A DNA stretch of 64,000 nucleotides, taken from the NCBI GenBank assembly GCA_903959175.1, contig CAJBVW010000449.1:12959-76958 (forward strand), read 5' to 3'. The position numbers and the translations under genes were made by a program. Positions within the stretch are counted from its first letter, which is position 1, and each line of letters begins with the position of its first letter. Shown piece by piece: positions 1 to 64,000 of this stretch. This DNA comes from an uncultured Pseudomonadota bacterium (GTDB lineage: Bacteria > Myxococcota_A > UBA796 > SXON01). A model generated the notes under the pieces. That model was given only the letters and a program-made list of their open reading frames with translations, made no database searches and was not told where the DNA came from.

Positions 1-597
1 GAGCGTCACGTCGTCCTCGCGGATGCCGAGCACCTGCTTCGCGTACATCTCGGTGTTGAAGATGAAGTCGTTCGCGGCGTGCACGCAGGCCTTCGGGGCG
101 CCGGTCGAGCCGGACGAGAAGAGCCACACGGCGGGGTCGTCGGGGCCGGTGTCGCCGTAGGGGCAGTCGGCGGAGCGCGCGGCAAGGGCATCGGCGTCGA
201 CGTCCACACGGATGACCGCGGAGAGCTGGCGGCCCATGGCCTCGGCGATGGCCTCGGCGTTGGCCTCGGCGTAGGCGGACGTGGTGACGAGGACGCGCGC
301 CCGCGTGTAGCGTAGGTAGTACGACCAGTCCTTGGGCGGGACGCCGGGGTTCATCATCGCGACGACGGCGCCGACGCGCACGACGCCGAACCACGCCTCG
401 GCGAAGGCGGGGGTGTCGTCCAACGCGAGGAGCACGCGGTCTTCCTCGCGGACCCCGAGCGCGCGCAGGTGGGTGCCGAACCGGCAGCTCGCGGTCGCCA
501 TCTCGCCGAAGGTGTGGGCCTCGTCGCGGTAGCGGAGGGCCACCTTGTCCCGGCGCGCGGGCAGGTTGTGGTCGAGGAAGTAGGCGGCGAGGTTCAC
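1..597 (-). CDS. AMP-dependent acyl/aryl-CoA ligase, N-terminal 199 codons (gene runs off the left edge)
   Basis: Open minus-strand frame from GTG at 597 to position 1. It reads VNLAAYFLDHNL...WLFSSGSTGAPKACVH, which contains the AMP-binding signature SSGSTGxPK. The GTG overlaps the upstream TGA (GTGA). This ORF is absent from the track because it is truncated by the window edge. Confidence 0.8.
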   Translation of the reverse strand, partial: MNLAAYFLDHNLPARRDKVALRYRDEAHTFGEMATASCRFGTHLRALGVREEDRVLLALDDTPAFAEAWFGVVRVGAVVAMMNPGVPPKDWSYYLRYTRARVLVTTSAYAEANAEAIAEAMGRQLSAVIRVDVDADALAARSADCPYGDTGPDDPAVWLFSSGSTGAPKACVHAANDFIFNTEMYAKQVLGIREDDVTL

Positions 598-1643
598 GAT
601 CCCTCCAGCCATCGCGCGGCGATGACGGTCTTGAGCACGTCGGTGGCGCCCTCGTAGATGCGGAGCGGGCGGATGTCGCGGTAGAGCTGCTGGACCACGC
701 TGTCCTCCTCGACGCCGAGGCCCCCGTGGAGCTGCACGGCGGCGTCGATGACGCGCTGGGCGGCCTCCGTCGCCGTGACCTTCCCGATGGCGCTCTCGTA
801 GCCGGTGCGGGCCCCCGGTGGCGCGGTGTCGCGACGCCAGCACGCATGGAGCGCGGTGAGCGTGCCGGCCTCGAGCTCGAGCGCCATGTCGGCGAGCCGG
901 GCCTGCACCACCGGCATCGCGGAGAGCGGGGCGCCGAACTGGCGGCGGGTCTGGACGTGGCGCAACGTCTCGTCGAACGCGCGCTTCGCCATCCCCATGG
1001 CCGCGACGCCGACCGAGGGGCGGCAGCGCTCCAACGTGCCGAACGCGAGGCCGAGGCCCTTCGTCGAGACGAGGCGTGCTGGCGTGTCGACGAAGTCGAA
1101 GCGACCGATGGAGTGCCCCGCGACCTTCTGGGGGGTGGCCGGCGGATCCTCCACGAGGAAGCAGGCGATGGTGTCCCGGCCCTCTCCCGTGTCGAGGCGC
1201 GCGAACACCGTCGCGCGGTCGGCGTCGGGGGCGTTCGAGATGAAGTGTTTGACGCCGGTGAGGCGGTAGCCAGCGCCGTCGGGCGTGGCGCGCGTCGTGA
1301 GCGCCCGGACGTCGCTCCCGGCCTCGGGCTCGGTGAGGGCGAAGGCGACGACGGAGCGGCCGGTGCGCGCGGCCTCCACCACGTCATCGAAGCCGCCCGC
1401 CGAGCGCAGCGGGAAGGTGCCGAGCTCCTGGACGATGAACGCGAGGTCCGTCAGGGCGTCGGCGTGCGCGAGCTGCCAGCGGGTGACGGCGAGGCCGCGC
1501 ACGTCCGTCGGGTCGAGCAGGCCGGCGGCTGCGAGCCCCTCGACGCGGGCCCGGATGGAGCCCGTGGCGCGGAAGGTGGCGGCGGCGGCCTCGCGCGCGG
1601 CGTGGACGGGATCGAAGAGGTACGGGTAGCGGTCGGTCAGCAT
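594..1643 (-). CDS. acyl-CoA dehydrogenase family protein
   Basis: 349-aa ORF with ACAD-like motifs (TEPEAGSD, GxKxFISN, C-terminal YEGATDV with the catalytic Glu). High GC3. Confidence 0.9.
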   Translation of the reverse strand: MLTDRYPYLFDPVHAAREAAAATFRATGSIRARVEGLAAAGLLDPTDVRGLAVTRWQLAHADALTDLAFIVQELGTFPLRSAGGFDDVVEAARTGRSVVAFALTEPEAGSDVRALTTRATPDGAGYRLTGVKHFISNAPDADRATVFARLDTGEGRDTIACFLVEDPPATPQKVAGHSIGRFDFVDTPARLVSTKGLGLAFGTLERCRPSVGVAAMGMAKRAFDETLRHVQTRRQFGAPLSAMPVVQARLADMALELEAGTLTALHACWRRDTAPPGARTGYESAIGKVTATEAAQRVIDAAVQLHGGLGVEEDSVVQQLYRDIRPLRIYEGATDVLKTVIAARWLEGS

Positions 1644-1682
1644 GGAGCGGCACTGTAGCGCAGGCGCCGGCCCGACGGCGGG

Positions 1683-2195
1683 CTACCGGATGAGGCCGCC
1701 GGCGACGCACGCGGAGGACCCGGCGGCGGCCGTCAACACCGTCGGCGCGGTCGGCATCGGCGAGCTGCCCGGCGGCAGCTTGGCGGCCACCCAGGTGACG
1801 GTCACGGTGGAGAAGTCGGGCGCGAACGCGAGGGTCACGTCCCCGTTCTGGCGCTGGTCGTTGTCCCAGCGCATCGTCGCGGCGCCGGTGCCGGTGACGT
1901 TCAGGCGCGTGAAGCTCCCGACAGACTTGTCGATGCCGTTCACCGAGCCGAAGACGGCGGTGAACGAGCCGGTGCCGGGCTTGATGCGCACCGCGAGGTC
2001 CCGCGACTGGGCCTGGGTCGCGCCGTCCTTCGCGGTCTTCGGGGGGAGGGCCTCGGCGCCGCAGTACCAGGGCTTGAGCGAGGCGATCCACGCGGTGTCG
2101 GGGCCTGCCGGGGCGGGCTCGGAGGCGGCGTTGCCGCTGCACCCGACGAGGAGCAGGCAGGCGAGGAGCGGACGGACGAAGGAGCGGTCACGCAT
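1683..2195 (-). CDS. hypothetical lipoprotein
   Basis: MRDRSFVRPLLACLLLVGCSG signal peptide with lipobox. ATG at 2195 is preceded by GAGG. The longer TTG start at 2207 is an alternative. Confidence 0.7.
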   Translation of the reverse strand: MRDRSFVRPLLACLLLVGCSGNAASEPAPAGPDTAWIASLKPWYCGAEALPPKTAKDGATQAQSRDLAVRIKPGTGSFTAVFGSVNGIDKSVGSFTRLNVTGTGAATMRWDNDQRQNGDVTLAFAPDFSTVTVTWVAAKLPPGSSPMPTAPTVLTAAAGSSACVAGGLIR

Positions 2196-2203
2196 GGGGC
2201 GCC

Positions 2204-3016
2204 TCAACGGTAGGTGGGCCGACGCTTTTCCTTCCAGGCGACGTGCGCCTCCCGGAAGTCCGGGTGGAGCATGCAGATCGCCTGCGCCTGGGCTTCCATC
2301 TCGATGGCGGCGTCGAGCGACACGTCCATCTCGCGGTCGAGCTGGGTCTTCGTGACGCTGTTCGCGAAGGCGGGGCCGTCCGCGATGCGCCGCGCGATCC
2401 CGATGGCCTCGGCGAGCAGGCCCTCGGCGGGGACGACGCGGTTGAGGAAGCCGATGCGGTGGGCCTCGTCGGCGCCGACCACGTCCCCCAGGTAGAGGAG
2501 TTCGGCGGCGCGGCCGTGCCCGACGATGCGGGGCAGCAGGTGGCAGGCGCCCATGTCGGCGCCGGAGAGGCCGACCTTGTTGAACAGGAAGGCGACGCGC
2601 GTGGTCGGGCAGCCGACCCGAAGGTCGCTCGCCATCGCGATGATGGCGCCCGCGCCGGCCGCGACGCCGTTGATCGCGGCCACGATCGGGGCGGGGCAGG
2701 CGCGCATCGCGCGGACGAGCTCGCCCGTCATGCGCGTGAACGCGAGGAGGCCGGCGGCGTCCTTCTCGAAGAGCTGGCCGATGATGTCCTCGACGTCGCC
2801 GCCCGAGCAGAAGCCCTTGCCGGCGCCGGTGACGACCACGGCGCGCGTGCCCGCAGGGGGCGCACGGAACCAGGCCGCGAGGGCCGCGTAGACCGCGAAG
2901 GTCAACGCGTTGAGGCGATCCGGGCGGTCAAGCGTGACGACGGCGACGCCGTGGTCGAGGTCGACGCGGAAGGGCAGCTCGGTCACGGGGACCTCGCTCA
3001 CGGGGCCCTCGCTCAC
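2204..3016 (-). CDS. enoyl-CoA hydratase/isomerase (crotonase) family protein
   Basis: VAVVTLDRPDRLNAL...GAGKGFCSGGDV...AAINGVAAGAGA crotonase motifs. Start is placed at the GTG at 3016, which overlaps the RidA stop (GTGA). The long Arg/Pro-rich upstream extension in the track is rejected. Confidence 0.85.
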   Translation of the reverse strand: MSEGPVSEVPVTELPFRVDLDHGVAVVTLDRPDRLNALTFAVYAALAAWFRAPPAGTRAVVVTGAGKGFCSGGDVEDIIGQLFEKDAAGLLAFTRMTGELVRAMRACPAPIVAAINGVAAGAGAIIAMASDLRVGCPTTRVAFLFNKVGLSGADMGACHLLPRIVGHGRAAELLYLGDVVGADEAHRIGFLNRVVPAEGLLAEAIGIARRIADGPAFANSVTKTQLDREMDVSLDAAIEMEAQAQAICMLHPDFREAHVAWKEKRRPTYR

Positions 3017-3405
3017 GGGTACACCGCCGTCGCTTCGATCTCGACCATCGCGCCCTCCTCGAGGAGGTCGGCGACCTGCACCAGCGCCATCGCCGGGAAG
3101 TGCCGACCGAAGTGCGCGCGCCACGCCGCGCTCACCGCGGGGAGCGCCGCGATGTACGCGTGCTTGTCGGTCACGTAGATGGTGACGCGGCCGACACGAT
3201 CCGGCCACACCCCCGCCGCGTCGAGCACGGCGCGGACGTTGGCCAGGGCGCGGTCGAACTGCGCGCCGAAGTCGCCGCGCCCCACGAGGCGCTGCTCGGC
3301 GTCCCACGCGATCTGCCCGGCCACGAACAGCTGGTTGCCCAGCCGGTAGCCGTTGCTGTACCCGTGGGGTCGTGCCCAGCCCGGCGGCTCGACGGGACCG
3401 TCCAT
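3013..3405 (-). CDS. RidA/YjgF family reactive-intermediate deaminase
   Basis: 130-aa product MDGPVEPPGWARPHGYSNGYRLGNQLFVAGQIA...IEATAVYP is typical of YjgF/RidA. Its ATG overlaps the SDR stop (ATGA). Confidence 0.85.
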   Translation of the reverse strand: MDGPVEPPGWARPHGYSNGYRLGNQLFVAGQIAWDAEQRLVGRGDFGAQFDRALANVRAVLDAAGVWPDRVGRVTIYVTDKHAYIAALPAVSAAWRAHFGRHFPAMALVQVADLLEEGAMVEIEATAVYP

Positions 3406-4151
3406 CAGACGTTCAGCGCGCCGCCGCAGATCGAGATCGCCTGGCCGTTCACGCCGCGCGCGTCGTCCGAGGCGAGGAACACCGCCATCGACGCGACCTC
3501 GGAGGCCTCGAGGAAGCGGCGCTGGGGGTTCTGCGCTTCGAGCTCGGCGCGCACTTCGTCGAGCGTGCGGCCGGTCTTCTCGACGATGTTCTGGATCGCG
3601 CCGGTGAGCAGCGGGCTGTCCACGTAGCCGGGGCAGATCGCGTTGACCGTGACGCCCTTGTCGGCGTACTCGGCCGCGAGGGCGCGGGTGAGCCCGATGA
3701 GGCCGTGCTTGGAGGCGCAATAGGCCGCGAGGTACGGGTAGCCCTTGAGGCCGGCCACGCTCGCGATGTTGATGATTCGGCCCTTGCCGCGGCTCGCCAT
3801 GCTCGGGAGCACCTTGAGCGCGCAGAGGAACGAGCCGGTGAGGTTCACCTTGAGGTGCTCCTCCCAGACGCGCACGTCCGTCTTGAGGACGGGCGAGGAC
3901 CGGGCGACGCCGGCGTTGTTGATGAGGATGTCCACCGGGCCGGCGGCCATGAAGGCGGCCTCGACGCTGGCGGGCTCGCCGACGTCGCAGCGGATGCCGT
4001 AGCCCCCGACCTCGTCAGCGATCTTCTCCACCTCGTCCCGGGTGCGGGAGAGGACGGTGATGCGGTCCCCCATGGCGGCGAAGCGCCGCGCGATCTCGGC
4101 GCCGATCCCGCGCCCCCCACCGGTGATGACAACGTGCCTGCGAATCGCCAT
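3405..4151 (-). CDS. short-chain dehydrogenase/reductase (SDR)
   Basis: MAIRRHVVITGGGRGIG (TGxxxGIG), NNAG, and YxxxK (YCASKHG). GGAGA lies 5 nt upstream of the ATG at 4151. Confidence 0.9.
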   Translation of the reverse strand: MAIRRHVVITGGGRGIGAEIARRFAAMGDRITVLSRTRDEVEKIADEVGGYGIRCDVGEPASVEAAFMAAGPVDILINNAGVARSSPVLKTDVRVWEEHLKVNLTGSFLCALKVLPSMASRGKGRIINIASVAGLKGYPYLAAYCASKHGLIGLTRALAAEYADKGVTVNAICPGYVDSPLLTGAIQNIVEKTGRTLDEVRAELEAQNPQRRFLEASEVASMAVFLASDDARGVNGQAISICGGALNV

Positions 4152-4290
4152 ACGGTCTCCGAGCCGCACGGTATATGCGCGACCGAGCATGGCGTGTCAA
4201 GGCGGAGGTCCGCCGTTGCGCGGTCCTACCTGCCTCGTTGGCGAGCGAACGTCCGGTGCGGCGGCGCGCGACCCCGGGGCGCCGCCGTCC

Positions 4291-5139
4291 CTAGGCGCGC
4301 TCGTCGAGGAAGGCGGCGAGGTGCGCGGCGAGGGCGAGCGGCGCGTCCATCTGGGTCATGTGGCCGGCGCCGGGCACGTCCGCCACGGTGAGGTCCGGGA
4401 CCGCGGCCTCGAGCTTCGCCACCTCGGCGGCGGGGAACAACGAACGCTCCGGGTGGACGGAGAGCACGGGGCAGCGGATCGCGCCGAGGAAGGTGAGGTG
4501 CTGGTCCTGGCGGTACGGAGCCGCCGCGCGCACGAGGTGGCGCGGGTCGTAGCGCCACGCGAACCCGCCTTCGACCGCGCGGGTCCCGCGCTCGGCGAGC
4601 TCCCTCGCCCACGCGGGGTCCAGGCCGGTCCAGGTGGCGCGGAGGCGCTCCGCCGCGGCGTCGATCGTCGGGTGAGCGCGGTGCGCGCGCACGCGGCGCA
4701 GGCCGTCCAGGAACTCGACCATGCGCCCCCGCGCGCCGGCGCCGCCGTCGGGGATGCCGATGCCGTCCACCACGACGAGGCGCGTCACCGCGTCCGGCCG
4801 GGCCCCGGCGTACAACGTGGCGATCGTGCCGCCCATCGAGTGGCCCACGAGGCGCACGCACCCGCCGAGGTGGGCGACCAACGCGTCGACGTCCGCGACG
4901 TATTCGGGGAAGTGGTAGCTCTCGCCGGGGCCGCACCACGCGGAGTGGCCGTGGCCGCGCAGATCGAGCGCGACGACGTGACCGGTGAGGCGCTCGGCGA
5001 CGCGCGCCCAGCTCCCGGCGTGGTCGAGGAAGCCGTGGAGGAGGACGACCGGCGGGGATCCGTCGGGCTCACCCCACTCGAGGGCGGCGAAGGAGAGGCC
5101 GCGGAGCGTGTACGCGGCGTCGCGCGCGGCGCGGGTCAA
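4291..5139 (-). CDS. alpha/beta-fold hydrolase
   Basis: VVLLHGFLDH, nucleophile elbow GHSMGG, C-terminal GAGHMTQ. TTG at 5139 overlaps the stop of the upstream gene (TTGA). The start call is an inference. Confidence 0.8.
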   Translation of the reverse strand: MTRAARDAAYTLRGLSFAALEWGEPDGSPPVVLLHGFLDHAGSWARVAERLTGHVVALDLRGHGHSAWCGPGESYHFPEYVADVDALVAHLGGCVRLVGHSMGGTIATLYAGARPDAVTRLVVVDGIGIPDGGAGARGRMVEFLDGLRRVRAHRAHPTIDAAAERLRATWTGLDPAWARELAERGTRAVEGGFAWRYDPRHLVRAAAPYRQDQHLTFLGAIRCPVLSVHPERSLFPAAEVAKLEAAVPDLTVADVPGAGHMTQMDAPLALAAHLAAFLDERA

Positions 5140-6647
5140 ACGTCCCTCGCGAGGCGGAGGCCGATCTTGAGGCGGCCCGAGAGCGTGTGGGAGAGCCGGA
5201 GGGACGCCCGGATCGGGCCGTGCGCGAAGCTCCCGCCCATCACGACGCGGCCGCGGTCGGTGCGGTCCCGGTAGTACCCGGACGTGCACTCGAAGGCGTC
5301 GCCGATGGCGCCGTAGAGGCCGTATTGCGGGTACGTCGTCACCGGGGCGGTGCGGTCGCGACCGGAGTCGGCGGTGTTGGCGCGGGCGGACTCGAAGCGG
5401 TCGCCCCAGGGGAAGTGGCGACCGTCCCAGCCGCGCACCGCCTTCTCCCACTCGTCGGCGGAGGGCAAGCGCGCGCCAGCCCAGGCGGCGTAGGCGTCGC
5501 AATCCTCCGGGCGGAGCATCATCACCGGGTGGTCCGCGAGGTCCGGCGGGCACCGGCCGCCGCGCCAGTGCGAGAGCCGCTCGACCCAGGGCGGGCGCGG
5601 CCCGGTGGCGTCGAGGAAGCCCTGGAATTGACCGTTCGTGACGGCGTAGCGGGCCAGCGCGACGGGGTGGGCGAGGTGCTTGACGACCAGCGGGCGCTCG
5701 TCCGCGCCACGGGCGCCGCCGCTCACGAAGTTACCGCGGGGGACGTGAAGCCATGTGTCGTCGCTGGTCCAGCCGTCGAAGGCACCCGCGAGGAAGGCGC
5801 GCATGGCGCCGGAGAGGACGAGGCCGGTGAGGTCGTCGGGATCGCCCCCCTGGGCCGCTGCGAGCCGGCGCGCGAGACGACGCGCCACGAGGGCGTCGTA
5901 GAGCGAGCGGTGCCCGAAGCGCCAGCGGCCGTCGAGGTCCTCGACGAAGAGGCGCGCGGGGAGGCCCGCGAGGTCCTCGGCGCGGAAGGATCCGCCCTCG
6001 TGGGAGCGGTCGGGGTCGACGAGGGAGGCCCACGCGAGGGCCTCGAGCGCGTAGACTGCGCCGGTGCCAGAGAGGTGGTCCTCCACGAGCGCGGCGGGGG
6101 TGTCGCCGCGGGCCCCGCGCAACCACAACGACAGGAGCACGGCGTTGTCCGCGCAGAAGGCGGGGGCGCCCTCCGGCACCGGGTACGGCGCGATCTCGAC
6201 CATCGGGAGGTGGAAGCAGTCGACCTGGCCGGGGTCGGGCTCGGCGGCGTCGGTGCGGACGTGGCCGGGGCGGCTGGTGAGCACCCAGCGGCGCACGCGG
6301 GCGGTCAGCCACGCGACGAGCTCGGCGGCGCCGTCGTCGTCAGGGCGGCCGATCTCGTCGAGGCCGTCGAGGATGGCGGCGTCGGAGCCGCCGAGGAGCG
6401 CGGCGAGGGTGGCGGCGCGGTCCTTCGCGCGGGCGACCACGCGGAGCGGCACGACGGGCACGCCGACGCGGGCGCCGACGCGACGGGCGAGCTCCGTCTT
6501 CCCGGAGCCGAACACGCCGAGGAGCACGAGTCCGGTGCCGTCGCGGATGGCGGCCTCGACGAGGGGCTCCAGCGCGCCGGCGGGCGTGCGCACGATCGCG
6601 CCGCCCTCGCGCCGGATCCAGGTGCCGGTGGGGGGGATCCAGTCCAT
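5136..6647 (-). CDS. NACHT-like P-loop NTPase fused to a C-terminal FGE/sulfatase-modifying-factor (FGS) domain
   Basis: Walker A GVFGSGKT and Walker B AAILDGLDE (NACHT-type hhhhDGhDE). The C-terminal part carries FGE-fold motifs (RYAVTNGQF, LPSADEWEKA, VMGGSF). Start is at MDWIPP (6647) by frame arithmetic. Confidence 0.75.
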   Translation of the reverse strand: MDWIPPTGTWIRREGGAIVRTPAGALEPLVEAAIRDGTGLVLLGVFGSGKTELARRVGARVGVPVVPLRVVARAKDRAATLAALLGGSDAAILDGLDEIGRPDDDGAAELVAWLTARVRRWVLTSRPGHVRTDAAEPDPGQVDCFHLPMVEIAPYPVPEGAPAFCADNAVLLSLWLRGARGDTPAALVEDHLSGTGAVYALEALAWASLVDPDRSHEGGSFRAEDLAGLPARLFVEDLDGRWRFGHRSLYDALVARRLARRLAAAQGGDPDDLTGLVLSGAMRAFLAGAFDGWTSDDTWLHVPRGNFVSGGARGADERPLVVKHLAHPVALARYAVTNGQFQGFLDATGPRPPWVERLSHWRGGRCPPDLADHPVMMLRPEDCDAYAAWAGARLPSADEWEKAVRGWDGRHFPWGDRFESARANTADSGRDRTAPVTTYPQYGLYGAIGDAFECTSGYYRDRTDRGRVVMGGSFAHGPIRASLRLSHTLSGRLKIGLRLARDV

Positions 6648-6717
6648 GCGGGGGGCTAACGGATCGGCGGGGAGCGGGCGCGGTGCGGGCGGCCTCGGCA
6701 ACGGGTACGTGGCCGCG

Positions 6718-7350
6718 ATGCTGACGATCGATCCGCACCCCCTCCTCGCGCTGTCCGCCTTCACCGCGACCTTCCCCGCGCCGCTCGGCACGGTCGCCAC
6801 CCCGCCCGACGTGCTCGCGCTCCTCCAGGACGGCGCGGCCGCCCCCATGAGCAGCGACGACGCGACGCGCGCCGCCGTGCGGGACCTGTTGCGTCACGGC
6901 GGCTTCAAGCCCACCGGCCGCAGCAAGCCTGCGAGCGAGTACCTCATCAAGGCCGCCGCGGAGGGCATCCTCGGCCCCATCAACGCCGTGGTGGACGCGT
7001 GCAACGCCGTCTCCCTCCACAGCGGCCTCCCCATCAGCGTCGTCGACCTCGACCGCGCCGTGCTCGGTGACGTGGGCCTGCGCGTGGGCCTCGCCCCGGC
7101 GGACGCGACCTACGTCTTCAACGCCTCCGGCCAGACCATCGACGTCGCCGGGCTCCTCTGCCTCTTCGACGCCGAGGGCCCGTGCGCCAACGCGGTGAAG
7201 GACGCGCAACGCACGAAGACCACGCCCGAGACGCGGCGCACCCTCGTGATCGTGTGGGGATGCACCGCCGTCGGGGACCGCGTCGCCCGCGCCGCGGCCT
7301 GGTACCGCGCGCTCCTCGAGCAGGCCGGCGCGACGACCGCGGCGATGTGA
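6718..7350 (+). CDS. B3/B4 tRNA-binding-domain protein (PheT B3/4-like)
   Basis: 210-aa product containing RHGGFKPTGRSKPASEYL and NAVVDACNAVSL, which I recognise as B3/4-domain motifs. ATG at 6718. Confidence 0.65.
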   Translation: MLTIDPHPLLALSAFTATFPAPLGTVATPPDVLALLQDGAAAPMSSDDATRAAVRDLLRHGGFKPTGRSKPASEYLIKAAAEGILGPINAVVDACNAVSLHSGLPISVVDLDRAVLGDVGLRVGLAPADATYVFNASGQTIDVAGLLCLFDAEGPCANAVKDAQRTKTTPETRRTLVIVWGCTAVGDRVARAAAWYRALLEQAGATTAAM

Positions 7351-7354
7351 ACCC

Positions 7355-8629
7355 TCAGCCCCGGGCGCGCGCGCGCTGGGCCCGCGGCCACCGCGGCGTG
7401 AGCCGGCCGCTCACCACCATGCGGAGCGGCGTCGGGCTCGGCTCGCTCAACAGCTCGCGCGCCGCGCCGGCGAGGGCGGGCTCGCTGCGGGCCGCGCGGG
7501 CCACGACGTCGGCCTCGTGGGCGTGCCCCTCGGCGCGCAGCACCTCGATGGCCATGCGCCACGCGACGGGGAGGGTCGGGCGCGTGGAGAGCACGGTGCG
7601 GGCGCGCTCCGCGGCCACCCGGAGGCCCAGCATGTGGGAGAGCCACGCGCGGTAGCCCTCCCACAGGGCCGCGCGGTCGGGGTGGTGCGCCGCGAGCCAC
7701 TCCGCGGCCTCGAGGCCGATCCCGGCGAGCCGCACGTCGGCGGTGCCGAGCGCGACGAGGAGCTGCGCGGCGTCCTGGCGGGCCTCGGGGTCGAGGTCGG
7801 CCGCGCGCCAGAAGGCCCCGGCCGCCTCCGCGGCGTCGCGTCCCTCGTCCACGAGCGCGCGGAGGGTGTCGGCCTTCAGCTCGAGGGCCGCCAGCGCGTG
7901 CTCGGGCTCCACCCGCGCGTACTCGTGGTCGAGCGCGAAGAAGTAGGTGCTCACCCCCGCGTCCTGGAGCCGACCGAGCGCGGTGCCCGCCGGCGCCCAC
8001 GCCGCCTCCGAGGGGCTCCCGAGGACGCGCCGCTGGTAGCGCTCTGCCGACAACCAGCCGGTGCGGCGGGTCGGCACGAGGTCCACCGCGTCCCGGCTCA
8101 GGGGCGGCCGACGTGTGCGCCGGGGATCCCGCGCCGCGCGGACCTGCGTGGGCACGTCCTCCGTGGCGAGGAAGCGGCGCCAGCGCGCGGCCTCGGCGTG
8201 GCCCGGGCACGCCGCCAGCGCCTCGTCGATCGCGGCCGAGGCCCCCTCGATCTGCGCGAGCTGCACGAGGAGGGCGGCGAGGTCGCACCCGGCGTCCGCG
8301 CGCAGACCCGGGCGCCCACCGCCGCGGAGGCGTCGCATCGCGCGCTCGATTCCGTCCGGGCAGGTGAAGGTGGCGAGGGCGTCGGACTCGGCGCCGCCGA
8401 GGCGGAGGGCCTGCTCGGACAGACGCTCCGCCTCGACGGGGCGGCCGAGCACGAAGAAGGCGCGCGAGGCGACGGCGTACACGTCCCCCCGTGCGCCGAG
8501 CGGGGTGATGGCCTCGGCGGCCTCGAGCGCGTCGAGGACGGCGCCGGGCTCGCCGAAGGTGGCGGGCATGTAGAGGTCCCACCAGGGGTCCACGGGCAGG
8601 AGGTCGGGGAGCAGGGAGCGGTCGTTCAC
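7355..8629 (-). CDS. hypothetical protein, Ala/Leu-rich, probably all-helical repeat
   Basis: 424-aa ORF with high GC3 and non-degenerate composition. No family recognised. Confidence 0.6.
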   Translation of the reverse strand: MNDRSLLPDLLPVDPWWDLYMPATFGEPGAVLDALEAAEAITPLGARGDVYAVASRAFFVLGRPVEAERLSEQALRLGGAESDALATFTCPDGIERAMRRLRGGGRPGLRADAGCDLAALLVQLAQIEGASAAIDEALAACPGHAEAARWRRFLATEDVPTQVRAARDPRRTRRPPLSRDAVDLVPTRRTGWLSAERYQRRVLGSPSEAAWAPAGTALGRLQDAGVSTYFFALDHEYARVEPEHALAALELKADTLRALVDEGRDAAEAAGAFWRAADLDPEARQDAAQLLVALGTADVRLAGIGLEAAEWLAAHHPDRAALWEGYRAWLSHMLGLRVAAERARTVLSTRPTLPVAWRMAIEVLRAEGHAHEADVVARAARSEPALAGAARELLSEPSPTPLRMVVSGRLTPRWPRAQRARARG

Positions 8630-8835
8630 GGTGCCTCCAGTGAGTTGGCACAGGCGCCGGGAGCAAGGACCGGGCCATGGGCGAACGCCGCTTGTTTCGC
8701 GATCGCCTGACGGACGTCCGCCACCCGACGGACGACGTCCGTCACCCCTCTGTCAGCCCGGTTCGTCAAGGGGCCTCCGCGCGCGCCGCTTCCGCGGCCG
8801 ACCCGGGATAACGACGGGCCTCGCTCCGGAGACCC

Positions 8836-10488
8836 ATGCTCGCCCTCATCCTCCTCGCCCCGCACGCGCACGCGGCCTGCGCCATCGAGCAGGACAAGCG
8901 CCCCGACGGCGTCACCGTCGTCGTGCGCGCGCTCGACGAGCCCGTGGGCTGCCGCCGGGTCACGCTCGAGTCCGACGCGCCGCTCACCGTCACCGCGACG
9001 GTGTGGTCCCCCGAGGCCCGTCGCAGCACGCCGAAGCAGGACCACCTGCGCCAGCTGCCCGGCGGCGGCTGGGAGATCGCGGTGCCCGAGCTCGTCGTCG
9101 GCGGGCGCGCGGTGTTCGAGGTCGGCGTGCCCGGGAGCGCGCTCGTGGTGCGCCTCGGCGCGCCGGAGACGGTCACGCTCGTCGGCCTCGTCCACGAGAC
9201 CCGCGTGCTCACGCTCGACGCGCGGCACCCCGGCTGGGGCTTCGCTGACGGCGCCCGCGCCGAGACCCGCGTGGAGCTGCGCTTCACGCCGCCGGCGGAG
9301 GGCCCCACCCAGATCGTGCCCGTCCCCGCCGGCGCCACCGACCTCTACGCGCCGGGCCTCGACCCCGTGCCCCTCGGCGTGCGCGTCCCCGCCGGCGTCC
9401 CCGAGGTCACCATCCGCTACACCGTGCGCGGCGCCGAGCCCCTCGCCGCTCGCACCCTCCCGCCGGGCACGCTCACGCTCGTCGGGCCCCCCACGCCCGA
9501 GGGCGCCGTCGCGTGGGTCCCCTCCCCCGGCCCCGGCGTCACCGTCTCCCCCGTCGAGAACGGCGTCCGCTTCGACGCCCCGAGCGGCGGTGTGGCGCGG
9601 TGGCGCGTCGCGACCGCGGGCGCGGACAAGGTGGTCCCCGACGTGGCGACCTACCTCAAGGGCCTCGACTGGCGCTTCGCGCGCCAGAGCCTCCCGGAGC
9701 CGGCCGTCCCCGTCGCCATCCGCGACCGCCTCGACCGCCCCAACCTCCTCCGCGAGCTCCTCACCGAGGTCCAGTCCCTGCGCGACGGCGCGCTCCCCGG
9801 CGCCGAGCCGCTCCGGCCCCGCCAGCTCAACGGCGCGTGGCGCTCCGGGTGGGCCACGCAGGTGGAGCGCGCGCTCGTCTTCCACCGCTTCCTCGGCCAG
9901 GAGAAGTTCCGCGCGGGGTGGGTGCTCACCGGCGCGGACGCCGATCCCGTCTCGCTCACCGGCTTCGACACGATGCTGGTCGTGGCGCGCGTGGGCGAGG
10001 ACAACCTGTGGGTCGACCCCGCCTGCGCCGTCTGCGCGCCCGGCGAGATCGGCACGCGGTGGCTCGGCAAGCCCGCCATCGGCGCGCTCCCGGAGGGGAT
10101 GACGGCCGTGCCCCGCGCCTCCGGCCTGCTCACGCGCGCCCTGACCCTCAACGGCGAGCAGTTCCAGGCCGACTTCACCGCCGTCGGCGCCGCCGCCCTC
10201 TGGCTCCGCGAGCGCATCGTGGGCGTGGAGCCCGGCGTCCGCGCCGACCGCCTCGGGGAGGCCCTCGGCATGCCCGGCGCCGCCCTCGTCGCGTCCGCCG
10301 GCTTCGGGGAGGCCGGCGCGCCGGTGACCGTGTCGCTGACGGGCCCGCGGCCCCCGCACGATCCCTTCGCGGACGCGACGCCCTGGGACGGCGGCTGGAC
10401 GGACGCGCTCGCGCCGTCCCCCGCCTCCCCCGCCTCCCCGGCCTCCGCCCCGGCCCCCGCGGATCCGGCGGTCGCTCCCGCCCCTTGA
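8836..10488 (+). CDS. secreted hypothetical protein, possibly a degenerate transglutaminase-like fold
   Basis: Signal-like N-terminus MLALILLAPHAHAA. The central segment SGWATQVERALVFHRFLGQEKFRAGWVL...FDTMLVV...LWVDPA resembles a transglutaminase core, but Cys and His are not at the expected positions. Pro/Ala/Ser low-complexity tail. Confidence 0.55.
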   Translation: MLALILLAPHAHAACAIEQDKRPDGVTVVVRALDEPVGCRRVTLESDAPLTVTATVWSPEARRSTPKQDHLRQLPGGGWEIAVPELVVGGRAVFEVGVPGSALVVRLGAPETVTLVGLVHETRVLTLDARHPGWGFADGARAETRVELRFTPPAEGPTQIVPVPAGATDLYAPGLDPVPLGVRVPAGVPEVTIRYTVRGAEPLAARTLPPGTLTLVGPPTPEGAVAWVPSPGPGVTVSPVENGVRFDAPSGGVARWRVATAGADKVVPDVATYLKGLDWRFARQSLPEPAVPVAIRDRLDRPNLLRELLTEVQSLRDGALPGAEPLRPRQLNGAWRSGWATQVERALVFHRFLGQEKFRAGWVLTGADADPVSLTGFDTMLVVARVGEDNLWVDPACAVCAPGEIGTRWLGKPAIGALPEGMTAVPRASGLLTRALTLNGEQFQADFTAVGAAALWLRERIVGVEPGVRADRLGEALGMPGAALVASAGFGEAGAPVTVSLTGPRPPHDPFADATPWDGGWTDALAPSPASPASPASAPAPADPAVAPAP

Positions 10489-10636
10489 CACGGGGCGCCT
10501 TGTCGTGGCCCCGGGCCCCGCGGGCGGATAGGCCGACAGCCGCCGGCAGGGCGGGAACCCCCGCGCCTCGGCCGCGCCCGCCCGTCGCCCCCCGGTGATG
10601 GAGCTGGAACCTCCACTCTGACCGGGAGTTTCGGGT

Positions 10637-12406
10637 TTGACCCTCTTCGAGCTGTTGACGGCGGGCAAGATCGACGAGTTCAACGCGCGCCGCGGGCAGC
10701 GCGTCACCCTCGACTTCTTCGCGGCGGATCTCTCGGGGCTGGCGCTCGCCGGAGCCGACCTCTCGGGCGCGAACCTGGAGAAGGCGGACCTCTCCGGCGC
10801 CGACCTCACCGGGGCGGTGCTGGCGAAGGCCAACCTCTGCGGCGCGGACCTCACCGGCGCCAACCTCACGAACTGCGTCGCCATCAAGGCGCGGCTGCGC
10901 GAGGCCTACCTCGGCAAGGCCAACGCGGCGGGCGCCGAGTTCTCCGGCGCGGACTTCTGCGAGGCCGACCTCACCGGCCTCGTGGCCGACCAGGCCCGCT
11001 TCGCCGGCGCGCGCTTCAAGGACGCCGTCCTGCACCAGGCCATCCTCACCGCGTGCGACTTCAACGAGAGCCGCTTCGCGAACGCCGACCTCCGCGACGC
11101 CGACCTCACCGGGTCCAAGCTCGTCAACGCCGAGCTCCTCCGCGCGAACGCCACCGGCGCGCGCCTCGTCCGCGTCGACCTCTCCGGGGCGCGCATGGCG
11201 GGCGCGGTGCTCAAGGGCGCGCATCTCGCGGGCGCCAACCTGACCGGCGCCGACCTCTCCGGCGTCGACCTCACCGGCGCCGACCTCACCGGCGCGAACC
11301 TCGAGCGCGTCGACCTCTTCGACGTCATCGCCGAGCCCGAGACCCTCAAGCTCGCCAAGGCCGCCCCCGGCGTGGAGGCAGCGCCCGCCGCCGCCACCGT
11401 CGCCACGGACGTCGACCTCCACTTCGAGGACCCCTCCGTTGCCGTGTCCGCGGCGGGCTGCGCGGTCTTCTGGGAGAACGCCGACGGGGAGGACGCCTTC
11501 AACCTCCGCGCGATCGTCTCCACCTCGGCGAAGCCCTTCCGCGGCCTCTCGCAGGCCCTCGCCATCCCGATCGACCAGGTGCTCTCCCGCGCCGTGCTCC
11601 CCTCCCCCACCGGGTTCGAGTGCGCCGTGTTCCTCGACCGCCCGGCCGGGGTCGAGCTCGCCGTCCTCTCGCTGGACCGCGCCGGCAACTTCGGCCCCCC
11701 GCGCACCGTGCGCCTCGGGTACACGCCCGTCGTCAAGCCCGTGCTCGTACCGGACGGCGAGGGCTTCCTCATCTACGGCATCGGCCGCCAGGGCGCGCTC
11801 TCGGTCCACCGCTTCGACGGCACCGTGCTCCACGAGCTCATGCGCGCCCCCGCGGGCACCTACCGCGGCTTCTGCGGCCGGCTCGACCCGATCCTGCTCG
11901 GCAAGGGCGGCACCGTCGCCGCCGTGCGGAAGGACGGCATCGGCCGCCTCATGTCCGCCCCGACCGGCTACCCGGGCCGCCTCACCTCCGCCGCCTACCG
12001 CGCCGAGGGCGAGCAGATCGCGCTCGCGTGGGTCGGCAAGGGCGAGAAGGGCCTGCGCTTCCAGGCGCTCGGCGTCGACACCGAGGCCACGCGCCTCGAC
12101 ATCAAGTCGGACATCGGCGCGATGGACCTACGTTCTGTTGGCGACCGTTGGCTGCTCGTCTACACGCGCGAAGCGACGGGCGACACCGACATCACCCTCC
12201 CGATGGCCGTATGGCTGCCGGGCGGCAAGCCGTTCCCGCTGCTCGACGGCCCCGACCGCATCGACATCGAGGACGTGCGGCTCGTCCCCGGCGACAAGCC
12301 CCGCGTCGCGATGTTGACCCTCGGCGAGGACCTCGTCGTGGTCGAGGTCGGCGCGGAGAGCGCAACGATCGTCGCGCGCTTCGGTGAGCTCGTCATCGGG
12401 GCGTAG
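10637..12406 (+). CDS. pentapeptide-repeat protein with a roughly 350-aa unassigned C-terminal domain
   Basis: About 45 consecutive A(D/N)LxG-type pentapeptides (ADLSGANLEKADLSGADLTGAVL...). TTG start at 10637. Confidence 0.85.
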   Translation: MTLFELLTAGKIDEFNARRGQRVTLDFFAADLSGLALAGADLSGANLEKADLSGADLTGAVLAKANLCGADLTGANLTNCVAIKARLREAYLGKANAAGAEFSGADFCEADLTGLVADQARFAGARFKDAVLHQAILTACDFNESRFANADLRDADLTGSKLVNAELLRANATGARLVRVDLSGARMAGAVLKGAHLAGANLTGADLSGVDLTGADLTGANLERVDLFDVIAEPETLKLAKAAPGVEAAPAAATVATDVDLHFEDPSVAVSAAGCAVFWENADGEDAFNLRAIVSTSAKPFRGLSQALAIPIDQVLSRAVLPSPTGFECAVFLDRPAGVELAVLSLDRAGNFGPPRTVRLGYTPVVKPVLVPDGEGFLIYGIGRQGALSVHRFDGTVLHELMRAPAGTYRGFCGRLDPILLGKGGTVAAVRKDGIGRLMSAPTGYPGRLTSAAYRAEGEQIALAWVGKGEKGLRFQALGVDTEATRLDIKSDIGAMDLRSVGDRWLLVYTREATGDTDITLPMAVWLPGGKPFPLLDGPDRIDIEDVRLVPGDKPRVAMLTLGEDLVVVEVGAESATIVARFGELVIGA

Positions 12407-12440
12407 GAGCCCAGCGGGCGACGAGGAGCAGGCTCATCCC

Positions 12441-14681
12441 CTACCGATATCCGGCGCGCCTCCGAATCCACCAGGAGATCGACAGGAAGAGCCCGAAGAG
12501 GAGCGGGACCAGGGGAGCGGCGTAGAGGCGGGTCTCGGCGCGGTCACGGACGCGACGGCCGGCGTCGGGGTCGCGAAGCGGGGCGGCACGCTCGCCGGCG
12601 GCGACGTACTGCCCGCCCGTGCGCGCGGCGAGGGTGCGGAGGAACGCGCTGTCGGGCTCCACCTCTTCGAGCTCGGGGTCCCGCGTCGTGACGGCGAAGG
12701 CGGTCTGGGCCTCGCCCACCGTGGCGCCGGAGGCCCCGTGCGCGACGACCTTGACCCGGTGCGCGCCGCGATCCGACGCGGGGAGCGTGAGCGCGACGCT
12801 GCCGTCCGCGCCGGTGCGGCCCTCGAGCTTCTCGCGGCCGCCGGGGCCGTCCACCGTGATGTCGACCTTGGCCTCGGCGACGGGCGCGAAGGAGACGTTG
12901 CGCACCTTCGTCGTGATGCGCACTTCTTCGCCGATCTGGTAGTTGTCGCGGTTCGCCTCGACGACGACGGGCTGATCCTCGGGGTCCCCGATGAGCCAGC
13001 GCGCGGCGTTCTTCCAGAAGCGGAGGTAGGCCTGGTTGCCGCGCCCCTCCCCCGCCTCGGCGAAGGACCAGCGCCAGGACGAGTCGCCGAGGAGCGCCAT
13101 CGAGCGGCCCGCGCCGTACTCGCCGACCGCGAGCACGGGGAGCGGCTTGTCGTCCGGGCCCTTGAGGGTCGGGTGCTCGAGGAGCACGGCCGCGCCTTGC
13201 GACGCGCCGCGGGAGAGGTTCAGGCCGTCGAGCTGGGAGAGGCCGGCCCACGCGCGCGTGTTCTCGGTGGGCTCGCCGACGAGCTGCGTGATGGGGTGGC
13301 GGGCGCCGCCCTCGGTGAGGCGGGGGGCGAAGGCGCCGGGATCGATGGCCTCGCCGGAGACGCCGAGCTGGACGGGGAGGATGTCGGCGATGGGGGTGCC
13401 GGCGTAGGCGCCGAGGTCGAAGCTGCGATCTCCGCCCATCATCACGAAGGCCTTGCCGTTCTCCTTCACGTAGCGGGCGATGTTGCCGAGGAGCTCGTTC
13501 GCGTTGTTGTCGAAGTAGGGCCGGTAGTCGAAGTTCTGGAAGATGACGAGGTCGAAGGACCAGAGCTCGCTGGAGAAGAGCTTCTCGTAGGGGAACTGGA
13601 TGAGCGAGAGCTCGGAGGAGTCCCAGCCGGCGCCCATGTCGCGGTCGGTGCGGAGGATGAAGAAGGAGACGAGGTCGACCGCGGGGTCCTCCTTGAGGAA
13701 GAGCCGCAGGAACTTTTGGTCGAACGAGGGGGATCCGCAGACCTGGAGCACGCGCACGCGGTCGCGCACGACGCGCACGGCGAGGGAGAGCGCGTTGTTG
13801 GCGGGCACGGCGTCCCCCGCGGTGACGGGGGTGGCGGCCTCGTAGATGAAGCGGCCGACGGCCTCGGGGGTGACCTCGAAGCGGGCAGTGCCGCGGCCCT
13901 CGGCGTCGAGCGCGACCGTCTTTTGGCCGACGGGCTGGCCGTCCCGCGTGAGGGTGACGGGGACCGAACGCGCGGAGGTGCCGACGGCGCGCACGTCCAC
14001 CTCGATGGCGAAGGGGGCGCGGAGGAACGCGAAGCCGCCCGCGCGCACGTCGGTGACGGACACGTCGGTGCGGCCGCCGTCCTCGCCGATCTGGTAGACG
14101 GTGAGCGGGCCGTTGAGCCGCGGGAGCACGGCGTCGGCCTCGCCGAGGACCCGGCGCCGGAGCCCGCCGCGGTCGATGCCGTCGGAGAGGACCGCGACGC
14201 CCTCGAGCTTCTCGCCGGCGTAGCGCTGCGCCACGGCCGCGAGCGCGCCGCCGAGGTCGGTGTCGCCGGCGTCGTAGGTGATCGGGACGCCGGGGCGCAG
14301 GCCGTCTCCGAAGGCGAAGACCTCCGTGCCCGGGGGCAGCGCGGCGAGGCGCGCGGCGACCTGGTCAGAGCGCGGCGTGCCATCTCCCTCCAACACCTGC
14401 ATGGACCGCGAGGCGTCGACCAGGGCGACGTAGCGGCCGGCCTCGACGCGGTCTCCCTCCTGGATCCACACCGGGCCCGCCACGGCGCCGAGGAGCACCC
14501 CGGCCGCCGCGGTGAGGAAGGCGACCTCGGCGATGCGGGCGCGTCCTCGCGGGCGGGGGATCGCCGCGAGGATCAGCGCTACGAGCACGCCGAGCGTCGC
14601 GACGCCGATGATCCACGGCTCGGTGGTGAAGACGAGGCGGCCGCCGGGGCCGCAGCACCCGCCGAGGAGCCAGTCCATCAT
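12441..14681 (-). CDS. membrane protein with a VWA-like region and a GATase1-like (DUF1355-type) domain
   Basis: MMDWLLGG start overlaps the DUF4159 stop (ATGA). N-terminal TM helices, VALVDASRSM, VLQVCGSPSFDQKFLRLFLK...GKAFVMMGGDRSF, and a C-terminal TM helix. Confidence 0.75.
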   Translation of the reverse strand: MMDWLLGGCCGPGGRLVFTTEPWIIGVATLGVLVALILAAIPRPRGRARIAEVAFLTAAAGVLLGAVAGPVWIQEGDRVEAGRYVALVDASRSMQVLEGDGTPRSDQVAARLAALPPGTEVFAFGDGLRPGVPITYDAGDTDLGGALAAVAQRYAGEKLEGVAVLSDGIDRGGLRRRVLGEADAVLPRLNGPLTVYQIGEDGGRTDVSVTDVRAGGFAFLRAPFAIEVDVRAVGTSARSVPVTLTRDGQPVGQKTVALDAEGRGTARFEVTPEAVGRFIYEAATPVTAGDAVPANNALSLAVRVVRDRVRVLQVCGSPSFDQKFLRLFLKEDPAVDLVSFFILRTDRDMGAGWDSSELSLIQFPYEKLFSSELWSFDLVIFQNFDYRPYFDNNANELLGNIARYVKENGKAFVMMGGDRSFDLGAYAGTPIADILPVQLGVSGEAIDPGAFAPRLTEGGARHPITQLVGEPTENTRAWAGLSQLDGLNLSRGASQGAAVLLEHPTLKGPDDKPLPVLAVGEYGAGRSMALLGDSSWRWSFAEAGEGRGNQAYLRFWKNAARWLIGDPEDQPVVVEANRDNYQIGEEVRITTKVRNVSFAPVAEAKVDITVDGPGGREKLEGRTGADGSVALTLPASDRGAHRVKVVAHGASGATVGEAQTAFAVTTRDPELEEVEPDSAFLRTLAARTGGQYVAAGERAAPLRDPDAGRRVRDRAETRLYAAPLVPLLFGLFLSISWWIRRRAGYR

Positions 14682-15454
14682 TCGAGCCGCCCTTCGCGGA
14701 TGAGCTGCTCGACGTGGGCCTGATCCTGCTTGTAGTTGGAGGTGAGGCCGTACATCAAGAGGTTGATCGCCAGCTTGACGGCCTCGCGGCGCTGCAGCTC
14801 GCCGTTGGGCGTGCAGGGCAGCGCGTCCGACCCGTCGGCGCGGCGATCGAGCGCGCCCGAGAGGTCGTCCCGGCTGTAGAGGAGCGGGTGCATGCTTCCC
14901 TGCGCCACGCCCTCGAGCGTGCGATGCAGCGCAACGCGGCCCACCGGCTCGGAGATGAGGAAGAAGGCGCGGTAGACGGAGTGGTCCGTCGGGAGCGTGG
15001 TGAGCGCGCGCGTCGGGAAGAGCTTGCGGACCATCGCGCGGACGCTCGTGTCGAAGTCGCTCTGGCGCTCGCCCGTCGTGTCGTCGATGAACAGGAAGCC
15101 GCCGTAGGACAGGTAGCGCACGAGCTGTTGCGACGCGGCCTCGGTGAGCGGGGTGAGGGCGTCGTTGCCGGCGAGGACGGCGAAGGGGTGGCGGAACAGC
15201 GCGGGATCGTCGGGGGCGAGCTGGACGACGCGCGGCTCGGCCTCGACGGAGGTGCTCTGGAGGAGCTCGAAGAGCAGCCTCGTCCACGCCTCGGGGCGCG
15301 AGATCGTGCCGCGGGAGAGCTGGATCTCCGCGATGTCGACCTCGGACGCGGGGCCGACGGCGCCGGCGCGCAGGGCGAAGGGCAGCGCGAGCGCGCTGGT
15401 GAGGAGGGTGCGGCGGGTGAGGCCGGCCCCGACGCGAGGGGGGCTACGCAGCAT
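14678..15454 (-). CDS. DUF4159-like protein with a Tat-type signal
   Basis: MLRSPPRVGAGLTRRTLLTSALALPFALRA, then HPFAVLAGNDALTPLTEAASQQLVRYLSYGGFLFIDD. The start overlaps the upstream stop by 11 nt. Confidence 0.75.
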   Translation of the reverse strand: MLRSPPRVGAGLTRRTLLTSALALPFALRAGAVGPASEVDIAEIQLSRGTISRPEAWTRLLFELLQSTSVEAEPRVVQLAPDDPALFRHPFAVLAGNDALTPLTEAASQQLVRYLSYGGFLFIDDTTGERQSDFDTSVRAMVRKLFPTRALTTLPTDHSVYRAFFLISEPVGRVALHRTLEGVAQGSMHPLLYSRDDLSGALDRRADGSDALPCTPNGELQRREAVKLAINLLMYGLTSNYKQDQAHVEQLIREGRLE

Positions 15455-17492
15455 CGTCGCTCCGGCCGCGACCGAGGGCGGCGGCGCCGAGGAGGAGGGC
15501 GACACCGGCGCCGAAGAGGGGGATATCGAGGTCGAAGGTGCGGCGGAGGCGCTCGGGGGCGATCTTCGCCTGGGCCTCGACGAGGCTCGTGCCCCGCCGC
15601 ACGTCCGACTCGCCGACCGCGGTGTTGACGGCCACCCACGCGAGCGGCGGCAGGCCCGTCGGCACCGCGGCGTACGCGCCGGGGACCTCGGGGGTGAAGG
15701 AGAGCGAGCCGATCGCGCGCTCGGAGGCGACGATCCCGCCGTCGGGGCCGGTCACCTCGGGGTCCCCCCCGGCGGGCGGGAACGCGAGGGAGACGCGGGC
15801 CCCGACCGCCCCGTTCGCCGTGGACGCGGCGCCGCCGGCCTCGCCGCCGAGGTAGCCGGTGAGGCGCTGGACGAACGGCATGAACACGGCCTGGAGCGGC
15901 AGGTTGGACCAGCCGAGATCGAAGGTGGAGGTCCACAGGAGGACGCGGCCGTTGCCGATGCGGCGCTCGAGGAGGGCGGGCACGCCGTCGTCGTAGGTGA
16001 GCAAAACGCTCACGTCGTCGCCGGCGGGGGGCTCGGTGGTCATGACGCGGCGGGTGTGGACGCGGGTGAAGCTCTCGCGGCCGGCGCGGGCGAAGACGCG
16101 GAAGAGGTCGAGGCCCTCGACGTCGGGCGGGCGGAGCGGGGCGCCGTCGTCCGACTCAAGCGAGACGAGGTCCCGCGTCTTGCGGAGCGGGGCCGGGAGG
16201 AGCGAGGCGAGGGCGCTGTCGTAGCGCTCGGCCGTGACGTTGTCGCCCATGCCGAGGACGAGCCCGCCGCCGCGGCGGACGAAGTCGACGAGGAGCGGCG
16301 CGTAGGGCGCGGGGTCCGCCACGTTGGCGAGGAAGGCGACGCGGTGCGTGGCGGGGTCGAGGCGGGAGAGGCCGGAGGGGGACACCACGTCGACCGCGAT
16401 GCCGCCGGTGCCGCCCCAGGGCGCGAGCGCGCGTTCGAGGAAGTAGACCTCGGAGCGGGTGGGGGTGGAGCCGGGGTCGCCGTCGACGACGAGGACGCGG
16501 CTGGCGCCGATGCGGGGGAGGTGGAAGAAGCGGGCGTTGTCGAGGGGGAGGTCGGGGTCCTCGATCTCGACACGGGCGACGCCGCCCTCGGCCTGACGCG
16601 GCACGGTCACCCGGGACTCGGCGGTGCCGGGGCCGGCGTCCGTCGCGGCGGGGACGGGCACGAAGGTGTTGATGCGCGCGCCGTCGGGGAGGATGACGGC
16701 GGTGGGGACCTCGCGCGCGGCCGGGCCCCAGTTGGCGAGCTGGACGGTGACGGTGCCGCCCTCCAGGCCGTCTCCGTAGACGGCGTCGATCGGGGCGACG
16801 TTGCGGCGGTCCTCCCCGCCGTAGACGCGCGGGAGGATGGAGGAGCCGAGCGCGAGGAGGCGGTCGATGTCGCCGGCGCAGGCGTCGACCACGCCGGCGC
16901 CGGACTCGTCGGTGTAGACGAGGAGCTCGCCCGCAGCGCCCTCGAGCGTGGTGCGCGCGAGCGTGAAGGCGCCGTGCAGATCGGTGGTGCCGTAGGACTG
17001 CTCGACCGACTCGAGGAGCGAGGCGGCGAGGGAGGTGTCCGTCGTGAAGCCGGAGGTGACCATCGTGGCGGTGCCGCCGACGCGGATGACGGCGACGCGC
17101 ACGCCGGGGGCGAGGGAGCGGATCTGGGTCGCGGCGTCCTTTCGGGCGAGGGCGAAGGCGGGGTCGCCGGAGACGCGTTGGTCCATCGAGAGGGAGTCGT
17201 CGAGGAGGACGACGACGTTGCCGGTGCCGCCGAAGGTGGGCGGGCCGCCGAGCCACTGGGCCTGGGGGCGGGCGGCGGCGAGGATCACCGCGGCGATGGC
17301 GAACACGCGCGCGAGGAGGAGGAGGCGGTCCTGGAGGCGGCGGCGGCGGTGGAGCCGGCGCTGAAGGCGCTCGAGGAGGAGGAGCGCGCCGAAGGGGCGG
17401 CGGTCCCGCGGCTGGCGCTTGGAGAGGTGGGCGAGCACGGGGCCGGCGAGCAGGGCGAGGAGGCCCAGGACGGCGGGTGCCAACAGGACCAT
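15444..17492 (-). CDS. BatA-type protein (N-terminal double-TM aerotolerance domain plus VWA)
   Basis: MVLLAPAVLGLLALLAGPVLAHL...RLHRRRRLQD...VVVLLDDSLSM (MIDAS-like). The ATG lies 2 nt after the DUF58 stop. Confidence 0.8.
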   Translation of the reverse strand: MVLLAPAVLGLLALLAGPVLAHLSKRQPRDRRPFGALLLLERLQRRLHRRRRLQDRLLLLARVFAIAAVILAAARPQAQWLGGPPTFGGTGNVVVLLDDSLSMDQRVSGDPAFALARKDAATQIRSLAPGVRVAVIRVGGTATMVTSGFTTDTSLAASLLESVEQSYGTTDLHGAFTLARTTLEGAAGELLVYTDESGAGVVDACAGDIDRLLALGSSILPRVYGGEDRRNVAPIDAVYGDGLEGGTVTVQLANWGPAAREVPTAVILPDGARINTFVPVPAATDAGPGTAESRVTVPRQAEGGVARVEIEDPDLPLDNARFFHLPRIGASRVLVVDGDPGSTPTRSEVYFLERALAPWGGTGGIAVDVVSPSGLSRLDPATHRVAFLANVADPAPYAPLLVDFVRRGGGLVLGMGDNVTAERYDSALASLLPAPLRKTRDLVSLESDDGAPLRPPDVEGLDLFRVFARAGRESFTRVHTRRVMTTEPPAGDDVSVLLTYDDGVPALLERRIGNGRVLLWTSTFDLGWSNLPLQAVFMPFVQRLTGYLGGEAGGAASTANGAVGARVSLAFPPAGGDPEVTGPDGGIVASERAIGSLSFTPEVPGAYAAVPTGLPPLAWVAVNTAVGESDVRRGTSLVEAQAKIAPERLRRTFDLDIPLFGAGVALLLGAAALGRGRSDDAA

Positions 17493-17494
17493 AC

Positions 17495-18370
17495 TCACGA
17501 CGCGCCCCCGCCGAGGAAGCGGGCGAGGACCTGCGCGAGGTCGGCCCCCGCGGGCACGTCGTAGTGGCGGCCGCGCCGGGCGTGCACGGCGGTGCGCACC
17601 TGCCCGAAGAACTCGCCGACGACCTCGCCGAAGGGGCCGCGGGCGGCGGAGGGGTCGACCGGGAGCTCGGCGCCGGTCTCGGGGGAGCGGAGGCGGAGCG
17701 GGGCGTCGTAGCGGAGCTCGAGCTCCATCGGATCCCACACCTGGAAGGCGCGCAGATCGACGCGCCGCCGCGTCAGGGCGGACAGCGCGCCCGTCCACCC
17801 CTCCGGCTCCTCCATGAAGTCGCTCACCACGGCCACCAACGAACGGGCGGGGAGGTGTGTTCCCACCTCGCGGAACAGGGCGTCGAGGCCGGCGCGCCCG
17901 GAGGGGCGGACGGACGCGAGCATCAGGAAGAGCTGGGCGAGGTGGCGGCGCCCGCGGCGGGGCGCGAGGCGGCGGAACGGCACCCCCTCCCCCGCGCCGA
18001 GGGTGAGGCCGACGGGCTCGCCGTCGAGGTGCATCAGGTAGGCGAGGGTCGCGGCGAGGCGGAGCGCGACGTCGAGCTTGGCGGGGGTGGAGCCGAGGTC
18101 ACCGGAGGCGTCGAGGAGGATGGTGACGGGGAGCTCGGTCTCCGCGCGGTAGCGGCGCACGACGAGGCGGTCGGTGCGGGCGAGCACGCGCCAGTCGACG
18201 TCGCGGAGGGAGTCGCCCAGATCGTAGGGCTTGTAGTCCGCGAATTCGACGTCGTGGCCCGTGTGGATCGAGCGCTGCGTGCCGTGAAAAAGGCCAGCCA
18301 CCGCCTGCCGCGCGTGCAGGTGGAGGTGGCGTACGCGCTCGAGGACGCGCGGATCCCAGGGTCCGGTCAC
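17495..18370 (-). CDS. DUF58 family protein
   Basis: GTQRSIHTGHDVEFADYKPYDLGDSLRDVDWRVLARTDRLVVRRY...ILLDASGD matches the DUF58 signature. Confidence 0.85.
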   Translation of the reverse strand: MTGPWDPRVLERVRHLHLHARQAVAGLFHGTQRSIHTGHDVEFADYKPYDLGDSLRDVDWRVLARTDRLVVRRYRAETELPVTILLDASGDLGSTPAKLDVALRLAATLAYLMHLDGEPVGLTLGAGEGVPFRRLAPRRGRRHLAQLFLMLASVRPSGRAGLDALFREVGTHLPARSLVAVVSDFMEEPEGWTGALSALTRRRVDLRAFQVWDPMELELRYDAPLRLRSPETGAELPVDPSAARGPFGEVVGEFFGQVRTAVHARRGRHYDVPAGADLAQVLARFLGGGAS

Positions 18371-18389
18371 GACGGGCTCGGCAAGGGGA

Positions 18390-19403
18390 TCAGCGCTCCG
18401 GGACCGTCTCGAGGAGGCGGCCCACGATGTCGGCGGGGCGGAGCCCCTCGGCCTCGGCCGTGAAGTTGAGCAGGACGCGGTGCTGGAGGACGGCGGCGGC
18501 GACGCGCTTCACGTCTTTCTGGTCGGCGGTCTCGCGGCCCTCAAGGGCGGCGCGGACACGCGCGCCGAGCGCGAGGAACTGGCTGGCGCGGGGGCCGGCG
18601 CCCCACTGGACGTAGCGGCGGACGGCCTCGGGGGCGTTCGGGCCGGGGCGGGTCGCGCGGGCGAGGCGCACGGCGTACCGCGTCACGTCGTCGTTCACGT
18701 CCATCCGGCGCACCATCGCCTGCATGGCGAGGAGCGTGTCGCGGTCGAGCACGGGCTCGGGGGCGGGGCCCTCGTCGCCGATGGTGCGGTCCACGATCTC
18801 GATCTCCTCGGCCTCGGAGGGGTAGCCCACGTCGATCGAGAACATGAAGCGATCGAGCTGGGCTTCGGGCAAGGGGTAGGTGCCCTCCTGCTCGATGGGG
18901 TTCTGCGTCGCGAAGACGAGGAAGGGCGGGGCGAGCGGGTAGGTCTGGCCGCCGGCGGTGACCTTCCCCTCCTGCATCGCCTGGAGGAGCGCCGCCTGGG
19001 TGCGCGGCGGCGTGCGGTTGATCTCGTCCGCGAGGAGGAGGTTCGTGAAGATGGGCCCCTTCACGAAGCGGATCACCCGGCGGCCGGTGGCGCGGTCCTC
19101 CTCGAGGACCTCGGTGCCGGTGATGTCCGCCGGCATCAGGTCCGGCGTGAACTGCACGCGCCCGCTCTCGAGGCCGAGGGCCTGCGCGGTGGAGGTGACG
19201 AGGAGGGTCTTGGCGAGGCCGGGCACGCCGACGAAGAGGCAGTGCCCCCGCGCGAAGAGCGCGATGAGCATCTGCTCGACGACGTCGCGCTGGCCGACGA
19301 TGCGGCGGCCGATCTGCTCCTCCACGCGCGCGCGCACCTTGCCGAGCTGGTCGAACAGCGCGCCGTCGTCGAGGGGGGGGCCCGCGCCCAGGGGGGTCGT
19401 CAT
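18390..19403 (-). CDS. MoxR-family AAA+ ATPase
   Basis: [30 protein letters not shown] Walker A, LLADEINR Walker B, and typical MoxR length (337 aa). Confidence 0.9.
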
Positions 19404-20953
19404 CCGTCGTCTCCGTGTTCCCCCGGCGTTGCTCCGCCGAGCGCGAGGATCCCCCGGTACCGTGCGTGCCGCGCCGCGAGCGAGGGGTCACCCAGGCTCG
19501 TGTAGAGGTCGGCCAGCGCGGCCTGCACGTCGGGATCGAAGGGGTTGATGTCGGCGCTCGCCCGGTACTGGACCAGCGCCTCCCGGGGCTTGCCCTGGGA
19601 AAGCAGGATGCTGCCGAGGCGCTTCCGGGTGGAGGCGTACTCGGGGTAGTCGCTCACGGACGCGCGGAGGGTCGCGAGGGCGTCGTCCACACGCTTCAGC
19701 GTCAGGAGCGCGTCGGACATGCGCGCGGACAGCGTCGGCGGGGCGGGCTCGCCGTCGGGGATGGCCTTGTTGTACTCGACGAGGGCGGCCTCGGCGCGGT
19801 CGGCCTCCCGCAGAAGGTCCCCGAGGCGGGCGTGCCCGGCGAGGTCCCGGCGGTTGGCGAGCACGGGGTCGATCCCGAAGTCGTCCTCAGGGGTGCCGAG
19901 GACCGTGGGCATCGCCGCGAGCTTGCGGCTGACGAGGTGCATGCCCTTGAGGCGCTCGCGCCAGCCCGCCATGAACGTGTCGACGTTGCCCTGGGTGCCG
20001 ACGTCGGCGGTGGCCTTCAGGGCGTCCGTCCCGACGCGGACGCGGTCGAGCACGGCGGAGACCGCGGCGTCCCCCGCGACCTCGCGCAGGTGGACCATCA
20101 TCGTGCTCACCTGCGCGAAGGCGAGCGCGGCCTCGTCCGCAGAGTCGAGGAAGGCCATGCTCGGGTGCATGCGCGCGAGCGGCACGAGCGTGTCGTTCGC
20201 GAGGGCGTCGGCGAGGAGCGACTGCTGGTAGGGCTGGAGGATCGGCGGCTCGTCGAGGTGCCAGAGCGACTCGTGCGAGCGGGCGATGCCCTCCTGGAGC
20301 CAGACGGGGGCGCGATCCTGGGTGCGCCAGGCCACGATGTAGTGGATGTACTCGTGGGCGATCGTGTCCTTCCACGCGTAGCCGCGGCCGAGGGCGCGGG
20401 GGCTGGTCACGAGGAGGCGCGTCCACTTCGAGAGGGCCACGACGCCGGTGGTCTGGACGGCCTCGGGAGGGAGCCCGCTCGCCTTCGTGAAGCGCTCGGC
20501 AGACGGGTAGATCTCCATGCGGATGCCGCCCGGAGGCGCCCCGCCGAGGAGAGGCCCGATTCGGTCATGCGCGGCCTGGAGGGCCTCGAAGGCCTCGTCC
20601 ACCAGCACCAGATCCGTGCCGGGGAGGTAGCGGATCTCGACGTCACCCTTCTTGCTGGTGACGAAGCCGTCCGTCGCCTGGAGGGTGGCGCGGTAGAGCG
20701 CCAGGTCGCGCGCGCGCTGCTCGTCGCCCGGGCCCGCGGACTCGAGCAGACGGAGCGCGTCGGCAAACTGGCCGCTTGCGAAGGCCACTTCGGCGCGCAG
20801 GGCGAGGGCGGCGGCGCTGTCGCCGGCGGTCGCGGCGATCCTCGCGGCGCAGGGCAGATCTGAGGCCTCCAGGCAGGCGCGCCCTTCGTCCACGGATGCG
20901 CCCCACGCCGCTCCGGAGAGCAGCAGCAGGCTACTGGCGAACCAGCTCTTCAT
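19400..20953 (-). CDS. secreted HExxH metallopeptidase-like (peptidase MA-type) protein with C-terminal TPR repeats
   Basis: Signal peptide [19 protein letters not shown], zinc motif HEYIH followed by WLQEGIA, and TPR-like helices at the C-terminus. ATGA overlap with moxR. Confidence 0.7.
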
Positions 20954-23948
20954 AGTACCTACGGTTCAAGGTCTTGTATTCCTCGGGCACCTCGCCCTCC
21001 ATGCCCTGCAGCAACGCGCGCCGGTACTCCTCGGGGGTGCGGAAGGCCTCCGGCGCCGGCAGCGCCATGTCCTGGCTGAGCATGTCCTCGCCGTCCCCCG
21101 GCTTGTCCCCTTCGCCGTCTTCCTTGCCCTCTTCCCGCTCGCCCTTGCCCTGCCCCTGGGAGGCCTGCTGCATCTGGCGGAGGTTACGGGAGGCCTCGTC
21201 CAGGGCGTCCTGGGCCTCGCGGAAGGCGTCCTCCGCGGCGCGCTGACCGCCCTCGGCGGGCATGGGCTCGCCGTCGCGCATGGCCTTGGCAGCGCGGCCC
21301 GCCTGCTCCGCGCCGCGACGGGTCCCCTCTTCCAAGCCGGGGGCGTCCATCGGGAGGTTCTCCGCGACCTTCCCCGCCTTCTCGGCGGTGCCCTTCGCGC
21401 GCTCGGCGATCTGCTGCTGCTCCTCCGCCATCTGCTGGAGCTCGCGCTGGAGCGCCGGGGAGGTCTGTGCCTGCCGCTGCGCCATCTCGTCGAGGAGCTC
21501 GCGGATCTTCTGGACGTTCTTCTGCTGGGCCTCGACGGCGCGGGCGGACACGGCGAGCGCGGTGGGATCGCCCTTCTGGCGGCGGATCGCCGCGGAGACG
21601 CGCCCGCCGAGCATGCCGAGGGAGCCGTACATCTGGTCGGCGCGGAGGAGCGCGGTGTCGAGGTCCCGGCCGCGCGCGGAGTCGTGCAGGCCGGCGGCGT
21701 CCCCGCGGACCTCGCCGAGGACGGAGCCGCCGCTCCACGCGGTGGCGCGGAAGGGTTCCAGCTCGGGGTCGAGCTTGCCGAGCTGCTCGACGACCACGCC
21801 GGCGAGGCGCTCGACCTCCTTCCAGCGGTCCACCGCCTCCTGCATGTCGTCGCCGTGCTCCTCGCGGGCAGACTCGGTGCGCTCGCGAAGGGCCGACTGG
21901 TCCTTCTCGAGGGCCTCGAGCTCCGTCTTGACCTGCTCCATCGCCTTCTGGAGGTCCTCCCCGGACTTCTGGCGCTGCTGCTGCATATCGGAGATCTGGT
22001 CCGCCATCTCCTGCATGGTCTCGGCGAGGCGGTCCATCAGCTCCTTCGCGTCGTCCATCCGCCCCTCGCGGATGGCCTTTCGGATCTCGTCCATCAGGCT
22101 GTCGACCTGCGCGCTGCGGGAGTTGACGAAGTCGCGGAGCGCGCCGTCGTCGAGCTTCGCGGACTCGCGGGCGAGCTGCTGGTAGAGGCGCTCGAGCTGG
22201 TCGAGGCGGGCGAGCGCGGCGGGCTTGTCGAGGGTCTGGAAGTCGGACTTGAGCTCCTGGGCCTCCTTCGCGGCCTGCACCACCAGCTCCTCGAGCGTGG
22301 CGAGCGCCGCGGCGCGGATGACTTGGTCGAGCATCAGGATGCCGTTCTCGACGGTCTCGACGTGCTTGCCCTGGAGGGAGACCAGCATCGCGAGGTCGCG
22401 GTCGGCGATGCGCGCCGTGCCGCCGAGGCCGGACGCGAAGGAGAGGAGGCCGCGGCGGTCGTCGCGCAGGGCGCGGAGCAGCGTGGCGTCGAAGGTGTCG
22501 GGCTCGGCGCCGCCCCAGGCCTCCTGGACGAGGCGGTCGAAGGGCTCGTAGCGGGCGGCGGCCGCGGTGGCCCAGGTGGAGGCCTCGGCGCCGAGGATGC
22601 CGGGGGGCGCGGGGTCGAGGAGGAAGTCGGCGAGGACGAGGACCAGCGCGTCCCGGAGGAGCTTGCGGTACTTCGCCTGGCGGTCCGCGCGCCCGCGCGG
22701 CCCGAGGACCTCGATCTCGATCACCGAGGAGTACCCTGCCTTCTTGCCGGACACGGCGTCGTTGTCCCAGGCGCCGACGCGCAGCTTCGCGGAGGCGCCC
22801 GCGGCGAGCCCCAGCGAGGCGGGGGTGACGGAGAGCACGCCGTCGAGCACCCGGGGCACGTCCACCGGGGCGCGGACCTCGACCTCGCGCTTCTTGCCGC
22901 CCTCGTCGACCTCGACCACGACGCGGGTGAGGCCGAAGTCGTCCCGCGCGGTCCACGGCAGCGAGATCTCGCCGTCGAGCGCGAGCGAGAGCACCCGCTG
23001 CTTCGTCTGCACGGACACGTCGGGGGCGAGGTCGGGGTCGGGCACGATCGCGTAGTCGGGCGAGGGCAGCTCCCCGAACACGAAGCGCCACGCGCCGGGG
23101 CCCTCCACCGTGAAGGAGCCGCGTACGCTGCGGCCTTCCACCAGCTCGGCCGCGGCGGGCGCGCGCTCGTACACCACGAGGGAGGCGGTCTCCTGCGGCT
23201 CGCCGGTGCGCGCGCGCACCTCGACCACGGTGCCGGGGGGCGCGTGGACCTCGCCGTTGGAGTTGGGGACCTCGAAGGGCTCCCGGCCGGTGTAGGTCGG
23301 GTAGAGGTAGCGGAGCGTGATGTCGCCCAGGAGGGCGCGGGGGCCGTCGGCCTCGGGGAGGTCCTCCGCGATCTCGGCGACGGCGTCCGGCGCGGAGAGC
23401 GCCGCGAGGGCCTCGATCGGGCCGCGCGGGAGCACCAGGCCGGCGATACCGAGCAGCAACGCAGAGGCGACGGCAAGCCCGGCCACCCGGCGCACGGTGG
23501 CGGCGGGGTGGACGAGGGCGGGGGCGACCGAGTCGACCGCGGCGGCGGCCCGGGCGGCGAGGCGGGCGAGGAGCGAGGGGGAGCCGGGGGGCCGCGTCTC
23601 CCGGTCGAGCACGGTGAGGAGGGCGCCCTGGAGCTCGGGGCGGAGGGCCTCGACGCGCAGGGCCTGACGGCGGGCGTCGCGCGCCGCGCGGAGCTCCCGC
23701 AGGGGGATTGCGCCCGCGACCACGCCCGCGAGCGCGAGCCCGCCGAGCCAGATCCAGCCCTCCGCGCTCGACGCCACGTCGCTGCTGACGGCCGCGGCGA
23801 GGAGCGCCCAGGCGAGACACCACGCCGCGAAGGCGGCGAGGCCGGCCTGCAACAGGAGGTTCCGCTGCTCCCGCCGCGCGAAGCCGCGCAGGGAGGCCTT
23901 GATTCGGGCGACGGACTCGGCCACGCACGTCCTTGAGTCGAGGGGCAA
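20931..23948 (-). CDS. DUF4175-like large membrane-anchored coiled-coil protein
   Basis: 1005 aa with N-terminal TM helices. The C-terminal third is Glu/Gln/Arg/Lys-rich coiled coil ending [10 protein letters not shown]. Its position upstream of the MoxR/DUF58/BatA genes is typical for DUF4175. The family call is from memory. Confidence 0.6.
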   Translation of the reverse strand: MPLDSRTCVAESVARIKASLRGFARREQRNLLLQAGLAAFAAWCLAWALLAAAVSSDVASSAEGWIWLGGLALAGVVAGAIPLRELRAARDARRQALRVEALRPELQGALLTVLDRETRPPGSPSLLARLAARAAAAVDSVAPALVHPAATVRRVAGLAVASALLLGIAGLVLPRGPIEALAALSAPDAVAEIAEDLPEADGPRALLGDITLRYLYPTYTGREPFEVPNSNGEVHAPPGTVVEVRARTGEPQETASLVVYERAPAAAELVEGRSVRGSFTVEGPGAWRFVFGELPSPDYAIVPDPDLAPDVSVQTKQRVLSLALDGEISLPWTARDDFGLTRVVVEVDEGGKKREVEVRAPVDVPRVLDGVLSVTPASLGLAAGASAKLRVGAWDNDAVSGKKAGYSSVIEIEVLGPRGRADRQAKYRKLLRDALVLVLADFLLDPAPPGILGAEASTWATAAAARYEPFDRLVQEAWGGAEPDTFDATLLRALRDDRRGLLSFASGLGGTARIADRDLAMLVSLQGKHVETVENGILMLDQVIRAAALATLEELVVQAAKEAQELKSDFQTLDKPAALARLDQLERLYQQLARESAKLDDGALRDFVNSRSAQVDSLMDEIRKAIREGRMDDAKELMDRLAETMQEMADQISDMQQQRQKSGEDLQKAMEQVKTELEALEKDQSALRERTESAREEHGDDMQEAVDRWKEVERLAGVVVEQLGKLDPELEPFRATAWSGGSVLGEVRGDAAGLHDSARGRDLDTALLRADQMYGSLGMLGGRVSAAIRRQKGDPTALAVSARAVEAQQKNVQKIRELLDEMAQRQAQTSPALQRELQQMAEEQQQIAERAKGTAEKAGKVAENLPMDAPGLEEGTRRGAEQAGRAAKAMRDGEPMPAEGGQRAAEDAFREAQDALDEASRNLRQMQQASQGQGKGEREEGKEDGEGDKPGDGEDMLSQDMALPAPEAFRTPEEYRRALLQGMEGEVPEEYKTLNRRYYEELVRQ

Positions 23949-24063
23949 CCGGGAGGGAGACCGCTAGGGAGAGAGGGGGGAGCAACCACCGCGAACCGCG
24001 CGCGGCTCGAACCGGAGGACCCGCGCGGCGCATCGAACCCGGGAGCCCCGGGCGGTCGTCCTC

Positions 24064-25509
<1,446 letters not shown>

Positions 25510-25527
25510 GGCGCGATCCTACGCCGC

Positions 25528-26163
<636 letters not shown>

Positions 26164-26169
26164 CCCTGC

Positions 26170-26198
26170 AACGTACTGAACGGGCGTTCGGCTGTCAA
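26170..26198 (-). promoter_or_regulatory. putative lexA promoter (TTGACA-17 nt-TACGTT) with an embedded Myxococcus-type LexA box
   Basis: The minus strand reads TTGACAgCCGAACGCCCGTTCAGTACGTT. The box CCGAACGCCCGTTCAGT (26175..26191) matches 15 of 17 positions of the consensus CTRHAMRYBYGTTCAGS, recalled from memory. The -10 element ends 6 nt before the ATG. Confidence 0.55.
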
Positions 26199-26340
26199 GG
26201 CATTCAGTGCTCCCCACGGAACATGCCTGCACACCCGCTCCCCCGCCCCATCCGTCACGAAATCCCCACGCCGCGAATGCACCCCCGCGTCCGCTCGTCT
26301 CCCCCTCGTGCAGCACCTGACCCCCTGCACGGAGACTGCG

Positions 26341-27489
26341 ATGAACCCGAGGATGCTCCCCACCTTCCTCGCCACCCTGGTGGCTACCTCCGTCCTCGTC
26401 GCGCCCGCCGCGGCGCTGGCCGACTCCCGGGGACACCGCGGCTACGGCCCGCCCCCGGGCCGCGTGGTCGTGACCAACCAGTCCGGCGGCGACGTGACCC
26501 TCGTGCTCGGCGGCGAGGTCCGCGAGCTGCCCGCCTGGCGCACCACCGAGCTGCTCGCGATGCCCGGCGAGGTCATCCTCCGCGCAAATTACAAGCAATT
26601 CGGCACCACCCAGGTCCTCGAGACCGACCGGCTCTTCGTGAACCCCGGCCGCACCGTCTCGGTGACCCTCGGCGCCGAGGACACCGCCCGCGTGCTCGTC
26701 ACCAACCAGAGCGGGTTCTACGCCCAGCTCGAGGTGGGGGACCGCCCGAACGCCAGCTTCAAGCCCGGCGAGTCGCGCATCGTGTCCCTGCCCCTCGGCC
26801 GGGCCGAGCTGGAGATGACCGCGGAGGGGCGCACCTTCGCCCGCACCCGCCTCGACCTGCGGCCCTTCGAGGAGCCCCGGTGGCTCGCCGAGGCGCCCCG
26901 CGTCGGCTCGCTCGTCGTGACCAACCCCCTGCCGATCGCGATCCAGCTCGTCTGCGACAAGGGCCTCGTGCGCACCGTCGCGGCCTTCGGCCAGACCCGG
27001 TACGCGGACCTCGCCCCCGGCACCTTCCGGCTGACCGCGCGGCGGACCACCGGCGAGTACATCGACCGCGAGAGCGCCGAGATCCGCGTGGGCGGGATGA
27101 CCGGGTGGAGCGTGGACGCGCCGCGCACCGGATTCGTGACCCTCGACAGCGACCACTTCCTCGGCGCCACCGTCGAGATCGACGATCGCCGCATGGCCGA
27201 CCTCGCGCCGGACGGCCAGCGGCGCCTGGAGCTCTCGGTCGGCTGGCACGAGGTCGAGGTGCGCGACGAGCGGGGCCGGGACATCGCCGACCGGTGGATC
27301 GAGGTGAAGCCCTACGATGTCGCCACCGTCGCGTTCGGGAGCCCGGCCCACGAGCGCGCCTACGACGGCCGCGGCGGGCGCGACGGGCGCGACGGGCGCG
27401 GCGACGACCGGCACGCCGAACGCGACGAGCACCGCGGCCACGACGACGGCGCCGCGGTCGCCTCGGGCGACAGCTGCGGGATGCACTAA
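26341..27489 (+). CDS. secreted protein with four internal repeats of about 80 aa and a charged His/Asp/Arg tail
   Basis: Signal peptide MNPRMLPTFLATLVATSVLVAPAAALA. Repeats begin VVVTNQSGG, VLVTNQSGF, LVVTNPLPI and FVTLDSDHF. The gene is divergent from lexA. Confidence 0.65.
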   Translation: MNPRMLPTFLATLVATSVLVAPAAALADSRGHRGYGPPPGRVVVTNQSGGDVTLVLGGEVRELPAWRTTELLAMPGEVILRANYKQFGTTQVLETDRLFVNPGRTVSVTLGAEDTARVLVTNQSGFYAQLEVGDRPNASFKPGESRIVSLPLGRAELEMTAEGRTFARTRLDLRPFEEPRWLAEAPRVGSLVVTNPLPIAIQLVCDKGLVRTVAAFGQTRYADLAPGTFRLTARRTTGEYIDRESAEIRVGGMTGWSVDAPRTGFVTLDSDHFLGATVEIDDRRMADLAPDGQRRLELSVGWHEVEVRDERGRDIADRWIEVKPYDVATVAFGSPAHERAYDGRGGRDGRDGRGDDRHAERDEHRGHDDGAAVASGDSCGMH

Positions 27490-27503
27490 TCCCGCGTGAC
27501 GAC

Positions 27504-27542
27504 GAGGGCCGCGTGGAACGCCGCGCGGCCCTCCTGCGTTTT
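27504..27542 (+). terminator. intrinsic terminator candidate
   Basis: GAGGGCCGCG / CGCGGCCCTC 10-bp stem followed by ctgcGTTTT, 15 nt after the stop at 27489. Confidence 0.55.
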
Positions 27543-27614
27543 CCTACGCCCCGCCCGCGCTGATCCCGCAGCGGCGCGCGCTCGGGCGCGTCCGTCTGCC
27601 CCCGCCTCTCGGCT

Positions 27615-29192
27615 TCAGACCCCGAACACCCACGGCGCGATCACGAGCGCCACGCCCGCCGCGAGGACCGCGCACGCCACGTTGAGGATCACCCCGGCAA
27701 ACGCCATGTCCGCGGGGGCGATGTCGCCGGCCTCCGCCGCGATCGCGTTCGGGGGCGTGCCGACGGCGAGGGTGAAGTCGCACGACGCCGAGATGGTGGC
27801 CGGGATCATCCACACCAGCGGGTTCACGCCCGCCGCGAGCGCGCCGGCGCCGAGGAGGGGCAGCGCGATCTGGGTGGTGGCGGTGTTCGAGGTGAACGCG
27901 GAGAGGAACGCGACGCTCACGCAGATGCCGAAGGCAGCGAGGGGCCCCGGCAGCGCGGCGAGCGCGGAGGTGCCGCCCGCCATCCACGCGGAGAGGCCGG
28001 AGGACTGGATCGCCTCGGCCATCGCGTAGCCGCCGCCGAGGAGGAGGAGCGCGGACCACGGGATCGCGCGCGCCGCCCGGCGCCAGGAGAGGAGGAAGTT
28101 GCCGTCGTCGCCGTCGTCGTCGTGACCGCCGCCGGTTCGGGCGGTGCGGCGCGGGAGCAGGAAGAGGCACATCGAGGCGAGGATCGCCACGAAGCCGTCG
28201 TCGACCTTCACGGAGAGGAGGCTGGCCCAGCCGGGCACGCGCGCGAAGCCGAGGTCGACCGGGGCGCGCGTGAGCCACGCGAGGAAGCACAGGCCGAAGA
28301 CGACGAGCACGGAGCGCTCGCCCTCGGACCACGGGGGCGCCACGGGGGCGGGCGGCACGCGGGAGGACGCGACGGGCACCGGGAGCGCCACGAAGTTCAC
28401 GACGAACCACGCCAACGGGATGGCGAGGGCGACGAAGGGCACGCCGACGAGCATCCAGTCGAGGAAGCGGATCTCCCGGCCGGCGATCGAGGCGGCGAGG
28501 CCGGCGAACACGGCGTTCGGGGCGGTGCCGACGAGCGTCGCGACGCCGCCGATCGAGCAGGCGTAGGCGGTGGAGAGGGTGAACGCCGCGCGGGTCCGTC
28601 TGCCGCCGCCCGCACCCTCGGCGAGGAGCAGCGCGATCGGCAACATCATCAGCATCGACGAGGTGTTGTTGATGAAGGCGGACACGCACGCCGCGGCGGT
28701 CATCAGCGCGAGCGCGATCCGGCGCGGGCTCCGCCGGACCCACTCGGGGGCGAGCAGCACGGCGACGAGGCGGCGGTGGAGGCCCACCTCCTCCATCGCG
28801 TGGGCGAGGATCATGCCGCCGAGCATGAGGAAGATCAGCGGATCGGCGTAGGGGGCGGCGGCCTCGCGGGTGGAGGACACCCCGAGCAGCGGCAGCGCGA
28901 CGAGCGGCAGGAGCGCCGTGACCGCCATGGGCAGCACCCCGCCGAGCCACCAGGCTGCCATCGTGACCGTCATCGCGCCGGCGCGCTGGGCCTCGGGGGT
29001 GAGGCCCGCGGGGGCCGGGAGCGCGAGGACACCGGCGGCGAGGCCGAGGCCGACGATCACCCCGGCGACGCGGTAGCCAGGGCGCGCGCGCAGGCCGTCC
29101 CACGCGTGGAGCAGCCCGAAGACGCCGCCGGCGGACGGGGGGGCCTCGGCGGGGGCCTCGGCGGGAGCATCGGGCGGGCGGAAGGTGGTCAC
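27615..29192 (-). CDS. DASS/SLC13-family anion:sodium symporter (sulfate or di/tricarboxylate type)
   Basis: Polytopic membrane protein carrying both SAFINNTSSMLMMLP and SAFTSNTATTQIALP hairpin motifs. The GTG start at 29192 is inferred and uncertain. Confidence 0.8.
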   Translation of the reverse strand: MTTFRPPDAPAEAPAEAPPSAGGVFGLLHAWDGLRARPGYRVAGVIVGLGLAAGVLALPAPAGLTPEAQRAGAMTVTMAAWWLGGVLPMAVTALLPLVALPLLGVSSTREAAAPYADPLIFLMLGGMILAHAMEEVGLHRRLVAVLLAPEWVRRSPRRIALALMTAAACVSAFINNTSSMLMMLPIALLLAEGAGGGRRTRAAFTLSTAYACSIGGVATLVGTAPNAVFAGLAASIAGREIRFLDWMLVGVPFVALAIPLAWFVVNFVALPVPVASSRVPPAPVAPPWSEGERSVLVVFGLCFLAWLTRAPVDLGFARVPGWASLLSVKVDDGFVAILASMCLFLLPRRTARTGGGHDDDGDDGNFLLSWRRAARAIPWSALLLLGGGYAMAEAIQSSGLSAWMAGGTSALAALPGPLAAFGICVSVAFLSAFTSNTATTQIALPLLGAGALAAGVNPLVWMIPATISASCDFTLAVGTPPNAIAAEAGDIAPADMAFAGVILNVACAVLAAGVALVIAPWVFGV

Positions 29193-29289
29193 GGCCGCAT
29201 GCTGGCACACCGGAACCGCGCGCGAAAGCCGCCCGCCGCTTCCGGAGGGGCCCGCGAACGCGGTAGAGTCGGGGTCTGACAGGTCAAGC

Positions 29290-32200
29290 GTGCGCCTCCT
29301 CCCCCTGACCGTGCCCCTGCTGTTCCTCCCCTTCGCGCTCGCGGGCACCGGCGGCCCCGACGGCGGCGGCGCCGTCTACACCGACTCGGCGGACGCCCTC
29401 GGGCCCTCGCACGCCTGGCTCGACGCGACCGGCGGCGACGCCCACGTCCTCGGCGACGACGCCACCGTCACCGTGAACCTCCCGTTCGCCTTCCGCTTCT
29501 ACGGGGTGGACCAGTCGCAGGCGACGATCTCGTCCAACGGCGTGCTCTTCTTCTCGGGCGCCACGACCAGCGCCACCGGCCTCTGCCCCGACGCGTCCAC
29601 CGCGTGGACCGGCATCGCCGCCTACTGGGACGACCTCGCCGCGAGCACCGTCCACACCGCCACCTACGGCACCTACCCCTGGCGCACCTTCGTCGTCTCC
29701 TGGGACGACGTGTCCCACGCGCGCGCCGGCGGCGACGGCCGCTTCCAGATCTGGCTCCTCGAGGGCCGGAACGAGGCCGTGGTCGTCCTCGACGACACCA
29801 CCTGGGGGGATCCCACCTACGACGTCGGCGCCACCGCGACGATCGGCACCAACGGCGCCACCGGCGGTCTGCCCTGGTCCTGCTCCACCGCCTTCACCGA
29901 CGCCAGCACCGTGTGGTTCGGCGCTTCCGATGCACGCCCCGCGCGCGCCCAGGTGTCGACGGACGATCTGGACGCCCCGTGGACCGGCGTGGGGGACTTC
30001 GACTACAGCGGCCGCACCCTCGCCGCGGGCGACGTGAACGGGGACGGCGCGGACGACCTCCTCGTCGGCACGCAGGACCGCACCGCGGGCGCCGTCGCGC
30101 TCGTCTACCGGCCGGACGTGGCGGACGACCTGACGAACGCGGACGCAACCTTCACGGGGGAGGTCAACGGCGACGCCTTCGGGACCGCCATCCTCTCCGA
30201 CGACCTCGACGGCGACGGCCAGGACGAGGTGATCGTGGGCGCCCCCGGCTACGACGTGGGCTCCGCCACCCGCGCCGGCCGCGTCTACCTGTGGGAGGGC
30301 GGCAGCCTCGGCGGTTCAATCGCCGCCGCGGACGCCGACGCCACCTGGACCGGCCTCTCCACCGGCGCGCCGGCCGCGGGCACGACGCTCGCTACGGGAG
30401 ACCTCGACGGCGACGGCTACGGGGACCTCGTCGTCGGCTCCCCGACGGCCGACACCGGCGGCAACGACGCCGGCGCCGTCTACATCGTCTACGGCACCGG
30501 ACTCCCCTCCGGCGCCGCCTCCCTCTCCGCCGCGGACGCCACCCTCCTCGGCATCGACCCCTCCGACCAGCTCGGCGGCGCGCTCGCCACCGGCGACCTC
30601 GACGCCGACGGCGCGGACGAGCTCGTGGTCTCCGCCCTCTTCGCGGACGACGGCGCCAGCAACGCCGGCACGGTCTACGTCCTCGCGGGCGGCACGCGCG
30701 CGGCCGTCGAGGACGTCGACATCGCCGCAGCCTGCTCGTTCTCCACCCCCAGCCCCTCCGCGCGCCTCGGCGCCGCGCTGCTCCTCGCCGACATCGACGG
30801 CAGCGGGATGATCGACCTGTTCGTCGGCGGCCCCACAGAGGACGGCGTCCGCAGCGACGCCGGCAAGGCCTACGGAGTCTACGACCCCGGGCTGACCTGC
30901 ATCGCCGACGCCACCCTCGCCGACGCCGTCGTCACCGGCACCTCGACCGCCGCCAACGTCGGCAGCACCCTCGCCACGGGCGACCTCGACGGCGACGGCA
31001 CGGACGACCTCGTGATCGGCGCGCCGAACATGAACCTCCTGACCTCCGGCGGCGGCGTCGCCTACGTGTTCACCACCGCGCCCGTCGGCAGCGTGGACGC
31101 GAGCACCGCCAACCACTCCGTCGCCGGGCACGCCTCCGGTGCGGCGCTCACCACCGGCCTCGTCGTGGCGGCAAACGCCAGCGGCTACCCGACGCTCATC
31201 GCGACCGCGCCCTACGAGAGCGTCGCGTACTCCAGCGAGGGCGCCGTCTACCAGTGGGCGTACTCCCCCGACTTCCTCGACGACGACGGCGACGGCTTCG
31301 TCTCCGTGGACGCCGGCGGCAACGACTGCGACGACGCCTCCGCCCTCGCCTACCCCGACGGCCCCGACACCCCCGACGACAGCCTCGACGGCGACTGCGA
31401 CGGCTGGACCGACGGCGTGATCCGCGTCCGCGACGACGCCGACGACTGGGCCTGGGACCTCGCCGAGCTCGGTGGCGGCGACACCGACGGCTACGACTTC
31501 GAGACCTACGCCGAGAACGCGGACATCGCCGTCTACGGAGACCTCGCCTTCGCCGGTGACATCACCGCCCTCGCGACGATCTACGGCGCCGAAGCGGTCG
31601 GCACCCGCGGCGCGCGCGTCCTCCCCGGCACGACGAACACCGTCGGCATCGCCTTCACCGACTCCATCGACGCCCTCGCCCTGCGCGTCCTCGACCCCGA
31701 CGACACCTTCACCCTCGTGGCGACAGGCCCCTCCGGCTACGTCGTGACCGGCTACGCGTTCGACCTCGCGGCGGACGACCGCCCCCAGGGCGTCTTCCGC
31801 GGCTTCACCTTCGCGGAGGAGGTGACGGCCATCACCCTCACCGGGGCCACGTCCGACGGCTTCGGCCTCGACGCGCTCCAGGTCGCGTGGGCCGCCGACA
31901 GCGACCGCGACGGGGACGGCTACAGCGACGCCGACGGCGACTGCGACGACGCCGACGCCGACGTGTCTCCCGACGCCGTCGAGGACCTCGCGGACGGCGT
32001 CGACAACGACTGCGACGGCATCGTGGACGCGGGGGACGCCACCGCCTACACCGACGCCGGCACCTGGGCGGCCGCCGCCGCGCTCGACTCCACCGCGGTG
32101 GTGGACTTCGAGGCCATCGGCGAGGCCGAGGTCGTGCGCGCCCAGTACTTCGACGTGGGCGTCGCCTTCGACAGCGCGCTCGTCGGGGCCGCGAGCGTCG

Positions 32201-34380
32201 ACGGCACCGCCGCGAACGGCACCCGCGGCGCCCGGCTCTCCTCCAGCTCCACGCGCGTCGTGTTCGACGAGGATCAGCCCGCGGTCGCCCTCACCTTCCT
32301 CGACGGCGACGCCACGGTCACCGTCGAGGCCTACGAGGACGGCGTCCTCCTCTACACCACCAGCTTCGTCCCCCCCTCGGCGAACGCCTTCTACGGCCTC
32401 GTGTTCGACGTGCCGGTGGACGAGCTGGTCGTGAGCGGCGCCGACACCTTCGGCATCGACGACCTGACCTACACCGCCCTCGGCCTCGACGACGCCGACG
32501 GCGACGGGCAGACCGAGCGCACCGGTGATTGCGACGACACGGACGCGACCACCTACGACGGCGCCGCGGACGCCTGGTACGACGGCGTCGACTCCGACTG
32601 CGCCGAGAATGACGACGACGACGCGGACACCGACGGCGCGGCGTTCCCCGCCGACTGTGACGACACCGACGTGACTGTCTCTCCCGACGCGAGCGAGATC
32701 TGGTACGACGGCGTCGACCAGGACTGCGACGGCCTCTCCGACTACGACTCCGACCGCGACGGCCACGACGACATCGCCTTCGGCGGCGACGACTGCGACG
32801 ACACCGACGGCGACGTGAGCCCCGACGCCACCGAGGTCTGGTACGACGGCGTCGACCAGGACTGCGCCGGGGACGACGACGACGACGCCGACGGGGACGG
32901 CTTCTCCATCGACACGGGCTCGGGCACGCTCGACTGCGACGACACCGACGGGGCCATCAACCCCGCGGCCATCGAGGTCTACTACGACGGCGTGGACTCG
33001 GACTGCGGCGGCGACGCCCTCTCCGACTACGACGCCGACGCCGACGGCTTCGTCGCGACGGCGTGGGGCGGCGACGACTGCGCGGACGCCGAGCCGCTCG
33101 CCTACCCGGGCGCCTCCGGCGAGGTCTGCTACGACGGCGTCGACACCGACTGCGACGGCGGCGACGACAACGACTGCGACGGCGACGGCTACGCCTCGGA
33201 CGACCACGGCGGCGACGACTGCGACGACGGCGACGTGGCGATCAACCCCTCCGTCGTCGACCCCATGGGCGACGGCCTGGACGCCAACTGCGACGGCGGC
33301 CCCGAGTTCGACTTCGACGGCGACGGGTACGACGGCCTCGCCGAGGGCGGCGGCGACTGCGACGACACGGACGCCGCGGTCAACCCCGGGGCGGTGGACG
33401 CCTGCTACGACGGCCTCGACGTGAACTGCGACGGCTGGGACGACGACGACTGCGATCGCGACGGCTACGCCTCCGACAGCTTCGGCGGCGACGACTGCGA
33501 CGACACCGTCGGCGCCATCCACCCCGACGCGCTCGACTTCCCCTACGACGGCATCGACAGCGACTGCGTCGGCGACAGCGAGTACGACCGCGACGGCGAC
33601 GGCCACACCACCGCCTTCTACGGCGGCGACGACTGCGACGACACCGACGCGACCGCCTACCCCAGCGCGGCCGACCCCTGCTACGACGGCGCGGACAGCG
33701 ACTGCGGCGGCGAGGACGACGACGACTGCGACCTCGACGGGGAGCCCGCCGAGGCCCTCGGCGGCGCCGACTGCGACGACACCGACGCCGCCATCTCCTC
33801 CACCGCGACCGAGATCGTCGGGGACGGCGTGGATCAGGACTGCGACGGCGCCGACCTCGTGGAGTGCACCGACTGTGACGGCGATGGCTTCGACGTCGAC
33901 GGCGACTGCGACGACGCCGACGCCACGACCTACCCGGGCGCGCCCGACGCCTTCTACGACGGCGTGGACAGCGACTGCGCCAGCGGCGACGACTACGACG
34001 CCGACGGGGACGGCCGGCAGGCGAGCGCGTGGGGCGGCGGCGACTGCGACGACACGGACCCGTCCATCACCCCCGACAACACGGTGGACGACTGCGGCGG
34101 CGGCAACGAGGACTGCGACGCCGAGACCGACGAGGACTGCGTCCTCCCCGGCGACACCGACGAGGACACCGACACCGACGCCCGCGACACGGGCCCGGTC
34201 GTCGTCGACACCGACACGCGCGACACCGCCGAGGACTGGCGCCCGGAGCCGGCCCCCCTCACCGAGCCCGACATCCTCGAGCAGGACGGAGGCTGCGGCT
34301 GCGATTCGACGGGCGCGCCGCTCTCCGGCATCGCGCTCGCGGTCGCGGGCCTCGCGCTCGCCCGGCGCCGTCGGGGCTGA
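29290..34380 (+). CDS. giant surface protein: signal peptide, NIDO-like region, about 6-7 FG-GAP repeats, about 14 MopE-type Cys/Asp-rich metal-binding repeats, MYXO-CTERM anchor
   Basis: GTG at 29290 followed by LLPLTVPLLFLPFALAG. FG-GAP repeats of the form GD(V/L)(N/D)GDG.DDLxVG. Repeated DCDDTDaxxxPxAxExxyDGVDxDCdG units. The terminus GGCGCDSTGAPLSGIALAVAGLALARRRRG is a MYXO-CTERM-type sorting signal. Confidence 0.85.
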   Translation: MRLLPLTVPLLFLPFALAGTGGPDGGGAVYTDSADALGPSHAWLDATGGDAHVLGDDATVTVNLPFAFRFYGVDQSQATISSNGVLFFSGATTSATGLCPDASTAWTGIAAYWDDLAASTVHTATYGTYPWRTFVVSWDDVSHARAGGDGRFQIWLLEGRNEAVVVLDDTTWGDPTYDVGATATIGTNGATGGLPWSCSTAFTDASTVWFGASDARPARAQVSTDDLDAPWTGVGDFDYSGRTLAAGDVNGDGADDLLVGTQDRTAGAVALVYRPDVADDLTNADATFTGEVNGDAFGTAILSDDLDGDGQDEVIVGAPGYDVGSATRAGRVYLWEGGSLGGSIAAADADATWTGLSTGAPAAGTTLATGDLDGDGYGDLVVGSPTADTGGNDAGAVYIVYGTGLPSGAASLSAADATLLGIDPSDQLGGALATGDLDADGADELVVSALFADDGASNAGTVYVLAGGTRAAVEDVDIAAACSFSTPSPSARLGAALLLADIDGSGMIDLFVGGPTEDGVRSDAGKAYGVYDPGLTCIADATLADAVVTGTSTAANVGSTLATGDLDGDGTDDLVIGAPNMNLLTSGGGVAYVFTTAPVGSVDASTANHSVAGHASGAALTTGLVVAANASGYPTLIATAPYESVAYSSEGAVYQWAYSPDFLDDDGDGFVSVDAGGNDCDDASALAYPDGPDTPDDSLDGDCDGWTDGVIRVRDDADDWAWDLAELGGGDTDGYDFETYAENADIAVYGDLAFAGDITALATIYGAEAVGTRGARVLPGTTNTVGIAFTDSIDALALRVLDPDDTFTLVATGPSGYVVTGYAFDLAADDRPQGVFRGFTFAEEVTAITLTGATSDGFGLDALQVAWAADSDRDGDGYSDADGDCDDADADVSPDAVEDLADGVDNDCDGIVDAGDATAYTDAGTWAAAAALDSTAVVDFEAIGEAEVVRAQYFDVGVAFDSALVGAASVDGTAANGTRGARLSSSSTRVVFDEDQPAVALTFLDGDATVTVEAYEDGVLLYTTSFVPPSANAFYGLVFDVPVDELVVSGADTFGIDDLTYTALGLDDADGDGQTERTGDCDDTDATTYDGAADAWYDGVDSDCAENDDDDADTDGAAFPADCDDTDVTVSPDASEIWYDGVDQDCDGLSDYDSDRDGHDDIAFGGDDCDDTDGDVSPDATEVWYDGVDQDCAGDDDDDADGDGFSIDTGSGTLDCDDTDGAINPAAIEVYYDGVDSDCGGDALSDYDADADGFVATAWGGDDCADAEPLAYPGASGEVCYDGVDTDCDGGDDNDCDGDGYASDDHGGDDCDDGDVAINPSVVDPMGDGLDANCDGGPEFDFDGDGYDGLAEGGGDCDDTDAAVNPGAVDACYDGLDVNCDGWDDDDCDRDGYASDSFGGDDCDDTVGAIHPDALDFPYDGIDSDCVGDSEYDRDGDGHTTAFYGGDDCDDTDATAYPSAADPCYDGADSDCGGEDDDDCDLDGEPAEALGGADCDDTDAAISSTATEIVGDGVDQDCDGADLVECTDCDGDGFDVDGDCDDADATTYPGAPDAFYDGVDSDCASGDDYDADGDGRQASAWGGGDCDDTDPSITPDNTVDDCGGGNEDCDAETDEDCVLPGDTDEDTDTDARDTGPVVVDTDTRDTAEDWRPEPAPLTEPDILEQDGGCGCDSTGAPLSGIALAVAGLALARRRRG

Positions 34381-34434
34381 CACCGGGGCGGCGGCTCGGA
34401 GGCCCGAGCGGCGACTACCGGCGATTGCCGCGGA

Positions 34435-35382
34435 TCACTCCGCGGTGAGCGCCCCGATGCCCTTCGCGAACTTCTTGTCGGCGGCGAGGGTCTCGAGGAC
34501 GGACGCGGTCACGTCCTCCCCGGGGCAGCCGCCGAGGGTCGCGGGGTTGGCGCACCAGCCGACCTGCGCGGGCCCGCCCTTCTTCTCGCCGCGGCCGAGG
34601 GCCTCTACGATCGCGGCGCGGAGCACCTCTCCGTCCCCCCCAAGGGCGGCGAGGTACTCGGCCTTGAGCTTCTGCCCGGCGGCCACGTCGGCCTCGGTCG
34701 GCTCGTCGGGCATCAGGCGGTCGAGCTGGGACTCGAGGGCGTCCTGACGCGCCTTCACACGGCCGGCGATCAGGGCCTCGGCGACGGCGCCGCCGGCGAT
34801 CCAGCGCGTGGTGCCGGTGAGGGCGACGACGGCCTGGGGGGCGGACGGGGCGGTGAAGGTGGGCCACTCGACCGTCGCGATGTCGGCGAGCTCCTTGCCG
34901 AGCGCGGCGTCCTTGTCGAGGGCGGCGGCGAGCGCGGCGTTGAGGTCCGTGCCGGGGCAGTTCTTCTTCCCCATCATCGCGAGGACGCCGGTGGCGCCGC
35001 ACTCCTTGAGGTCGTAGCCCTTGCCGACCGTCGGGAGCGCACGGGTGACCGCCGCGCCGAACACCCGCGCGTAGTCCTCCTGGAGGAGGTCGACGTGCTT
35101 CTGGAGGCGGAGGGTCTCGCCGACGACCTTGCGGCGGGTCTTCTCGGACCACGCGGTGAGGTCGGCGGGGGAGGACGCGCCGAGGAGCGCCACGCCGAGC
35201 TCGAGCTTGGCGAGCTCGGCCCCGAGGGCGGCGATGCGGCCCTGACGGTCGTCGAACGCGGGGCCCATCGAGGCGGCGACGCCCCCGAAGATCGTGCTCG
35301 CCTTCGCGACGTCGTTGGGGTGGTAGTGGGCGGGCTCGGCGGCGAACGCCGTACCGAGGACGAGGGCGAAGAGCGCGCTCAC
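34435..35382 (-). CDS. secreted hypothetical protein
   Basis: GTG at 35382 overlaps the SDR stop (GTGA). Signal peptide VSALFALVLGTAFAAEP. Ala/Leu/Lys-rich helical sequence with 4 Cys. Confidence 0.6.
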   Translation of the reverse strand: MSALFALVLGTAFAAEPAHYHPNDVAKASTIFGGVAASMGPAFDDRQGRIAALGAELAKLELGVALLGASSPADLTAWSEKTRRKVVGETLRLQKHVDLLQEDYARVFGAAVTRALPTVGKGYDLKECGATGVLAMMGKKNCPGTDLNAALAAALDKDAALGKELADIATVEWPTFTAPSAPQAVVALTGTTRWIAGGAVAEALIAGRVKARQDALESQLDRLMPDEPTEADVAAGQKLKAEYLAALGGDGEVLRAAIVEALGRGEKKGGPAQVGWCANPATLGGCPGEDVTASVLETLAADKKFAKGIGALTAE

Positions 35383-36245
35383 GAGCGGCCCATCCGCGCG
35401 GACCAGCCCGGGTCGACCAGCTCGATGGACATGGCGGAGGGCTCCACGTCGGGGGTGCACCGGTACTTCGCGAAGTCGGTGACGCCCGCCTCGGCCAGCA
35501 CCTCCTCGTCGAGCCAGGCGCGGAAGGCGCAGGCGCGGGGGTCCCGTGTCAACAGCGCCACGGTGGCGTCCGAGAGGATGTCGACCGTGCGCCACTGGGC
35601 GTCGTCCCCCATGCCGAGGTTGACGGTGGCGGCGGTCTTGATCGCGGTCACCGGCCAGAGCGCGTGCGCGGCGATGCCGTTGTCCTTCTCCTCCGCGTCG
35701 ATCGCGAGGGCGAGGATCGTCATCCCGAGCTTCGAGACCATGTACGGGGCCTTCCCGACGGCACCGGGCATCGCGGGGTTGGCCGGGAAGGGCGGCGACA
35801 TCATCACGATGTGGCCGTACCCCTGCTTCCGCATGTGCGGGATCGCGGCGTGGGCGAGGGCGTAGGAGGCGCGCACGTTGACGCCGAACACGAGGTCGAA
35901 CTTCTTCTGCGTCCAGTCGGCGACCGGCGCCCAGAAGATCGCGCCGGCGTTGTTCACGAGCACGTCGATCCGCCCGAAGCGGGCCACGGCGGCGTCGATC
36001 ACGCCCTCGCACTGCGTCGCGTCCCGCGCGTCGAACTGCACGACGAGGGCCTCGCTGCCGGCCTCCTCCACCATGCGCTTCGTGTCGAGGAGCGTGCCGG
36101 GGAGGCGCGGATCCGGATCGACCGTCTTGGCGGCGAGCACCAGCTTCGCGCCCGCCCGCGCGCACGCGACGGCCACCGCCGCCCCGACGCCGCGGCTGGC
36201 ACCGGTGACGACCACCACCCGATCCTTCAGAGACGTAGGCGACAT
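35379..36245 (-). CDS. SDR-family oxidoreductase (HSDL2-like)
   Basis: VVVVTGASRGVGAAV, NNAGAI, and YMVSK (YxxxK). Confidence 0.85.
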   Translation of the reverse strand: MSPTSLKDRVVVVTGASRGVGAAVAVACARAGAKLVLAAKTVDPDPRLPGTLLDTKRMVEEAGSEALVVQFDARDATQCEGVIDAAVARFGRIDVLVNNAGAIFWAPVADWTQKKFDLVFGVNVRASYALAHAAIPHMRKQGYGHIVMMSPPFPANPAMPGAVGKAPYMVSKLGMTILALAIDAEEKDNGIAAHALWPVTAIKTAATVNLGMGDDAQWRTVDILSDATVALLTRDPRACAFRAWLDEEVLAEAGVTDFAKYRCTPDVEPSAMSIELVDPGWSARMGRS

Positions 36246-36254
36246 GAGGGCTCT

Positions 36255-36330
36255 CCCGGAGCGCCCTCGTCTAACCCGGAGCGCCCTCGTCTAACCCCTC
36301 AGTGTACCCAGTCGTCAGTGTACCCAGTCG
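36255..36330. repeat. two adjacent perfect tandem duplications (20 bp x2 and 16 bp x2)
   Basis: cccggagcgccctcgtctaa occurs at 36255..36274 and again at 36275..36294. tcagtgtacccagtcg occurs at 36299..36314 and again at 36315..36330. The second 16-mer contains the stop codon and last codons of the 36315..37070 gene. Confidence 0.9.
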
Positions 36331-37070
36331 TCCCGGCTCGACTCGCGCTTTCCGCCCGGCGCCGGGGGCCGACGCTCGGTGCGCCCGCCCTCGATGACCT
36401 CGAAGCGCGACAAGCGCCGCTCGATCTGCCGCTTCTTCCACCGGAGCGAGAGGCGACGGAGCGCGCCGTTCTGCACCGCGAGCCACGCCGCGGCGCCGCC
36501 CCACGCGAAGAAAGTGAGCGAGGTGCCGAGGTCTCGCGCGTAGAGGAAGAACAGGAAGGCGATGAGGCCGGTGCCCCACGCGATCCAGACCGCCTTGATC
36601 GGGAGCACGAAGTAGATGCGGATGACGGCGTTCGGCATGAGGAAGCCGAACAGGCCGACGAGCGCGGCGACGAGCGGGCCGACGCCCATGAACGGGTACG
36701 CCGCGGTCACGACGCCGGTGGCGACGAGCGTGGCGGCGACCACGACGGAGACCAGCCAGCTGACCCCGAGCGCCTGCGCGAGGCGGCGGTTCCCCAACAT
36801 CCCTGCGACCGGCGCCAGGAAGAAGAAGATCGCCAGCCACTCGAAGACGGCCGAGAGCGGCGACGGCCCGCTGAGCAGGAACGCGGTCGCGACCTGCCAC
36901 GGGTGGAAGCCGGCGCCGAAGTCGTACCACGCGAAGAGCTGCTGTACGGGGCCGCCTTCACCGCCCGCGAGCAATTGCACGACGTAGATCGCGAACAGCG
37001 TCACGATCACGTTTCGTGTGAGCGGGGTCCAGTTGGACCCTAGATCGATGCCGGGGAGTCCGTTCGACAT
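36315..37070 (-). CDS. polytopic membrane protein, rhomboid-like fold without recognisable catalytic Ser/His (DUF1751-like)
   Basis: Six or seven hydrophobic helices. No GxSG or HxxxN motif was seen. Basic C-terminal tail. Confidence 0.65.
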   Translation of the reverse strand: MSNGLPGIDLGSNWTPLTRNVIVTLFAIYVVQLLAGGEGGPVQQLFAWYDFGAGFHPWQVATAFLLSGPSPLSAVFEWLAIFFFLAPVAGMLGNRRLAQALGVSWLVSVVVAATLVATGVVTAAYPFMGVGPLVAALVGLFGFLMPNAVIRIYFVLPIKAVWIAWGTGLIAFLFFLYARDLGTSLTFFAWGGAAAWLAVQNGALRRLSLRWKKRQIERRLSRFEVIEGGRTERRPPAPGGKRESSRDDWVH

Positions 37071-37174
37071 TCGCCTTCCACCTATCTGGTTAGCCGCCGT
37101 GCGCGCCGTTGGCGCGTCTCATTCCGCACTTCGCGTGACCTTGCCGCCGCCGGCCCCCCGGGCGAAGCTGCGCG

Positions 37175-37894
37175 ATGCTCCTCCTGGTCCCCCTCCTGCA
37201 CGCCCATCCCGGCTCGACGCCGGGCGCCTCGGGCGCGGTGCGGGACACGATCGGGCATCGCGTCGAGCTCTCCATCGGGCCACGGTCCATCGAGCTTCGC
37301 TACATCGCCGAGCTCCCCGAGCGCCGGGTGCTGAAGGACGCCCGGGGCACCCCGGACTACAGCAAGGAGCTCCTCGCCTCCCTCGCGGACGGCGTGCGCA
37401 TCACCTGGGACGGCGCCACCCTCCCCAGCACCCCGCTCGCCGTGGCGGAGCCCGCCAAGGCCGGCGAGGCCGGCTACCTCGACTTCACGATCGCCAAGCA
37501 GGCCGCCCTCCCCGCCACCACCGGCACGGTGGGCGTGAGCATCGGCACCTACCCCGACGAGGAGGGCTTCTTCGCGACCTCGGTCACGCTCGACGGGAGC
37601 CTCCTCGGCGAGGAGTCCTCGTTGTTGAAGGTCAAGAGCGGCCGCATCCGCGACAACTGGCACGGCGCCTGGGTCAAGGGGGACGACGCCCGCGAGCCCT
37701 GGGTGAAGATCCGCCCCGCCGGGTGGACCGAGCGCCTCTCCGGCGCCCAGCCGCTCCCGAAGCGCATGGTCGGCATCGAACCCGAGGCCCTGCCGACCTG
37801 GGCCTACGGCGTGCTTGGCCTCGGCCTCGTGGCGATCGGCTGGCTCGGCCGCACCCTCGGCCGGCAGGCCCGCCGCTTGCGACGCTCCGAGTGA
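37175..37894 (+). CDS. hypothetical protein with a short signal-like N-terminus and a C-terminal TM anchor
   Basis: MLLLVPLLHAHPGS..., C-terminal WAYGVLGLGLVAIGWLG followed by a basic tail. High GC3. Confidence 0.55.
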   Translation: MLLLVPLLHAHPGSTPGASGAVRDTIGHRVELSIGPRSIELRYIAELPERRVLKDARGTPDYSKELLASLADGVRITWDGATLPSTPLAVAEPAKAGEAGYLDFTIAKQAALPATTGTVGVSIGTYPDEEGFFATSVTLDGSLLGEESSLLKVKSGRIRDNWHGAWVKGDDAREPWVKIRPAGWTERLSGAQPLPKRMVGIEPEALPTWAYGVLGLGLVAIGWLGRTLGRQARRLRRSE

Positions 37895-37910
37895 CGCTCC
37901 GAGTGACGCG

Positions 37911-39725
37911 GTGAAGGGCGCGGGCGGCGTCGCGGCCGCGAACCTCGTCGCCCGGGTCACCGGCATGGTGCGCGAGATGGTGGTGTCCGCCGTGTTCGGC
38001 GCGGGCGCCGTCACCGACGCGTTCAACGCCGCCCTGCGCGTCCCCCAGCTCCTCCGCGAGCTCCTCGCCGAGGGCTCCCTCCAGAACGCGTACGTGCCCG
38101 CCTTCGCGGAGGCGAGCGAGCAGGAGGGCGCGGAGGGGGCCTGGAAGCTCGCCAACGCCTTCCTCGGCGTGCTGCTCCTCGCGCTCGGCGTCGTCACCCT
38201 CGTGTTCTTCGCGGGGGCGCCCCTCTGGGTGCGCGTCGTCGCCAACGGTTTTGCGGACGACCCCGCCAAGTACGCCCTCACCGTCACCCTCACGCGCTGG
38301 CTCTCCCCCTTCCTCGCGGGCCTCTCCGTCGCCGGCTTCCTCGGCGCGATGCTCAACGTCCGCGGCCGCTTCTTCTGGCCCGCGCTCGCCGGCAACGTGC
38401 TCAACCTGCTGGTCATCGCCGCCGCCCTCGGCGCGGGCGCGCTCGAGCGCCTCACCGGGCTCCCGGGCATCGTCGCCGTCGCCATCGCGACCACGCTCTC
38501 CGGCTTTGTGCAGGTCGCCATCACCGTCCCGCCGCTCTGGCGCCTCGGCTGGCGCCCCCGCCCGCGCCTCGGCGGGCACCCCGGCCTCGGCAAGATGCTG
38601 CGCTACCTCGGCCCCGCGCTCATCGGCATCTCCACCGTGCAGTTCAACCTGCTCGTCGAGACCCAGTGGGCCTCCACCTACGGCGACGGCGCGCTCACCT
38701 GGCTCACCCTCGCCTTCCGCCTCGTCCAGCTCCCCCTCGCCGTCGTCTCCGGGAGCGTCGCCACCGCCGCCCTCGCCGGCCTCTCGCTCCACGCGGCGCG
38801 CGGCGAGCACGACGCCTTCGGCGCGGCCCTCGCCAAGGCCCTGCGCGTCAACGCCTTCTGGGTCATCCCGAGCGCCGTCGGCCTCGGCGTGCTCGCCCGG
38901 CCGCTCTGCGCGCTCTTCTTCGAGCGCGGCGCCTTCACCGCCGAGGACACCGCCGCCACCGCCGCGATGCTCCAGATGTACGCCGTCGCCGTGTACGGCA
39001 TCTGCTTCCACCGCGTCGCCGTGCCGGTCTACTACGCCCTCGGCGACCCGCGGACGCCCATGCGCCTCTCCCTCTACGCGATGGCGGCGAAGGTCCCCGT
39101 GATCCTCCTCCTCACGCGCGGCTTCGGGATGGGCGTCGAGGCCCTCCCCCTCTCCCACGCGCTCACCGTCACCGGCGAGGGCGCCTTCCTCTACCTCGGC
39201 TTCGCCGACAAGGTCCGCGGGCACGGGGTCGTGCGCGCGCACCTCAAGATGCTCGTCGCCGCCGCGGTCCTCGGCGGCGTCGCCCTCGCGCTCGCCGATC
39301 GCCTCCCCGTCGTCCTCACCTGCGCCATCGCCGGCGGCGCCTACCTCGTCGTCGCGCGCGTCCTCGGCGCGTGGGAAGGCTTCGGCCGGTCGAAGGGCCT
39401 CCCTCCCTTCGTCGACGCCGAGACCGGCGCCGCGCTGGACACCCTCTCCAAGCGCCCGCTCTTCCTCGTCGATGACCACATCGGCTGCGCGGACGGCGTG
39501 TGGCGCATGGTCGCCACCGACAACACGTTTGGCCTCGTCCGCGCCGCCCCCTTCGACGCCCCCCTCCCCGCCGCCCTCCCCGCCCCCCTCGCCATCGTCG
39601 TCCGCACCACCCGCCCGCCGTCCATGCGCGGCCTCCAGGTGGGCGACCGCACCTTCCACGTCGTCAACGGCACCGTGCTCGAGGGCCCCTGCGAGGGGCC
39701 CCGCATCCCGGTCTCCGCGGCGTGA
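37911..39725 (+). CDS. murJ: lipid II flippase MurJ with a 116-aa C-terminal soluble extension
   Basis: VARVTGMVREMVVSAVFGAGAVTDAFNAALRVPQLLRELLAEGSLQNAYVPAF is the canonical MurJ N-terminus. There are about 14 TM helices. GTG at 37911. The tail begins around 39375. Confidence 0.9.
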   Translation: MKGAGGVAAANLVARVTGMVREMVVSAVFGAGAVTDAFNAALRVPQLLRELLAEGSLQNAYVPAFAEASEQEGAEGAWKLANAFLGVLLLALGVVTLVFFAGAPLWVRVVANGFADDPAKYALTVTLTRWLSPFLAGLSVAGFLGAMLNVRGRFFWPALAGNVLNLLVIAAALGAGALERLTGLPGIVAVAIATTLSGFVQVAITVPPLWRLGWRPRPRLGGHPGLGKMLRYLGPALIGISTVQFNLLVETQWASTYGDGALTWLTLAFRLVQLPLAVVSGSVATAALAGLSLHAARGEHDAFGAALAKALRVNAFWVIPSAVGLGVLARPLCALFFERGAFTAEDTAATAAMLQMYAVAVYGICFHRVAVPVYYALGDPRTPMRLSLYAMAAKVPVILLLTRGFGMGVEALPLSHALTVTGEGAFLYLGFADKVRGHGVVRAHLKMLVAAAVLGGVALALADRLPVVLTCAIAGGAYLVVARVLGAWEGFGRSKGLPPFVDAETGAALDTLSKRPLFLVDDHIGCADGVWRMVATDNTFGLVRAAPFDAPLPAALPAPLAIVVRTTRPPSMRGLQVGDRTFHVVNGTVLEGPCEGPRIPVSAA

Positions 39726-40435
39726 CCCCCGGCTCCCTCCTCGGCCGCCTCGGCCGCCGCTGGCACCTCCGCCGCGCCCGCCGCCCCTACGTGCGCGCGT
39801 GGTCCGGCGGCCCGCTGATCGTCCTCCCCGGCGTGCTCGACCCCGTCGCCACCAAGGTCGGCGCGTGGCTCGCGGGCGTCGCCGCCGCGGAGTGCCGCCC
39901 CGGCGAGCGGTGGATCGACATGGGCTGCGGCACCGGCGTCGTCGGGCTGGCCCTCGCCGAGGCCGGCGCCGTCGTGACCGCCATCGACATCGATCCGGAG
40001 TGCGTCCGCGCCGCGCGCGCCAACGCCGCCCTCCTCGGCCGCACGCTGATCGTCCTCGAGAGCGACCTGTTCACCGCGCTCCCCGTCCCCGCCTCCCCCG
40101 CCGACCGCTTCGACCGCGTCGTCTACAACGTCCCCTTCTGGCCCGGCGAGCCCACCGACGCCACGGGCGCCCTCCGCCCCTTCGGCCGCGCGATGTACGC
40201 CGGCGCCGACTTCGCCGCGATCCGCGCCTTCGTCGCCGCCTTCCGGCCCTTCGCCCGCGAGGCGTGGGTCGTCCTCTCCGAGCACGGCGGCGACTTTCCC
40301 GCCGCCCGCGCCGCCCTCGGCACGGCCCGGCTCGTCACCCGCGCCCACGTCCGCGGCGAGTGGCTCTCCCTGTTCGCGCTCCGCGGGCCGCTCGGCTCCG
40401 AGGCCTCCGACGATCGGCAAGGCGGCGCCCGGTAA
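39722..40435 (+). CDS. class I SAM-dependent methyltransferase (HemK/PrmC-like, NVPF motif)
   Basis: GTG overlaps the murJ stop (GTGA). IDMGCGTGVVGLALA is motif I and VVYNVPFWP is an NPPY-like motif IV. Confidence 0.75.
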   Translation: MTPGSLLGRLGRRWHLRRARRPYVRAWSGGPLIVLPGVLDPVATKVGAWLAGVAAAECRPGERWIDMGCGTGVVGLALAEAGAVVTAIDIDPECVRAARANAALLGRTLIVLESDLFTALPVPASPADRFDRVVYNVPFWPGEPTDATGALRPFGRAMYAGADFAAIRAFVAAFRPFAREAWVVLSEHGGDFPAARAALGTARLVTRAHVRGEWLSLFALRGPLGSEASDDRQGGAR

Positions 40436-40513
40436 AGGGGGTCACCCCTGTTCGGGTAGCGGTCGCCCGTCCCCTTGGCTACCCTCTCGCTTCACGCACG
40501 CGGAGCAGGTCGG

Positions 40514-42112
40514 ATGAAGATCGCGCTGATCAGCCCCACGCCCATGGACCACTACAGTCCCTGCATCCGGACGCTCACCGGCTACCTGAAGATGCACGGC
40601 CACAGCGTCCGTCAGATCTTCCTGCCGGCCGACACCTACGGCAACCGCTTCAAGACCTCGTGGAAGTCCGACACGTGGTCCCACATCATGCAGATGCCGC
40701 AGCCCATGGTGGAGGACCTCGTCGAGCTCACGCGGGACGCCGATCTCGTCGGCGTCAGCTTCCTGACCGCCATGTTCGACGTGGCCGTGCAGGCCACCCG
40801 CGCCATCCAGGCCCGCTACCCCAAGAAGATCATCTTGTGGGGCGGCTTCCACCCCACCACCATGCCGCAGCAGGGCCTCGACTTCGTCGACTACGTGCAC
40901 GTGGGCGAGGGCGAGCACAGCTTCCTCGAGCTGGTGGAGCGCCTGGAGGACGGCAAGGACACGTACGACGTGCGGAACTTCTGGATCCGCAAACACAACG
41001 GCAAGGTCGTGGGCAACCCCCACCGCCCCCTCATCCAGGACCTCGACTCGCTCCCCTACCAGGACTTCAGCTTCGAGGACGACTGGACGTACGACGCCAA
41101 GTCCAAGAACCTCGTCCGGCTGGATTGGGACTACTACAAGCAGATCATCCCGACCTACCCCGACCGCAACGGGGAGCTCCGGCCCGCCTACAAGACGATG
41201 ATCACCCGCGGCTGCCCCCACAAGTGCAGCTACTGCGGTGTCGCGTTCAACCACGATCTCTACAAGGGCCAGTCGTATCTGCGGCGCCGCTCGGTCGAGC
41301 ACATGATCGGCGAGATCAAGCTCGTCACCAAGCGCCACCCGGACATCGGCATCGTCCACTTCCAGGACGACGTGTTCTTCTCCACCTCCACCGAGGAGAT
41401 CCAGAAGTTCTCCGACGTGTGGCAGAAGGAGATCGGCCTCCCCTTCCGCGCCCAATGCTCCCCGACGACGATCAACGAGGAGAAGTACAAGGCCCTCATC
41501 GACGCGGGCCTCTGCTTCACCGAGCTCGGCATCCAGACCGGATCCACCGAGACCATGAAGATGTACAAGCGCGGCATGACCAACGAGCAGCTGCTCAAGG
41601 CCGTCAACATCATCAGCAAGTACCGGGATCAAATCCAGGTGCCCGACTACCACATGATCCTCGACAACCCCTGGGAGTCGACCGAGGACGTGATGAAGGG
41701 CCTGCGCCTGCTCTGGACGCTCCCGCCGCCCTACAACCTGCTTCCCTCCTCGCTCATCCCCTACCCGGGCACCGAGTTCTACCACAAGAGCATCGAGGAC
41801 GGCTTCGTCACCGACGAGTACAACCAGATCTACCGCCGCGGGTTCCACACCCCCAACGGCAGCTACCTGAACTTCCTCTTCTTCATGACGCTCTTCAACA
41901 ACCTCCCGAAGGAGTTCGTCCAGTTCCTGGCGAACGATCGCTTCGTGCGGGTGTTCAACCAGCGCAAGTACGATTGGTTCTGGGGCAAGGCGTACCAGTA
42001 CGGCGAGTACGTCCGCCAGGCGCAGAAGCTCTCGACCTTCGCGGTCAAGGGCAAGCTCTTCGAGATCAAGAGCGTGCGGGAGCTCAAGCGCGTGGCGAAC
42101 CAGATCAAGTAG
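40514..42112 (+). CDS. B12-binding-domain radical SAM protein
   Basis: MKIALISP... Rossmann-like B12 domain (DLVGVSFLT, ILWGGFHPT), then TRGCPHKCSYC (CxxxCxxC). GGAGCAGG lies upstream of the ATG at 40514. Confidence 0.9.
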   Translation: MKIALISPTPMDHYSPCIRTLTGYLKMHGHSVRQIFLPADTYGNRFKTSWKSDTWSHIMQMPQPMVEDLVELTRDADLVGVSFLTAMFDVAVQATRAIQARYPKKIILWGGFHPTTMPQQGLDFVDYVHVGEGEHSFLELVERLEDGKDTYDVRNFWIRKHNGKVVGNPHRPLIQDLDSLPYQDFSFEDDWTYDAKSKNLVRLDWDYYKQIIPTYPDRNGELRPAYKTMITRGCPHKCSYCGVAFNHDLYKGQSYLRRRSVEHMIGEIKLVTKRHPDIGIVHFQDDVFFSTSTEEIQKFSDVWQKEIGLPFRAQCSPTTINEEKYKALIDAGLCFTELGIQTGSTETMKMYKRGMTNEQLLKAVNIISKYRDQIQVPDYHMILDNPWESTEDVMKGLRLLWTLPPPYNLLPSSLIPYPGTEFYHKSIEDGFVTDEYNQIYRRGFHTPNGSYLNFLFFMTLFNNLPKEFVQFLANDRFVRVFNQRKYDWFWGKAYQYGEYVRQAQKLSTFAVKGKLFEIKSVRELKRVANQIK

Positions 42113-42195
42113 GGGTTCGGCGTCCTCTTCTTGGGGCGGGGCTCCGCCCCGCAACGCCCGGAGACACGCGGGGTCGATCGTTCCGCAGGAGCCTC

Positions 42196-42813
42196 ATGTC
42201 CGGCACCCCGAAACCCTACGTGACCTACGCCGACTACCTCGCCCTCGAGGAGGAGAGCGACCTCCGTTGGGCTTGGCTGGACGGCGAGGTCTGGGCGACG
42301 ACCGGGGGAACGCCAGTGCATTCGGAGCTCGCGACGAACGTCATCGGGACGCTCGGGGCCGCGCTCCGTGGGCGCCCGTGCCGCCCCTACGACGGCAACC
42401 TCCGCGTCCGCGTACCCGCGTCGGGGATGGCCTTCCACCCCGACGTCTCGGTGGTGTGCGGCCCGCGCCAGCTCGACCCCGAGGACCCGAACGCGGTCAC
42501 CAACCCCACGGTGATCATCGAGGTGTTGTCGAAGTCCACGGAGCGCTACGACCGCACCGACAAGCTCGTCCACTACCGCCGCATCCCCTCGCTCCGGGAC
42601 TACCTGCTCGTCTCCCAGACCGAGGCGCGCGTGGAGCACTACCGTCGCAACGACGACGGCACCTGGACCCTCCGGGACGTGCGCGCCGGCGAGTCCGTAG
42701 CGCTCGCCTCCTTGGACGTGACGCTCGCGATCGATGACGTGTACGCGGGTGTCACGCTGCCTCCGCCGCTGACGCGGGAGGCCTACTCCCCGACTCCCCA
42801 AGATTCGGAGTAG
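42196..42813 (+). CDS. Uma2-family (DUF820) PD-(D/E)xK-like endonuclease
   Basis: YLALEEESDLRWAWLDGEV..., PDVSVV, PTVIIEVLSKST (the E-x-K region), and KLVHYRRIPSLRDYLLVSQ are typical of Uma2. Confidence 0.8.
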   Translation: MSGTPKPYVTYADYLALEEESDLRWAWLDGEVWATTGGTPVHSELATNVIGTLGAALRGRPCRPYDGNLRVRVPASGMAFHPDVSVVCGPRQLDPEDPNAVTNPTVIIEVLSKSTERYDRTDKLVHYRRIPSLRDYLLVSQTEARVEHYRRNDDGTWTLRDVRAGESVALASLDVTLAIDDVYAGVTLPPPLTREAYSPTPQDSE

Positions 42814-42837
42814 ACTTCCTCAGCTCCGGAGCCCCGC

Positions 42838-43710
42838 ATGCGCCTCTCGACCCTCCTCCCCCTCGTCTCGCTCCTCGCCCTCGGCTGCACGGTGGATGAC
42901 ACCGCCACGCCCAAGCAAGCGCGCGAAGAGGCCGACGCGGACGCCGACGCGGACACCGACGCCGACACCGACGTCGACGCCAACGCCGATGACGACGGCG
43001 ACGGCCTCACCAACGCCGAGGAGGCCGACCTCGGCACCGATCCCGCCGCCGCCGACAGCGACGCCGACGGGTACGACGACGGCGCCGAGCTCGAGGCCGG
43101 CACCAACCCCGGGTGGGAGTGGTCGCACGTCTACGACGAGGGCAACTACCTCATCGGCGCCTGCCCCGACCAGCCGGACCAGGCGGCCGCGGGCCCCTCC
43201 GGCACCGGCTCCTACGACACCTACTCCTGGGACGCCTACCGGGAGGGGGACATCCTCGCGAACTTCTCCGCCAAGGACAAGTTCGGCCAGGAGGTCACCC
43301 CCTACGCCTTCTGTGGCAACTACACGCTCATCACGATGGGCGCCGAGTGGTGTGGCCCGTGCCAGTCCCTCGCCAGCAACATGGCGAACGAGACGGACGA
43401 GATCCGCGAGACCTACCCCAACTTCACGTTCTACGAGTTCCTCTACCAGGACAACTACGGCGCCGAGCCCGATGCCGACGTGCTCAAGGACTGGGTCCGC
43501 ACCTTCGACCTCCAGGGCATCCCCGTCGTCGCCCCGCGCAACAACACCGCCGAGTGGGTCAACTACCTCAACGCCACGGGCAGCATCCCGGCGACCGTGT
43601 TGCTCGCGCCGGACATGACCGTCATCTGGTCGGCGATCGACAACCGGTCCGAGTACTACCTGTCCGACGCCGCCTCGATCTTGGCGGCGATCGCGGACTA
43701 CGAGGGCTGA
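42838..43710 (+). CDS. lipoprotein with an Asp-rich (TSP3-like Ca-binding) linker and a thioredoxin-fold domain
   Basis: Lipobox LLALGC, DADADADTDADTDVDANADDDGDGLTNAEE, and the active-site motif WCGPC. Confidence 0.8.
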   Translation: MRLSTLLPLVSLLALGCTVDDTATPKQAREEADADADADTDADTDVDANADDDGDGLTNAEEADLGTDPAAADSDADGYDDGAELEAGTNPGWEWSHVYDEGNYLIGACPDQPDQAAAGPSGTGSYDTYSWDAYREGDILANFSAKDKFGQEVTPYAFCGNYTLITMGAEWCGPCQSLASNMANETDEIRETYPNFTFYEFLYQDNYGAEPDADVLKDWVRTFDLQGIPVVAPRNNTAEWVNYLNATGSIPATVLLAPDMTVIWSAIDNRSEYYLSDAASILAAIADYEG

Positions 43711-43751
43711 GCGAGCGAGCGGATGCCCCCCCTCCTCCTCCCCGCCCCCCA

Positions 43752-43769
43752 GAACGATCACGAACGATC
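43752..43769. promoter_or_regulatory. direct repeat GAACGATC-ac-GAACGATC upstream of tetR (operator candidate)
   Basis: Two 8-mers spaced 10 bp centre to centre, in a locally AT-richer spacer 41 bp upstream of the tetR ATG. Confidence 0.35.
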
Positions 43770-43809
43770 GAGAGCACGTTAGGACTGAGGGAATGATCCC
43801 CGGAGACGA

Positions 43810-44433
43810 ATGACGCGCCACCTCTCCGAAGTAGAGCGCCGCGCCCAGATCCTGCGCGCCGCCCGCGCCATCTTCATCGAGCGCGGCTACCTGGCCGCCC
43901 GCGTGGAGGACGTCGCCCGCCGCGCCAACCTCTCCAAGGGCGCGGTCTACTTCTACTTCGAGAGCAAGCGCGCCATCTTCGACGCCCTCGTCGACGAGGA
44001 GCACGCGGTCACCATCAGCTTCCTCGACGAGGCCGCGCGCGACCCCCGCCCCGCCGCGCTGAAGCTCATGGAGCTCGGCCGGAAGTACCTCGACTACTTC
44101 GCCGGTCTCAAGACGCCGCCCCGGTTCTTCCTGCTGATGAGCGAGATGGCGATCCGGGACGAGGATATCCGGAAGCGCGTGAACGCCATCCACCAGCGCT
44201 TCGTCGACCGCATCGCCGCCGTGGTCGAGCAGGGCATGGAGGACGGCGTGTTCGAACGCTACGATCCGATGGCCGTCGGCCTCGTGCTCAAGGCCCTGAT
44301 TGACGGGCTCGCCGGCCAGAGCGCGGTCGGCGTGCGCCCCGACGTGGAGCGCCTCTCCACCGACGGCGTCCGGCTCATCCTTCAAGGGCTCCTTCCCAAA
44401 GAGCTTCCGGTGCAGACACATGCCGTCCTCTGA
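43810..44433 (+). CDS. TetR/AcrR-family transcriptional regulator
   Basis: ILRAARAIFIERGYLAARVEDVARRANLSKGAVYFYFESK is the TetR HTH signature. Confidence 0.9.
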   Translation: MTRHLSEVERRAQILRAARAIFIERGYLAARVEDVARRANLSKGAVYFYFESKRAIFDALVDEEHAVTISFLDEAARDPRPAALKLMELGRKYLDYFAGLKTPPRFFLLMSEMAIRDEDIRKRVNAIHQRFVDRIAAVVEQGMEDGVFERYDPMAVGLVLKALIDGLAGQSAVGVRPDVERLSTDGVRLILQGLLPKELPVQTHAVL

Positions 44434-44836
44434 GAAGCTCGTCGCGCGCGTCACGTTCCACACCCGCCTCCGCTGGCTGGGGGTCGCGTTCTTCTTCCTC
44501 GCCGCGGTCCTGCTCGCGGGCGGCGTCGGCGCGATCGCCACCGGGCAGGTCGGGCTCAAGATCCTGCCGTGGTGCCTCCTCGCGCTCGGCACCTCCCTCG
44601 GCAGCTTCGGCACCAACGACGACACCGCGCTGGCCCTCCTCGCCGAGCTCGGCCGTCGCGGCCAGCTCCCCGACGCCCACCGGGCGGAGTTCGCGGCCGA
44701 GCACAAGGTGCGCGGGCCCCGGATCTCCACCCTGCACGACCACCCGAAGGCCGCGCTGATCCTGCCCACCGTCGCCGTCCTCGCGATCTGCGGCGCCGCC
44801 TTCCGCGTCGGCTCCGCGTGGGGGCTCCTCTCTTGA
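44420..44836 (+). CDS. small membrane protein (3 predicted TM helices)
   Basis: The ATG at 44420 overlaps the tetR end by 14 nt. Hydrophobic segments include WLGVAFFFLAAVLLAGGVGAIA and ALILPTVAVLAICGAAF. Confidence 0.6.
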   Translation: MPSSEKLVARVTFHTRLRWLGVAFFFLAAVLLAGGVGAIATGQVGLKILPWCLLALGTSLGSFGTNDDTALALLAELGRRGQLPDAHRAEFAAEHKVRGPRISTLHDHPKAALILPTVAVLAICGAAFRVGSAWGLLS

Positions 44837-46020
44837 GCCGTGTCGCGTTCGTCGGCTTGGATCGTCAGATCTACGTAACGGACACCACGCTCGCCGAGCC
44901 CGTCCCCCTCACCGCGCCTGTCCCTCGCGCGGGCGGCGCCTGGGGTGTCAGCCCCCGCTCGCAGGAGACCTGGTCCTGGCCCACCTGGTCCCCGGACGAC
45001 GCGTGGATCGCCGGCTTCGCGGTCGAGGGCAGCGACACCGAGACCGGTCCCGCGCGCGTGGTGGCCCTCTCGCTCGACGGCGTGCGGCAGGTCGAGTGGG
45101 CGCACATCCCCAACGTCTCGCCGATCTACCTCCAGTGGCACCCCACCGGAGACGCCCTCTCCATCCTCCTCCAGCAGGGTACCGACCTCACGCTGTCGCT
45201 CGTCCGCAAGGAGCGCATCGGGCAAGTGCGCCCCCTCGAGCAGGGCGTGCCGCTGTTCTTCAACTGGAGCCCCGACGGCGCGCGCGTGCTCATCCACGTC
45301 GGCGGCAAGGACGACCCCAACGGGCGCCTCGTCCTGCGCGACCCGTTGGGGGACGACGAGGACATCCTCTACGACCGCTCCCCCGGCAGCTTCTGCGCGC
45401 CGGTCTTCCCCGCCGGGCGCGCCGTCATGGCCCTCCGCGCGGACGACGGCAGCTCCGAGGTCGTCGTGAGCGACATGGACGGCGGCAACCCCACCACCCT
45501 GCTCGCCCGCCGCGGCCTCCTCGCGGTGGTCCCCGCGCCCAACGGCGCCCCCTGGGTGGCGGTCTCGGCAGCGCCCCGCGGCGAAGGCAGCCCCTACCAG
45601 GGCATCGAGCTGGTCCATATCGAGACCGGCGAGACCCGCACCCTCAGCGTATCGGACTGCCTCGCCTTCTTCTGGTCTCCCAAGGGCGACTATCTGCTGT
45701 ACGCGGTGGTGGACTCCGAGGCCAACTGCCTCCTCTGGAACATGGTGTACGTCGAGGGCGGCCCCTCCATCCCGCTCGGCAGCTTCTGGCCCACCCGGGA
45801 CATCCTGTTCTACCTGCACTTCTTCGACCAGTACGCCCAGAGCCACCCCATCATCTCGCACGACGGCCGCCACGTCGTGTTCGCGGGCTACCCCGCCGGC
45901 GGCGGCCAGGCCGACCTCTCGAGCCCGCCGCGCATCTTCCTCAAGGACGTGACCGACCCGGATCGGCCCCCCGAGCTCCTCGGGCGCGGCTCCTTCGCCG
46001 TCTTCGCGAACAAGGCATGA
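44833..46020 (+). CDS. TolB/PD40-like beta-propeller protein
   Basis: The TTG overlaps the upstream stop (TTGA). Recurrent WSPDG-type blade motifs: PTWSPDDAWIA, FNWSPDGARV, FFWSPKGDYLLY, ISHDGRHVVF. Confidence 0.7.
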   Translation: MSRVAFVGLDRQIYVTDTTLAEPVPLTAPVPRAGGAWGVSPRSQETWSWPTWSPDDAWIAGFAVEGSDTETGPARVVALSLDGVRQVEWAHIPNVSPIYLQWHPTGDALSILLQQGTDLTLSLVRKERIGQVRPLEQGVPLFFNWSPDGARVLIHVGGKDDPNGRLVLRDPLGDDEDILYDRSPGSFCAPVFPAGRAVMALRADDGSSEVVVSDMDGGNPTTLLARRGLLAVVPAPNGAPWVAVSAAPRGEGSPYQGIELVHIETGETRTLSVSDCLAFFWSPKGDYLLYAVVDSEANCLLWNMVYVEGGPSIPLGSFWPTRDILFYLHFFDQYAQSHPIISHDGRHVVFAGYPAGGGQADLSSPPRIFLKDVTDPDRPPELLGRGSFAVFANKA

Positions 46021-46814
46021 GGCACAGCCCCCTCACCGAGTTCGCCCTCCTCGCGCGCGCCCCCGACGAAGCGCTCGACCTCGAGCGGCTCACCCTCTGC
46101 GTCGCCCGCATCGGCACCCCCGACCTCGACGCCGCCGCCGTCTCCGCCCGGCTCGACGCCCTCGCGGACCAGCTCGCGGACGACGTCCACCCCTCCGCCC
46201 CGCCCGACGTCCTCGCCGCCGCCCTCGCCCGCGGCATCGGCGGCCGCCTCGGCTTCGCCGGCCACCCCGAGGTCTTCTCCGGCGCCCCGGGCAGCTACCT
46301 CGACCACGTCGTCGAGCACCGCACCGGCCTCCCGATCCTCCTCGCCATCGTGTGGATCCTCCTCGGCCGCCGCCTCGGCGTGCCCGTCGTCGGGATCGGC
46401 TACCCGGGCCACTTCCTCGCCTGCCTCGACCTCCCCGGCGCCCGCATCTACGTCGACCCCTTCGCCGCCGGCGAACCCCGCGAGGCCGCCGAGCTCCTCG
46501 CCCGCCTCCCCGGCGCCGCCCCCCGCGGCGTCCTCGACCCCACGCCCACCCGCGCCATCGTCACCCGCGTGCTCGTCAACCTCAAGCACCTCTGGGTCGG
46601 CGCCGGTGACCACGCGCTCGCCCTCGGCGCGGTCGACCGCATCCTCCTCCTCGCCGGAGAGATCCCCGCCGAGCTGCGCGACCGGGGCCTGCTCGCCCTC
46701 CGCGTCGGCCGCACCACCGAGGCCCGCCGCGACCTCGAGCGCTACCTCACCGTCGCCGGCGCCTCGCCCGACCGCGTCGAGGTCCTGAAGGTCCTCGCAC
46801 GGATCCCCCGCTAG
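46017..46814 (+). CDS. SirB1/YchA-like protein (transglutaminase-like N-domain plus TPR-like C-domain)
   Basis: ATGA overlap with the upstream gene. RTGLPILLAIVWILLGRRLGVPVVGIGYPGHFL and IYVDPF are motifs typical of the UPF0162/SirB1 family. Confidence 0.7.
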   Translation: MRHSPLTEFALLARAPDEALDLERLTLCVARIGTPDLDAAAVSARLDALADQLADDVHPSAPPDVLAAALARGIGGRLGFAGHPEVFSGAPGSYLDHVVEHRTGLPILLAIVWILLGRRLGVPVVGIGYPGHFLACLDLPGARIYVDPFAAGEPREAAELLARLPGAAPRGVLDPTPTRAIVTRVLVNLKHLWVGAGDHALALGAVDRILLLAGEIPAELRDRGLLALRVGRTTEARRDLERYLTVAGASPDRVEVLKVLARIPR

Positions 46815-46826
46815 CGCTCCCGGCCC

Positions 46827-46880
46827 GCGCCGCCCCGTACGCGCCGCCCCGTACGCGCCGCACACCGACACACCGACACA
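46827..46880. repeat. short tandem repeats (14 bp x2.5, then 8 bp x2.5)
   Basis: gcgccgccccgtac at 46827..46840 and 46841..46854, plus a partial third copy. cacaccga at 46861..46868 and 46869..46876, plus cacatcg. Confidence 0.85.
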
Positions 46881-46900
46881 TCGCCCGCGGCACGCGCCCC

Positions 46901-47018
46901 CGATACACGGCCGAACCTCCCGCCCCGAAGGCAGGGTTCGCCCATGTATCAACTCTTGACGCAGCAAGGGCTCGCTGATACATCGGCGATACACTGATAC
47001 CTGATACAGGAGTGATAC
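46901..47018. promoter_or_regulatory. array of seven GATAC motifs immediately upstream of the 47019 start
   Basis: (T/C)GATAC starts at 46901, 46976, 46987, 46995, 47002 and 47013 on the plus strand. An inverted GTATC lies at 46946..46950. The last copy abuts the ATG. Confidence 0.5.
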
Positions 47019-47735
47019 ATGGCCCTCCGTGACCTCTTCGCCTCGAAGCTCGCCGGCCCCGCCGGCCGCGTGCTCGACGCCCCCATCCGCGACATCGTCC
47101 ACGACATCCTCCGGGAGCACGGCTACGCCAGCCCGGCCGAGATCCAGGCCCTCCGGGACGAGCTTCGGGACCTCCGCACCCGCCTCGAGGGGGTCGACCG
47201 CAAGGTGGCCGATCTCGTCCACGTCGCGGAAGAGGCCCGCTCCGAGGCCGCCGCCGCCCGCGCCGACGCGGTGAACAGCCTCGCCCTGCACGCCGCCCGC
47301 ACCCCGCCCCCGGCCGACCCGCGCGTCGCCCTGCTCGAGTCCCGGGTGGCCGAGCTCGAGGCCTCCCTCGCCGCCGCCCGCGTCGCCCCCTCGGCACCCG
47401 CGGCCGTCCCCCTCGCCGAGCCCGCCGCCCCCGTCGCTACCGAGCCCGCCGCCCCCGTCGCTACCGAGCCCGCCGAGCCCCTCTCCGCCGAGCCCCGCAC
47501 CGCCTGCAAGGTCCCCGCCTGCGGCGAGGGCGTGCGCTCCAAGGGCTTCTGCTCCCCGCACTACCAGCAGTGGCGCCGCGGCACCCTCAAGGGCTTCGTC
47601 AACGCGGACGGCACGGCCCTGGTCGACGGCCGCGTCGTCCACCTCGCCACCAGCGCCATCGGCGCCGCCGTCAGCAGCGAGGACGGCCAGCTCCTGGTCG
47701 ACGGGAAGCCCACCCAGGAAGTCGCCGCCTCGTAG
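47019..47735 (+). CDS. hypothetical coiled-coil protein with a Cys/His-containing C-terminal motif
   Basis: N-terminal heptad-like ALRDELRDLRTRLEGVDRKV. Tandem EPAAPVAT x2. CKVPACGEGVRSKGFCSPHYQQWRRG. Confidence 0.6.
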   Translation: MALRDLFASKLAGPAGRVLDAPIRDIVHDILREHGYASPAEIQALRDELRDLRTRLEGVDRKVADLVHVAEEARSEAAAARADAVNSLALHAARTPPPADPRVALLESRVAELEASLAAARVAPSAPAAVPLAEPAAPVATEPAAPVATEPAEPLSAEPRTACKVPACGEGVRSKGFCSPHYQQWRRGTLKGFVNADGTALVDGRVVHLATSAIGAAVSSEDGQLLVDGKPTQEVAAS

Positions 47736-47750
47736 TCGCGAGCCGGAGCG

Positions 47751-48755
47751 CTACTTCAGCTCCTGCCAGCCGTAGTCCCCGCCCCCGCCCGACGCTTCGG
47801 GCGGGCGCGCGGCGAGCGTGTAGGACGCGCGGCGGTTCCGGGCCTCGTCGATCTCGTCCGCGGTGTCGATCGCGAGGTTCCCCTCGCCGTAGCCCTGGTA
47901 GTAGATCGCCCCGGGGAAGCCCGCCTTCTTGAACCACCCCGCGATCGCCCGCGCGCGCGCCATCGACAGCTTCTGGTTGGACGCGGCGTCCCCCACGGTG
48001 TCGGTGTGCCCGCCGACGTACAGCTTGATCACCACGTCCGAGCCGTACTTCTCGAGCACGCCCCGCGCGTCGGTCATCGCCGTCGCCAGCTTCGGCTCCT
48101 CGCTCGCGCCGAAGTCCGCCGCGTTGGTCGCGAACACGACGTCCTCGTGCGGGATGCTGTAGCTCCACGGCACCAACTCGAGCTCGGACCAGAAACCGTC
48201 GGCGTCGTACCCCCGGATCTTCAGCTTGATCACCTCGCCGGCGTCCTGCTTCCACTCCACGTTCACCGGCACGTTGGCCGCCGCGCCCACCGGCGCCAGC
48301 CCGTAGCCGACCTGTACGCCCTTCGGCCCGAGCGCCGTGATCTCGACCTTGCCCGTGGCGCGGTCCATCACGACGTCCACGCTGCGCTTCGGAAGGTCGA
48401 GCGACCCCGGCCGCAGCGACATCGCCATCGGGCGGTACACGTTGATGGTGAAGCCGATGGGCATCTCGCCCTCGCTCCCGTCCGCGAAGCTCCCGAACAA
48501 CGTTCCCTTGCACGCGTGGGCGCCGGCGGGGGCGTCGATCTTCAGCTCGATGCGGTCCCCCGAGCGGGCGGGGCCGTCGCGGCCGACGCGGGTGCCGCCG
48601 CAGTCGATCTTCACGGTGAGGACCGAGGCGTCCTGGTTCATCTTCACGATGAAGGCGGGCGCGGACGTGCCGACCTGCCCGGCCTTCACGACCTCGAGGG
48701 AGACGGCGTCCTGGGCGTGGGCAGGGCCCGCGAGGGCGAGGAGCAGCGACAACAT
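47751..48755 (-). CDS. OmpA-family (peptidoglycan-associated) protein
   Basis: Signal peptide MLSLLLALAGPAHA. The C-terminal region VGGHTDTVGDAASNQKLSMARARAIAGWF...RNRRASY is the OmpA_C signature. Confidence 0.85.
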   Translation of the reverse strand: MLSLLLALAGPAHAQDAVSLEVVKAGQVGTSAPAFIVKMNQDASVLTVKIDCGGTRVGRDGPARSGDRIELKIDAPAGAHACKGTLFGSFADGSEGEMPIGFTINVYRPMAMSLRPGSLDLPKRSVDVVMDRATGKVEITALGPKGVQVGYGLAPVGAAANVPVNVEWKQDAGEVIKLKIRGYDADGFWSELELVPWSYSIPHEDVVFATNAADFGASEEPKLATAMTDARGVLEKYGSDVVIKLYVGGHTDTVGDAASNQKLSMARARAIAGWFKKAGFPGAIYYQGYGEGNLAIDTADEIDEARNRRASYTLAARPPEASGGGGDYGWQELK

Positions 48756-48870
48756 GGAACACCCCTATCCGAAGGTAGACCCCGCGGCGCCGCACGAGGT
48801 TCCGTCGGCGGAGGCAGGCACGGCGCGGCGAGACCCCTTAAGAGGGCGCCCCACCTGCCCGGATGACGCC

Positions 48871-50385
48871 ATGAACGACCTCCTCTCCCGCCTCGGCCTG
48901 ACCTCCTCCAACCCCGGCGCCTGGGCCGGAGCGGCCCTCCCGAGCGCGGGCGTTGGCACGGTCGTCAGCTACAACCCCACCACGGGGGAGCCCATCGCCG
49001 AGATCCAGCTCGCGAGCGTGGCCCAGTACGAAGAGATCATGGCGACCGCCGTTCGCCAGCAGAAGGCGTGGCAGCTCTACCCGGCGCCGAAGCGCGGCGA
49101 GATCATCCGCCAGATGGGCGAGGCCCTCCGCGCCCACCGTGACGATCTGGGCGCCCTCGTCTCCCTTGAGGTCGGCAAGATCACCGGCGAAGGTGTGGGT
49201 GAGGTGCAGGAGGCCATCGACATCGCCGACTTCTCCGTCGGCCTCTCGCGCCAGCTCTACGGCCTCTCGATGCACTCCGAGCGCGCCAACCACCGCATGT
49301 ACGAGCAGTGGCACCCGCTCGGCACCGTCGGCGTGATCACGGCGTTCAACTTCCCGTGTGCCGTCTGGGCGTGGAACTCCATGATCGCCGCCATCTGCGG
49401 GGACGCCGTGGTGTGGAAGCCCTCGCTCAAGGCCCCGCTCATCGCCATCGCGACCCACCGCATCTGTGAGGACGTCCTCGCGAAGAACGGCTGGAGCGGC
49501 CTGTTCGGCCTCGTCATCGGCACCGACAAGGACGTCGGCGAGACGATGATCCGTGACCCCCGCCTCCCCCTCGTCAGCGCCACCGGCTCCGTCCGCATGG
49601 GCCGCTACGTCGGCACCGTGGTCGCCGAGCGCCTCGGCCGCACCCTCCTCGAGCTCGGCGGCAACAACGCGATCATCGTCGACAAGGACGCCGATCTCGA
49701 CCTCGCCCTCCGCGGCATCCTCTTCGGCGCCGTCGGCACCGCGGGGCAGCGCTGCACCACGACGCGCCGGTTGTTCCTCCACAAGGACATCTCCGCGCGC
49801 TTCACCGAGCGCCTCGTCAAGCTCTACGGCCAGGTCCGCATCGGCGATCCGATGGCCGAGGGCACGCTCATGGGCCCCCTCATCGACGAGGGAGCCGTGC
49901 GCGACTACGAGCTCGCGGTCGCCGAGGCCACGCGCCAGGGCGGCACCGTCCTCTGCGGCGGCAAGCGCGTCGACCGCCCCGGCCACTTCGTCGAGCCCAC
50001 GCTCATCGCCGCGGATCCCGCGATGTCCATCGTCAAGCACGAGACCTTCGCCCCCATCCTCTACGTGATGGAGTTCAGCGACCTCGACCAGGCCATCCAC
50101 CACCAGAACGACGTGCCGCAGGGCCTCTCCAGCTCCATCTTCACCAACTCCTTCCGCTCGGCCGAGGCCTTCCTCTCCGCGCGCGGCAGCGACTGCGGCA
50201 TCGCCAACGTCAACATCGGCACCTCCGGCGCCGAGATCGGCGGGGCGTTCGGCGGCGAGAAGGAGACCGGCGGCGGCCGCGAGTCCGGCAGCGACTCGTG
50301 GAAGGCGTACATGCGCCGCCAGACCTGCACGCTCAACTACGGTGCGGACCTCCCGCTCGCGCAGAACCTCCGCTTCGACCTGTAG
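48871..50385 (+). CDS. ALDH7-type aldehyde dehydrogenase (alpha-aminoadipic semialdehyde/piperideine-6-carboxylate dehydrogenase-like)
   Basis: [17 protein letters not shown] (catalytic Cys), and the C-terminal [31 protein letters not shown] typical of antiquitin-family enzymes. Confidence 0.9.
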
Positions 50386-50675
50386 GTTCTCTGGGCGCGC
50401 CCCCCGGCCGGGCCGGGGGTCGGCCCCCTGCGGGCGCGCGGCAAAGCCGCTTGGTCCGGCCCCCCTCAGAGCCGGGGGGCCGGGACCGGCCGGCGCGACG
50501 CCGTCCGCCCTCCGGTCGCCTCGCGCGGCGCAGGTGCGTCCCCGCCGCGGCCTCCCGCACCCGGCGCGACCGTTCATCCCCACCGCGACCGCGCCGCCCC
50601 ACCCCAGGTGGGCACCCGTGCCCCACGCCGCGCACGGCCCCCAGTCGGGCCGCGGATCTCGCGCGTCGCCACCCC

Positions 50676-50691
50676 TGGCACGCCAGTTGCT
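50676..50691 (+). promoter_or_regulatory. sigma-54 (-24/-12) promoter
   Basis: TGGCAC-GCCAG-TTGCT is an exact match to TGGCAC-N5-TTGCW. It lies 32 nt upstream of the Flp GTG, with AGGAG in between. Confidence 0.7.
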
Positions 50692-50722
50692 CTACACTGA
50701 GAGCGAACCTCCAGGAGCCCCC

Positions 50723-50923
50723 GTGATCAGCCAGCTCATCCGCGACGAAGAAGGCCAGTCCACCGTCGAGTACATGCTGCTCATCAGCGTGATCGTCATC
50801 GCCATGGTGGCCGCCGCCTACGCGTTCGTCCCCGTCTTCAAGCAGGGCGTCGAGGATCTCGCGCAGGACGTGAAGAAGATCCTCTCCACGGGCAAGATCG
50901 GCAGCGTCGGCACGTCCCGCTAA
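50723..50923 (+). CDS. Flp/Fap-family type IVb (Tad) pilin
   Basis: 66 aa reading VISQLIRDEEGQSTVEYMLLISVIVIAMVAAAY. This carries the G/xxxxEY prepilin motif followed by a hydrophobic helix. RBS AGGAG. Confidence 0.8.
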   Translation: MISQLIRDEEGQSTVEYMLLISVIVIAMVAAAYAFVPVFKQGVEDLAQDVKKILSTGKIGSVGTSR

Positions 50924-50957
50924 GCTCGGTCGCTCCCGCCTCCTCCGAGGCGCGCAC

Positions 50958-50999
50958 GGAGGCCGCTCCCCTTCCCCGGGGGGCGGCCTCTCGTCGTTT
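50958..50999 (+). terminator. intrinsic terminator candidate
   Basis: GAGGCCGC...GCGGCCTC stem with an inner CCCC/GGGG extension, followed by tcgtcGTTTT. Confidence 0.6.
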
Positions 51000-51007
51000 T
51001 CACCGCC

Positions 51008-51856
51008 TCAGAGCTCGATGACCTTCAGGGCGTTCGCCACCGCGGCGCCGGGCGTGGTGCCCTTCCACTCCTTGTTGTACCCGAGGGGGGTCACCAGGGC
51101 GCGGAAGCGGCCGATGCGGAGGTCGCTGCCGAGGTGGGTGTGCCCCGCGATGGCGAGGACCACGCGCGGGTCGGCGCGGATCACGTCTCCCAGCGGCAAC
51201 GAGCCCATGAACGCGTTCACGAACCGCCAGCCTGGGTGCTCCTTGCGGTGGATCTGCTCGATGAAGGGCAGGGTGTGGGTCACGACCACGATCCGGCGCG
51301 TGGTGAGGGCCTTCATGTGGGCCTGGAGGCGCTCGCGCAGCACGCGCGCCACGTCCTCCATCGCCATCGGCGCCCCTTCCGGATCTTTCCACACCGCGTA
51401 GGTGTGATCAGTCCACCGCAGGCCGCCCCACACGCCCTCGCGGTACGCCTCGATCGGGGCGTCGAGGATGTGCTCGCGCGTGGTCAGGTCGTACCAGCCG
51501 AGGCTCCCGGCGAAGCCGATCCCGCCGATCTCCACGGGCCCGGCGTCCAGCAGCTCGGCGCCCGCCTCTGCGCACAACGCGGGCAGCAGCTTGTCCAGGC
51601 GCACCCAGGAGTCGAGCCCCTGCGCGATGGCCTCGGGCGCGTTCCACACGTCGTGGTTGCCCGCGACGATGAGGAGCCGAGGTGTAACCTCCTTCAACGC
51701 GAGGAGCGTCTTGAGGTAGGTGGCCGCGCCGGTCGCGATGTCGCCGCCGATGATCAGCACGTCGGGCGCCACGGTGCGCACCCGGGCGACCAGCGCGTCG
51801 AGCACGGCGTCCCCGTTCAGGTCGATGTGGATGTCGCTCGTACATGCGACGCGCAT
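51008..51856 (-). CDS. metallophosphoesterase (calcineurin-like)
   Basis: MRVACTSDIH, GGDIATG, AGNHD, and AGHTH motifs. AGGAGG lies upstream of the ATG at 51856. Confidence 0.85.
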   Translation of the reverse strand: MRVACTSDIHIDLNGDAVLDALVARVRTVAPDVLIIGGDIATGAATYLKTLLALKEVTPRLLIVAGNHDVWNAPEAIAQGLDSWVRLDKLLPALCAEAGAELLDAGPVEIGGIGFAGSLGWYDLTTREHILDAPIEAYREGVWGGLRWTDHTYAVWKDPEGAPMAMEDVARVLRERLQAHMKALTTRRIVVVTHTLPFIEQIHRKEHPGWRFVNAFMGSLPLGDVIRADPRVVLAIAGHTHLGSDLRIGRFRALVTPLGYNKEWKGTTPGAAVANALKVIEL

Positions 51857-52009
51857 GGTGCCCCTCCTGGTCCCGCGAACTATCCCGGCGAGCCGTGACG
51901 TCACCGATGCAGGACGGGCACCCAGGAAAGCGCTTGCGAGACAAAACGTGGAGAGGTAGGATGCCTCCGCCCGCGGCCTCCCCCGGCACGGAACCCCAAG
52001 GAGACGTTC

Positions 52010-52654
52010 ATGACCCTTTTCGACAAGAGCTTCCGGCTCGCTCTGCTCGCCAGCGCCGCCCTCCTGACCGCCTGCCCGACGCCGAAGGACGACACCGGCA
52101 CCGGTGACACCGACGCCGACACCGACGCCGATTCCGACACGGACACCGATACGGACACCGACACGGACACCGACGCCGACGCGGACACCGGCATCGCGTA
52201 CTTCTCTTACGTCGGCGGCTTCGAGTCCGCCGACGGCACCGTGACCTCCGCCGAGTTCGGCGTCGGCTACGTGGGCGCCATCCAGGGCGACTTGATCTGC
52301 ACCGTCAAGGGCTCCATGGGCATCTCCGAGTCCGCCCCCGAGCCGGGCTGCCCGGACTGCGAGTGGGAGTTTCAGTCCGAGGGCGTCTCGGGCTCCACCG
52401 CGGTCGGTGACTACTGCGAGTCCCTCGGCGTGACCGACGGCTTCGCGGACGAAATCGGCGGGTACGGCTGGGGCTTCTCCTCCTACTACGGCTACGAGTA
52501 CGGCGGCGACGTGTACCCCCTCGATAACGTCGTCTTCCTCTACGTCGACGACGGCTGGTTCGCCTTCCTGGCGAACGACGACGTCGTCGGCTCTGCCGAG
52601 AGCCTGACGTTCTTGCGCACCTTTGAAGACTACTACTACTACTACTACCTGTAG
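52010..52654 (+). CDS. lipoprotein with a (Asp-Thr)n linker, a 4-Cys domain and a C-terminal YYYYYYL
   Basis: Lipobox LLTAC, DTDADTDADSDTDTDTDTDTDTDADADT, GCPDCEW. Ends with (TAC)6 CTG TAG. Confidence 0.75.
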   Translation: MTLFDKSFRLALLASAALLTACPTPKDDTGTGDTDADTDADSDTDTDTDTDTDTDADADTGIAYFSYVGGFESADGTVTSAEFGVGYVGAIQGDLICTVKGSMGISESAPEPGCPDCEWEFQSEGVSGSTAVGDYCESLGVTDGFADEIGGYGWGFSSYYGYEYGGDVYPLDNVVFLYVDDGWFAFLANDDVVGSAESLTFLRTFEDYYYYYYL

Positions 52655-52694
52655 TCGTAGCCCCCGCCCTCCGGCTCACAGCCGAGGGAGCAAG

Positions 52695-52737
52695 CACCCC
52701 GCTCCGGCCACGCGCCGGGGCGGGGTGTCCTGCTTTT
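52695..52737 (+). terminator. intrinsic terminator candidate
   Basis: CACCCCGC...GCGGGGTG stem followed by tcctgCTTTT, 40 nt after the stop at 52654. Confidence 0.6.
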
Positions 52738-52848
52738 GGGGTCGCGGCTTCTACCTCTCCCCCGTATCAAATTTGAGAAACTCACTCCCGGGCCTACATC
52801 AGGGGGGAGCCCGCGCTCCACCACCGCGCGGCCTCCGGAGACCCTTCG

Positions 52849-53511
52849 ATGCTCGCCCTCGCGACGCGCCGCACCCTCGCCCTCCTCCTCGGCGCCAGCG
52901 TGCTCACGGCCTGCCCCCCAAAGGGCGGGGGCCCCGACACCCCCGCCGACACCGACACCGACACCGACACCGATACGGACACCGACACCGAGACGCCCGA
53001 GGACACCGGCATCGCCAGCCTCTACTGGACCGGCACCTTCGAGACCGCGGCCGGGGAGTTCAGCTCCGCCACCCTCGGCTTCACCGGATACGGCCTCGTC
53101 GAGAAGGACTGGGTCTGCACCATCTCGGGCTCTCTCGCCTACGAAGGGGACGCCCCCGCCGGCTGCCCGGGCTGCGAGTGGGCGTTCGACCTCTCCGGGG
53201 TCAGCGCCTCGGACTCGACCGGCGCGCACTGCGACGGCTTCGGCGACACCATCTTCGCCGACAACGCCATCGACACCTACTTCGACTGGAGCTGGGGCTT
53301 CGCGCCGTCCTACACCTACTACGGCTCGGACGGCACGGCGTACCCCCTCGCGGAGACGCTGTTCATCAACCAGGACGGCACGAACTGGGGGCTGTTCGCC
53401 TTCAACTACGGCAGCAGCTTCCAGATGATCGAGGGCGACGCGACGTCGCTCTCGATCCTCGCGCAGGCGTCGGACGGGACCGCCAACATCTACTACTACT
53501 ACTACCGCTGA
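52849..53511 (+). CDS. paralogous lipoprotein with a (Asp-Thr)n linker, a 4-Cys domain and a C-terminal YYYYYR
   Basis: Lipobox VLTAC, DTDTDTDTDTDTDTET, GCPGCEW. Ends with (TAC)5 CGC TGA. It aligns by eye along its whole length with the 52010 product. Confidence 0.75.
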   Translation: MLALATRRTLALLLGASVLTACPPKGGGPDTPADTDTDTDTDTDTDTETPEDTGIASLYWTGTFETAAGEFSSATLGFTGYGLVEKDWVCTISGSLAYEGDAPAGCPGCEWAFDLSGVSASDSTGAHCDGFGDTIFADNAIDTYFDWSWGFAPSYTYYGSDGTAYPLAETLFINQDGTNWGLFAFNYGSSFQMIEGDATSLSILAQASDGTANIYYYYYR

Positions 53512-53520
53512 GCCGAGCGC

Positions 53521-54723
53521 TCAGCGCCCGCGGAGGGTCACCGGGACGAGGTGTTCGAGCTCCCGCAGGGGGCTCATGCGCACGGCGCGGTACTCCGCCT
53601 CGAGCGCGGGGAGCGCGTCGGTGCGGCCCTCGGCCCGCGCGAGGTACCACCTGCTGGCGAGGATCTCGGGGTCGGGCAGGCCCTCGTAGGCCGCGAGCAG
53701 CTCGTGGGCCTGCGCGTACTCGCCGCGGTCCACCGCCACGCGCACCCGGATCGAGTCGGGGTCGACGCCCTCGAGCACGCTCTGGGGGCGGTCGGCGAGG
53801 AACTCCACGGCCTCGTTCGCGTAGCCCATGCGCCGGTGGGCCTCGGCGCGGAGGTAGCGCGTCTGGTTGCCGCTGCGCAGGCTCGCGAGGCGGGCCAGGA
53901 TCGCCTCGCACTCGCGCGGGTTGTCCATATCGAGCCAGGACTGCGCCTGGAGCCGGCGGAGGTCGGCGCCGGCGCCGTCGTCACGCTCCCAGAGGGCGGC
54001 GACCTCGTCGAAGGCCTCGATGTCACCGTCGCGCAGGGCGAGGTTGGCCCGGGCGTACGCGGAGGCGTCGCGATCCTTGCGGAGGAAGAGGAGCTCCTCG
54101 AGCGCGTCGGCCGAGGCGGCGGTGTCCCCGATGGCGGCGGTGTCGAGGGCCAGGCTCGTGAGCGCGCGGGCGCTCTCGGGGGAGAGCTCGACCGCGAGGT
54201 GGTCGAAGTAGACGGCGTCGCCGAGCAGGCCGATCCGCCCGGAGCAGGTGGAGGCGGCCAGCGCGGCGTCCCCGCCGAAGGGGAGCGTGCCGACGTAGGG
54301 CCAGAGGTGCAGGAGGGCCTCCTCGCACCGTCCCATGCGGGTGAGCGCCTTGCCGAGCCCCACGTGCGCGGCCGCGGCGTCCGGGTTCTTGTCGAGCTGC
54401 TTGCGGAAGGCGCCCGCGGCGGCCTTGTTGCCGCCCTTCTTCAGGAACATGTTCCCGGCGCCGAGCGGCGGGCGTTGCTTACCGTCCTTCCCCGCCGCGG
54501 CCCCGCCCTCGGCGGCACCTTTGCCGCCCCCGCCGCCCCCGCCGCCCTTGGGGCCCTCTCCCTTCCCCATCGCGCGCGGTCCACGACCGCCGCCGGGGCC
54601 CCGCTTGCCCTCGCCGTGACGCGGCGCGTCCGGCCCGGCGGGCGGCGGGCTGTTCCCCATCAGGGCGAGCGCCCCGAGCATGAGCCCGACGGCCCAGATC
54701 GATCCCCGGCGCGGCGCGTTCAT
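53521..54723 (-). CDS. TPR-repeat protein with an N-terminal Gly/Lys/Pro-rich low-complexity region
   Basis: Signal or TM segment IWAVGLMLGALALMG, then GKGEGPKGGGGGGGGKGAAEGG, then TPR-like helices. ATGA overlap with the upstream gene. Confidence 0.7.
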   Translation of the reverse strand: MNAPRRGSIWAVGLMLGALALMGNSPPPAGPDAPRHGEGKRGPGGGRGPRAMGKGEGPKGGGGGGGGKGAAEGGAAAGKDGKQRPPLGAGNMFLKKGGNKAAAGAFRKQLDKNPDAAAAHVGLGKALTRMGRCEEALLHLWPYVGTLPFGGDAALAASTCSGRIGLLGDAVYFDHLAVELSPESARALTSLALDTAAIGDTAASADALEELLFLRKDRDASAYARANLALRDGDIEAFDEVAALWERDDGAGADLRRLQAQSWLDMDNPRECEAILARLASLRSGNQTRYLRAEAHRRMGYANEAVEFLADRPQSVLEGVDPDSIRVRVAVDRGEYAQAHELLAAYEGLPDPEILASRWYLARAEGRTDALPALEAEYRAVRMSPLRELEHLVPVTLRGR

Positions 54724-57107
54724 TGATTCCCCCCGGCCGGGACGGCGCCCGCCTTCGGCATGGGCTTCGGCGCGGCGGGCGCGCTCGGGGTCGGCACACC
54801 GCCCTTCGCGGGGTCCTTCCCGGCCGCGGCGGCCTTCTGGGCCTCGATGCGGCGGTCGTTCGCGGCGTTCGCCGCCTTGAGCATGGCGAGCCCCTCTTCG
54901 CGCTTGCCCTCCTTCGCGAGGAGGTTGGCGTTGAGGAGGAGCGCGTCGGGGTCCTCGGGCGCGAGCTCGAGCACGCTGTCGAGCGCGTTGCGCGCGCCGT
55001 CATACTCGCCCAGGTTGAAGAGGCACTGCGCGAGCGCGCGGAGCGGGCCGGGCTGATCGGGGCTGGCCCGCGCGAGGAACGCGATGTGGTCGCGCTGATC
55101 GAGCCAGCGCTGGTCCTCGGCGTACATGCGCGAGAGCATCTGTCGCGCATTCCGGTTGCCGGGGTAGTCCGCCACCTCGCCCTCGAGGAGGTTGTAGGCG
55201 TCCGCGCGGGCCCCCGCGCTGAGCGCCATGATCGCGAGCTGGGAGCGCGCGGCGCGGCGCGGGTTCGGCCCGCTCACGGCGAGGCGGAGGTAGCGCTCGG
55301 CGTTCGGGAAGTCCTTCACGACGAGGGACTCGCGCCCGAGGATCGCGGCGACGCCGTAGTTCTTGGGGTCGGCCGCGAGGGCGGCCGCGGCCTCCTTCAT
55401 GCCGTCCTCCTTCCGGCCGAGCCGGAAGAGGGCCTCGACCACGGCCTCGCGCGCGCCGGCGTCGAGGGGATCGGCCTCGACGGCCTTGCGGGCGTAGGTG
55501 AGCGCCTGCTCGCCGTCCTGGTCCTGCATCGCCATCGTCGCGAGCATGAGCCACACGCGCGAGCGCGTCGGGAACATCGCCGAGGTCTCCTCCGCGAACA
55601 CCCGCGCTTCCTCGCGCCGCTCGAGCCGCGCCAGGAGCGAGAGCCGGCGCATACGGATCTCGAACGCGTCCGGCTTCTTGGCCAGGAGCGCGTCGACCTC
55701 GGCGAGGAGCTGCTCGGGGGTGCTGCCGTCGCCCTTGCCCTGCTCGAAGCGCGCGGCGAACTTCAGGATCTCCGGGTAGTCCTTCGCGTCGGGGAGCGTG
55801 AGGGGGTCGATGTCGTCCCCCCCGCCGGTGACGTACCCGAGGGCGGCGAGCTGCGCGACGGTCTCGGCGTCCATCGCGGCGCGGGTGGCGCTCGGGGGAG
55901 CGGCGCCGAGCGCGGCGAGCTTCTCCTGGAGGCGCTTCACGTCGTCGGGGCGGCTCTCGGCGAGGTTGGTCGTCTCGCCGGGGTCGGCGTCGAGGTCGTA
56001 GAGCTCGGGCTTGGGGGTCGCGATGAGCTTGAGCCGGCCGTCCACTAGGGTGCGGTGGGGTGCGAGCCGGAAGCGATCCGCGAGGAGGTAGCTCTCGGAG
56101 TACGGCGTGACCGGGGTGCCCGGCTGGGGCTTGCCGTCGAGCCCGTCGGGCACCGGCACGGAGAGCATCTTGAGGAGGGTCGGCGTGAGGTCGCCGGTGC
56201 TCACCGGCGCCGTGACGACGCCCGCTGGCACGCCCGCGCCCGAGACGATCCAGGGGACGTGCTGCGTGGCGTCGTAGGTGAAGAGCCCGTGCGACACCTC
56301 GTCGTGCTCGCCGAGCGACTCGCCGTGGTCCCCGATGAGGGCCCAGAGCACGTTGCGGCCCTCGAAGGCCTCGACGAGGCGGCCGACCTGGTCGTCGACG
56401 TAGGCGAGCTCGGCGTCGTAGGGGCGGTCCTTCATCGACTCGGCGTAGGCCCCGCGCGCGACGTAGGGGTAGTGCGCGTCGTAGAGGTGCACCCAGAGGA
56501 ACACCGGCTGATCCTCGGGCTGTCCGGCGAGCCAGTTCAGCGCGTCGTCCACGACGAGGTCGCCGGAGCGCTCGTTGTGCCAGTAGTTCTTGTCCTTGCT
56601 CCCTGGCTCCGGCTCGGGCATCGAGTCGAAGTAGGCCCCGAAGCCCTGGGAGAAGCCCCACTGCCGCGTGGTCACGAACGCCGCGACGCTCGCCGCGGTG
56701 GCCCACCCCTGCCCGCGGAGGATCTCCGCGAGGGTGGTGAACTCGGGCGCGAGCACGTTGTCGCCGTTGCCGCGCACGTTGTGGTGGAAGGGCAGCAGGC
56801 CGGTGAACATCGTCGCGTGCGCGGGGATGGTGAGCGGGAGCGGCGAATAGGCGTGCTCGAACCGGATGCCCTGGTTGGCGAGGCGGTCGATCGTGTCGGT
56901 CTGCGCGCCCTTGTAGCCGTACGCGCCGAGGCGATCCGCGCGCGTGGTGTCGAGGGTGACCACGACGACATCCGGCTTTGCTCCTTTGAGCACCGGGGTC
57001 GTCGTGATCTGCGTGGCTCCGCCCGAGCAGGCGGCGAGGAGGTGGAGGAGCAAAGCGGACCCCGAGCGGCCGGCACCGTAGCGCCGCATTTCGAGCGCAG
57101 CAAGCAA
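54720..57107 (-). CDS. sulfatase-like (alkaline-phosphatase superfamily) hydrolase/transferase fused to C-terminal TPR repeats; lipoprotein
   Basis: Lipobox LLAAC, VVVTLDTTRADRLGAYGY metal site, LPLTIPAHATMFTG at the nucleophile position (Thr, not Cys/Ser-x-P-x-R), GDHGE. About 350 aa of TPR follow. Confidence 0.85.
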   Translation of the reverse strand: MLAALEMRRYGAGRSGSALLLHLLAACSGGATQITTTPVLKGAKPDVVVVTLDTTRADRLGAYGYKGAQTDTIDRLANQGIRFEHAYSPLPLTIPAHATMFTGLLPFHHNVRGNGDNVLAPEFTTLAEILRGQGWATAASVAAFVTTRQWGFSQGFGAYFDSMPEPEPGSKDKNYWHNERSGDLVVDDALNWLAGQPEDQPVFLWVHLYDAHYPYVARGAYAESMKDRPYDAELAYVDDQVGRLVEAFEGRNVLWALIGDHGESLGEHDEVSHGLFTYDATQHVPWIVSGAGVPAGVVTAPVSTGDLTPTLLKMLSVPVPDGLDGKPQPGTPVTPYSESYLLADRFRLAPHRTLVDGRLKLIATPKPELYDLDADPGETTNLAESRPDDVKRLQEKLAALGAAPPSATRAAMDAETVAQLAALGYVTGGGDDIDPLTLPDAKDYPEILKFAARFEQGKGDGSTPEQLLAEVDALLAKKPDAFEIRMRRLSLLARLERREEARVFAEETSAMFPTRSRVWLMLATMAMQDQDGEQALTYARKAVEADPLDAGAREAVVEALFRLGRKEDGMKEAAAALAADPKNYGVAAILGRESLVVKDFPNAERYLRLAVSGPNPRRAARSQLAIMALSAGARADAYNLLEGEVADYPGNRNARQMLSRMYAEDQRWLDQRDHIAFLARASPDQPGPLRALAQCLFNLGEYDGARNALDSVLELAPEDPDALLLNANLLAKEGKREEGLAMLKAANAANDRRIEAQKAAAAGKDPAKGGVPTPSAPAAPKPMPKAGAVPAGGNQ

Positions 57108-57148
57108 AGGTCTGTCACCCGGCGAGGCCGGCGGTTAGGACGCCCGCC

Positions 57149-57859
57149 ATGCTGCTCCTCGCCGCCCTGGCCGCCTCGGAGACCGCCCGCGCGGCGCCGC
57201 TGGCCCCTACCGGGCTCGGCACCGCCCCCCACAGCACGCCCGGGGTCGAAGTGTCGGCCTACACCGGCGTCGAGCGCGCGTGGCTCCGCGAGTCCGCCTG
57301 CTCCGGGGCCGCATGCGACGCCCTCCGGGTGGACCTCGTGACCGGCGCCGAGGTCGGCGTCGCGCTCGCGCGCCCGGTCGGCCTCTACGCCCACGCCGCC
57401 TACGTCTCAGAGGAGATGGACGCCGCCCTCTACGCCGCGCCCGGCTACGCGGCGGGCGGGGGCCTGCGCTTCACTCTCCCCCTGCGCCCGCTCCTCGCGG
57501 TGCACGCGTGGGCCGGCGTCGAGCACCAGCTCACCGCCACGGAGGACCTCTCCGAGCGCGTCAGCTCCTGGGCGGTCGACGGCGGCGCCACCCTCCGCGG
57601 GGGGGACGCCGCCAACGGCTTCGTCGGCTGGATCGGCCTCGGCGTCGTGCCCTGGTCCTCCACCCCCGCCGTCGTGCTCGACGGGGACGTGACCCTCGCG
57701 CTCGACGCCCGCATCCCCGTCGAGGGCGTCGCCGGCGTCATGCTCGTCTCCGAGCCCCTCTTCGGGCCGTGGAACGACCGCACGCGCCTCGGCGCCGGCG
57801 TCTCCGCGAGCGCCGGTTACCGCACGGGCGTCACCGGGTTCGTCAGCGTCCTGCACTGA
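57149..57859 (+). CDS. secreted hypothetical protein, possibly a small beta-barrel
   Basis: Short signal MLLLAALAASETARA. Gly/Ala/Val-rich sequence with alternating pattern, ending with aromatic/hydrophobic FVSVLH. High GC3. Confidence 0.55.
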   Translation: MLLLAALAASETARAAPLAPTGLGTAPHSTPGVEVSAYTGVERAWLRESACSGAACDALRVDLVTGAEVGVALARPVGLYAHAAYVSEEMDAALYAAPGYAAGGGLRFTLPLRPLLAVHAWAGVEHQLTATEDLSERVSSWAVDGGATLRGGDAANGFVGWIGLGVVPWSSTPAVVLDGDVTLALDARIPVEGVAGVMLVSEPLFGPWNDRTRLGAGVSASAGYRTGVTGFVSVLH

Positions 57860-57870
57860 CGGTCACGCTC

Positions 57871-61006
<3,136 letters not shown>

Positions 61007-61097
61007 TCTCCCCTCCCCCCGCGCCCGCACTCCCCCGCGGGCCCCCTGAACGTCGCCCTCCCCAGGTGACGCCCCTCCCCACCCCGATCCCCCCCAC

Positions 61098-62249
61098 ATG
61101 CCGCTCGATCTCGGCTCGCTCCGGAGCCAATCCATCGCCGAGCTGATCCAGACGGCGCGCACCTGCAACATCGAGAACGCGTCGAGCCTCAAGAAGCAGG
61201 ACCTCGTCGCGGCCATCCTCCGTGAGACGGGAGGCGTCACCTCAGACGGCTCCGGCGTCCTCGAGATCCTCCCGGACGGCTTCGGTTTCCTGCGCGCGCC
61301 CGAGTACAGCTTCCACCCCGGCTCGGACGACGTCTACGTCTCCCCGTCGCAGATCCGCCGCTTCAACCTCCGCACCGGCGATCTCGTCGGCGGCCAGGTC
61401 CGCGCGCCCAAAGAGAACGAGCGCTACTTCGCGCTCATCAAGGTGGAGCGCGTCAACGGCGATCCCCCCGAGTCCGCCCGGGAGAAGGTCCTCTTCGAGA
61501 ACCTCACCGCCGTGTGGCCCCGCCGCCGCCTCCTCCTGGCGGACCCCTCCCTGCGCATGCTCTCGGCCTGCGCGCCCGTCGGCTTCGGCCAGCGCGCGCT
61601 CGTCGTGGGCTCGCCGCGCTCGGGCCGCTCCACGCTGCTGACCCGCCTCGCGCGGGACATCGCCGCGACCCACCCCGACGTCGCCCTGTTCGTCGTGCTC
61701 GTCGCCGAGCGCCCCGAAGAGGTGACCGAGGCCGAGCGCACGGTGCCCGGCGTCGTGCTCGCCAGCACCTTCGACGAGCCCGACACCCGCCACATGCAGG
61801 TCGCCGAGATGGCGATCGAGCGCGCGAAGCGCCTCGTCGAGCACCGTCGGGACGTCGTCGTGCTCTTCGACTCGCTCGACCGCTACGCCCTCGCCACCGG
61901 CGCGCCCCCCGACGGGCTCGACGCCACCGCCCTGCTGCGCGTGCGCCGCGTGTTCGGCGCCGCCCGCGAGTGCGAGGAGGGCGGCTCCTGCACCCTCTTC
62001 GCCACGGCCGACACCGGGGGCGCCGTCGCCGCCGCCCTGCGGGACGCCGCCACCTGCGAGATCCGCCTCGACGGCGAGCTCGCCCGCCGCGGCGTCTGGC
62101 CCGCCCTCGCCCTCGAGGAGACCGGCACCCTCCGCGCCGAGCGCCTCCAGACCCCGGACGACGCTGCCCTCACCGAACGCCTCCGCCGCGCCGGCTCTGC
62201 GGATGCTGCGCGCGCGTTGCTTGACAAGGCGGCGGCGGCGGGTGAATAA
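61098..62249 (+). CDS. rho: Rho-like transcription termination factor homolog with a degenerate ATPase domain
   Basis: N-terminal LEILPDGFGFLR...VYVSPSQIRRFNLRTGD...ERYFALIKV closely matches Rho. The motor domain has GSPRSGRS in place of PPKAGKT and shortened or altered Q/R-loop regions. 383 aa. It sits upstream of rpmE-prfA-prmC. Confidence 0.8.
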   Translation: MPLDLGSLRSQSIAELIQTARTCNIENASSLKKQDLVAAILRETGGVTSDGSGVLEILPDGFGFLRAPEYSFHPGSDDVYVSPSQIRRFNLRTGDLVGGQVRAPKENERYFALIKVERVNGDPPESAREKVLFENLTAVWPRRRLLLADPSLRMLSACAPVGFGQRALVVGSPRSGRSTLLTRLARDIAATHPDVALFVVLVAERPEEVTEAERTVPGVVLASTFDEPDTRHMQVAEMAIERAKRLVEHRRDVVVLFDSLDRYALATGAPPDGLDATALLRVRRVFGAARECEEGGSCTLFATADTGGAVAAALRDAATCEIRLDGELARRGVWPALALEETGTLRAERLQTPDDAALTERLRRAGSADAARALLDKAAAAGE

Positions 62250-62298
62250 CGCGCCCCAAATTAGCTGACGTCGCGCGGGCCATCCCGCAGGAGATCAC

Positions 62299-62559
62299 AT
62301 GAAGGACGCAATCCACCCGAAGCTCAACCACGTCATCTTCGTGGACACGGGCGCCAACGCCGAGTTCGTCACGCGTTCGACCCTCTCGTCGAAGAACACG
62401 CGCGACATTGACGGCGTGTCTCACTACGTCGTGTCGGTCGACATCTCGTCGGCGTCGCACCCCTTCTACACCGGCAAGCAGCGCGCGCTGCAGGCCGAGG
62501 GGCGCGTCCAGCGCTTCAACAAGAAGTACAACCTCGCGACCACGCCCACGCCGGAATAG
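62299..62559 (+). CDS. rpmE: 50S ribosomal protein L31, type B (Cys-free)
   Basis: MKDAIHPKLNHVIF...SSASHPFYTGKQR...GRVQRFNKKY. No Cys residues. RBS CAGGAG. Confidence 0.9.
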   Translation: MKDAIHPKLNHVIFVDTGANAEFVTRSTLSSKNTRDIDGVSHYVVSVDISSASHPFYTGKQRALQAEGRVQRFNKKYNLATTPTPE

Positions 62560-62815
62560 CGTCGCGGGTCCGCGCCGGGTGGCTGCGGGCTGCGTGTACG
62601 CAACCCTGTCGGGGCCCGGCACTTCGACCTCCCGTCGCCCAACGGCTGATGAGCCGGGCACGGGCGGTCGACCGGTCGTACCCCGTCCTGTAGGTGCGCC
62701 CGGAGTCCTCTCCCGGCCGCCCCGTCCTGCCTGCGGGTGGCCCTGATCGCCCCTGCACGCGCGGCCCCTCCGTTCCTCCGGGAGCGAGCCTTCCGCGCAC
62801 ACCCGAAGGCCCGCC

Positions 62816-63906
<1,091 letters not shown>

Positions 63907-63910
<4 letters not shown>

Positions 63911-64000
63911 AGCCCCTCGTCGAGGTCCTCACCACCACCACCGCGTGGTTCAAGGAGCGCGGCATCCCCTCCGCGCGCCTCGACGCCGAGCTGCTCCTCG
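63907..64000 (+). CDS. prmC: release-factor glutamine methyltransferase PrmC/HemK, 5' fragment (runs off the right edge)
   Basis: The GTG overlaps the prfA stop (GTGA). VKPLVEVLTTTTAWFKERGIPSARLDAELLL resembles the HemK N-terminus, and the position after prfA is canonical. Confidence 0.7.

Follow-up and report, generated by a model that had tools for sequence, protein, structure and literature searches.

Within the window, by which we mean the whole 64-kb stretch of DNA analysed, gene A encodes an effector-less protein that joins a predicted NACHT-clade STAND module to a C-terminal FGE-sulfatase (FGS) domain, and its stop codon overlaps the start of an alpha/beta hydrolase gene (gene B; Table 1). 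We interpret this protein, with a probability of about one half, as a ligand-gated switch, in which the non-catalytic FGS domain would serve as the sensor and the output would be exerted in trans on the products of downstream genes.

Results

Locus layout

The gene A product begins with MDWIPP, and its full-length AF2 model has a pLDDT of 86 and a pTM of 0.85. A longer start (ATG at 6848) was rejected, as it would overrun the divergent B3/4 gene and the close homologues all begin with M[DST]W. The B3/4 gene starts at 6718(+), 70 bp from the gene A start, as an earlier note made from the letters alone had reported; no sigma-70-like site was found in the intergenic region between the two (6648..6717). 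At the other end of gene A, the junction gTTTGA places the TGA of gene A at 5138-5136 and the TTG of the hydrolase gene at 5139-5137, which agrees with the stop/start overlap described in that note. Its statements about the sequence (motifs, domains, overlap and neighbour) could all be verified. GC content is even across the 64-kb window.

Table 1 Coordinates of the features of gene A, gene B and the adjoining intergenic region in the window.
Feature	Position	Strand	Basis
Gene A, effector-less NACHT-FGS protein, 503 aa	5136..6647	(-)	ORF and translation; stop codon 5136-5138
NACHT NOD module, aa 1-296: N-terminal beta-hairpin, nucleotide-binding domain, helical domain, winged helix	5760..6647	(-)	Foldseek, Pfam, sequence matches
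Walker A GVFGSGKT, aa 44-51	6495..6518	(-)	G44, G47, G49, K50 invariant in 35 homologues
Walker B AAILDGLDE, aa 90-98, NACHT-style DGhDE	6354..6380	(-)	L93, D94, G95, D97, E98 invariant in 35 homologues
Sensor-1 motif TSRP, aa 124-127 (within WVLTSRPGH)	6267..6278	(-)	T124, R126 invariant; S125, P127 at least 90% conserved
Winged-helix His motif RFGHRS, aa 243-248	5904..5921	(-)	F244, H246, R247 invariant
Cys-less FGE-sulfatase/FGS domain, aa 297-503	5139..5759	(-)	Pfam PF03781 E 2.5e-31; Foldseek
Stop/start overlap (TTGA), gene A/hydrolase gene	5136..5139	(-)	Sequence gTTTGA
Gene B, alpha/beta-fold hydrolase, 282 aa, TTG start	4291..5139	(-)	Abhydrolase_1 E 1e-22
Nucleophile elbow GHSMGG, aa 99-104	4828..4845	(-)	G99, H100, S101 invariant
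Divergent intergenic region, gene A/B3/4 gene	6648..6717	.	70 bp; from gene coordinates

A predicted NACHT module without a fused effector

The Walker A and Walker B motifs on which the earlier note had built its NACHT assignment were confirmed, with key residues invariant in 35 homologues. Beyond these, the protein carries two more conserved NACHT signatures, sensor-1 WVLTSRPGH and the winged-helix RFGHRS. The TSRP-type sensor-1 motif is a signature of NACHT proteins and has reportedly been described as such by Koonin & Aravind (2000) and Leipe et al. (2004). The winged-helix His motif, of the F.H.S...[FY]L.A type, reads RFGHRSLYDALVA, and its RFGHRS aligns with DGKLTFGHQTLLDVLV of the winged-helix region of Avs7 (9N00), which is also the best PDB sequence match of the NACHT module.

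Foldseek comparison of the N-terminal part as a predicted model (pLDDT 85.6) gave NOD2 as the best match (5irm; E 5e-9, TMq 0.56), followed by NLRC4 (4kxf; TMq 0.61) and NLRP3, with the three spanning E 5e-9 to 1e-5 and TMq 0.47–0.61. Generic AAA+ proteins in the same search stood at E ~1e-4 and TMq ~0.3, so that an alignment to a non-STAND housekeeping family, which the earlier note had named as grounds for abandoning its reading, was not what we found. The gene A product itself scores below the gathering cut-off of the Pfam NACHT profile (PF05729; 17.0 bits against 26.7), and the assignment therefore rests on motifs, predicted fold and family-wide matches: the profile is matched by 11 of 15 family members (best E 7.7e-6), and precomputed PF05729 matches exist for several database members of the family. 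Judged by sequence and model together, the gene A NTPase is a genuine NACHT-clade STAND and not a member of a housekeeping family.

Ahead of the P-loop strand, the model contains just a 25-residue beta-hairpin, with the NOD module beginning at ~residue 26, which bears out the earlier description of a protein with no N-terminal effector domain. In addition to that, no other Pfam domain was found in the gene A product.

The FGS domain lacks the cysteine pair of FGE

The FGE-sulfatase profile (PF03781) matched aa 297-501 with 109.7 bits against a cut-off of 23.3, over profile positions 3-255 of 255, and the three motifs by which the FGE fold had originally been recognised (RYAVTNGQF, LPSADEWEKA and VMGGSF) are all present. 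Foldseek returned ToxD at rank 1, together with FGE, EgtB and pFGE (E 5e-13 to 1e-10). ToxD, which takes part in toxoflavin biosynthesis, also led the PDB sequence matches (E 9.6e-17), ahead of pFGE, CalU17 and EgtB.

MAFFT alignment with human FGE paired C336 with Ala475 and placed C341 in a deletion, and the gene A product has no cysteine after residue 455. As far as this alignment goes, the Cu-binding Cys pair of FGE (human C336 and C341) is missing from the domain, and the retained catalytic pair that would have spoken against the earlier note was not seen. In the same comparison, the near-invariant His476 aligned with FGE H337; E401, D416, E453, H487 and R484 are invariant. The C-terminal stretch of the domain, e.g. 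R[AG]SLRLSH.LSG.LK.GLRLA, is among the most conserved parts of the family. The FGS domain as a whole is the most conserved part of the gene A protein and the slowest-evolving between clades, being 47–60% identical, compared with 31–45% for the NACHT part (mean distances 0.42 and 0.56, respectively).

A small family related to effector-bearing NACHT proteins

The gene A family is rare: an exhaustive profile search of 1.84 billion proteins (E ≤ 1e-30) gave just 11 clusters of it at 50% identity. Full-length homologues, each of 480–590 aa, number 138. The architecture is constant throughout and the hosts are Myxococcota-type MAGs, all family data being MAG-derived. Protein identity between clades 1 and 2 is ~40%.

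The next profile matches outside the family were proteins of 700–1700 aa in which the NOD module starts from ~residue 150–500, and the top relatives among them had the architectures SIR2-NACHT-FGE, SIR2/TIR-iREase-NACHT-pentapeptide and Mrr-iREase-NACHT. One of these, the SIR2-NACHT-FGE protein P0251, matches residues 3-552 of the clade 2 member P0052 over its own residues 411-1004 (26% identity, E 2e-36). Since the match to the NACHT-FGS part of P0251 runs from one end of the family protein to the other, the family resembles an N-terminally truncated, effector-less form. Gene A is the effector-less counterpart of SIR2/TIR/REase-NACHT-FGS proteins, in which an N-terminal effector region of ~410 aa was lost or never present.

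The downstream partner differs between clades

Gene B encodes, as the earlier note had proposed from its GHSMGG motif, an alpha/beta hydrolase (Abhydrolase_1, 81 bits against a cut-off of 25.8). Its best PDB matches are 7al5, a 'probable hydrolase' (6e-33), and 3qit, a 'Polyketide synthase' (3e-23); Ser101 and His260 are invariant across 15 orthologues, and a Pfam search found no adaptor domain in it. The conserved residues point to an alpha/beta-fold serine hydrolase with its catalytic Ser and His intact.

The hydrolase gene lies directly 3' of gene A in 13 of the 16 loci with downstream sequence, across two deep clades: clade 1 (the window, L001, L085, L097 and the P0139 locus) and clade 2 (L002-4, L081, L082, L089, L091 and L092). 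The two genes overlap by 4 nt in L081 and L082 and by 13 nt in L097. A lack of such co-conservation had been listed in the earlier note as evidence against its proposal, and the pair proved to be co-conserved. Beyond the pair, the neighbourhood differs between clades 1 and 2. The description of a compact two-gene system was too narrow for clade 2, where the pair comes first in a four-gene operon, the genes of which overlap in L082, and is followed by genes for an AlkD-like HEAT protein and a large uncharacterised protein. In clade 3 the hydrolase is absent at the locus, and gene A is coupled to an ABC ATPase gene, which overlaps its stop by 8 nt, and a CPBP protease gene, or adjoins PBP1A.

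In three nested lineages (L094, L095 and L096) the NTPase gene was cleanly lost and the hydrolase was kept, with Ser101 and His260 intact. By crude Nei–Gojobori estimates, made on genomes of ~74% GC, the dN/dS of the hydrolase is 0.32 between L094 and L095, both without gene A, and 0.29 between the window and L001. Because it survives deletion of gene A with its catalytic residues intact and its dN/dS unchanged (L094/L095), the hydrolase has a function independent of the NTPase; this, and the lack of a hydrolase at the clade 3 locus, speak against the earlier claim that the hydrolase is the effector.

The gene A and hydrolase trees are congruent, with distance correlations of 0.85–0.89. Such congruence is expected of any pair of vertically inherited neighbours.

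Vertical inheritance and defence context

The earlier note had suggested that the location of the pair in variable islands be examined; the flanking SDR-RidA-ECH-ACAD metabolic genes turned out to be shared in synteny by close relatives, in a core-like arrangement. Crude dN/dS estimates of the same kind, on the same GC-rich DNA, put the NACHT part at 0.21 and the FGS part at 0.32, both inside the 0.06–0.42 spanned by neighbouring genes. The gene A family is vertically inherited and under ordinary purifying selection.

PADLOC gave no meaningful match for the gene A product, just IetA at 0.005, nothing at E ≤ 0.001 for the family members P0052 and P0034, and no matches for the neighbours searched (seven window proteins and two of L082). 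No known defence-gene families were present among the Pfam annotations of the flanks of 10 loci, no copies of the gene A family were found in viral contigs, and no paralogue of gene A was seen in the 64-kb window or any locus examined. A blastn search with the FGS-coding DNA as query, made over the whole 64-kb window for a diversity-generating (DGR) template repeat, returned no second copy. At the same time, NCBIfam gave a weak match of gene A to the NACHT antiphage protein EruA (3.6e-6), and the SIR2 domain of P0251 matched the PADLOC models ThsA, LmuA and Dsr1. In view of its core-like inheritance, we do not take the locus as a new defence system. The defence reading of it is weak, and the anti-phage or conflict role proposed in the earlier note fits poorly with a sensor that is better conserved than the rest of the protein.

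Discussion

How the switch might work

In the switch that we favour, ligand binding by the FGS domain would release an ADP-locked state held by the winged-helix His246, and the NACHT module would then exchange nucleotide and oligomerise. Since gene A has no effector domain, any output must act in trans, and the likeliest targets would be the products of downstream genes that start at or near the gene A stop, i.e. the alpha/beta hydrolase in two clades and the ABC ATPase with the CPBP protease in the third. The hydrolase would then be an autonomous enzyme, possibly modulated by the switch, and not a dedicated suicide effector. Vertical, core-like inheritance, purifying selection, an FGS domain conserved beyond all other parts of the protein and the lack of a DGR signature in the window make an invariant molecule the most likely ligand. 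This could be endogenous, environmental or a conserved feature of an invader, and would less likely be a fast-evolving phage protein. The closest outside relatives are of defence type, and gene A may act against phages, with some conserved phage molecule as its ligand.

Alternative explanations

The defence-type relatives also lend themselves to a stronger version, a classical two-gene anti-phage system acting by abortive infection, in line with the hydrolase effector proposed in the earlier note. A component of the phage would be the ligand of the FGS domain, and the oligomerised NACHT module would activate the hydrolase as a cell-killing esterase or lipase. We consider it unlikely, even though the nearest relatives of the NACHT-FGS module bear effectors of the kinds usual in defence proteins (SIR2, TIR or REase), the PADLOC matches of the P0251 SIR2 domain and the faint resemblance to EruA point the same way, and STAND-FGS proteins have been proposed in the literature as invader sensors. 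The PADLOC, flank and viral-contig searches were negative, inheritance is vertical with conserved flanks, and conservation is higher in the sensor domain than in the NTPase, with no DGR signature in the window. The pair is co-conserved with overlapping junctions, and gene A is polymorphic for presence, being deleted from an otherwise conserved slot in L094 and L095; yet the hydrolase, which has no adaptor domain, persists without the sensor in L094-L096, under the same constraint in L094/L095, and is absent from clade 3. The same persistence would be expected if the adjacency were functionally meaningless, with gene A acting alone or with unlinked partners (e.g. as a ligand-binding decoy, a neutralising binder or a regulator of something else) and the hydrolase belonging to a separate metabolic operon of clade 1, hydrolase-SDR-RidA-enoyl-CoA hydratase-acyl-CoA dehydrogenase-acyl-CoA ligase. 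The clade 1 hydrolase indeed heads this SDR-RidA-ECH-ACAD-AMP-ligase cluster with or without gene A, its constraint is unchanged after gene A loss (L094 vs L095), and clade 3 has gene A without it. Genes for an orf550-like and a pentapeptide protein also lie nearby and have outlasted gene A in L094 and L095, a sign that synteny is conserved in general. We nevertheless find meaningless adjacency improbable, as every one of the 13 loci in clades 1 and 2 keeps the gene order and a tight or overlapping junction between gene A and the hydrolase, at ~40% identity between the clades and in otherwise rearranged immediate surroundings. In clade 2 the SDR cluster does not follow the hydrolase, which shares an operon, with overlap in L082, with gene A.

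It is very unlikely that the FGE-like domain is an enzyme of some non-FGE chemistry, modelled on the FGE-fold biosynthetic proteins EgtB, ToxD and CalU17, with the NACHT module regulating or scaffolding a small pathway that includes the hydrolase. ToxD as the top match by both PDB sequence and Foldseek, ahead of pFGE, CalU17 and EgtB, would fit such an enzyme, as would the invariant and near-invariant polar residues (E401, D416, E453, H487, R484 and H476) of the slowest-evolving part of the protein. Against this, the FGE Cys pair is absent, there is no DinB-type iron-binding domain as in EgtB, biosynthetic genes are not consistently linked, and the close outside relatives are NACHT proteins of conflict type, in which FGS is regarded as a binding module. 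A more specific form of the ligand-gated switch, which we regard as quite doubtful, would be a 'domesticated' NLR, an effector-less NACHT-FGS receptor that became fixed among the core genes of a Myxococcota lineage. Its ligand would be a small molecule that does not vary, or a signal of damage or of a toxin, and not a phage protein, and it would act in trans on resistance-type modules of its operon. Two clades would use the esterase and the AlkD-like HEAT protein as outputs, and the third an ABC exporter together with the CPBP protease.

Significance

A role as bacterial 'antigen receptors' has been suggested for STAND-FGS proteins, none of which is experimentally characterised (PMC10907252). 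The gene A family offers a NACHT-FGS module of ~500 aa that is highly conserved and modelable, has a defined operon partner and carries no fused effector. If the coupling to the partner is real, it would be a minimal system for questions of NACHT signalling in trans and of FGS ligands; if not, gene A would be no more than a STAND particular to its lineage. The family further gives a tangible example of an NLR-like protein that is inherited vertically and behaves as a core gene, which bears on the frequency with which immune-type STANDs are repurposed, 391 of 589 STAND clades not being classed as defence-associated (PMC13581612). Were the 'domesticated' form correct, a bacterial NLR would serve as a xenobiotic or stress sensor with exchangeable outputs in trans.

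Likeness to known systems

The animal NLRs NOD2, NLRC4 and NLRP3, the best structural matches of the gene A NBD-HD-WHD, carry the Walker B DGhDE, TSRP and F.H.S motifs, as does gene A. Unlike them, gene A has no CARD, PYD or LRR, its sensor is a single lectin-fold domain, and the ~30 mostly helical residues from the winged helix to the FGS domain are too short for a helical domain of the size of NLR HD2. Among bacterial proteins, the STAND fold is shared with Avs7 (PDB 9N00), whose P-loop and winged-helix FGH motif align with those of gene A at E 4e-4, and with Avs4 (PDB 8dgf; Foldseek E 2e-4). Avs proteins, however, have fused nuclease or other effectors, large repeat sensors and defence contexts, and the similarity of gene A to them is marginal in sequence.

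The combination of NACHT and FGS as such is already in the literature, in the SIR2/TIR/REase-NACHT-FGS conflict proteins related to bacterial NLRs (Kaur et al. 2021, PMC8195603; Kibby et al. 2022, bioRxiv 10.1101/2022.07.19.500537). Gene A resembles them in having a NACHT NOD module followed by one C-terminal FGS domain. It differs in that its family, fixed at 480–590 aa, has no N-terminal effector or adaptor, whereas P0251 has ~410 aa there, including SIR2, and other top NACHT relatives add NA-iREase1. Vertical inheritance in core-like synteny, with no PADLOC matches, also sets the family apart, as does the lack of a paralogue in the window and the loci examined, compared with the several copies per genome with shuffled effectors described in the literature on NACHT-FGS conflict proteins.

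A STAND/NACHT NTPase with a C-terminal FGE-type C-type-lectin fold is likewise found in the DGR-diversified STAND-CLec/FGE 'antigen sensors' of multicellular bacteria (PMC10907252; Kaur et al. 2020, PMC7159879). In the former study, some NACHT-CLec proteins have no adaptor domain, and a neighbouring enzyme was proposed as an effector in trans. In contrast to these sensors, gene A has no template repeat or DGR signature in the window, and the C-terminal stretch that is hypervariable in them is conserved. Finally, the FGS domain shares its fold and the core motifs LP[ST]..EWE and PWG with FGE/SUMF1, pFGE/SUMF2, ToxD, CalU17 and EgtB and, with the Cu-binding cysteines missing, is non-catalytic in the FGE sense, like pFGE; its fusion to a NACHT module sets it apart from them all.

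A NACHT-FGS protein without an effector domain

Gene A and its hydrolase neighbour (see the table) lie in DNA of ~74% GC whose composition shows no break near gene A. Every feature that the earlier note had read from this sequence was recovered: Walker A (GVFGSGKT), Walker B (AAILDGLDE) and a helical middle region in the 503-residue protein; RYAVTNGQF, LPSADEWEKA and VMGGSF within its C-terminal FGE-sulfatase domain; the overlap of its stop with the TTG of the GHSMGG hydrolase; and the divergent B3/4-domain gene. Nothing resembling a promoter came up in a scan of window positions 3900–6900, and the one terminator-like sequence, a weak match, lies within the hydrolase gene. As the 100 bp that separate the hydrolase gene from the SDR gene (window 4191–4290) contain no recognisable terminator, gene A and the hydrolase gene may share a single transcript with the downstream SDR-RidA-ECH metabolic genes.

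Coordinates of gene A, its neighbours and corresponding features at loci in other genomes (L numbers)
Sequence	Feature	Coordinates	Strand	Remarks
Window	Gene A (NACHT-FGS) ORF	5136-6647	-	503 aa; N-terminus MDWIPP
Window	TGA stop of gene A	5138-5136	-	Overlaps TTG start of hydrolase gene
Window	Alpha/beta hydrolase gene	4291-5139	-	TTG start at 5139-5137; 282 aa; GHSMGG
Window	B3/4-domain gene		Opposite to gene A	Start 70 bp from gene A
Window	orf424	7355-8629	-	
Window	orf550	8836-10488	+	
Window	Pentapeptide-repeat gene	10637-12406	+	
L081	orf550-type gene	14621-16654		
L081	Pentapeptide-repeat gene	18742-20595		
L082	NACHT-FGS gene	10001-11707		First of overlapping four-gene run
L082	Hydrolase gene	11704-12540		Second of run
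L082	AlkD-like gene	12540-13310		Third of run
L082	orf550-type gene	13307-15580		Fourth of run
L083	PilZ-domain ORF	9525-9953	As NACHT-FGS	
L090	PilZ-domain ORF	3283-3726	As NACHT-FGS	
L094	TetR and fatty-acid desaturase genes	8269-9984		
L095	TetR and fatty-acid desaturase genes	8270-9889		

The window protein by itself scores 17 bits against Pfam NACHT, under the threshold of 26.7, while 11 of 15 family members match this profile and nine of 15 match AAA_16. Across 35 aligned full-length homologues (A1), the Walker A and B residues are invariant and two more NACHT signatures are present, WVLTSRPGH (sensor 1) and RFGHRS (the winged-helix His). The best PDB matches (Foldseek) of an AlphaFold2 model of the NACHT module (residues 1–296, pLDDT 85.6) were NOD2, NLRC4 and NLRP3 (E 5e−9 to 1e−5, TMq 0.47–0.61); generic AAA+ proteins matched it clearly less well (E ~1e−4, TMq ~0.3), which removes a housekeeping AAA+ protein from consideration. 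The top PDB sequence match of the family profile was apo Avs7 (9N00), with the winged-helix FGH motif inside the match. Motifs, family-wide Pfam matches, predicted fold and PDB sequence match thus agree on a NACHT assignment, and the earlier reading held. Since the full-length model (pLDDT 86, pTM 0.85) has a 25-residue beta-hairpin alone before the P-loop strand, gene A encodes no N-terminal effector, as had been noted; its product is shown to be a genuine NACHT-FGS protein that carries no effector domain.

Residues 297–501 match the FGE-sulfatase family (PF03781, E 2.5e−31) over the whole profile, and the fold and sequence neighbours of the domain (Foldseek and HMM searches) are ToxD, pFGE, FGE, CalU17 and EgtB. 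A catalytic FGE-like domain, which this kinship would allow, is very improbable on account of the missing cysteine pair. When the protein is aligned to human FGE with MAFFT, C336 of the human enzyme is opposite Ala475, C341 falls in a deletion and the near-invariant His476 is opposite H337; no cysteine occurs beyond residue 455. The domain therefore appears, from its residues, to be non-catalytic in the FGE sense, and the description of it as a Cys-less FGE domain stands. Searched against the PDB to inspect the FGE cysteine region, the C-terminal 62 residues gave no useful match.

Relatives within and outside the family

A word-indexed search yielded 138 homologues of gene A, all of 480–590 aa and all with the FGE domain, the named sources being Myxococcota or 'Deltaproteobacteria' MAGs; the profile of the NACHT part alone returned family members only. 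In an exhaustive search of 1.84 billion representatives with the same profile, 11 clusters were found at E ≤ 1e−30, followed by a score gap and then 746 matches at E ≤ 1e−10. Outsiders among the matches listed are mostly 700–1700 aa long, with the NOD module from about residue 150–500, and the ten best include SIR2-NACHT-FGE, SIR2-iREase-NACHT-pentapeptide, Mrr-iREase-NACHT, TIR-iREase-NACHT-pentapeptide, NACHT-WD40 and NACHT-HEAT architectures. Residues 3–552 of the family member P0052 (clade 2) align with residues 411–1004 of the SIR2-NACHT-FGE protein P0251 (E 2e−36). These architectures and this alignment identify the family as an effector-less counterpart of the described class of NLR-related conflict proteins.

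A conserved downstream hydrolase that outlives the NTPase

All sequences compared are MAG-derived, the loci are a sample and the structures are predictions. A scan of genome contigs with the full-length alignment drew two of its three search patterns from the FGE domain, so that 76 of the 80 returned loci were FGE-only relatives and L001–L004 alone were useful. Matching of NTPase against hydrolase lists by the length of the longest contig had suggested many unlinked hydrolases, but on direct inspection the database proteins P0139 and P0152 have the NTPase upstream; list-matching being unreliable, counts were limited to directly inspected loci.

These loci form three clades. Clade 1 (the window, L001, L085, L097 and the P0139 locus; at least ~57% identity to the window protein) has the order NACHT-FGS, hydrolase, SDR, RidA, enoyl-CoA hydratase, a variable position, acyl-CoA dehydrogenase and acyl-CoA ligase; flanking the pair on its opposite side are B3/4, orf424, orf550 and a pentapeptide-repeat gene. 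In clade 2 (L002–L004, L081, L082, L089, L091 and L092; ~40% identity), NACHT-FGS and hydrolase are followed by an AlkD-like HEAT-repeat gene (PF08713) and mostly by a large orf550-related protein, and in L081 an RdgC gene stands between hydrolase and AlkD-like gene. Clade 3 (L083/84, L088 and L090; 42–48% identity) has no hydrolase at the locus, and its AlkD-like gene is divergent and upstream of NACHT-FGS; in L083 and L090 an ABC ATPase gene overlaps the NACHT-FGS stop by 8 nt, with genes for an ABC-2 permease and a CPBP protease after it, and in L088 the next downstream gene encodes PBP1A.

Being present in all clade 1 and 2 loci and in none of clade 3, the hydrolase lies directly downstream of NACHT-FGS in 13 of the 16 loci with downstream sequence. 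Trees of the NACHT part, the FGS domain and the hydrolase agree with one another (distance correlations 0.85–0.89). The proposed co-conservation of NTPase and hydrolase is borne out: the hydrolase is conserved and tightly coupled downstream of NACHT-FGS in two of the three clades. NACHT-FGS itself is inherited vertically, in a core-like manner.

Three genomes (L094, L095 and L096) have no NACHT-FGS gene; each has an orthologue of the hydrolase, with 73%, 68% and 52% identity respectively, within the same SDR-RidA-ECH-ACAD cluster. Comparison of the P0139 locus (TetR, 306-aa gene, NACHT-FGS, hydrolase) with L094 and L095 (TetR, fatty-acid desaturase, hydrolase) points to a clean deletion of NACHT-FGS, and since the window's flanks resemble those of L094 more closely than those of L085, where the gene is kept, the absences are losses. 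The orphaned hydrolases nest inside clade 1 and keep Ser101 and His260; hydrolase dN/dS is 0.32 for L094 versus L095 and 0.29 for the window versus L001. Retained and constrained after the NTPase was lost, the hydrolase does not depend on it.

Defence signals and interpretation

The earlier note had proposed a conflict or anti-phage system with the hydrolase as effector. Fourteen proteins, from the family and from its neighbourhoods, gave nothing meaningful with PADLOC (for the window protein, only IetA at E 0.005), no relatives were present in viral contigs, Pfam annotations of the flanks of 10 loci included no known defence-gene families, and a search for a DGR template repeat within the 64-kb window gave only noise. 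The flanking metabolic genes are common to close relatives, in core-like synteny. Rough Nei-Gojobori estimates of dN/dS for these high-GC genomes (window versus L001) put the NACHT part at 0.21 and the FGS part at 0.32, against 0.06–0.42 for neighbouring genes. Between clades the FGS domain is 47–60% identical and the NACHT part 31–45% (mean distances 0.42 and 0.56), a pattern opposite to that of a fast-evolving sensor.

Both claims, the conflict system and the hydrolase as its effector, remain proposals and are weakened by these null signals, the core-like synteny, the ordinary selection, the conserved sensor and the survival of the hydrolase in L094, L095 and L096. A classical abortive-infection pair, which kinship with conflict proteins and the tight hydrolase coupling would suit, is accordingly an unlikely reading. 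It is similarly doubtful that the two genes are neighbours without a functional link, as the independence of the hydrolase might suggest, given that the pair persists in all 13 loci of clades 1 and 2. For the effector-less NACHT-FGS protein, analogy with STAND proteins suggests that the FGS domain would bind a ligand and that nucleotide exchange and then oligomerisation of the NACHT module would follow; the ligand is probably conserved rather than variable, and output may be exerted in trans on operon partners. The NACHT+FGS architecture has been published (PMC7159879, PMC8195603, bioRxiv 10.1101/2022.07.19.500537, PMC13581612, PMC10907252); unlike the published proteins, the gene A family is without any effector or adaptor domain, has a fixed architecture and an undiversified sensor, is located in core synteny, and has exchangeable partners (hydrolase and AlkD-like, or ABC and CPBP).

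Other neighbours of the locus

The AlkD-like gene adjoins the NACHT-FGS locus in every clade 2 and clade 3 locus (found at L002, L003, L004, L081, L082, L083/84 and L087–L092), downstream of the hydrolase in the former and divergently upstream in the latter, and does not occur in the 64-kb window; as a partner of NACHT-FGS it may be more constant than the hydrolase. Within ~10 kb of NACHT-FGS, clades 1 and 2 also carry orf550 or a 677–757-aa relative sharing its C-terminal ~250 aa, and most of their loci a 580–620-aa pentapeptide-repeat protein with an uncharacterised C-terminal half. Both genes outlasted the NTPase deletion in L094 and L095, and pentapeptide repeats are fused sensors in related NACHT proteins outside the family. 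No Pfam or NCBIfam match was found for orf550, and searches of Pfam, NCBIfam and PDB with orf550, its 757-aa relative, orf424 and the AlkD-like protein gave no function beyond PF08713. The TPR-like matches of orf424 are marginal; kept in clade 1 synteny, it is fast-evolving (74% identity to L001, ~38–41% to L085, dN/dS up to 0.8).

In some clade 1 genomes (L094, L095 and the P0139 locus), the slot for NACHT-FGS and hydrolase is closely preceded by TetR and fatty-acid desaturase genes. Two of the three clade 3 loci have a 142-aa PilZ-domain ORF (E 2.8e−5) directly upstream of NACHT-FGS, which hints at a c-di-GMP link. Elsewhere in the window, GC falls to 0.66–0.69 at positions 40001–44000, against ~0.72–0.77 in the rest, which may mark this segment as foreign or as atypical in some other way.

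Follow-up and report, generated by a model that had tools for sequence, protein, structure and literature searches.

The described systems closest to the locus analyzed here fall into four groups. Outer membrane proteins (OMPs) carry a beta-signal, and they share with the two genes studied here, A and B, an aromatic-rich last beta-strand at or near the C terminus. The last residue of a beta-signal is F, Y, or W. In myxobacteria, Tyr-cross-linked peptides arise from Tyr-rich cores at the C terminus, such as YIYY in cittilin, and the precursors of cittilins and biarylitides are short peptides encoded beside a P450. What these RiPP cores have in common with A and B is consecutive C-terminal Tyr residues in a ribosomal product of the same phylum. 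Tethered lipoproteins with a soluble barrel-type domain (LolA/LolB-like, calycin/lipocalin/avidin-like, and TbpB/fHbp C-lobe) resemble A and B in combining a lipobox, a low-complexity tether, and one all-beta meander domain of ~150 aa. We know of no LolA/LolB-, calycin-, or TbpB/fHbp-type family with a conserved Tyr5 C-terminal strand, and conserved homopolymeric Tyr runs are, to our knowledge, very rare in bacterial proteins. Finally, MYXO-CTERM resembles the A/B terminus in being a conserved C-terminal signature of envelope proteins that is restricted to one phylum. It is described as a Cys motif followed by a transmembrane helix and a basic tail, shared by many passenger domains that are unrelated to each other (PMC11980579).

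Genes A and B are adjacent on the + strand of a 64,000-nucleotide stretch of DNA (the window), to which all positions refer. Gene A (52010..52654; GC3 0.94) encodes a lipoprotein precursor of 214 aa that belongs to the Tyr-tail family, ends in ...YYYYYYL, has the orthologs P0002 and P0003, and matches the family profile with an E value of 5.5e-67. Gene B (52849..53511) encodes a 220-aa precursor that ends in ...YYYYYR, also matches the family profile, and is a paralog of A by BLASTP (42% identity, E = 3e-25). Both begin with a signal peptide and lipobox, LLTAC in A (52010..52075; Cys22 codon at 52073-52075) and VLTAC in B (52849..52914; Cys22 codon at 52912-52914). The contexts, ...ALLTA-C22 and ...SVLTA-C22, fit the pattern [LVI][ASTVI][GAS]C, and both products are predicted Lgt/LspA-substrate lipoproteins by this pattern. 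Next is an acidic tether, Asp/Thr rich in A (52076..52189) and Asp/Thr/Pro rich in B (52915..53007), where a repeat scan found (GACACC)n-type hexamer arrays at 52106-52190 and 52934-52991, respectively. The rest of each protein is an all-beta four-Cys domain, as delimited by AF2 models and, for A, a conservation table. It spans 154 aa in A (52190..52651), with GCPDCEW at 52346-52366 and Cys at domain positions 37, 54, 57, and 76, and 167 aa in B (53008..53508), with GCPGCEW at 53161-53181. In A, six TAC codons (52631..52648) encode Tyr148-153 of the domain and are followed by CTG TAG. In B, five TAC codons (53491..53505) encode Tyr162-166 and are followed by CGC TGA.

An initial annotation had proposed this layout, and its two ORFs, lipoboxes, Asp-Thr linkers, four conserved Cys with GCP(D/G)CEW, and TAC runs were all found where it had placed them. 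Its estimate by eye of 30 to 35% identity between A and B was too low. Three related loci (L001, L002, and L003) retain both the tandem arrangement and the synteny around it. Together with the ORFs, the repeats, and the BLASTP identity, this makes A and B real tandem paralogs, as judged from sequence.

We searched exhaustively for relatives with a profile against 1.84 billion representatives. This recovered 127 clusters (50% identity level) at an E value of ≤1e-3, and 82 at ≤1e-10. The few family clusters with a taxonomic label came from Myxococcota-type metagenome-assembled genomes. A profile built without the tail still recovered 128 of 129 sequences. A lipobox-like motif was present in 106 of the 128 N-terminally complete members, and the four-Cys domain was always last, whatever preceded it. 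Tandem family copies also occurred elsewhere (three in L005 and two in L007), and one relative of B, P0001, was 98% identical to it in the domain. A word-index protein search returned only three close relatives; the same kind of search with an 89-sequence alignment scored nine proteins and was dominated by Asp-Thr words. Against Pfam and NCBIfam, neither A nor B scored above a curated cutoff, and the sub-threshold matches were only to low-complexity sequence or the CxxC knuckle. Over 89 members, the sole real match in these databases was to MopE repeats (PF11617), which 11 longer members carry on the N-terminal side of the domain. A PDB sequence profile search gave zinc-finger-like noise on the CPxC knuckle only. 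Sampled members were named "hypothetical protein" in their sources, except for one with a metal-binding-motif label, and we found no literature on the family or the Tyr-tail motif. The A/B domain is an undescribed lipoprotein domain family, as first suspected; the databases of domains, PDB sequences, and folds gave no significant match to it.

The Tyr tail is a conserved part of this family. At least three Tyr residues were present in the last eight positions of 104 of the 120 C-terminally complete members, against 4.2% of internal 8-mers. Five tail columns were Tyr in 65 to 82 of 89 sequences, about the level of conservation seen in the invariant columns of Cys, Trp, and Gly. Among 114 members, the longest Tyr run was mostly 2 to 5 residues (3 and 5 being commonest, and 7 the maximum). 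The protein ended 0 to 2 residues past the last Tyr in 98 of the 114 and continued for 4 to 21 residues after the run in about nine; the last residue was P in 30, L in 26, Y in 20, and R in 19. Related DNA totaling 150 kb contained 924 stop-to-stop ORFs of at least 80 aa, and family members were the only ones with at least three Tyr in the last eight residues. Therefore, the tails of A and B are not chance. We also scanned metagenome DNA for (TAC)5-NNN-stop; the matches listed were low-GC, mostly noncoding microsatellites, and none was a family member. Homologs with only ~30% identity keep the Tyr tail. This supports selection on the tail, which the initial annotation had proposed while allowing that homologs might turn out to lack it, and that did not happen.

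Between near-identical strains, gene A stands out as an island of divergence. It diverges while its Cys loop and Tyr tail are kept; the dN/dS ratio of gene B is 0.3 to 0.55. The substitution spectrum of gene A has no bias toward adenine, and the window holds no second copy of A other than paralog B. Mutagenesis by a DGR was rejected because there was no adenine bias and no template repeat besides paralog B. Gene conversion from paralog B was also rejected as the cause of the divergence. The localized hypervariability of A hints at a surface-exposed, selected role.

Each gene has candidate transcription signals of its own. A possible sigma-70-like promoter of A (TTGCGA, 17 nt, TAGGAT; 51934..51962, +) can be read upstream of the gene. 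It scores under the threshold of a consensus scan, and the upstream block that holds it is nearly invariant in three strains (kept in L001 and L002). A Shine-Dalgarno-like AAGGAG (51998..52003, +), also kept in L001 and L002, lies 6 nt before the ATG. Downstream of A, a double hairpin with a T-run (52667..52738, +) is 98 to 100% identical in the three strains and is a likely intrinsic terminator. The stem and T-run that had been noticed 3' of A are part of it, with the stem at 52694-52728 followed by CCTGCTTTTG. A 91-nt spacer segment after A has a folding energy of -59.4 kcal/mol (z = -4.5), and an Rfam search of the whole window returned no match. Farther on, a conserved leader and promoter-like spacer (TTGAGA ... 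TACATC; 52772..52848, +), with GGAG 8 nt before the ATG, may serve gene B.

Structure prediction, which the initial annotation had recommended, gave an all-beta domain with the Tyr run in its last strand. The AF2 models of the A and B domains each had a mean pLDDT of 97.3 and a pTM of 0.89. The predicted fold is an all-beta meander of ~150 to 155 aa with 8 to 9 long antiparallel strands. The tail blocks were assigned to beta-strand in both models, with pLDDT values of 93 to 97. Their geometry differs. In model A the run continues a long strand (residues 138-151), and in model B residues 162-164 form a short final strand after a loop. The domains are 20% aromatic, 13 to 16% Gly, and 12 to 16% Asp plus Glu, with charged or polar residues on both faces of the strands. 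No strand has a hydrophobic face, which, like the composition, speaks for a soluble domain. Foldseek searches with the two models against the PDB, and also BFVD, found no match with an E value of ≤1e-3. The top, nonsignificant matches were LolB, LolA, VioE, nitrobindin, streptavidin, and retinol-binding protein (E = 0.03 to 1; TM = 0.16 to 0.26; root mean square deviation, >10 Å). The predicted fold is thus without a significant PDB counterpart. We infer the burial of each Tyr, the pairing partner of the last strand, and the Cys-Cys distances, and the four Cys would form two disulfides, with one in the GCPxC(E/D)W loop. A tetra-Cys metal site was considered and is judged unlikely, because by the strand geometry C37/C76 would lie at one end and C54/C57 at the other.

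We consider it probable that A and B are separately transcribed tandem lipoproteins in which a run of about five Tyr residues is the end of the last domain strand, conserved at the protein level, and that the DNA repeat comes from codon bias. Each precursor would have a Sec/Lsp signal peptide and lipobox, an acidic Asp/Thr tether of ~30 to 40 residues, and an obligatorily C-terminal domain of ~155 aa, with additional MopE-type Cys-rich repeats in some relatives. The family, so far found only in Myxococcota-type metagenome genomes, may be located at the outer membrane. The conservation of the Tyr residues would reflect a need for both strand faces. One face may pack into an aromatic core or seam, probably beside the equally aromatic first strand. 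The other could form a Tyr-lined surface for a partner, a ligand, or a membrane interface, with the free C terminus 0 to 2 residues past the last Tyr. On the models, the run is predicted to form the final strand of a novel all-beta fold and not a detachable tag or a DNA-level switch, and its role is most likely structural or that of an interaction surface.

Other readings start from the DNA repeat, the strand, or the chemistry of Tyr. The initial annotation had pointed out that perfect trinucleotide repeats, here 18 and 15 bp, can slip, and A does have six Tyr residues in this genome and five in two related strains. We think it extremely unlikely that (TAC)n is a selected contingency microsatellite in which slipped-strand mispairing varies tail length. 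All 31 of the 31 Tyr codons in A and B are TAC (GC3, 94 to 97%), so any poly-Tyr here becomes (TAC)n. A relative of 65% GC (L006) writes YYYYYY as TAT TAT TAC TAT TAC TAC, and in L005, L008, and L009 the run is interrupted by TTC or TTT, so that the repeat is broken but the aromatic run is retained. Run length is narrow across the family. Comparing it between strains, as had been recommended, gave 6/5/5 for A and 5/5/5 for B in three strains, and the single difference lies within a heavily substituted, indel-bearing segment of A where slippage is not required. Triplet slippage also could not turn the gene on or off: the repeat is in frame, and close strains did not show the variable repeat number coupled to a functional switch that marks a contingency locus. 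As far as the sequences go, extreme GC3 codon bias accounts for the perfect repeat, which is not a selected DNA feature. The suggestion that the domain is a small transmembrane beta-barrel, with the tail as its membrane insertion signal, has next to no chance of being right in our judgment. Its length, its long antiparallel strands, its high Gly and aromatic content, and its aromatic C terminus would suit such a barrel, but a lipobox, a long acidic tether, four invariant Cys, and the acidic, polar strand faces would not. Nor do loop lengths alternate between long and short, and there was no OMP barrel among the Foldseek matches.

The initial annotation had also offered a sorting tag, a cross-link site, or an enzyme substrate, and the modeled strand (pLDDT, >93) speaks against all three, as do the variable last residue (P, L, Y, or R), the occurrence of the tail on this domain only in the 150 kb, and the lack of a conserved adjacent enzyme or transporter gene. 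No neighbor was conserved across loci beyond lineage synteny; those scanned included Metallophos, TPR, sulfatase, ABC exporters, FtsH, and methyltransferases. It is unlikely that the Tyr-rich C terminus serves in recognition by an envelope machine or in self-assembly, for example as an OMP-like beta-signal, a Slam-type export strand, or a handle for strand complementation or oligomerization. The tail is nearly always the extreme C terminus of a domain that is itself always last, the Gly- and aromatic-rich beta composition recalls OMPs, and gene A evolves like an exposed protein. Moreover, simple core packing would not require Tyr on both faces of an edge or terminal strand, and its conservation there leaves room for recognition. 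Against this, 75 of the 114 members end in P, L, or R and only 25 in an aromatic residue, about nine members run on past the Tyr residues, no strand face is hydrophobic, Foldseek gave no match to OmpA, OmpX, PagP, TbpB, or fHbp barrels, and no Slam/DUF560 or other transporter gene was conserved among the neighbors scanned. Covalent chemistry on the tyrosines (dityrosine cross-linking into a matrix or spore coat, RiPP-like aryl cross-links as in cittilins and biarylitides, sulfation, or phosphorylation) seems very unlikely. A homopolymeric Tyr run is chemically fit for radical coupling, myxobacterial Tyr-cross-linked peptides offer a precedent, and a sulfatase-family gene lies two genes downstream of the pair. 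But a sulfatase takes sulfate off and does not add it, and the sulfatase/TPR neighbor is syntenic only in close relatives and L005 and is absent in L004 and L006 to L009. No P450, radical-SAM enzyme, MNIO, laccase, or peroxidase adjoined the genes examined, and the tail is modeled as an ordered strand within a folded 155-aa domain. A broader proposal, speculative and probably not correct, is that tethered, exposed Myxococcota lipoproteins form a new class whose Tyr5 strand is a functional handle for export or assembly recognition, Tyr-zipper self-association, or cross-linking, with A as a polymorphic surface determinant under diversifying selection by phage, predator, or kin recognition. It would explain why A alone diverged while its Cys loop and Tyr tail were kept.

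If the tail is purely structural, as the last strand of its domain, this family is a modest addition, one further domain of unknown function. If it does more than pack, whether it signals assembly, acts as a Tyr zipper, or provides a cross-link site, it would be a new C-terminal motif for Myxococcota envelope biology. The Tyr run is a family signature, kept at ~30% overall identity, and the family, with no annotation and a confidently predicted fold that lacks a significant PDB counterpart, is well suited to become a new Pfam/NCBIfam domain and a target for structure determination.

Set beside the described systems, A and B stand apart from each. The best match to a LolA/LolB-, calycin-, or TbpB/fHbp-type protein had an E value of 0.03 and a TM of ~0.2, and A and B differ from these proteins in their four invariant Cys, GCPxCxW loop, and 20% aromatic residues. 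Slam/TXISS substrates have a TbpB/fHbp-like barrel and an adjacent DUF560 protein; A and B gave no such fold match, and no DUF560 protein was among the neighbors scanned. OMP beta-barrels have an aromatic C-terminal residue and a closed barrel with a hydrophobic outer face. In contrast, A and B have a soluble, acidic domain and end in L and R, and the family usually ends in P, L, or R rather than F, W, or Y. Unlike the RiPP cores, the A and B products are folded lipoproteins of 214 to 220 aa with no adjoining modifying enzyme. The NCBIfam model MXAN_5453 matched only at an E value of 1.8, which does not place them with MYXO-CTERM proteins. Whereas MYXO-CTERM includes a transmembrane helix, A and B have no transmembrane segment, and their Tyr motif is part of the fold of one domain family, the only one to carry it in the 150 kb.

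Gene A (52010..52654, + strand) and the adjacent gene B (52849..53511, + strand) encode proteins of 214 and 220 aa. Each signal peptide ends in a lipobox (LLTA-C in A and VLTA-C in B), followed by an Asp/Thr-rich stretch that a repeat search showed to be encoded by hexamer DNA repeats (52106-52190 in A and 52934-52991 in B, + strand). On the same strand, A ends with six TAC codons (52631-52648) and then CTG TAG (YYYYYYL), and B ends with five TAC codons (53491-53505) and then CGC TGA (YYYYYR). In an alignment, the two proteins share four Cys residues, GCP(D/G)CEW, WGF, and the Tyr tail. The initial annotation had described the tandem ORFs, lipoboxes, linkers, Cys residues, and (TAC)n-encoded tails accurately. 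Its by-eye estimate of 30-35% identity between A and B was too low; BLASTP gave 42% (E = 3e-25). The terminator that it placed after A corresponds to a terminator-like hairpin with a T-run 3' of the gene (52694-52728, + strand), and a 91-nt segment of the A-B spacer folds into two hairpins (-59.4 kcal/mol, z = -4.5). Shine-Dalgarno-like sequences lie 6-8 nt 5' of both ATG codons. G+C in the window is 73%, and GC3 (0.94 in A and 0.97 in B) is similar to that of neighboring genes.

Neither protein had a Pfam or NCBIfam match above threshold, and the sub-threshold matches were to low-complexity Asp-Thr sequence and to a rubredoxin knuckle on CPxC. A word-indexed protein search found three close relatives, on contigs L001, L002, and L003. 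We also used HMMER with a five-sequence domain profile to search 1.84 billion cluster representatives exhaustively, which retrieved 127 proteins at E <= 1e-3 and 82 at E <= 1e-10. Nearly all matches are 200-230 aa long, with a Cys lipobox at the N-terminus and an acidic linker, and in nearly all of them the domain is the final element of the protein. Longer members (11 of the 89 aligned, including one on contig L004) have PF11617 MopE-type Cys-rich repeats between the linker and the domain. Sampled source names are "hypothetical protein," and members with MopE repeats carry a metal-binding-motif label, in line with the earlier claim that the family is undescribed. Six family loci from a species-representative genome collection are all in MAGs, deposited as Myxococcota, Deltaproteobacteria, proteobacterium, Pseudomonadota, or Klebsiella pneumoniae. 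The Klebsiella label, on L006 (CAMAWH010000015.1, 65% GC), is almost certainly a taxonomic mislabel.

For an unbiased check of the tail, the profile was rebuilt without its last eight columns. It still found 128 of the 129 retrieved sequences at E <= 1e-3 and full database size. The last eight residues include at least three Tyr in 104 of 120 C-terminally complete members and at least four in 77 of 120. By comparison, three or more Tyr occur in only 4.2% of the 8-mers internal to these domains. Tyr occupies the five tail columns in 82, 65, 67, 76, and 68 of the 89 aligned sequences, a level of conservation close to that of the Cys, Trp, and Gly columns. Therefore, the concern that homologs might lack the tail was not borne out, and, judged from these alignments, the tail is a family trait. 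Members on contigs L008 and L009, located by the GCPxCEW pattern alone, have C-termini of YYYFYY. Outside the family, no Tyr-rich C-terminus occurred among 924 ORFs (150 kb of DNA from related genomes). Separately, a 688-aa ORF on a 51%-GC metagenome contig (L054, 49-2115, - strand), with the C-terminal sequence ...CPQCGYC...GGYYYYYYY, falls outside the family when scored with the tail-less HMM. Among the matches listed, 120 (TAC)5 metagenome loci were scanned, and this was the only one where a long ORF terminated in poly-Tyr.

Structure prediction, which the initial annotation had proposed, placed the Tyr tail within or at the final strand of confident all-beta models. AlphaFold2 models of the A and B domains, built with the 89-sequence alignment, each had a mean pLDDT of 97.3 and a pTM of 0.89. 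Both are meanders with eight or nine strands, mostly 11-15 residues long, with the conserved CPxC in the loop preceding strand 4 and the fourth Cys in a 20-residue loop. By domain numbering, the last strand of the A model (138-151) includes Tyr148-151. In the B model, a loop (ASDGTANI) leads into Tyr162-164, which form a short terminal strand. In the tail blocks, pLDDT is 93-97. Most members have an aromatic residue (Y, F, or W) at alignment columns 6-7, in the first strand. The strand order suggests that the last strand packs on this aromatic first strand and that C37-C76 and C54-C57 would form disulfides. Foldseek found no significant match in the PDB or BFVD (best E = 0.03, TM 0.16-0.26), and a PDB sequence-profile search gave nothing beyond zinc-finger-like noise on the CPxC knuckle. 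The fold is confidently predicted and is one without a PDB counterpart.

Gene A stands out as a sharply bounded island of divergence. Between the window and L002, the flanks, gene B, and non-coding spacers are 98-100% identical, whereas the mature part of A (52190-52668) has 62-93% identity per 60-nt window. With L001 as the outgroup (three sequences only), the changes assigned to the window's branch were 8 synonymous, 46 non-synonymous, and 3 in-frame deletions in A; 4, 2, and none seen in B; and 5, 0, and none seen in the Metallophos gene. In A, these changes avoided the central segment with the Cys loop (52294-52460) and also spared the Tyr tail. For an exposed protein, the pattern in these three sequences is compatible with diversifying selection or with an imported divergent allele; relaxed constraint may be an alternative. 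Adenine-biased mutagenesis from a template was rejected as the source (no adenine bias, and no template copy in the window apart from paralog B), and by-eye inspection of alignments suggests that paralog B was not copied into A. Non-coding blocks 5' of A (51920-52009), at the putative double-hairpin terminator after A (52655-52738), and 5' of B (52789-52848) are better conserved in the three strains than the A coding sequence. They are 92-100% identical to L001, where overall identity is only about 90%. None had an Rfam match. Folding is moderate in the leader of B (z = -2.4), whereas the block 5' of A shows no structure.

The order Metallophos (- strand), A, B, weak-TPR (- strand), sulfatase/TPR (- strand) is kept in L001, L002, and L003. 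Convergent with B are genes for a 400-aa weak-TPR protein with a Gly/Pro/Lys-rich N-terminal region (53521-54723) and a 795-aa protein in which a sulfatase domain is joined to TPR repeats at the C-terminus (54720-57107). The two ORFs overlap by 4 nt, suggesting that they form one operon, and they are syntenic in L001 and L005. The latter, from a Myxococcota MAG, has an orthologous neighborhood (50-63% protein identity), in which three family genes lie in tandem at the orthologous position (5090-7203; tails YYYYYYP, YYYFYYP, and a degenerate YVTYTYER). Of these genes, the first and second are in different frames and nearly abut. On L007, two family genes adjoin the same Metallophos gene; L006, which also carries a family member, has ABC exporters homologous to those of L007. 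Beyond the closest lineages, neighbors vary between loci and include ABC exporters, FtsH, methyltransferases, a DAO+Rieske oxidoreductase, a MopE and C-type-lectin protein, and a phage-baseplate/T6SS-like protein. The lectin protein (560 aa; L008 6612-8294, - strand) adjoins a family gene and combines a C-type lectin domain at its C-terminus with five MopE-type metal-binding-motif repeats. Such repeats also precede the Tyr-tail domain in the longer members, so modules appear to be shuffled among the envelope proteins of this group. The window also has a 66-aa ORF (50723-50920, + strand; 98% conserved in L001-L003) with no Pfam match at E <= 1e-3. It contains ...EEGQSTVEYMLLISVIVIAMVAAAYAF..., which is reminiscent of Flp-type pilins, with their G/XXXXEY processing motif and hydrophobic stem.

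With moderate confidence, we propose that A and B are envelope lipoproteins on a tether, in which the C-terminal domain would be a new aromatic- and Gly-rich all-beta fold. Its terminal strand would be the Tyr5 run, whose conservation would serve packing and probably also a surface lined with Tyr. A structural role for the tail is most likely. The protein ends 0-2 residues past the last Tyr in 98 of 114 members (final residue P in 30, L in 26, Y in 20, and R in 19), and about nine members have 4-21 additional residues after the tail. We consider a C-terminal recognition or assembly signal unlikely. Covalent chemistry at the Tyr residues seems more doubtful still, and no P450, radical-SAM enzyme, peroxidase, Slam-like protein, or other family-associated partner was found at the loci examined. 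The domain is 20% aromatic, 13-16% Gly, 12-16% Asp+Glu, and 1.3% Lys+Arg, and no strand face in A or B is hydrophobic enough for a membrane barrel, which we regard as highly improbable.

The TAC repeat, in the reading that we favor, would arise as a by-product of codon bias. Tyr is encoded by TAC at 31/31 positions in A and B and at 37/39 in neighboring genes. Therefore, any poly-Tyr in this genome must read (TAC)n. The 65%-GC relative L006 writes YYYYYY with mixed codons (TAT TAT TAC TAT TAC TAC), and Phe codons break up the run in L005, L008, and L009. Run length is constrained (3 and 5 are commonest and 7 is the maximum among 114 members). The initial annotation's microsatellite and slippage claim was not supported by these comparisons. 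Across the three strains, length varies in A (6/5/5), as slippage would allow, and is constant in B (5/5/5). A triplet repeat is unable to switch frame, and a contingency microsatellite is scarcely credible; we found no evidence that the DNA repeat is meaningful in itself.

The top-ranked Foldseek names, all non-significant matches, were LolB, LolA, VioE, nitrobindin, streptavidin, and retinol-binding protein, which are open or closed up-and-down barrels. Tethered lipoproteins are a known kind, within which the Tyr-tail lipoproteins form a new variety: their domain family is undescribed, and its conserved C-terminus of homopolymeric Tyr is unusual.

Follow-up and report, generated by a model that had tools for sequence, protein, structure and literature searches.

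The only rho gene of this genome, carried on the 64-kb stretch of DNA analysed here (the window), encodes a full-length Rho homolog that combines an intact primary RNA-binding domain with a motor domain altered in its P-loop, Q-loop and R-loop. Among bacterial molecular motors Rho is regarded as one of the most conserved, yet in nearly all members of this order that have a Rho the single rho gene specifies a disabled or heavily altered motor and is kept by selection. The sharing of this condition across the order suggests a maintained Rho job that does without the motor, and the window protein is probably a translocation-dead, RNA-binding Rho oligomer.

Locus, copy number and inheritance

The original prediction placed a Rho homolog at a rho-rpmE-prfA-prmC locus, and this was borne out: the full-length ORF is followed by rpmE and prfA (Table 1), and prmC, with its SNPPY motif, lies after prfA on the same contig, just past the window end. 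The complete arrangement, ligA / rho / rpmE / prfA / prmC, is shared with family f4, and at the G083 locus the upstream neighbour of rho is the same gene with ligase Pfam domains. A search of positions 60500 to 64000 yielded neither a sigma-70-type promoter nor an intrinsic terminator. Pfam profiles recognise three domains in the ORF, namely Rho_N (PF07498, 42.6 bits, cut-off 24.9), Rho_RNA_bind (PF07497, 115.5 bits, cut-off 27) and ATP-synt_ab (PF00006, 50.6 bits, cut-off 29.5). Among NCBIfam models, the protein lies above the cut-off of NF006886 (374.2 bits vs 315) and below the equivalog cut-off of TIGR00767 (377.9 bits vs 509.45). It aligns to E. coli Rho with 46% identity (phmmer, E = 1e-101) and, as had been noted, is the shorter of the two, by 36 residues.

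With regard to copy number, profile searches with PF07497 and TIGR00767 found no second rho in the 95%-complete genome, which holds one Rho_RNA_bind match and one Rho-type motor; two weak ATPase matches in the same genome correspond to FliI/YscN and F1 beta. Similarly, each of 41 relatives has exactly one Rho copy, and in a survey of the order comprising 154 genomes every genome listed with two matches proved to hold one gene split at contig ends. In the Rho gene tree the order forms one clade (support 100), within which families f1, f3 and f4 are each recovered. Taken together, synteny, copy number and phylogeny identify the window gene as a vertically inherited rho ortholog and the sole Rho of its genome. 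These findings bear directly on one half of the original prediction, in which the gene was considered a regulatory paralog and a canonical rho was expected elsewhere in the genome. Such a gene could have escaped an assembly that is a MAG of 611 contigs with 95% completeness; nevertheless, the lack of a second match in the genome, in the relatives and in the order survey, together with the position of the window gene at the ancestral rho locus, largely refutes this reading and makes it very improbable. The known short-form Rho paralog (NF041509, paralog_Rho2) was also considered and rejected: with 257.1 bits the window protein falls below the cut-off of 628, it has an N-terminal domain, and no other Rho accompanies it in the genome.

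Table 1. Features of the rho locus and of the encoded protein (positions in the window)
Feature	Position	Strand	Details
ligA (NAD-dependent DNA ligase)	58533..60581	-	ORF; conserved upstream neighbour of rho in the order
103-aa ORF directly 5' of rho	60695..61006	+	Genus-conserved; no Pfam match
rho leader, 91 nt	61007..61097	+	Sequence; C-content ranking in the window
rho CDS	61098..62249	+	383 aa + stop, ATG start; ORF list, Pfam, NCBIfam
N-terminal helix bundle, residues 1-47	61098..61238	+	Rho_N at residues 8-42; AF2 helices 5-9, 13-22, 33-44
OB-fold primary RNA-binding domain, residues 52-125	61251..61472	+	Rho_RNA_bind
Degenerate Walker A GSPRSGRS, residues 171-178	61608..61631	+	R177 (CGC codon) at the Lys184 position; S178 at the Thr185 position
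AERPEEV	61704..61724	+	Glu211 (catalytic) and Arg212 (Arg valve) kept; Asp210 -> Ala
Walker B strand VVVLFDS	61854..61874	+	Asp265 and Ser266 kept; then LDRY, Arg269 (Arg valve) kept
Q-loop remnant GAPPDGLD, residues 268-275	61899..61922	+	8 residues shorter than canonical; Lys283 and Thr286 gone
R-loop remnant ATADTGGAVAA	62001..62033	+	6 residues shorter; no Lys/Arg at the Lys326 position (register ambiguous)
C-terminal nucleotide-pocket and Arg-finger region	62085..62141	+	RRGVWPAL (R353 -> G, F355 -> W); EETGTLRAE (R366 -> L, Arg next; register ambiguous)
rpmE (ribosomal protein L31, without cysteine)	62299..62559	+	Pfam Ribosomal_L31, 86.4 bits
prfA (release factor 1)	62816..63910	+	Pfam PCRF + RF-1

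Retained and altered elements of the protein

The RNA-binding domain is intact, as originally proposed. All of the N-terminal motifs on which that proposal was based are present, the OB-fold residues of the primary site (F62, F64, R66, D78, Y80, E108, R109 and Y110) are unchanged and invariant in both alignments (A1 and A2), and 33 of the 35 canonical-invariant positions in the N-terminal part are kept. The motor domain, in turn, is predicted to retain the Rho fold: two AF2 models, the second built from degenerate-clade sequences only, reach pLDDT values of 92.1 and 93.8, and Foldseek superposes the fold on E. coli Rho (8q3p, 5jji, 3ice) with a TM score of 0.92 and an rmsd of 2.5 Å, these being monomer predictions from a method trained with Rho structures. 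Both motor segments reported as preserved were confirmed in the alignments, where IDERPEEV of E. coli Rho corresponds to VAERPEEV and ILLDS to VLFDS. Given the retention of E211, R212, D265, S266, R269, a hydroxyl at position 185 and an Arg at 184, nucleotide binding, and perhaps slow hydrolysis, could still occur.

According to the text of a 2024 survey of Rho, the elements required for ATP hydrolysis and translocation in the E. coli protein include the Walker A Lys, the Q- and R-loops, which form the secondary RNA site, and the Arg finger R366 (PMC11347177). Alignments made with phmmer and MAFFT both reproduce the by-eye alignment behind the claimed Lys-to-Arg change in Walker A, with PPKAGKT of E. 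coli replaced by SPRSGRS at window residues 172-178. Within this motif only K184R matters, since most canonical Rhos have Arg at position 181 and K181R is therefore insignificant. Lys184 is invariant in the canonical Rhos of the order and in 19 Rhos of outgroups that span more than seven phyla; because the motor motifs are invariant throughout these outgroups, the deviations of the window protein far exceed chance variation. The derived motif is itself stable, as PR[ST]GR[ST] is kept in seven of seven species of the genus and recurs in metagenomic relatives.

The reported shortening of the Q-loop to GAPPDGLD was likewise recovered by alignment. Its remnant is modelled as a short ordered turn (pLDDT about 87-94), and the length of the loop differs by indels among species of the window's genus, which indicates a loop without constraint. 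With respect to the other two elements, the original reading holds in part. The R-loop is indeed altered, having lost six residues and being devoid of a basic residue, with an exact register that is ambiguous. At the Arg finger, SGTRKE aligns with TGTLRA, which places Leu at R366 and an Arg directly after it; the same TLR is found in otherwise canonical Rhos of an in-order genus (g17; G031 and G059), so that a one-residue shift is possible and the loss of R366 ambiguous. Losses beyond those first described comprise R353G, G337D, D210A and the segment following the R-loop. Judged from this combination of motifs, the protein would be expected to have lost both ATPase activity and translocation.

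Distribution across the order and selection on the two domains

The original prediction called for a comparison with relatives, and the altered motor proved to be lineage-wide. Among the 154 surveyed genomes, which represent seven families of an order that probably belongs to Myxococcota (judging from the NCBI labels of several member MAGs), a canonical Rho, defined as one scoring above the TIGR00767 cut-off, is present in only 11, all of them basal, while a degenerate motor is encoded by about 135 of the 146 genomes with a Rho match. Sister orders, by comparison, are uniformly canonical (26 genomes, 660-735 bits), and within the class motor decay is confined to this one order. The order holds a graded series from fully canonical to almost unrecognisable Rho, with all intermediate stages represented; the window protein, which retains the catalytic Glu, Walker B and the Arg valve, stands at an early to intermediate point of motor loss. 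Specifically, the Rhos of families f5 and f6 are mildly altered (420-497 bits) and differ from canonical Rho mainly by K184R and K283R, and family f7 contains the most decayed copies (120-200 bits). Decayed P-loops likewise differ across the order, with RSGRS, RTGRV[E/D], RAGVA, REHPSQ, RTERF and GSEGL all represented; RTGRV[E/D] is strongly conserved in more than 100 clusters of family f4, throughout which T185V occurs. In the degenerate clade as a whole, E211 is lost in about 30% of sequences, the retention of R212, D265, S266 and G183 amounts to 94%, 93%, 96% and 74%, respectively, and Arg occupies position 184 in 45 of 72.

The gene tree requires just one change from canonical to degenerate Rho, with long-branch attraction among the fast-evolving sequences possible. 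Since family f2 includes both canonical and degenerate genera, a correct taxonomy would imply two or three transitions. Of the 154 genomes, 146 have an intact reading frame, and these span 67 genera. One member (G146) carries an in-frame TAG in rho, and several families of the phylum, as well as two well-assembled genomes of the order (G092 and G041), have lost the gene altogether.

Measures of selection show that both Rho domains are under purifying selection (omega < 1). Within the genus of the window protein, omega ranges from 0.03 to 0.2 in the N-terminal part and from 0.13 to 0.49 in the motor, the upper motor value being the most relaxed one measured apart from that of a single divergent pair in genus g9 (0.54); other degenerate genera give motor values of 0.05-0.28. 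The ranking of constraint is reversed relative to canonical Rho, with the motor now changing more rapidly than the RNA-binding part: the ratio of motor dN to N-terminal dN is 1.3-5 in degenerate Rhos as against 0.4-0.5 in two of three canonical in-order genus pairs, the third of which, at 3.65, includes a truncated gene (G037). Across the degenerate clade, 91% of the canonical-invariant positions in the N-terminal part are kept, as against 58% of those in the motor. Because the gene is kept in lineages with P-loops beyond any nucleotide-binding consensus (RAGVA, RTERF, GSEGL and REHPSQ), with T185V throughout f4 and with E211 lost in about 30% of sequences, the maintained function can hardly be ATP hydrolysis.

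These data also agree with the earlier view that the gene is no pseudogene. The GC3 of rho (0.93-0.96) matches that of its neighbours, so that codon usage is normal, and a pseudogene reading was rejected in view of omega, the integrity of the frame and the conservation of derived motifs. A related possibility is that Rho function disappeared in an ancestor and that the gene is a functionless relic, decaying slowly and as yet undeleted. The outright losses of rho in the phylum and in two genomes of the order, the in-frame TAG, the low scores of the f7 copies and a motor omega reaching 0.49 in the window's genus are what such a history might leave behind. Relic status is nonetheless improbable, given the widely intact frames and normal GC3, omega values well below 1 in both domains, an N-terminal domain that equals canonical Rho in its conservation (110-120 bits throughout the 41 relatives), conserved derived motifs and a fold that is confidently predicted from the clade's own alignment.

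Candidate functions and relation to known systems

Of the two alternatives raised at the outset, translocation-dead RNA binding is the better supported, although its designation as a paralog does not survive the single copy, the synteny and the gene tree. In the mechanism that we favour, the RecA-type domain would mediate assembly of the protein into an oligomer resembling that of Rho, whose OB-fold clefts bind pyrimidine-rich (YC) single-stranded RNA, and any ATP hydrolysis would be uncoupled from 5'->3' translocation. Lacking ATP-coupled translocation, such an oligomer would not act as a terminator of the classical tracking kind, and with the motor uncoupled the selected function would be ATP-independent RNA binding. 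A candidate role is the occupation or sequestration of C-rich untranslated RNA; binding to RNA polymerase or NusG complexes is also possible, and the conserved Arg-type P-loop may still accommodate a nucleotide or a phosphate in a structural or regulatory capacity.

One probable target is the gene's own leader, where occlusion of the initiation region could bring about autoregulation. The rho leader is 64% C, with a C>G skew of 0.59; its C content ranks first among the 12,782 91-nt windows of the 64-kb window, and a content of 60% C is attained by just 1 of the 476 gene leaders compared across the genome. No Shine-Dalgarno sequence was found in the 91 nt, a C-run adjoins the ATG, and a conserved hairpin, GCCCGC-ACTCCCCC-GCGGGC, occupies positions 61023-61042. 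C-richness upstream of rho is conserved across the order: a C-tract within the top 1% of its locus lies there at 44 of 72 degenerate-clade loci and in two of the four canonical genomes. Within the genes of the genome that carries the window, C-rich stretches of 60 nt are frequent. The leader is a candidate ligand for the primary RNA-binding site of Rho itself, consistent with an ancestral autoregulatory Rho-binding leader on which selection is ongoing, and it could also serve some other factor; the control with 476 leaders marks it as exceptional, and the evidence as a whole is suggestive. A strand-skew analysis of coding-strand C-G skew and purine excess (after PMC13323073) in three canonical-Rho and six degenerate-Rho genomes of the order and six outgroups revealed no relaxed avoidance of C-rich coding strands that would separate canonical from degenerate genomes, all values being about -0.05 to +0.05 with crude GC3-pattern gene calls on 40-80 kb per genome.

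Replacement of the Walker A Lys by Arg usually lowers hydrolysis by orders of magnitude, as in RecA K72R, which counts against a working terminator that hydrolyses ATP with its Arg P-loop and translocates or pulls RNA with shortened loops. Also difficult to accommodate are a Q-loop eight residues short and variable by indels within the genus, an R-loop six residues short and free of basic residues, the apparent R366L change, the R353G and G337D changes, the retention of the gene by close relatives with P-loops unable to bind Mg-ATP (RAGVA, and T185V in f4) and the dispensability of rho in parts of the phylum. In favour of termination are the kept residues E211, R212, D265, S266 and R269 with Ser at 185, the steadiness of R184 across the genus and most families, which speaks against drift, the purifying selection on the motor domain, the presence of a canonical NusG and the mild alteration of the f5 and f6 Rhos, which depart from canonical Rho mainly by K184R and K283R; moreover, K184R occurs in five Actinomycetes Rhos that the text of the 2024 survey classes as functional (PMC11347177). 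On balance a working terminator is unlikely for the window protein. A similarly low standing is given to a switch that binds nucleotide and does not hydrolyse it, with the Arg184 pocket taking up ATP, ADP or (p)ppGpp, controlling ring assembly, hyper-oligomerisation or RNA binding and thereby sensing metabolic state. Selective retention of the pocket in the degenerate clade (R212, D265, S266, G183 and, in the majority, Arg184) and the strong conservation of the new motifs (for the genus PRSGR[ST], for f4 RTGRV[E/D]) would suit such a switch, as would the ability of the corresponding E. coli Rho pocket (G183, K184, T185, R366, K367) to bind ADP and (p)ppGpp and to drive hyper-oligomerisation (PMC11829017). 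Against it, T185V removes the Mg2+ ligand in f4, R353 is lost in the window protein, as the Arg finger appears to be, and several lineages keep the gene in the absence of any P-loop consensus.

A bolder extension of the favoured reading, which we put forward tentatively and consider rather doubtful, is that the whole order has turned its essential-type terminator helicase into an RNA-binding ring devoid of a motor, which still acts on gene expression, either by switching off or pausing RNA polymerase in the absence of translocation or by repressing translation or RNA stability at C-rich leaders, including its own. In that case PRSGR[ST] and RTGRV[E/D] would mark pockets that sense a ligand or are self-plugged, as opposed to products of decay. 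Were the motor-less ring real, it would constitute a natural separation-of-function form relevant to the disputed translocation-independent (allosteric) model of Rho action, and any influence of the degenerate Rhos on transcription would bear on the choice between tethered-tracking and allosteric models of termination. More generally, the order provides a natural series in which to ask what Rho can do without translocating and by what succession of steps a ring helicase comes to lose its motor. Annotation pipelines give all of these degenerate proteins the name 'transcription termination factor Rho', probably an overstatement of what they do, and bicyclomycin-type inhibitors would be expected to have no action on them.

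Compared with canonical Rho (E. coli; PDB 1PV4, 3ICE, 5JJI and 8Q3P), the window protein is alike in its three-domain architecture, its rho-rpmE-prfA type of locus and its identical primary-site residues, and differs by K184R, the truncated Q- and R-loops, R366 aligned to Leu (register ambiguous), R353 to Gly and G337 to Asp. The short-form Rho2 of NF041509 is likewise derived from Rho; as described in the 2024 survey it has no N-terminal domain, retains its catalytic residues and occurs alongside a full Rho (PMC11347177), whereas the window protein is full-length and the only copy. Second copies of this kind are present in other families of the same phylum, with matches to positions 128-413 at 360-430 bits.

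The closest precedent lies in the same survey, which describes the ATPase domain as 'highly conserved among functional Rho', counts exceptions as Rho absence and names 'Rho-like' proteins, or species 'lacking functional Rho', in Haliangium ochraceum (Myxococcota) and in Baekduia soli and Conexibacter woesei (Actinomycetota) (PMC11347177). H. ochraceum is a myxobacterium, of the same phylum as that proposed for the window's order; the main text of the survey contains no analysis of motifs, selection or distribution for these species (PMC11347177), and the literature on such Rhos, as far as that text represents it, is a passing note on one species, H. ochraceum. None of 120 relatives of the f4 Rho belongs to a cultured species. 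New here are the extent of the phenomenon, in about 135 genomes, the graded series from canonical to heavily decayed forms and the evidence of selection.

Beyond Rho, non-catalytic members of the RecA/F1 type, such as F1 alpha and V1 B, keep the RecA fold as a scaffold for assembly or ligands with hydrolysis lost or strongly reduced, and laboratory mutants with Arg in place of the Walker A Lys (RecA K72R, Rad51 K133R) typically still bind nucleotide. The former work beside catalytic partners and the latter were engineered, whereas here a homo-oligomer would have every site altered, naturally and order-wide. The window Rho fits the description of a pseudo-ATPase in keeping the parent fold, in having lost catalytic or coupling residues and in evolving under purifying selection, with loss of activity predicted from its sequence.

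Identity and motor motifs of the rho product

The product of the rho gene matches the Pfam models Rho_N (42.6 bits), Rho_RNA_bind (115.5 bits) and the generic ATP-synt_ab (50.6 bits). It passes NCBIfam NF006886 (374 bits, cut-off 315) and misses the stricter equivalog TIGR00767 (378 bits, cut-off 509); the model of short-form Rho paralogs, NF041509, was rejected, as the score of 257 bits falls far below its cut-off of 628. Downstream lie rpmE and prfA, identified by Pfam, followed by prmC, recognized by its SNPPY motif, which begins at the end of the window on the same contig, while the upstream side holds ligA, on the opposite strand, and a conserved ORF of 103 aa. The GC3 of rho (0.93-0.96) is the same as that of neighboring genes.

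Coordinates of rho and adjacent features in the window
Feature	Position	Strand	Description
103-aa ORF	60695-61006	+	directly 5' of rho; kept in 7/7 species of the genus; no Pfam match
rho leader	61007-61097	+	91 nt, upstream stop codon to rho ATG
Hairpin in rho leader	61023-61042		GCCCGC-ACTCCCCC-GCGGGC; conserved within the genus
rho ORF	61098-62249	+	383 aa, ATG start
rpmE	62299-62559	+	ribosomal protein L31 without cysteine, the zinc-independent type
Spacer 5' of prfA	62560-62815	+	256 nt
C tract in this spacer	62697-62815	+	about 50% C

In a full-length alignment to E. coli Rho (phmmer against PDB sequences, E = 1e-101), with which MAFFT agrees, the P-loop of the window Rho reads SPRSGRS where E. 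coli has PPKAGKT, giving K184R and T185S (E. coli numbering throughout); K181R is irrelevant because Arg is common at this position in canonical Rho, that is, Rho with intact motor motifs. DERPEEV is changed to AERPEEV with retention of E211 and R212, and Walker B D265/S266 and R269 are likewise retained. The Q-loop is eight residues shorter, with K283 and T286 absent, the R-loop is six residues shorter and has no basic residue at K326, and SGTRKE reads TGTLRA, such that Leu aligns with R366 and an Arg comes next. R353G and G337D are further losses, as is the stretch following the R-loop. Residues of the primary RNA-binding site (F62, F64, R66, D78, Y80, E108, R109, Y110) are all intact. None of these motifs varies among 19 Rho proteins drawn from more than seven phyla. 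The original prediction of an intact RNA-binding domain joined to eroded motor motifs, made by eye, is borne out, since proper alignment by both phmmer and MAFFT reproduces the motif changes.

AlphaFold2 models, which are monomers from a method with Rho structures in its training data, reached pLDDT 92.1 and pTM 0.89 when the input alignment was mixed, and pLDDT 93.8 and pTM 0.90 when it was restricted to the degenerate clade. Both superimpose on E. coli Rho protomers (TM 0.92, 2.5 A), with the remnants of the Q- and R-loops modeled as short ordered turns.

Orthology and spread of motor decay

The genome of origin, a 611-contig MAG of 7.2 Mb and 95% completeness, contains a single Rho RNA-binding domain and a single Rho-type motor; two weak matches at other loci correspond to a FliI/YscN ATPase and F1 beta. 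Exactly one Rho is likewise found in 41/41 sampled relatives, and a long-read genome from another family (G083) displays the same gene order, ligA-rho-...-rpmE-prfA-prmC. Within the limits of MAG completeness, single copy and shared synteny therefore refute the proposal that this gene is a paralog with a canonical rho elsewhere, and a missed canonical copy is exceedingly unlikely.

A survey of the order (154 genomes, seven families, 68 genera) recovered a Rho match in 146 genomes, of which only 11, all belonging to four genera of family f2, reach the TIGR00767 cut-off; the remainder score 120-497 bits. Specifically, among 83 extracted Rho proteins, those of the canonical f2 genera carry RxGKT, DER, PSSGKxLSGGVD, TGSRMDE and SGTRR. 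In degenerate Rhos, those with decayed motor motifs, position 184 is Arg in 45/72 and otherwise Val, Ala, Cys, Glu or His, position 185 is Val throughout family f4, E211 is missing in about 30%, and K283R and K298R are almost universal. Shortening of the Q- and R-loops differs in extent, the largest deletions of the order occurring in the window's genus, and the length of the Q-loop varies between congeneric species, as would be expected if the loop were unconstrained. Elsewhere in the class (26 genomes, five families), all complete Rhos score 660-735 bits. Thus, to the question of whether the changes are lineage-wide, the answer is that motor decay is order-wide and graded, with 11 genomes canonical and the remainder of the class canonical as well. 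One rho gene of the survey (G146:C395:468-1544, minus strand) contains an in-frame TAG, which could denote a pseudogene or a sequencing error.

NCBI labels of several member MAGs make Myxococcota the probable phylum. Labels within the order (records behind L034, P0123, P0124, P0129 and P0143) are mixed, Alphaproteobacteria or Pseudomonadota vs Myxococcota or Myxococcales, and the two former evidently look wrong. Most families of the phylum are canonical, and rho has disappeared entirely on several occasions, being absent from several families even in genomes 97-100% complete. Genomes with no Rho RNA-binding domain are G187, G192, G197, G202, G205, G207, G212, G215, G217, G221, G225, G229, G231, G233, G237, G241, G245, G251 and G253, along with two well-assembled members of the order, G092 and G041. 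Outside the order, one locus (L172, G249:C216) combines K184R with an 11-residue Q-loop deletion, and another (L173, G297:C77) has the catalytic Glu211 replaced by Val; these two lineages are independent, convergent cases of motor decay. Many genomes of four other families of the phylum (f16, f17, f20, f28) carry a second, short Rho beside a canonical full-length one (e.g., G189:C1:4364493-4365335), which matches model positions about 128-413 only, at 360-436 bits, and fits the known short-form paralog.

In a tree of 98 Rho proteins (IQ-TREE, LG+C20, quick search), the order forms one clade (100*), within which the canonical f2 genera are a basal grade and the degenerate Rhos one nested clade (SH-aLRT 93; minimum of one state change), although fast-evolving Rho sequences may attract each other. 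Recovery of each of families f1, f3 and f4 argues for vertical descent. Because taxonomic family f2 holds both states, there may in fact have been two or three transitions.

A C-rich leader upstream of rho

With 58 C and 15 G, the rho leader has a C content of 64%; it lacks a Shine-Dalgarno sequence, its C-run adjoins the start codon, and it ranks first among 91-nt stretches on both strands of the 64-kb window in C content and C>G skew. By comparison, leaders of 476 genes with well-defined starts in the same genome average 36% C, and only one of them reaches 60%. A C-tract 5' of rho falls in the top 1% of its locus in 44/72 degenerate-clade loci, and also in 2/4 canonical genomes of the order and 2/13 outgroups; across the order it is kept in composition, not in sequence. 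Of five leaders checked at the locus (rho, rpmE, prfA, ligA and the 103-aa ORF), that of prfA is the only other C-rich one, its tract ranking among the top 5% of leaders genome-wide.

E. coli rho is autoregulated via the action of Rho on its own leader. The simplest reading, which the data suggest, is that the rho leader represents an ancestral Rho-binding leader still under selection after motor decay; if so, the protein would still bind C-rich RNA in vivo and thereby exert regulation. Following an idea from PMC13323073, three canonical and six degenerate genomes of the order (40-80 kb each, with crude gene calls) were compared for a weaker avoidance of C-rich coding strands, and no difference emerged.

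Selection on the motor and relation to known Rho proteins

In the window's genus, omega (Nei-Gojobori, as for dN) ranges over 0.03-0.2 in the N-terminal part (residues 1-139) and over 0.13-0.49 in the motor. Motor omega is 0.05-0.28 in other degenerate genera, except for one divergent pair of genus g9 (0.54), and about 0.11-0.12 in three canonical control genera of the order. Relative to the N-terminal part, the motor is slower to evolve in 2/3 control pairs (dN ratio 0.4-0.5; the third, which includes a truncated gene from G037, gives 3.65), and 1.3-5 times faster in degenerate genera. Retention of canonical-invariant positions, scored site by site, amounts to 91% for the N-terminal part against 58% for the motor, where G171, R173, P213, R252, E255 and G311 stand at 100% and R212, D265, S266, R238, H239 and R305 at 93-97%. 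Derived P-loops show conservation of their own, PRSGR[ST] across the window's genus and R-T-G-R-V-[E/D] across more than 100 metagenomic f4 clusters (proteins P0121-P0241), a few of which have Lys in place of Arg. The f4 motif, with the Mg2+ ligand Thr185 fixed as Val and an acidic residue adjacent, seems to be a novel state favored by selection, possibly a self-plugged pocket. Low omega, near-fixed motor sites and conserved derived motifs together indicate that the motor is kept, though for a purpose distinct from its canonical chemistry.

A functionless relic is very unlikely beside these signs of constraint. A Rho still working with a non-canonical motor, one of the two options originally raised, could draw on the retained Walker B and R212, and is improbable given the altered P-loop and lost loop residues. 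Equally improbable is a non-hydrolysing nucleotide switch; the conserved Arg-type P-loop may still hold nucleotide, and the same pocket of E. coli Rho binds ADP and (p)ppGpp, driving hyper-oligomerisation (PMC11829017). Of the other original option, a translocation-dead paralog, the paralogy is discarded and the remainder favored: a translocation-dead, RNA-binding Rho is the reading that we consider probable. Such a protein would most likely still form a Rho-like oligomer whose OB clefts bind YC-rich single-stranded RNA, and would neither thread RNA via the central channel nor couple ATP hydrolysis to movement. By binding RNA it might then occlude the initiation region of rho itself; alternatively, it might coat untranslated C-rich RNA or contact RNA polymerase/NusG (NusG is present and canonical).

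Our literature search did not find a description of a clade-wide, selected, motor-degenerate Rho. [quoted passage not shown] Set against these proteins, the window Rho is a Rho ortholog by descent, yet one predicted to fail defining functional features of the family.
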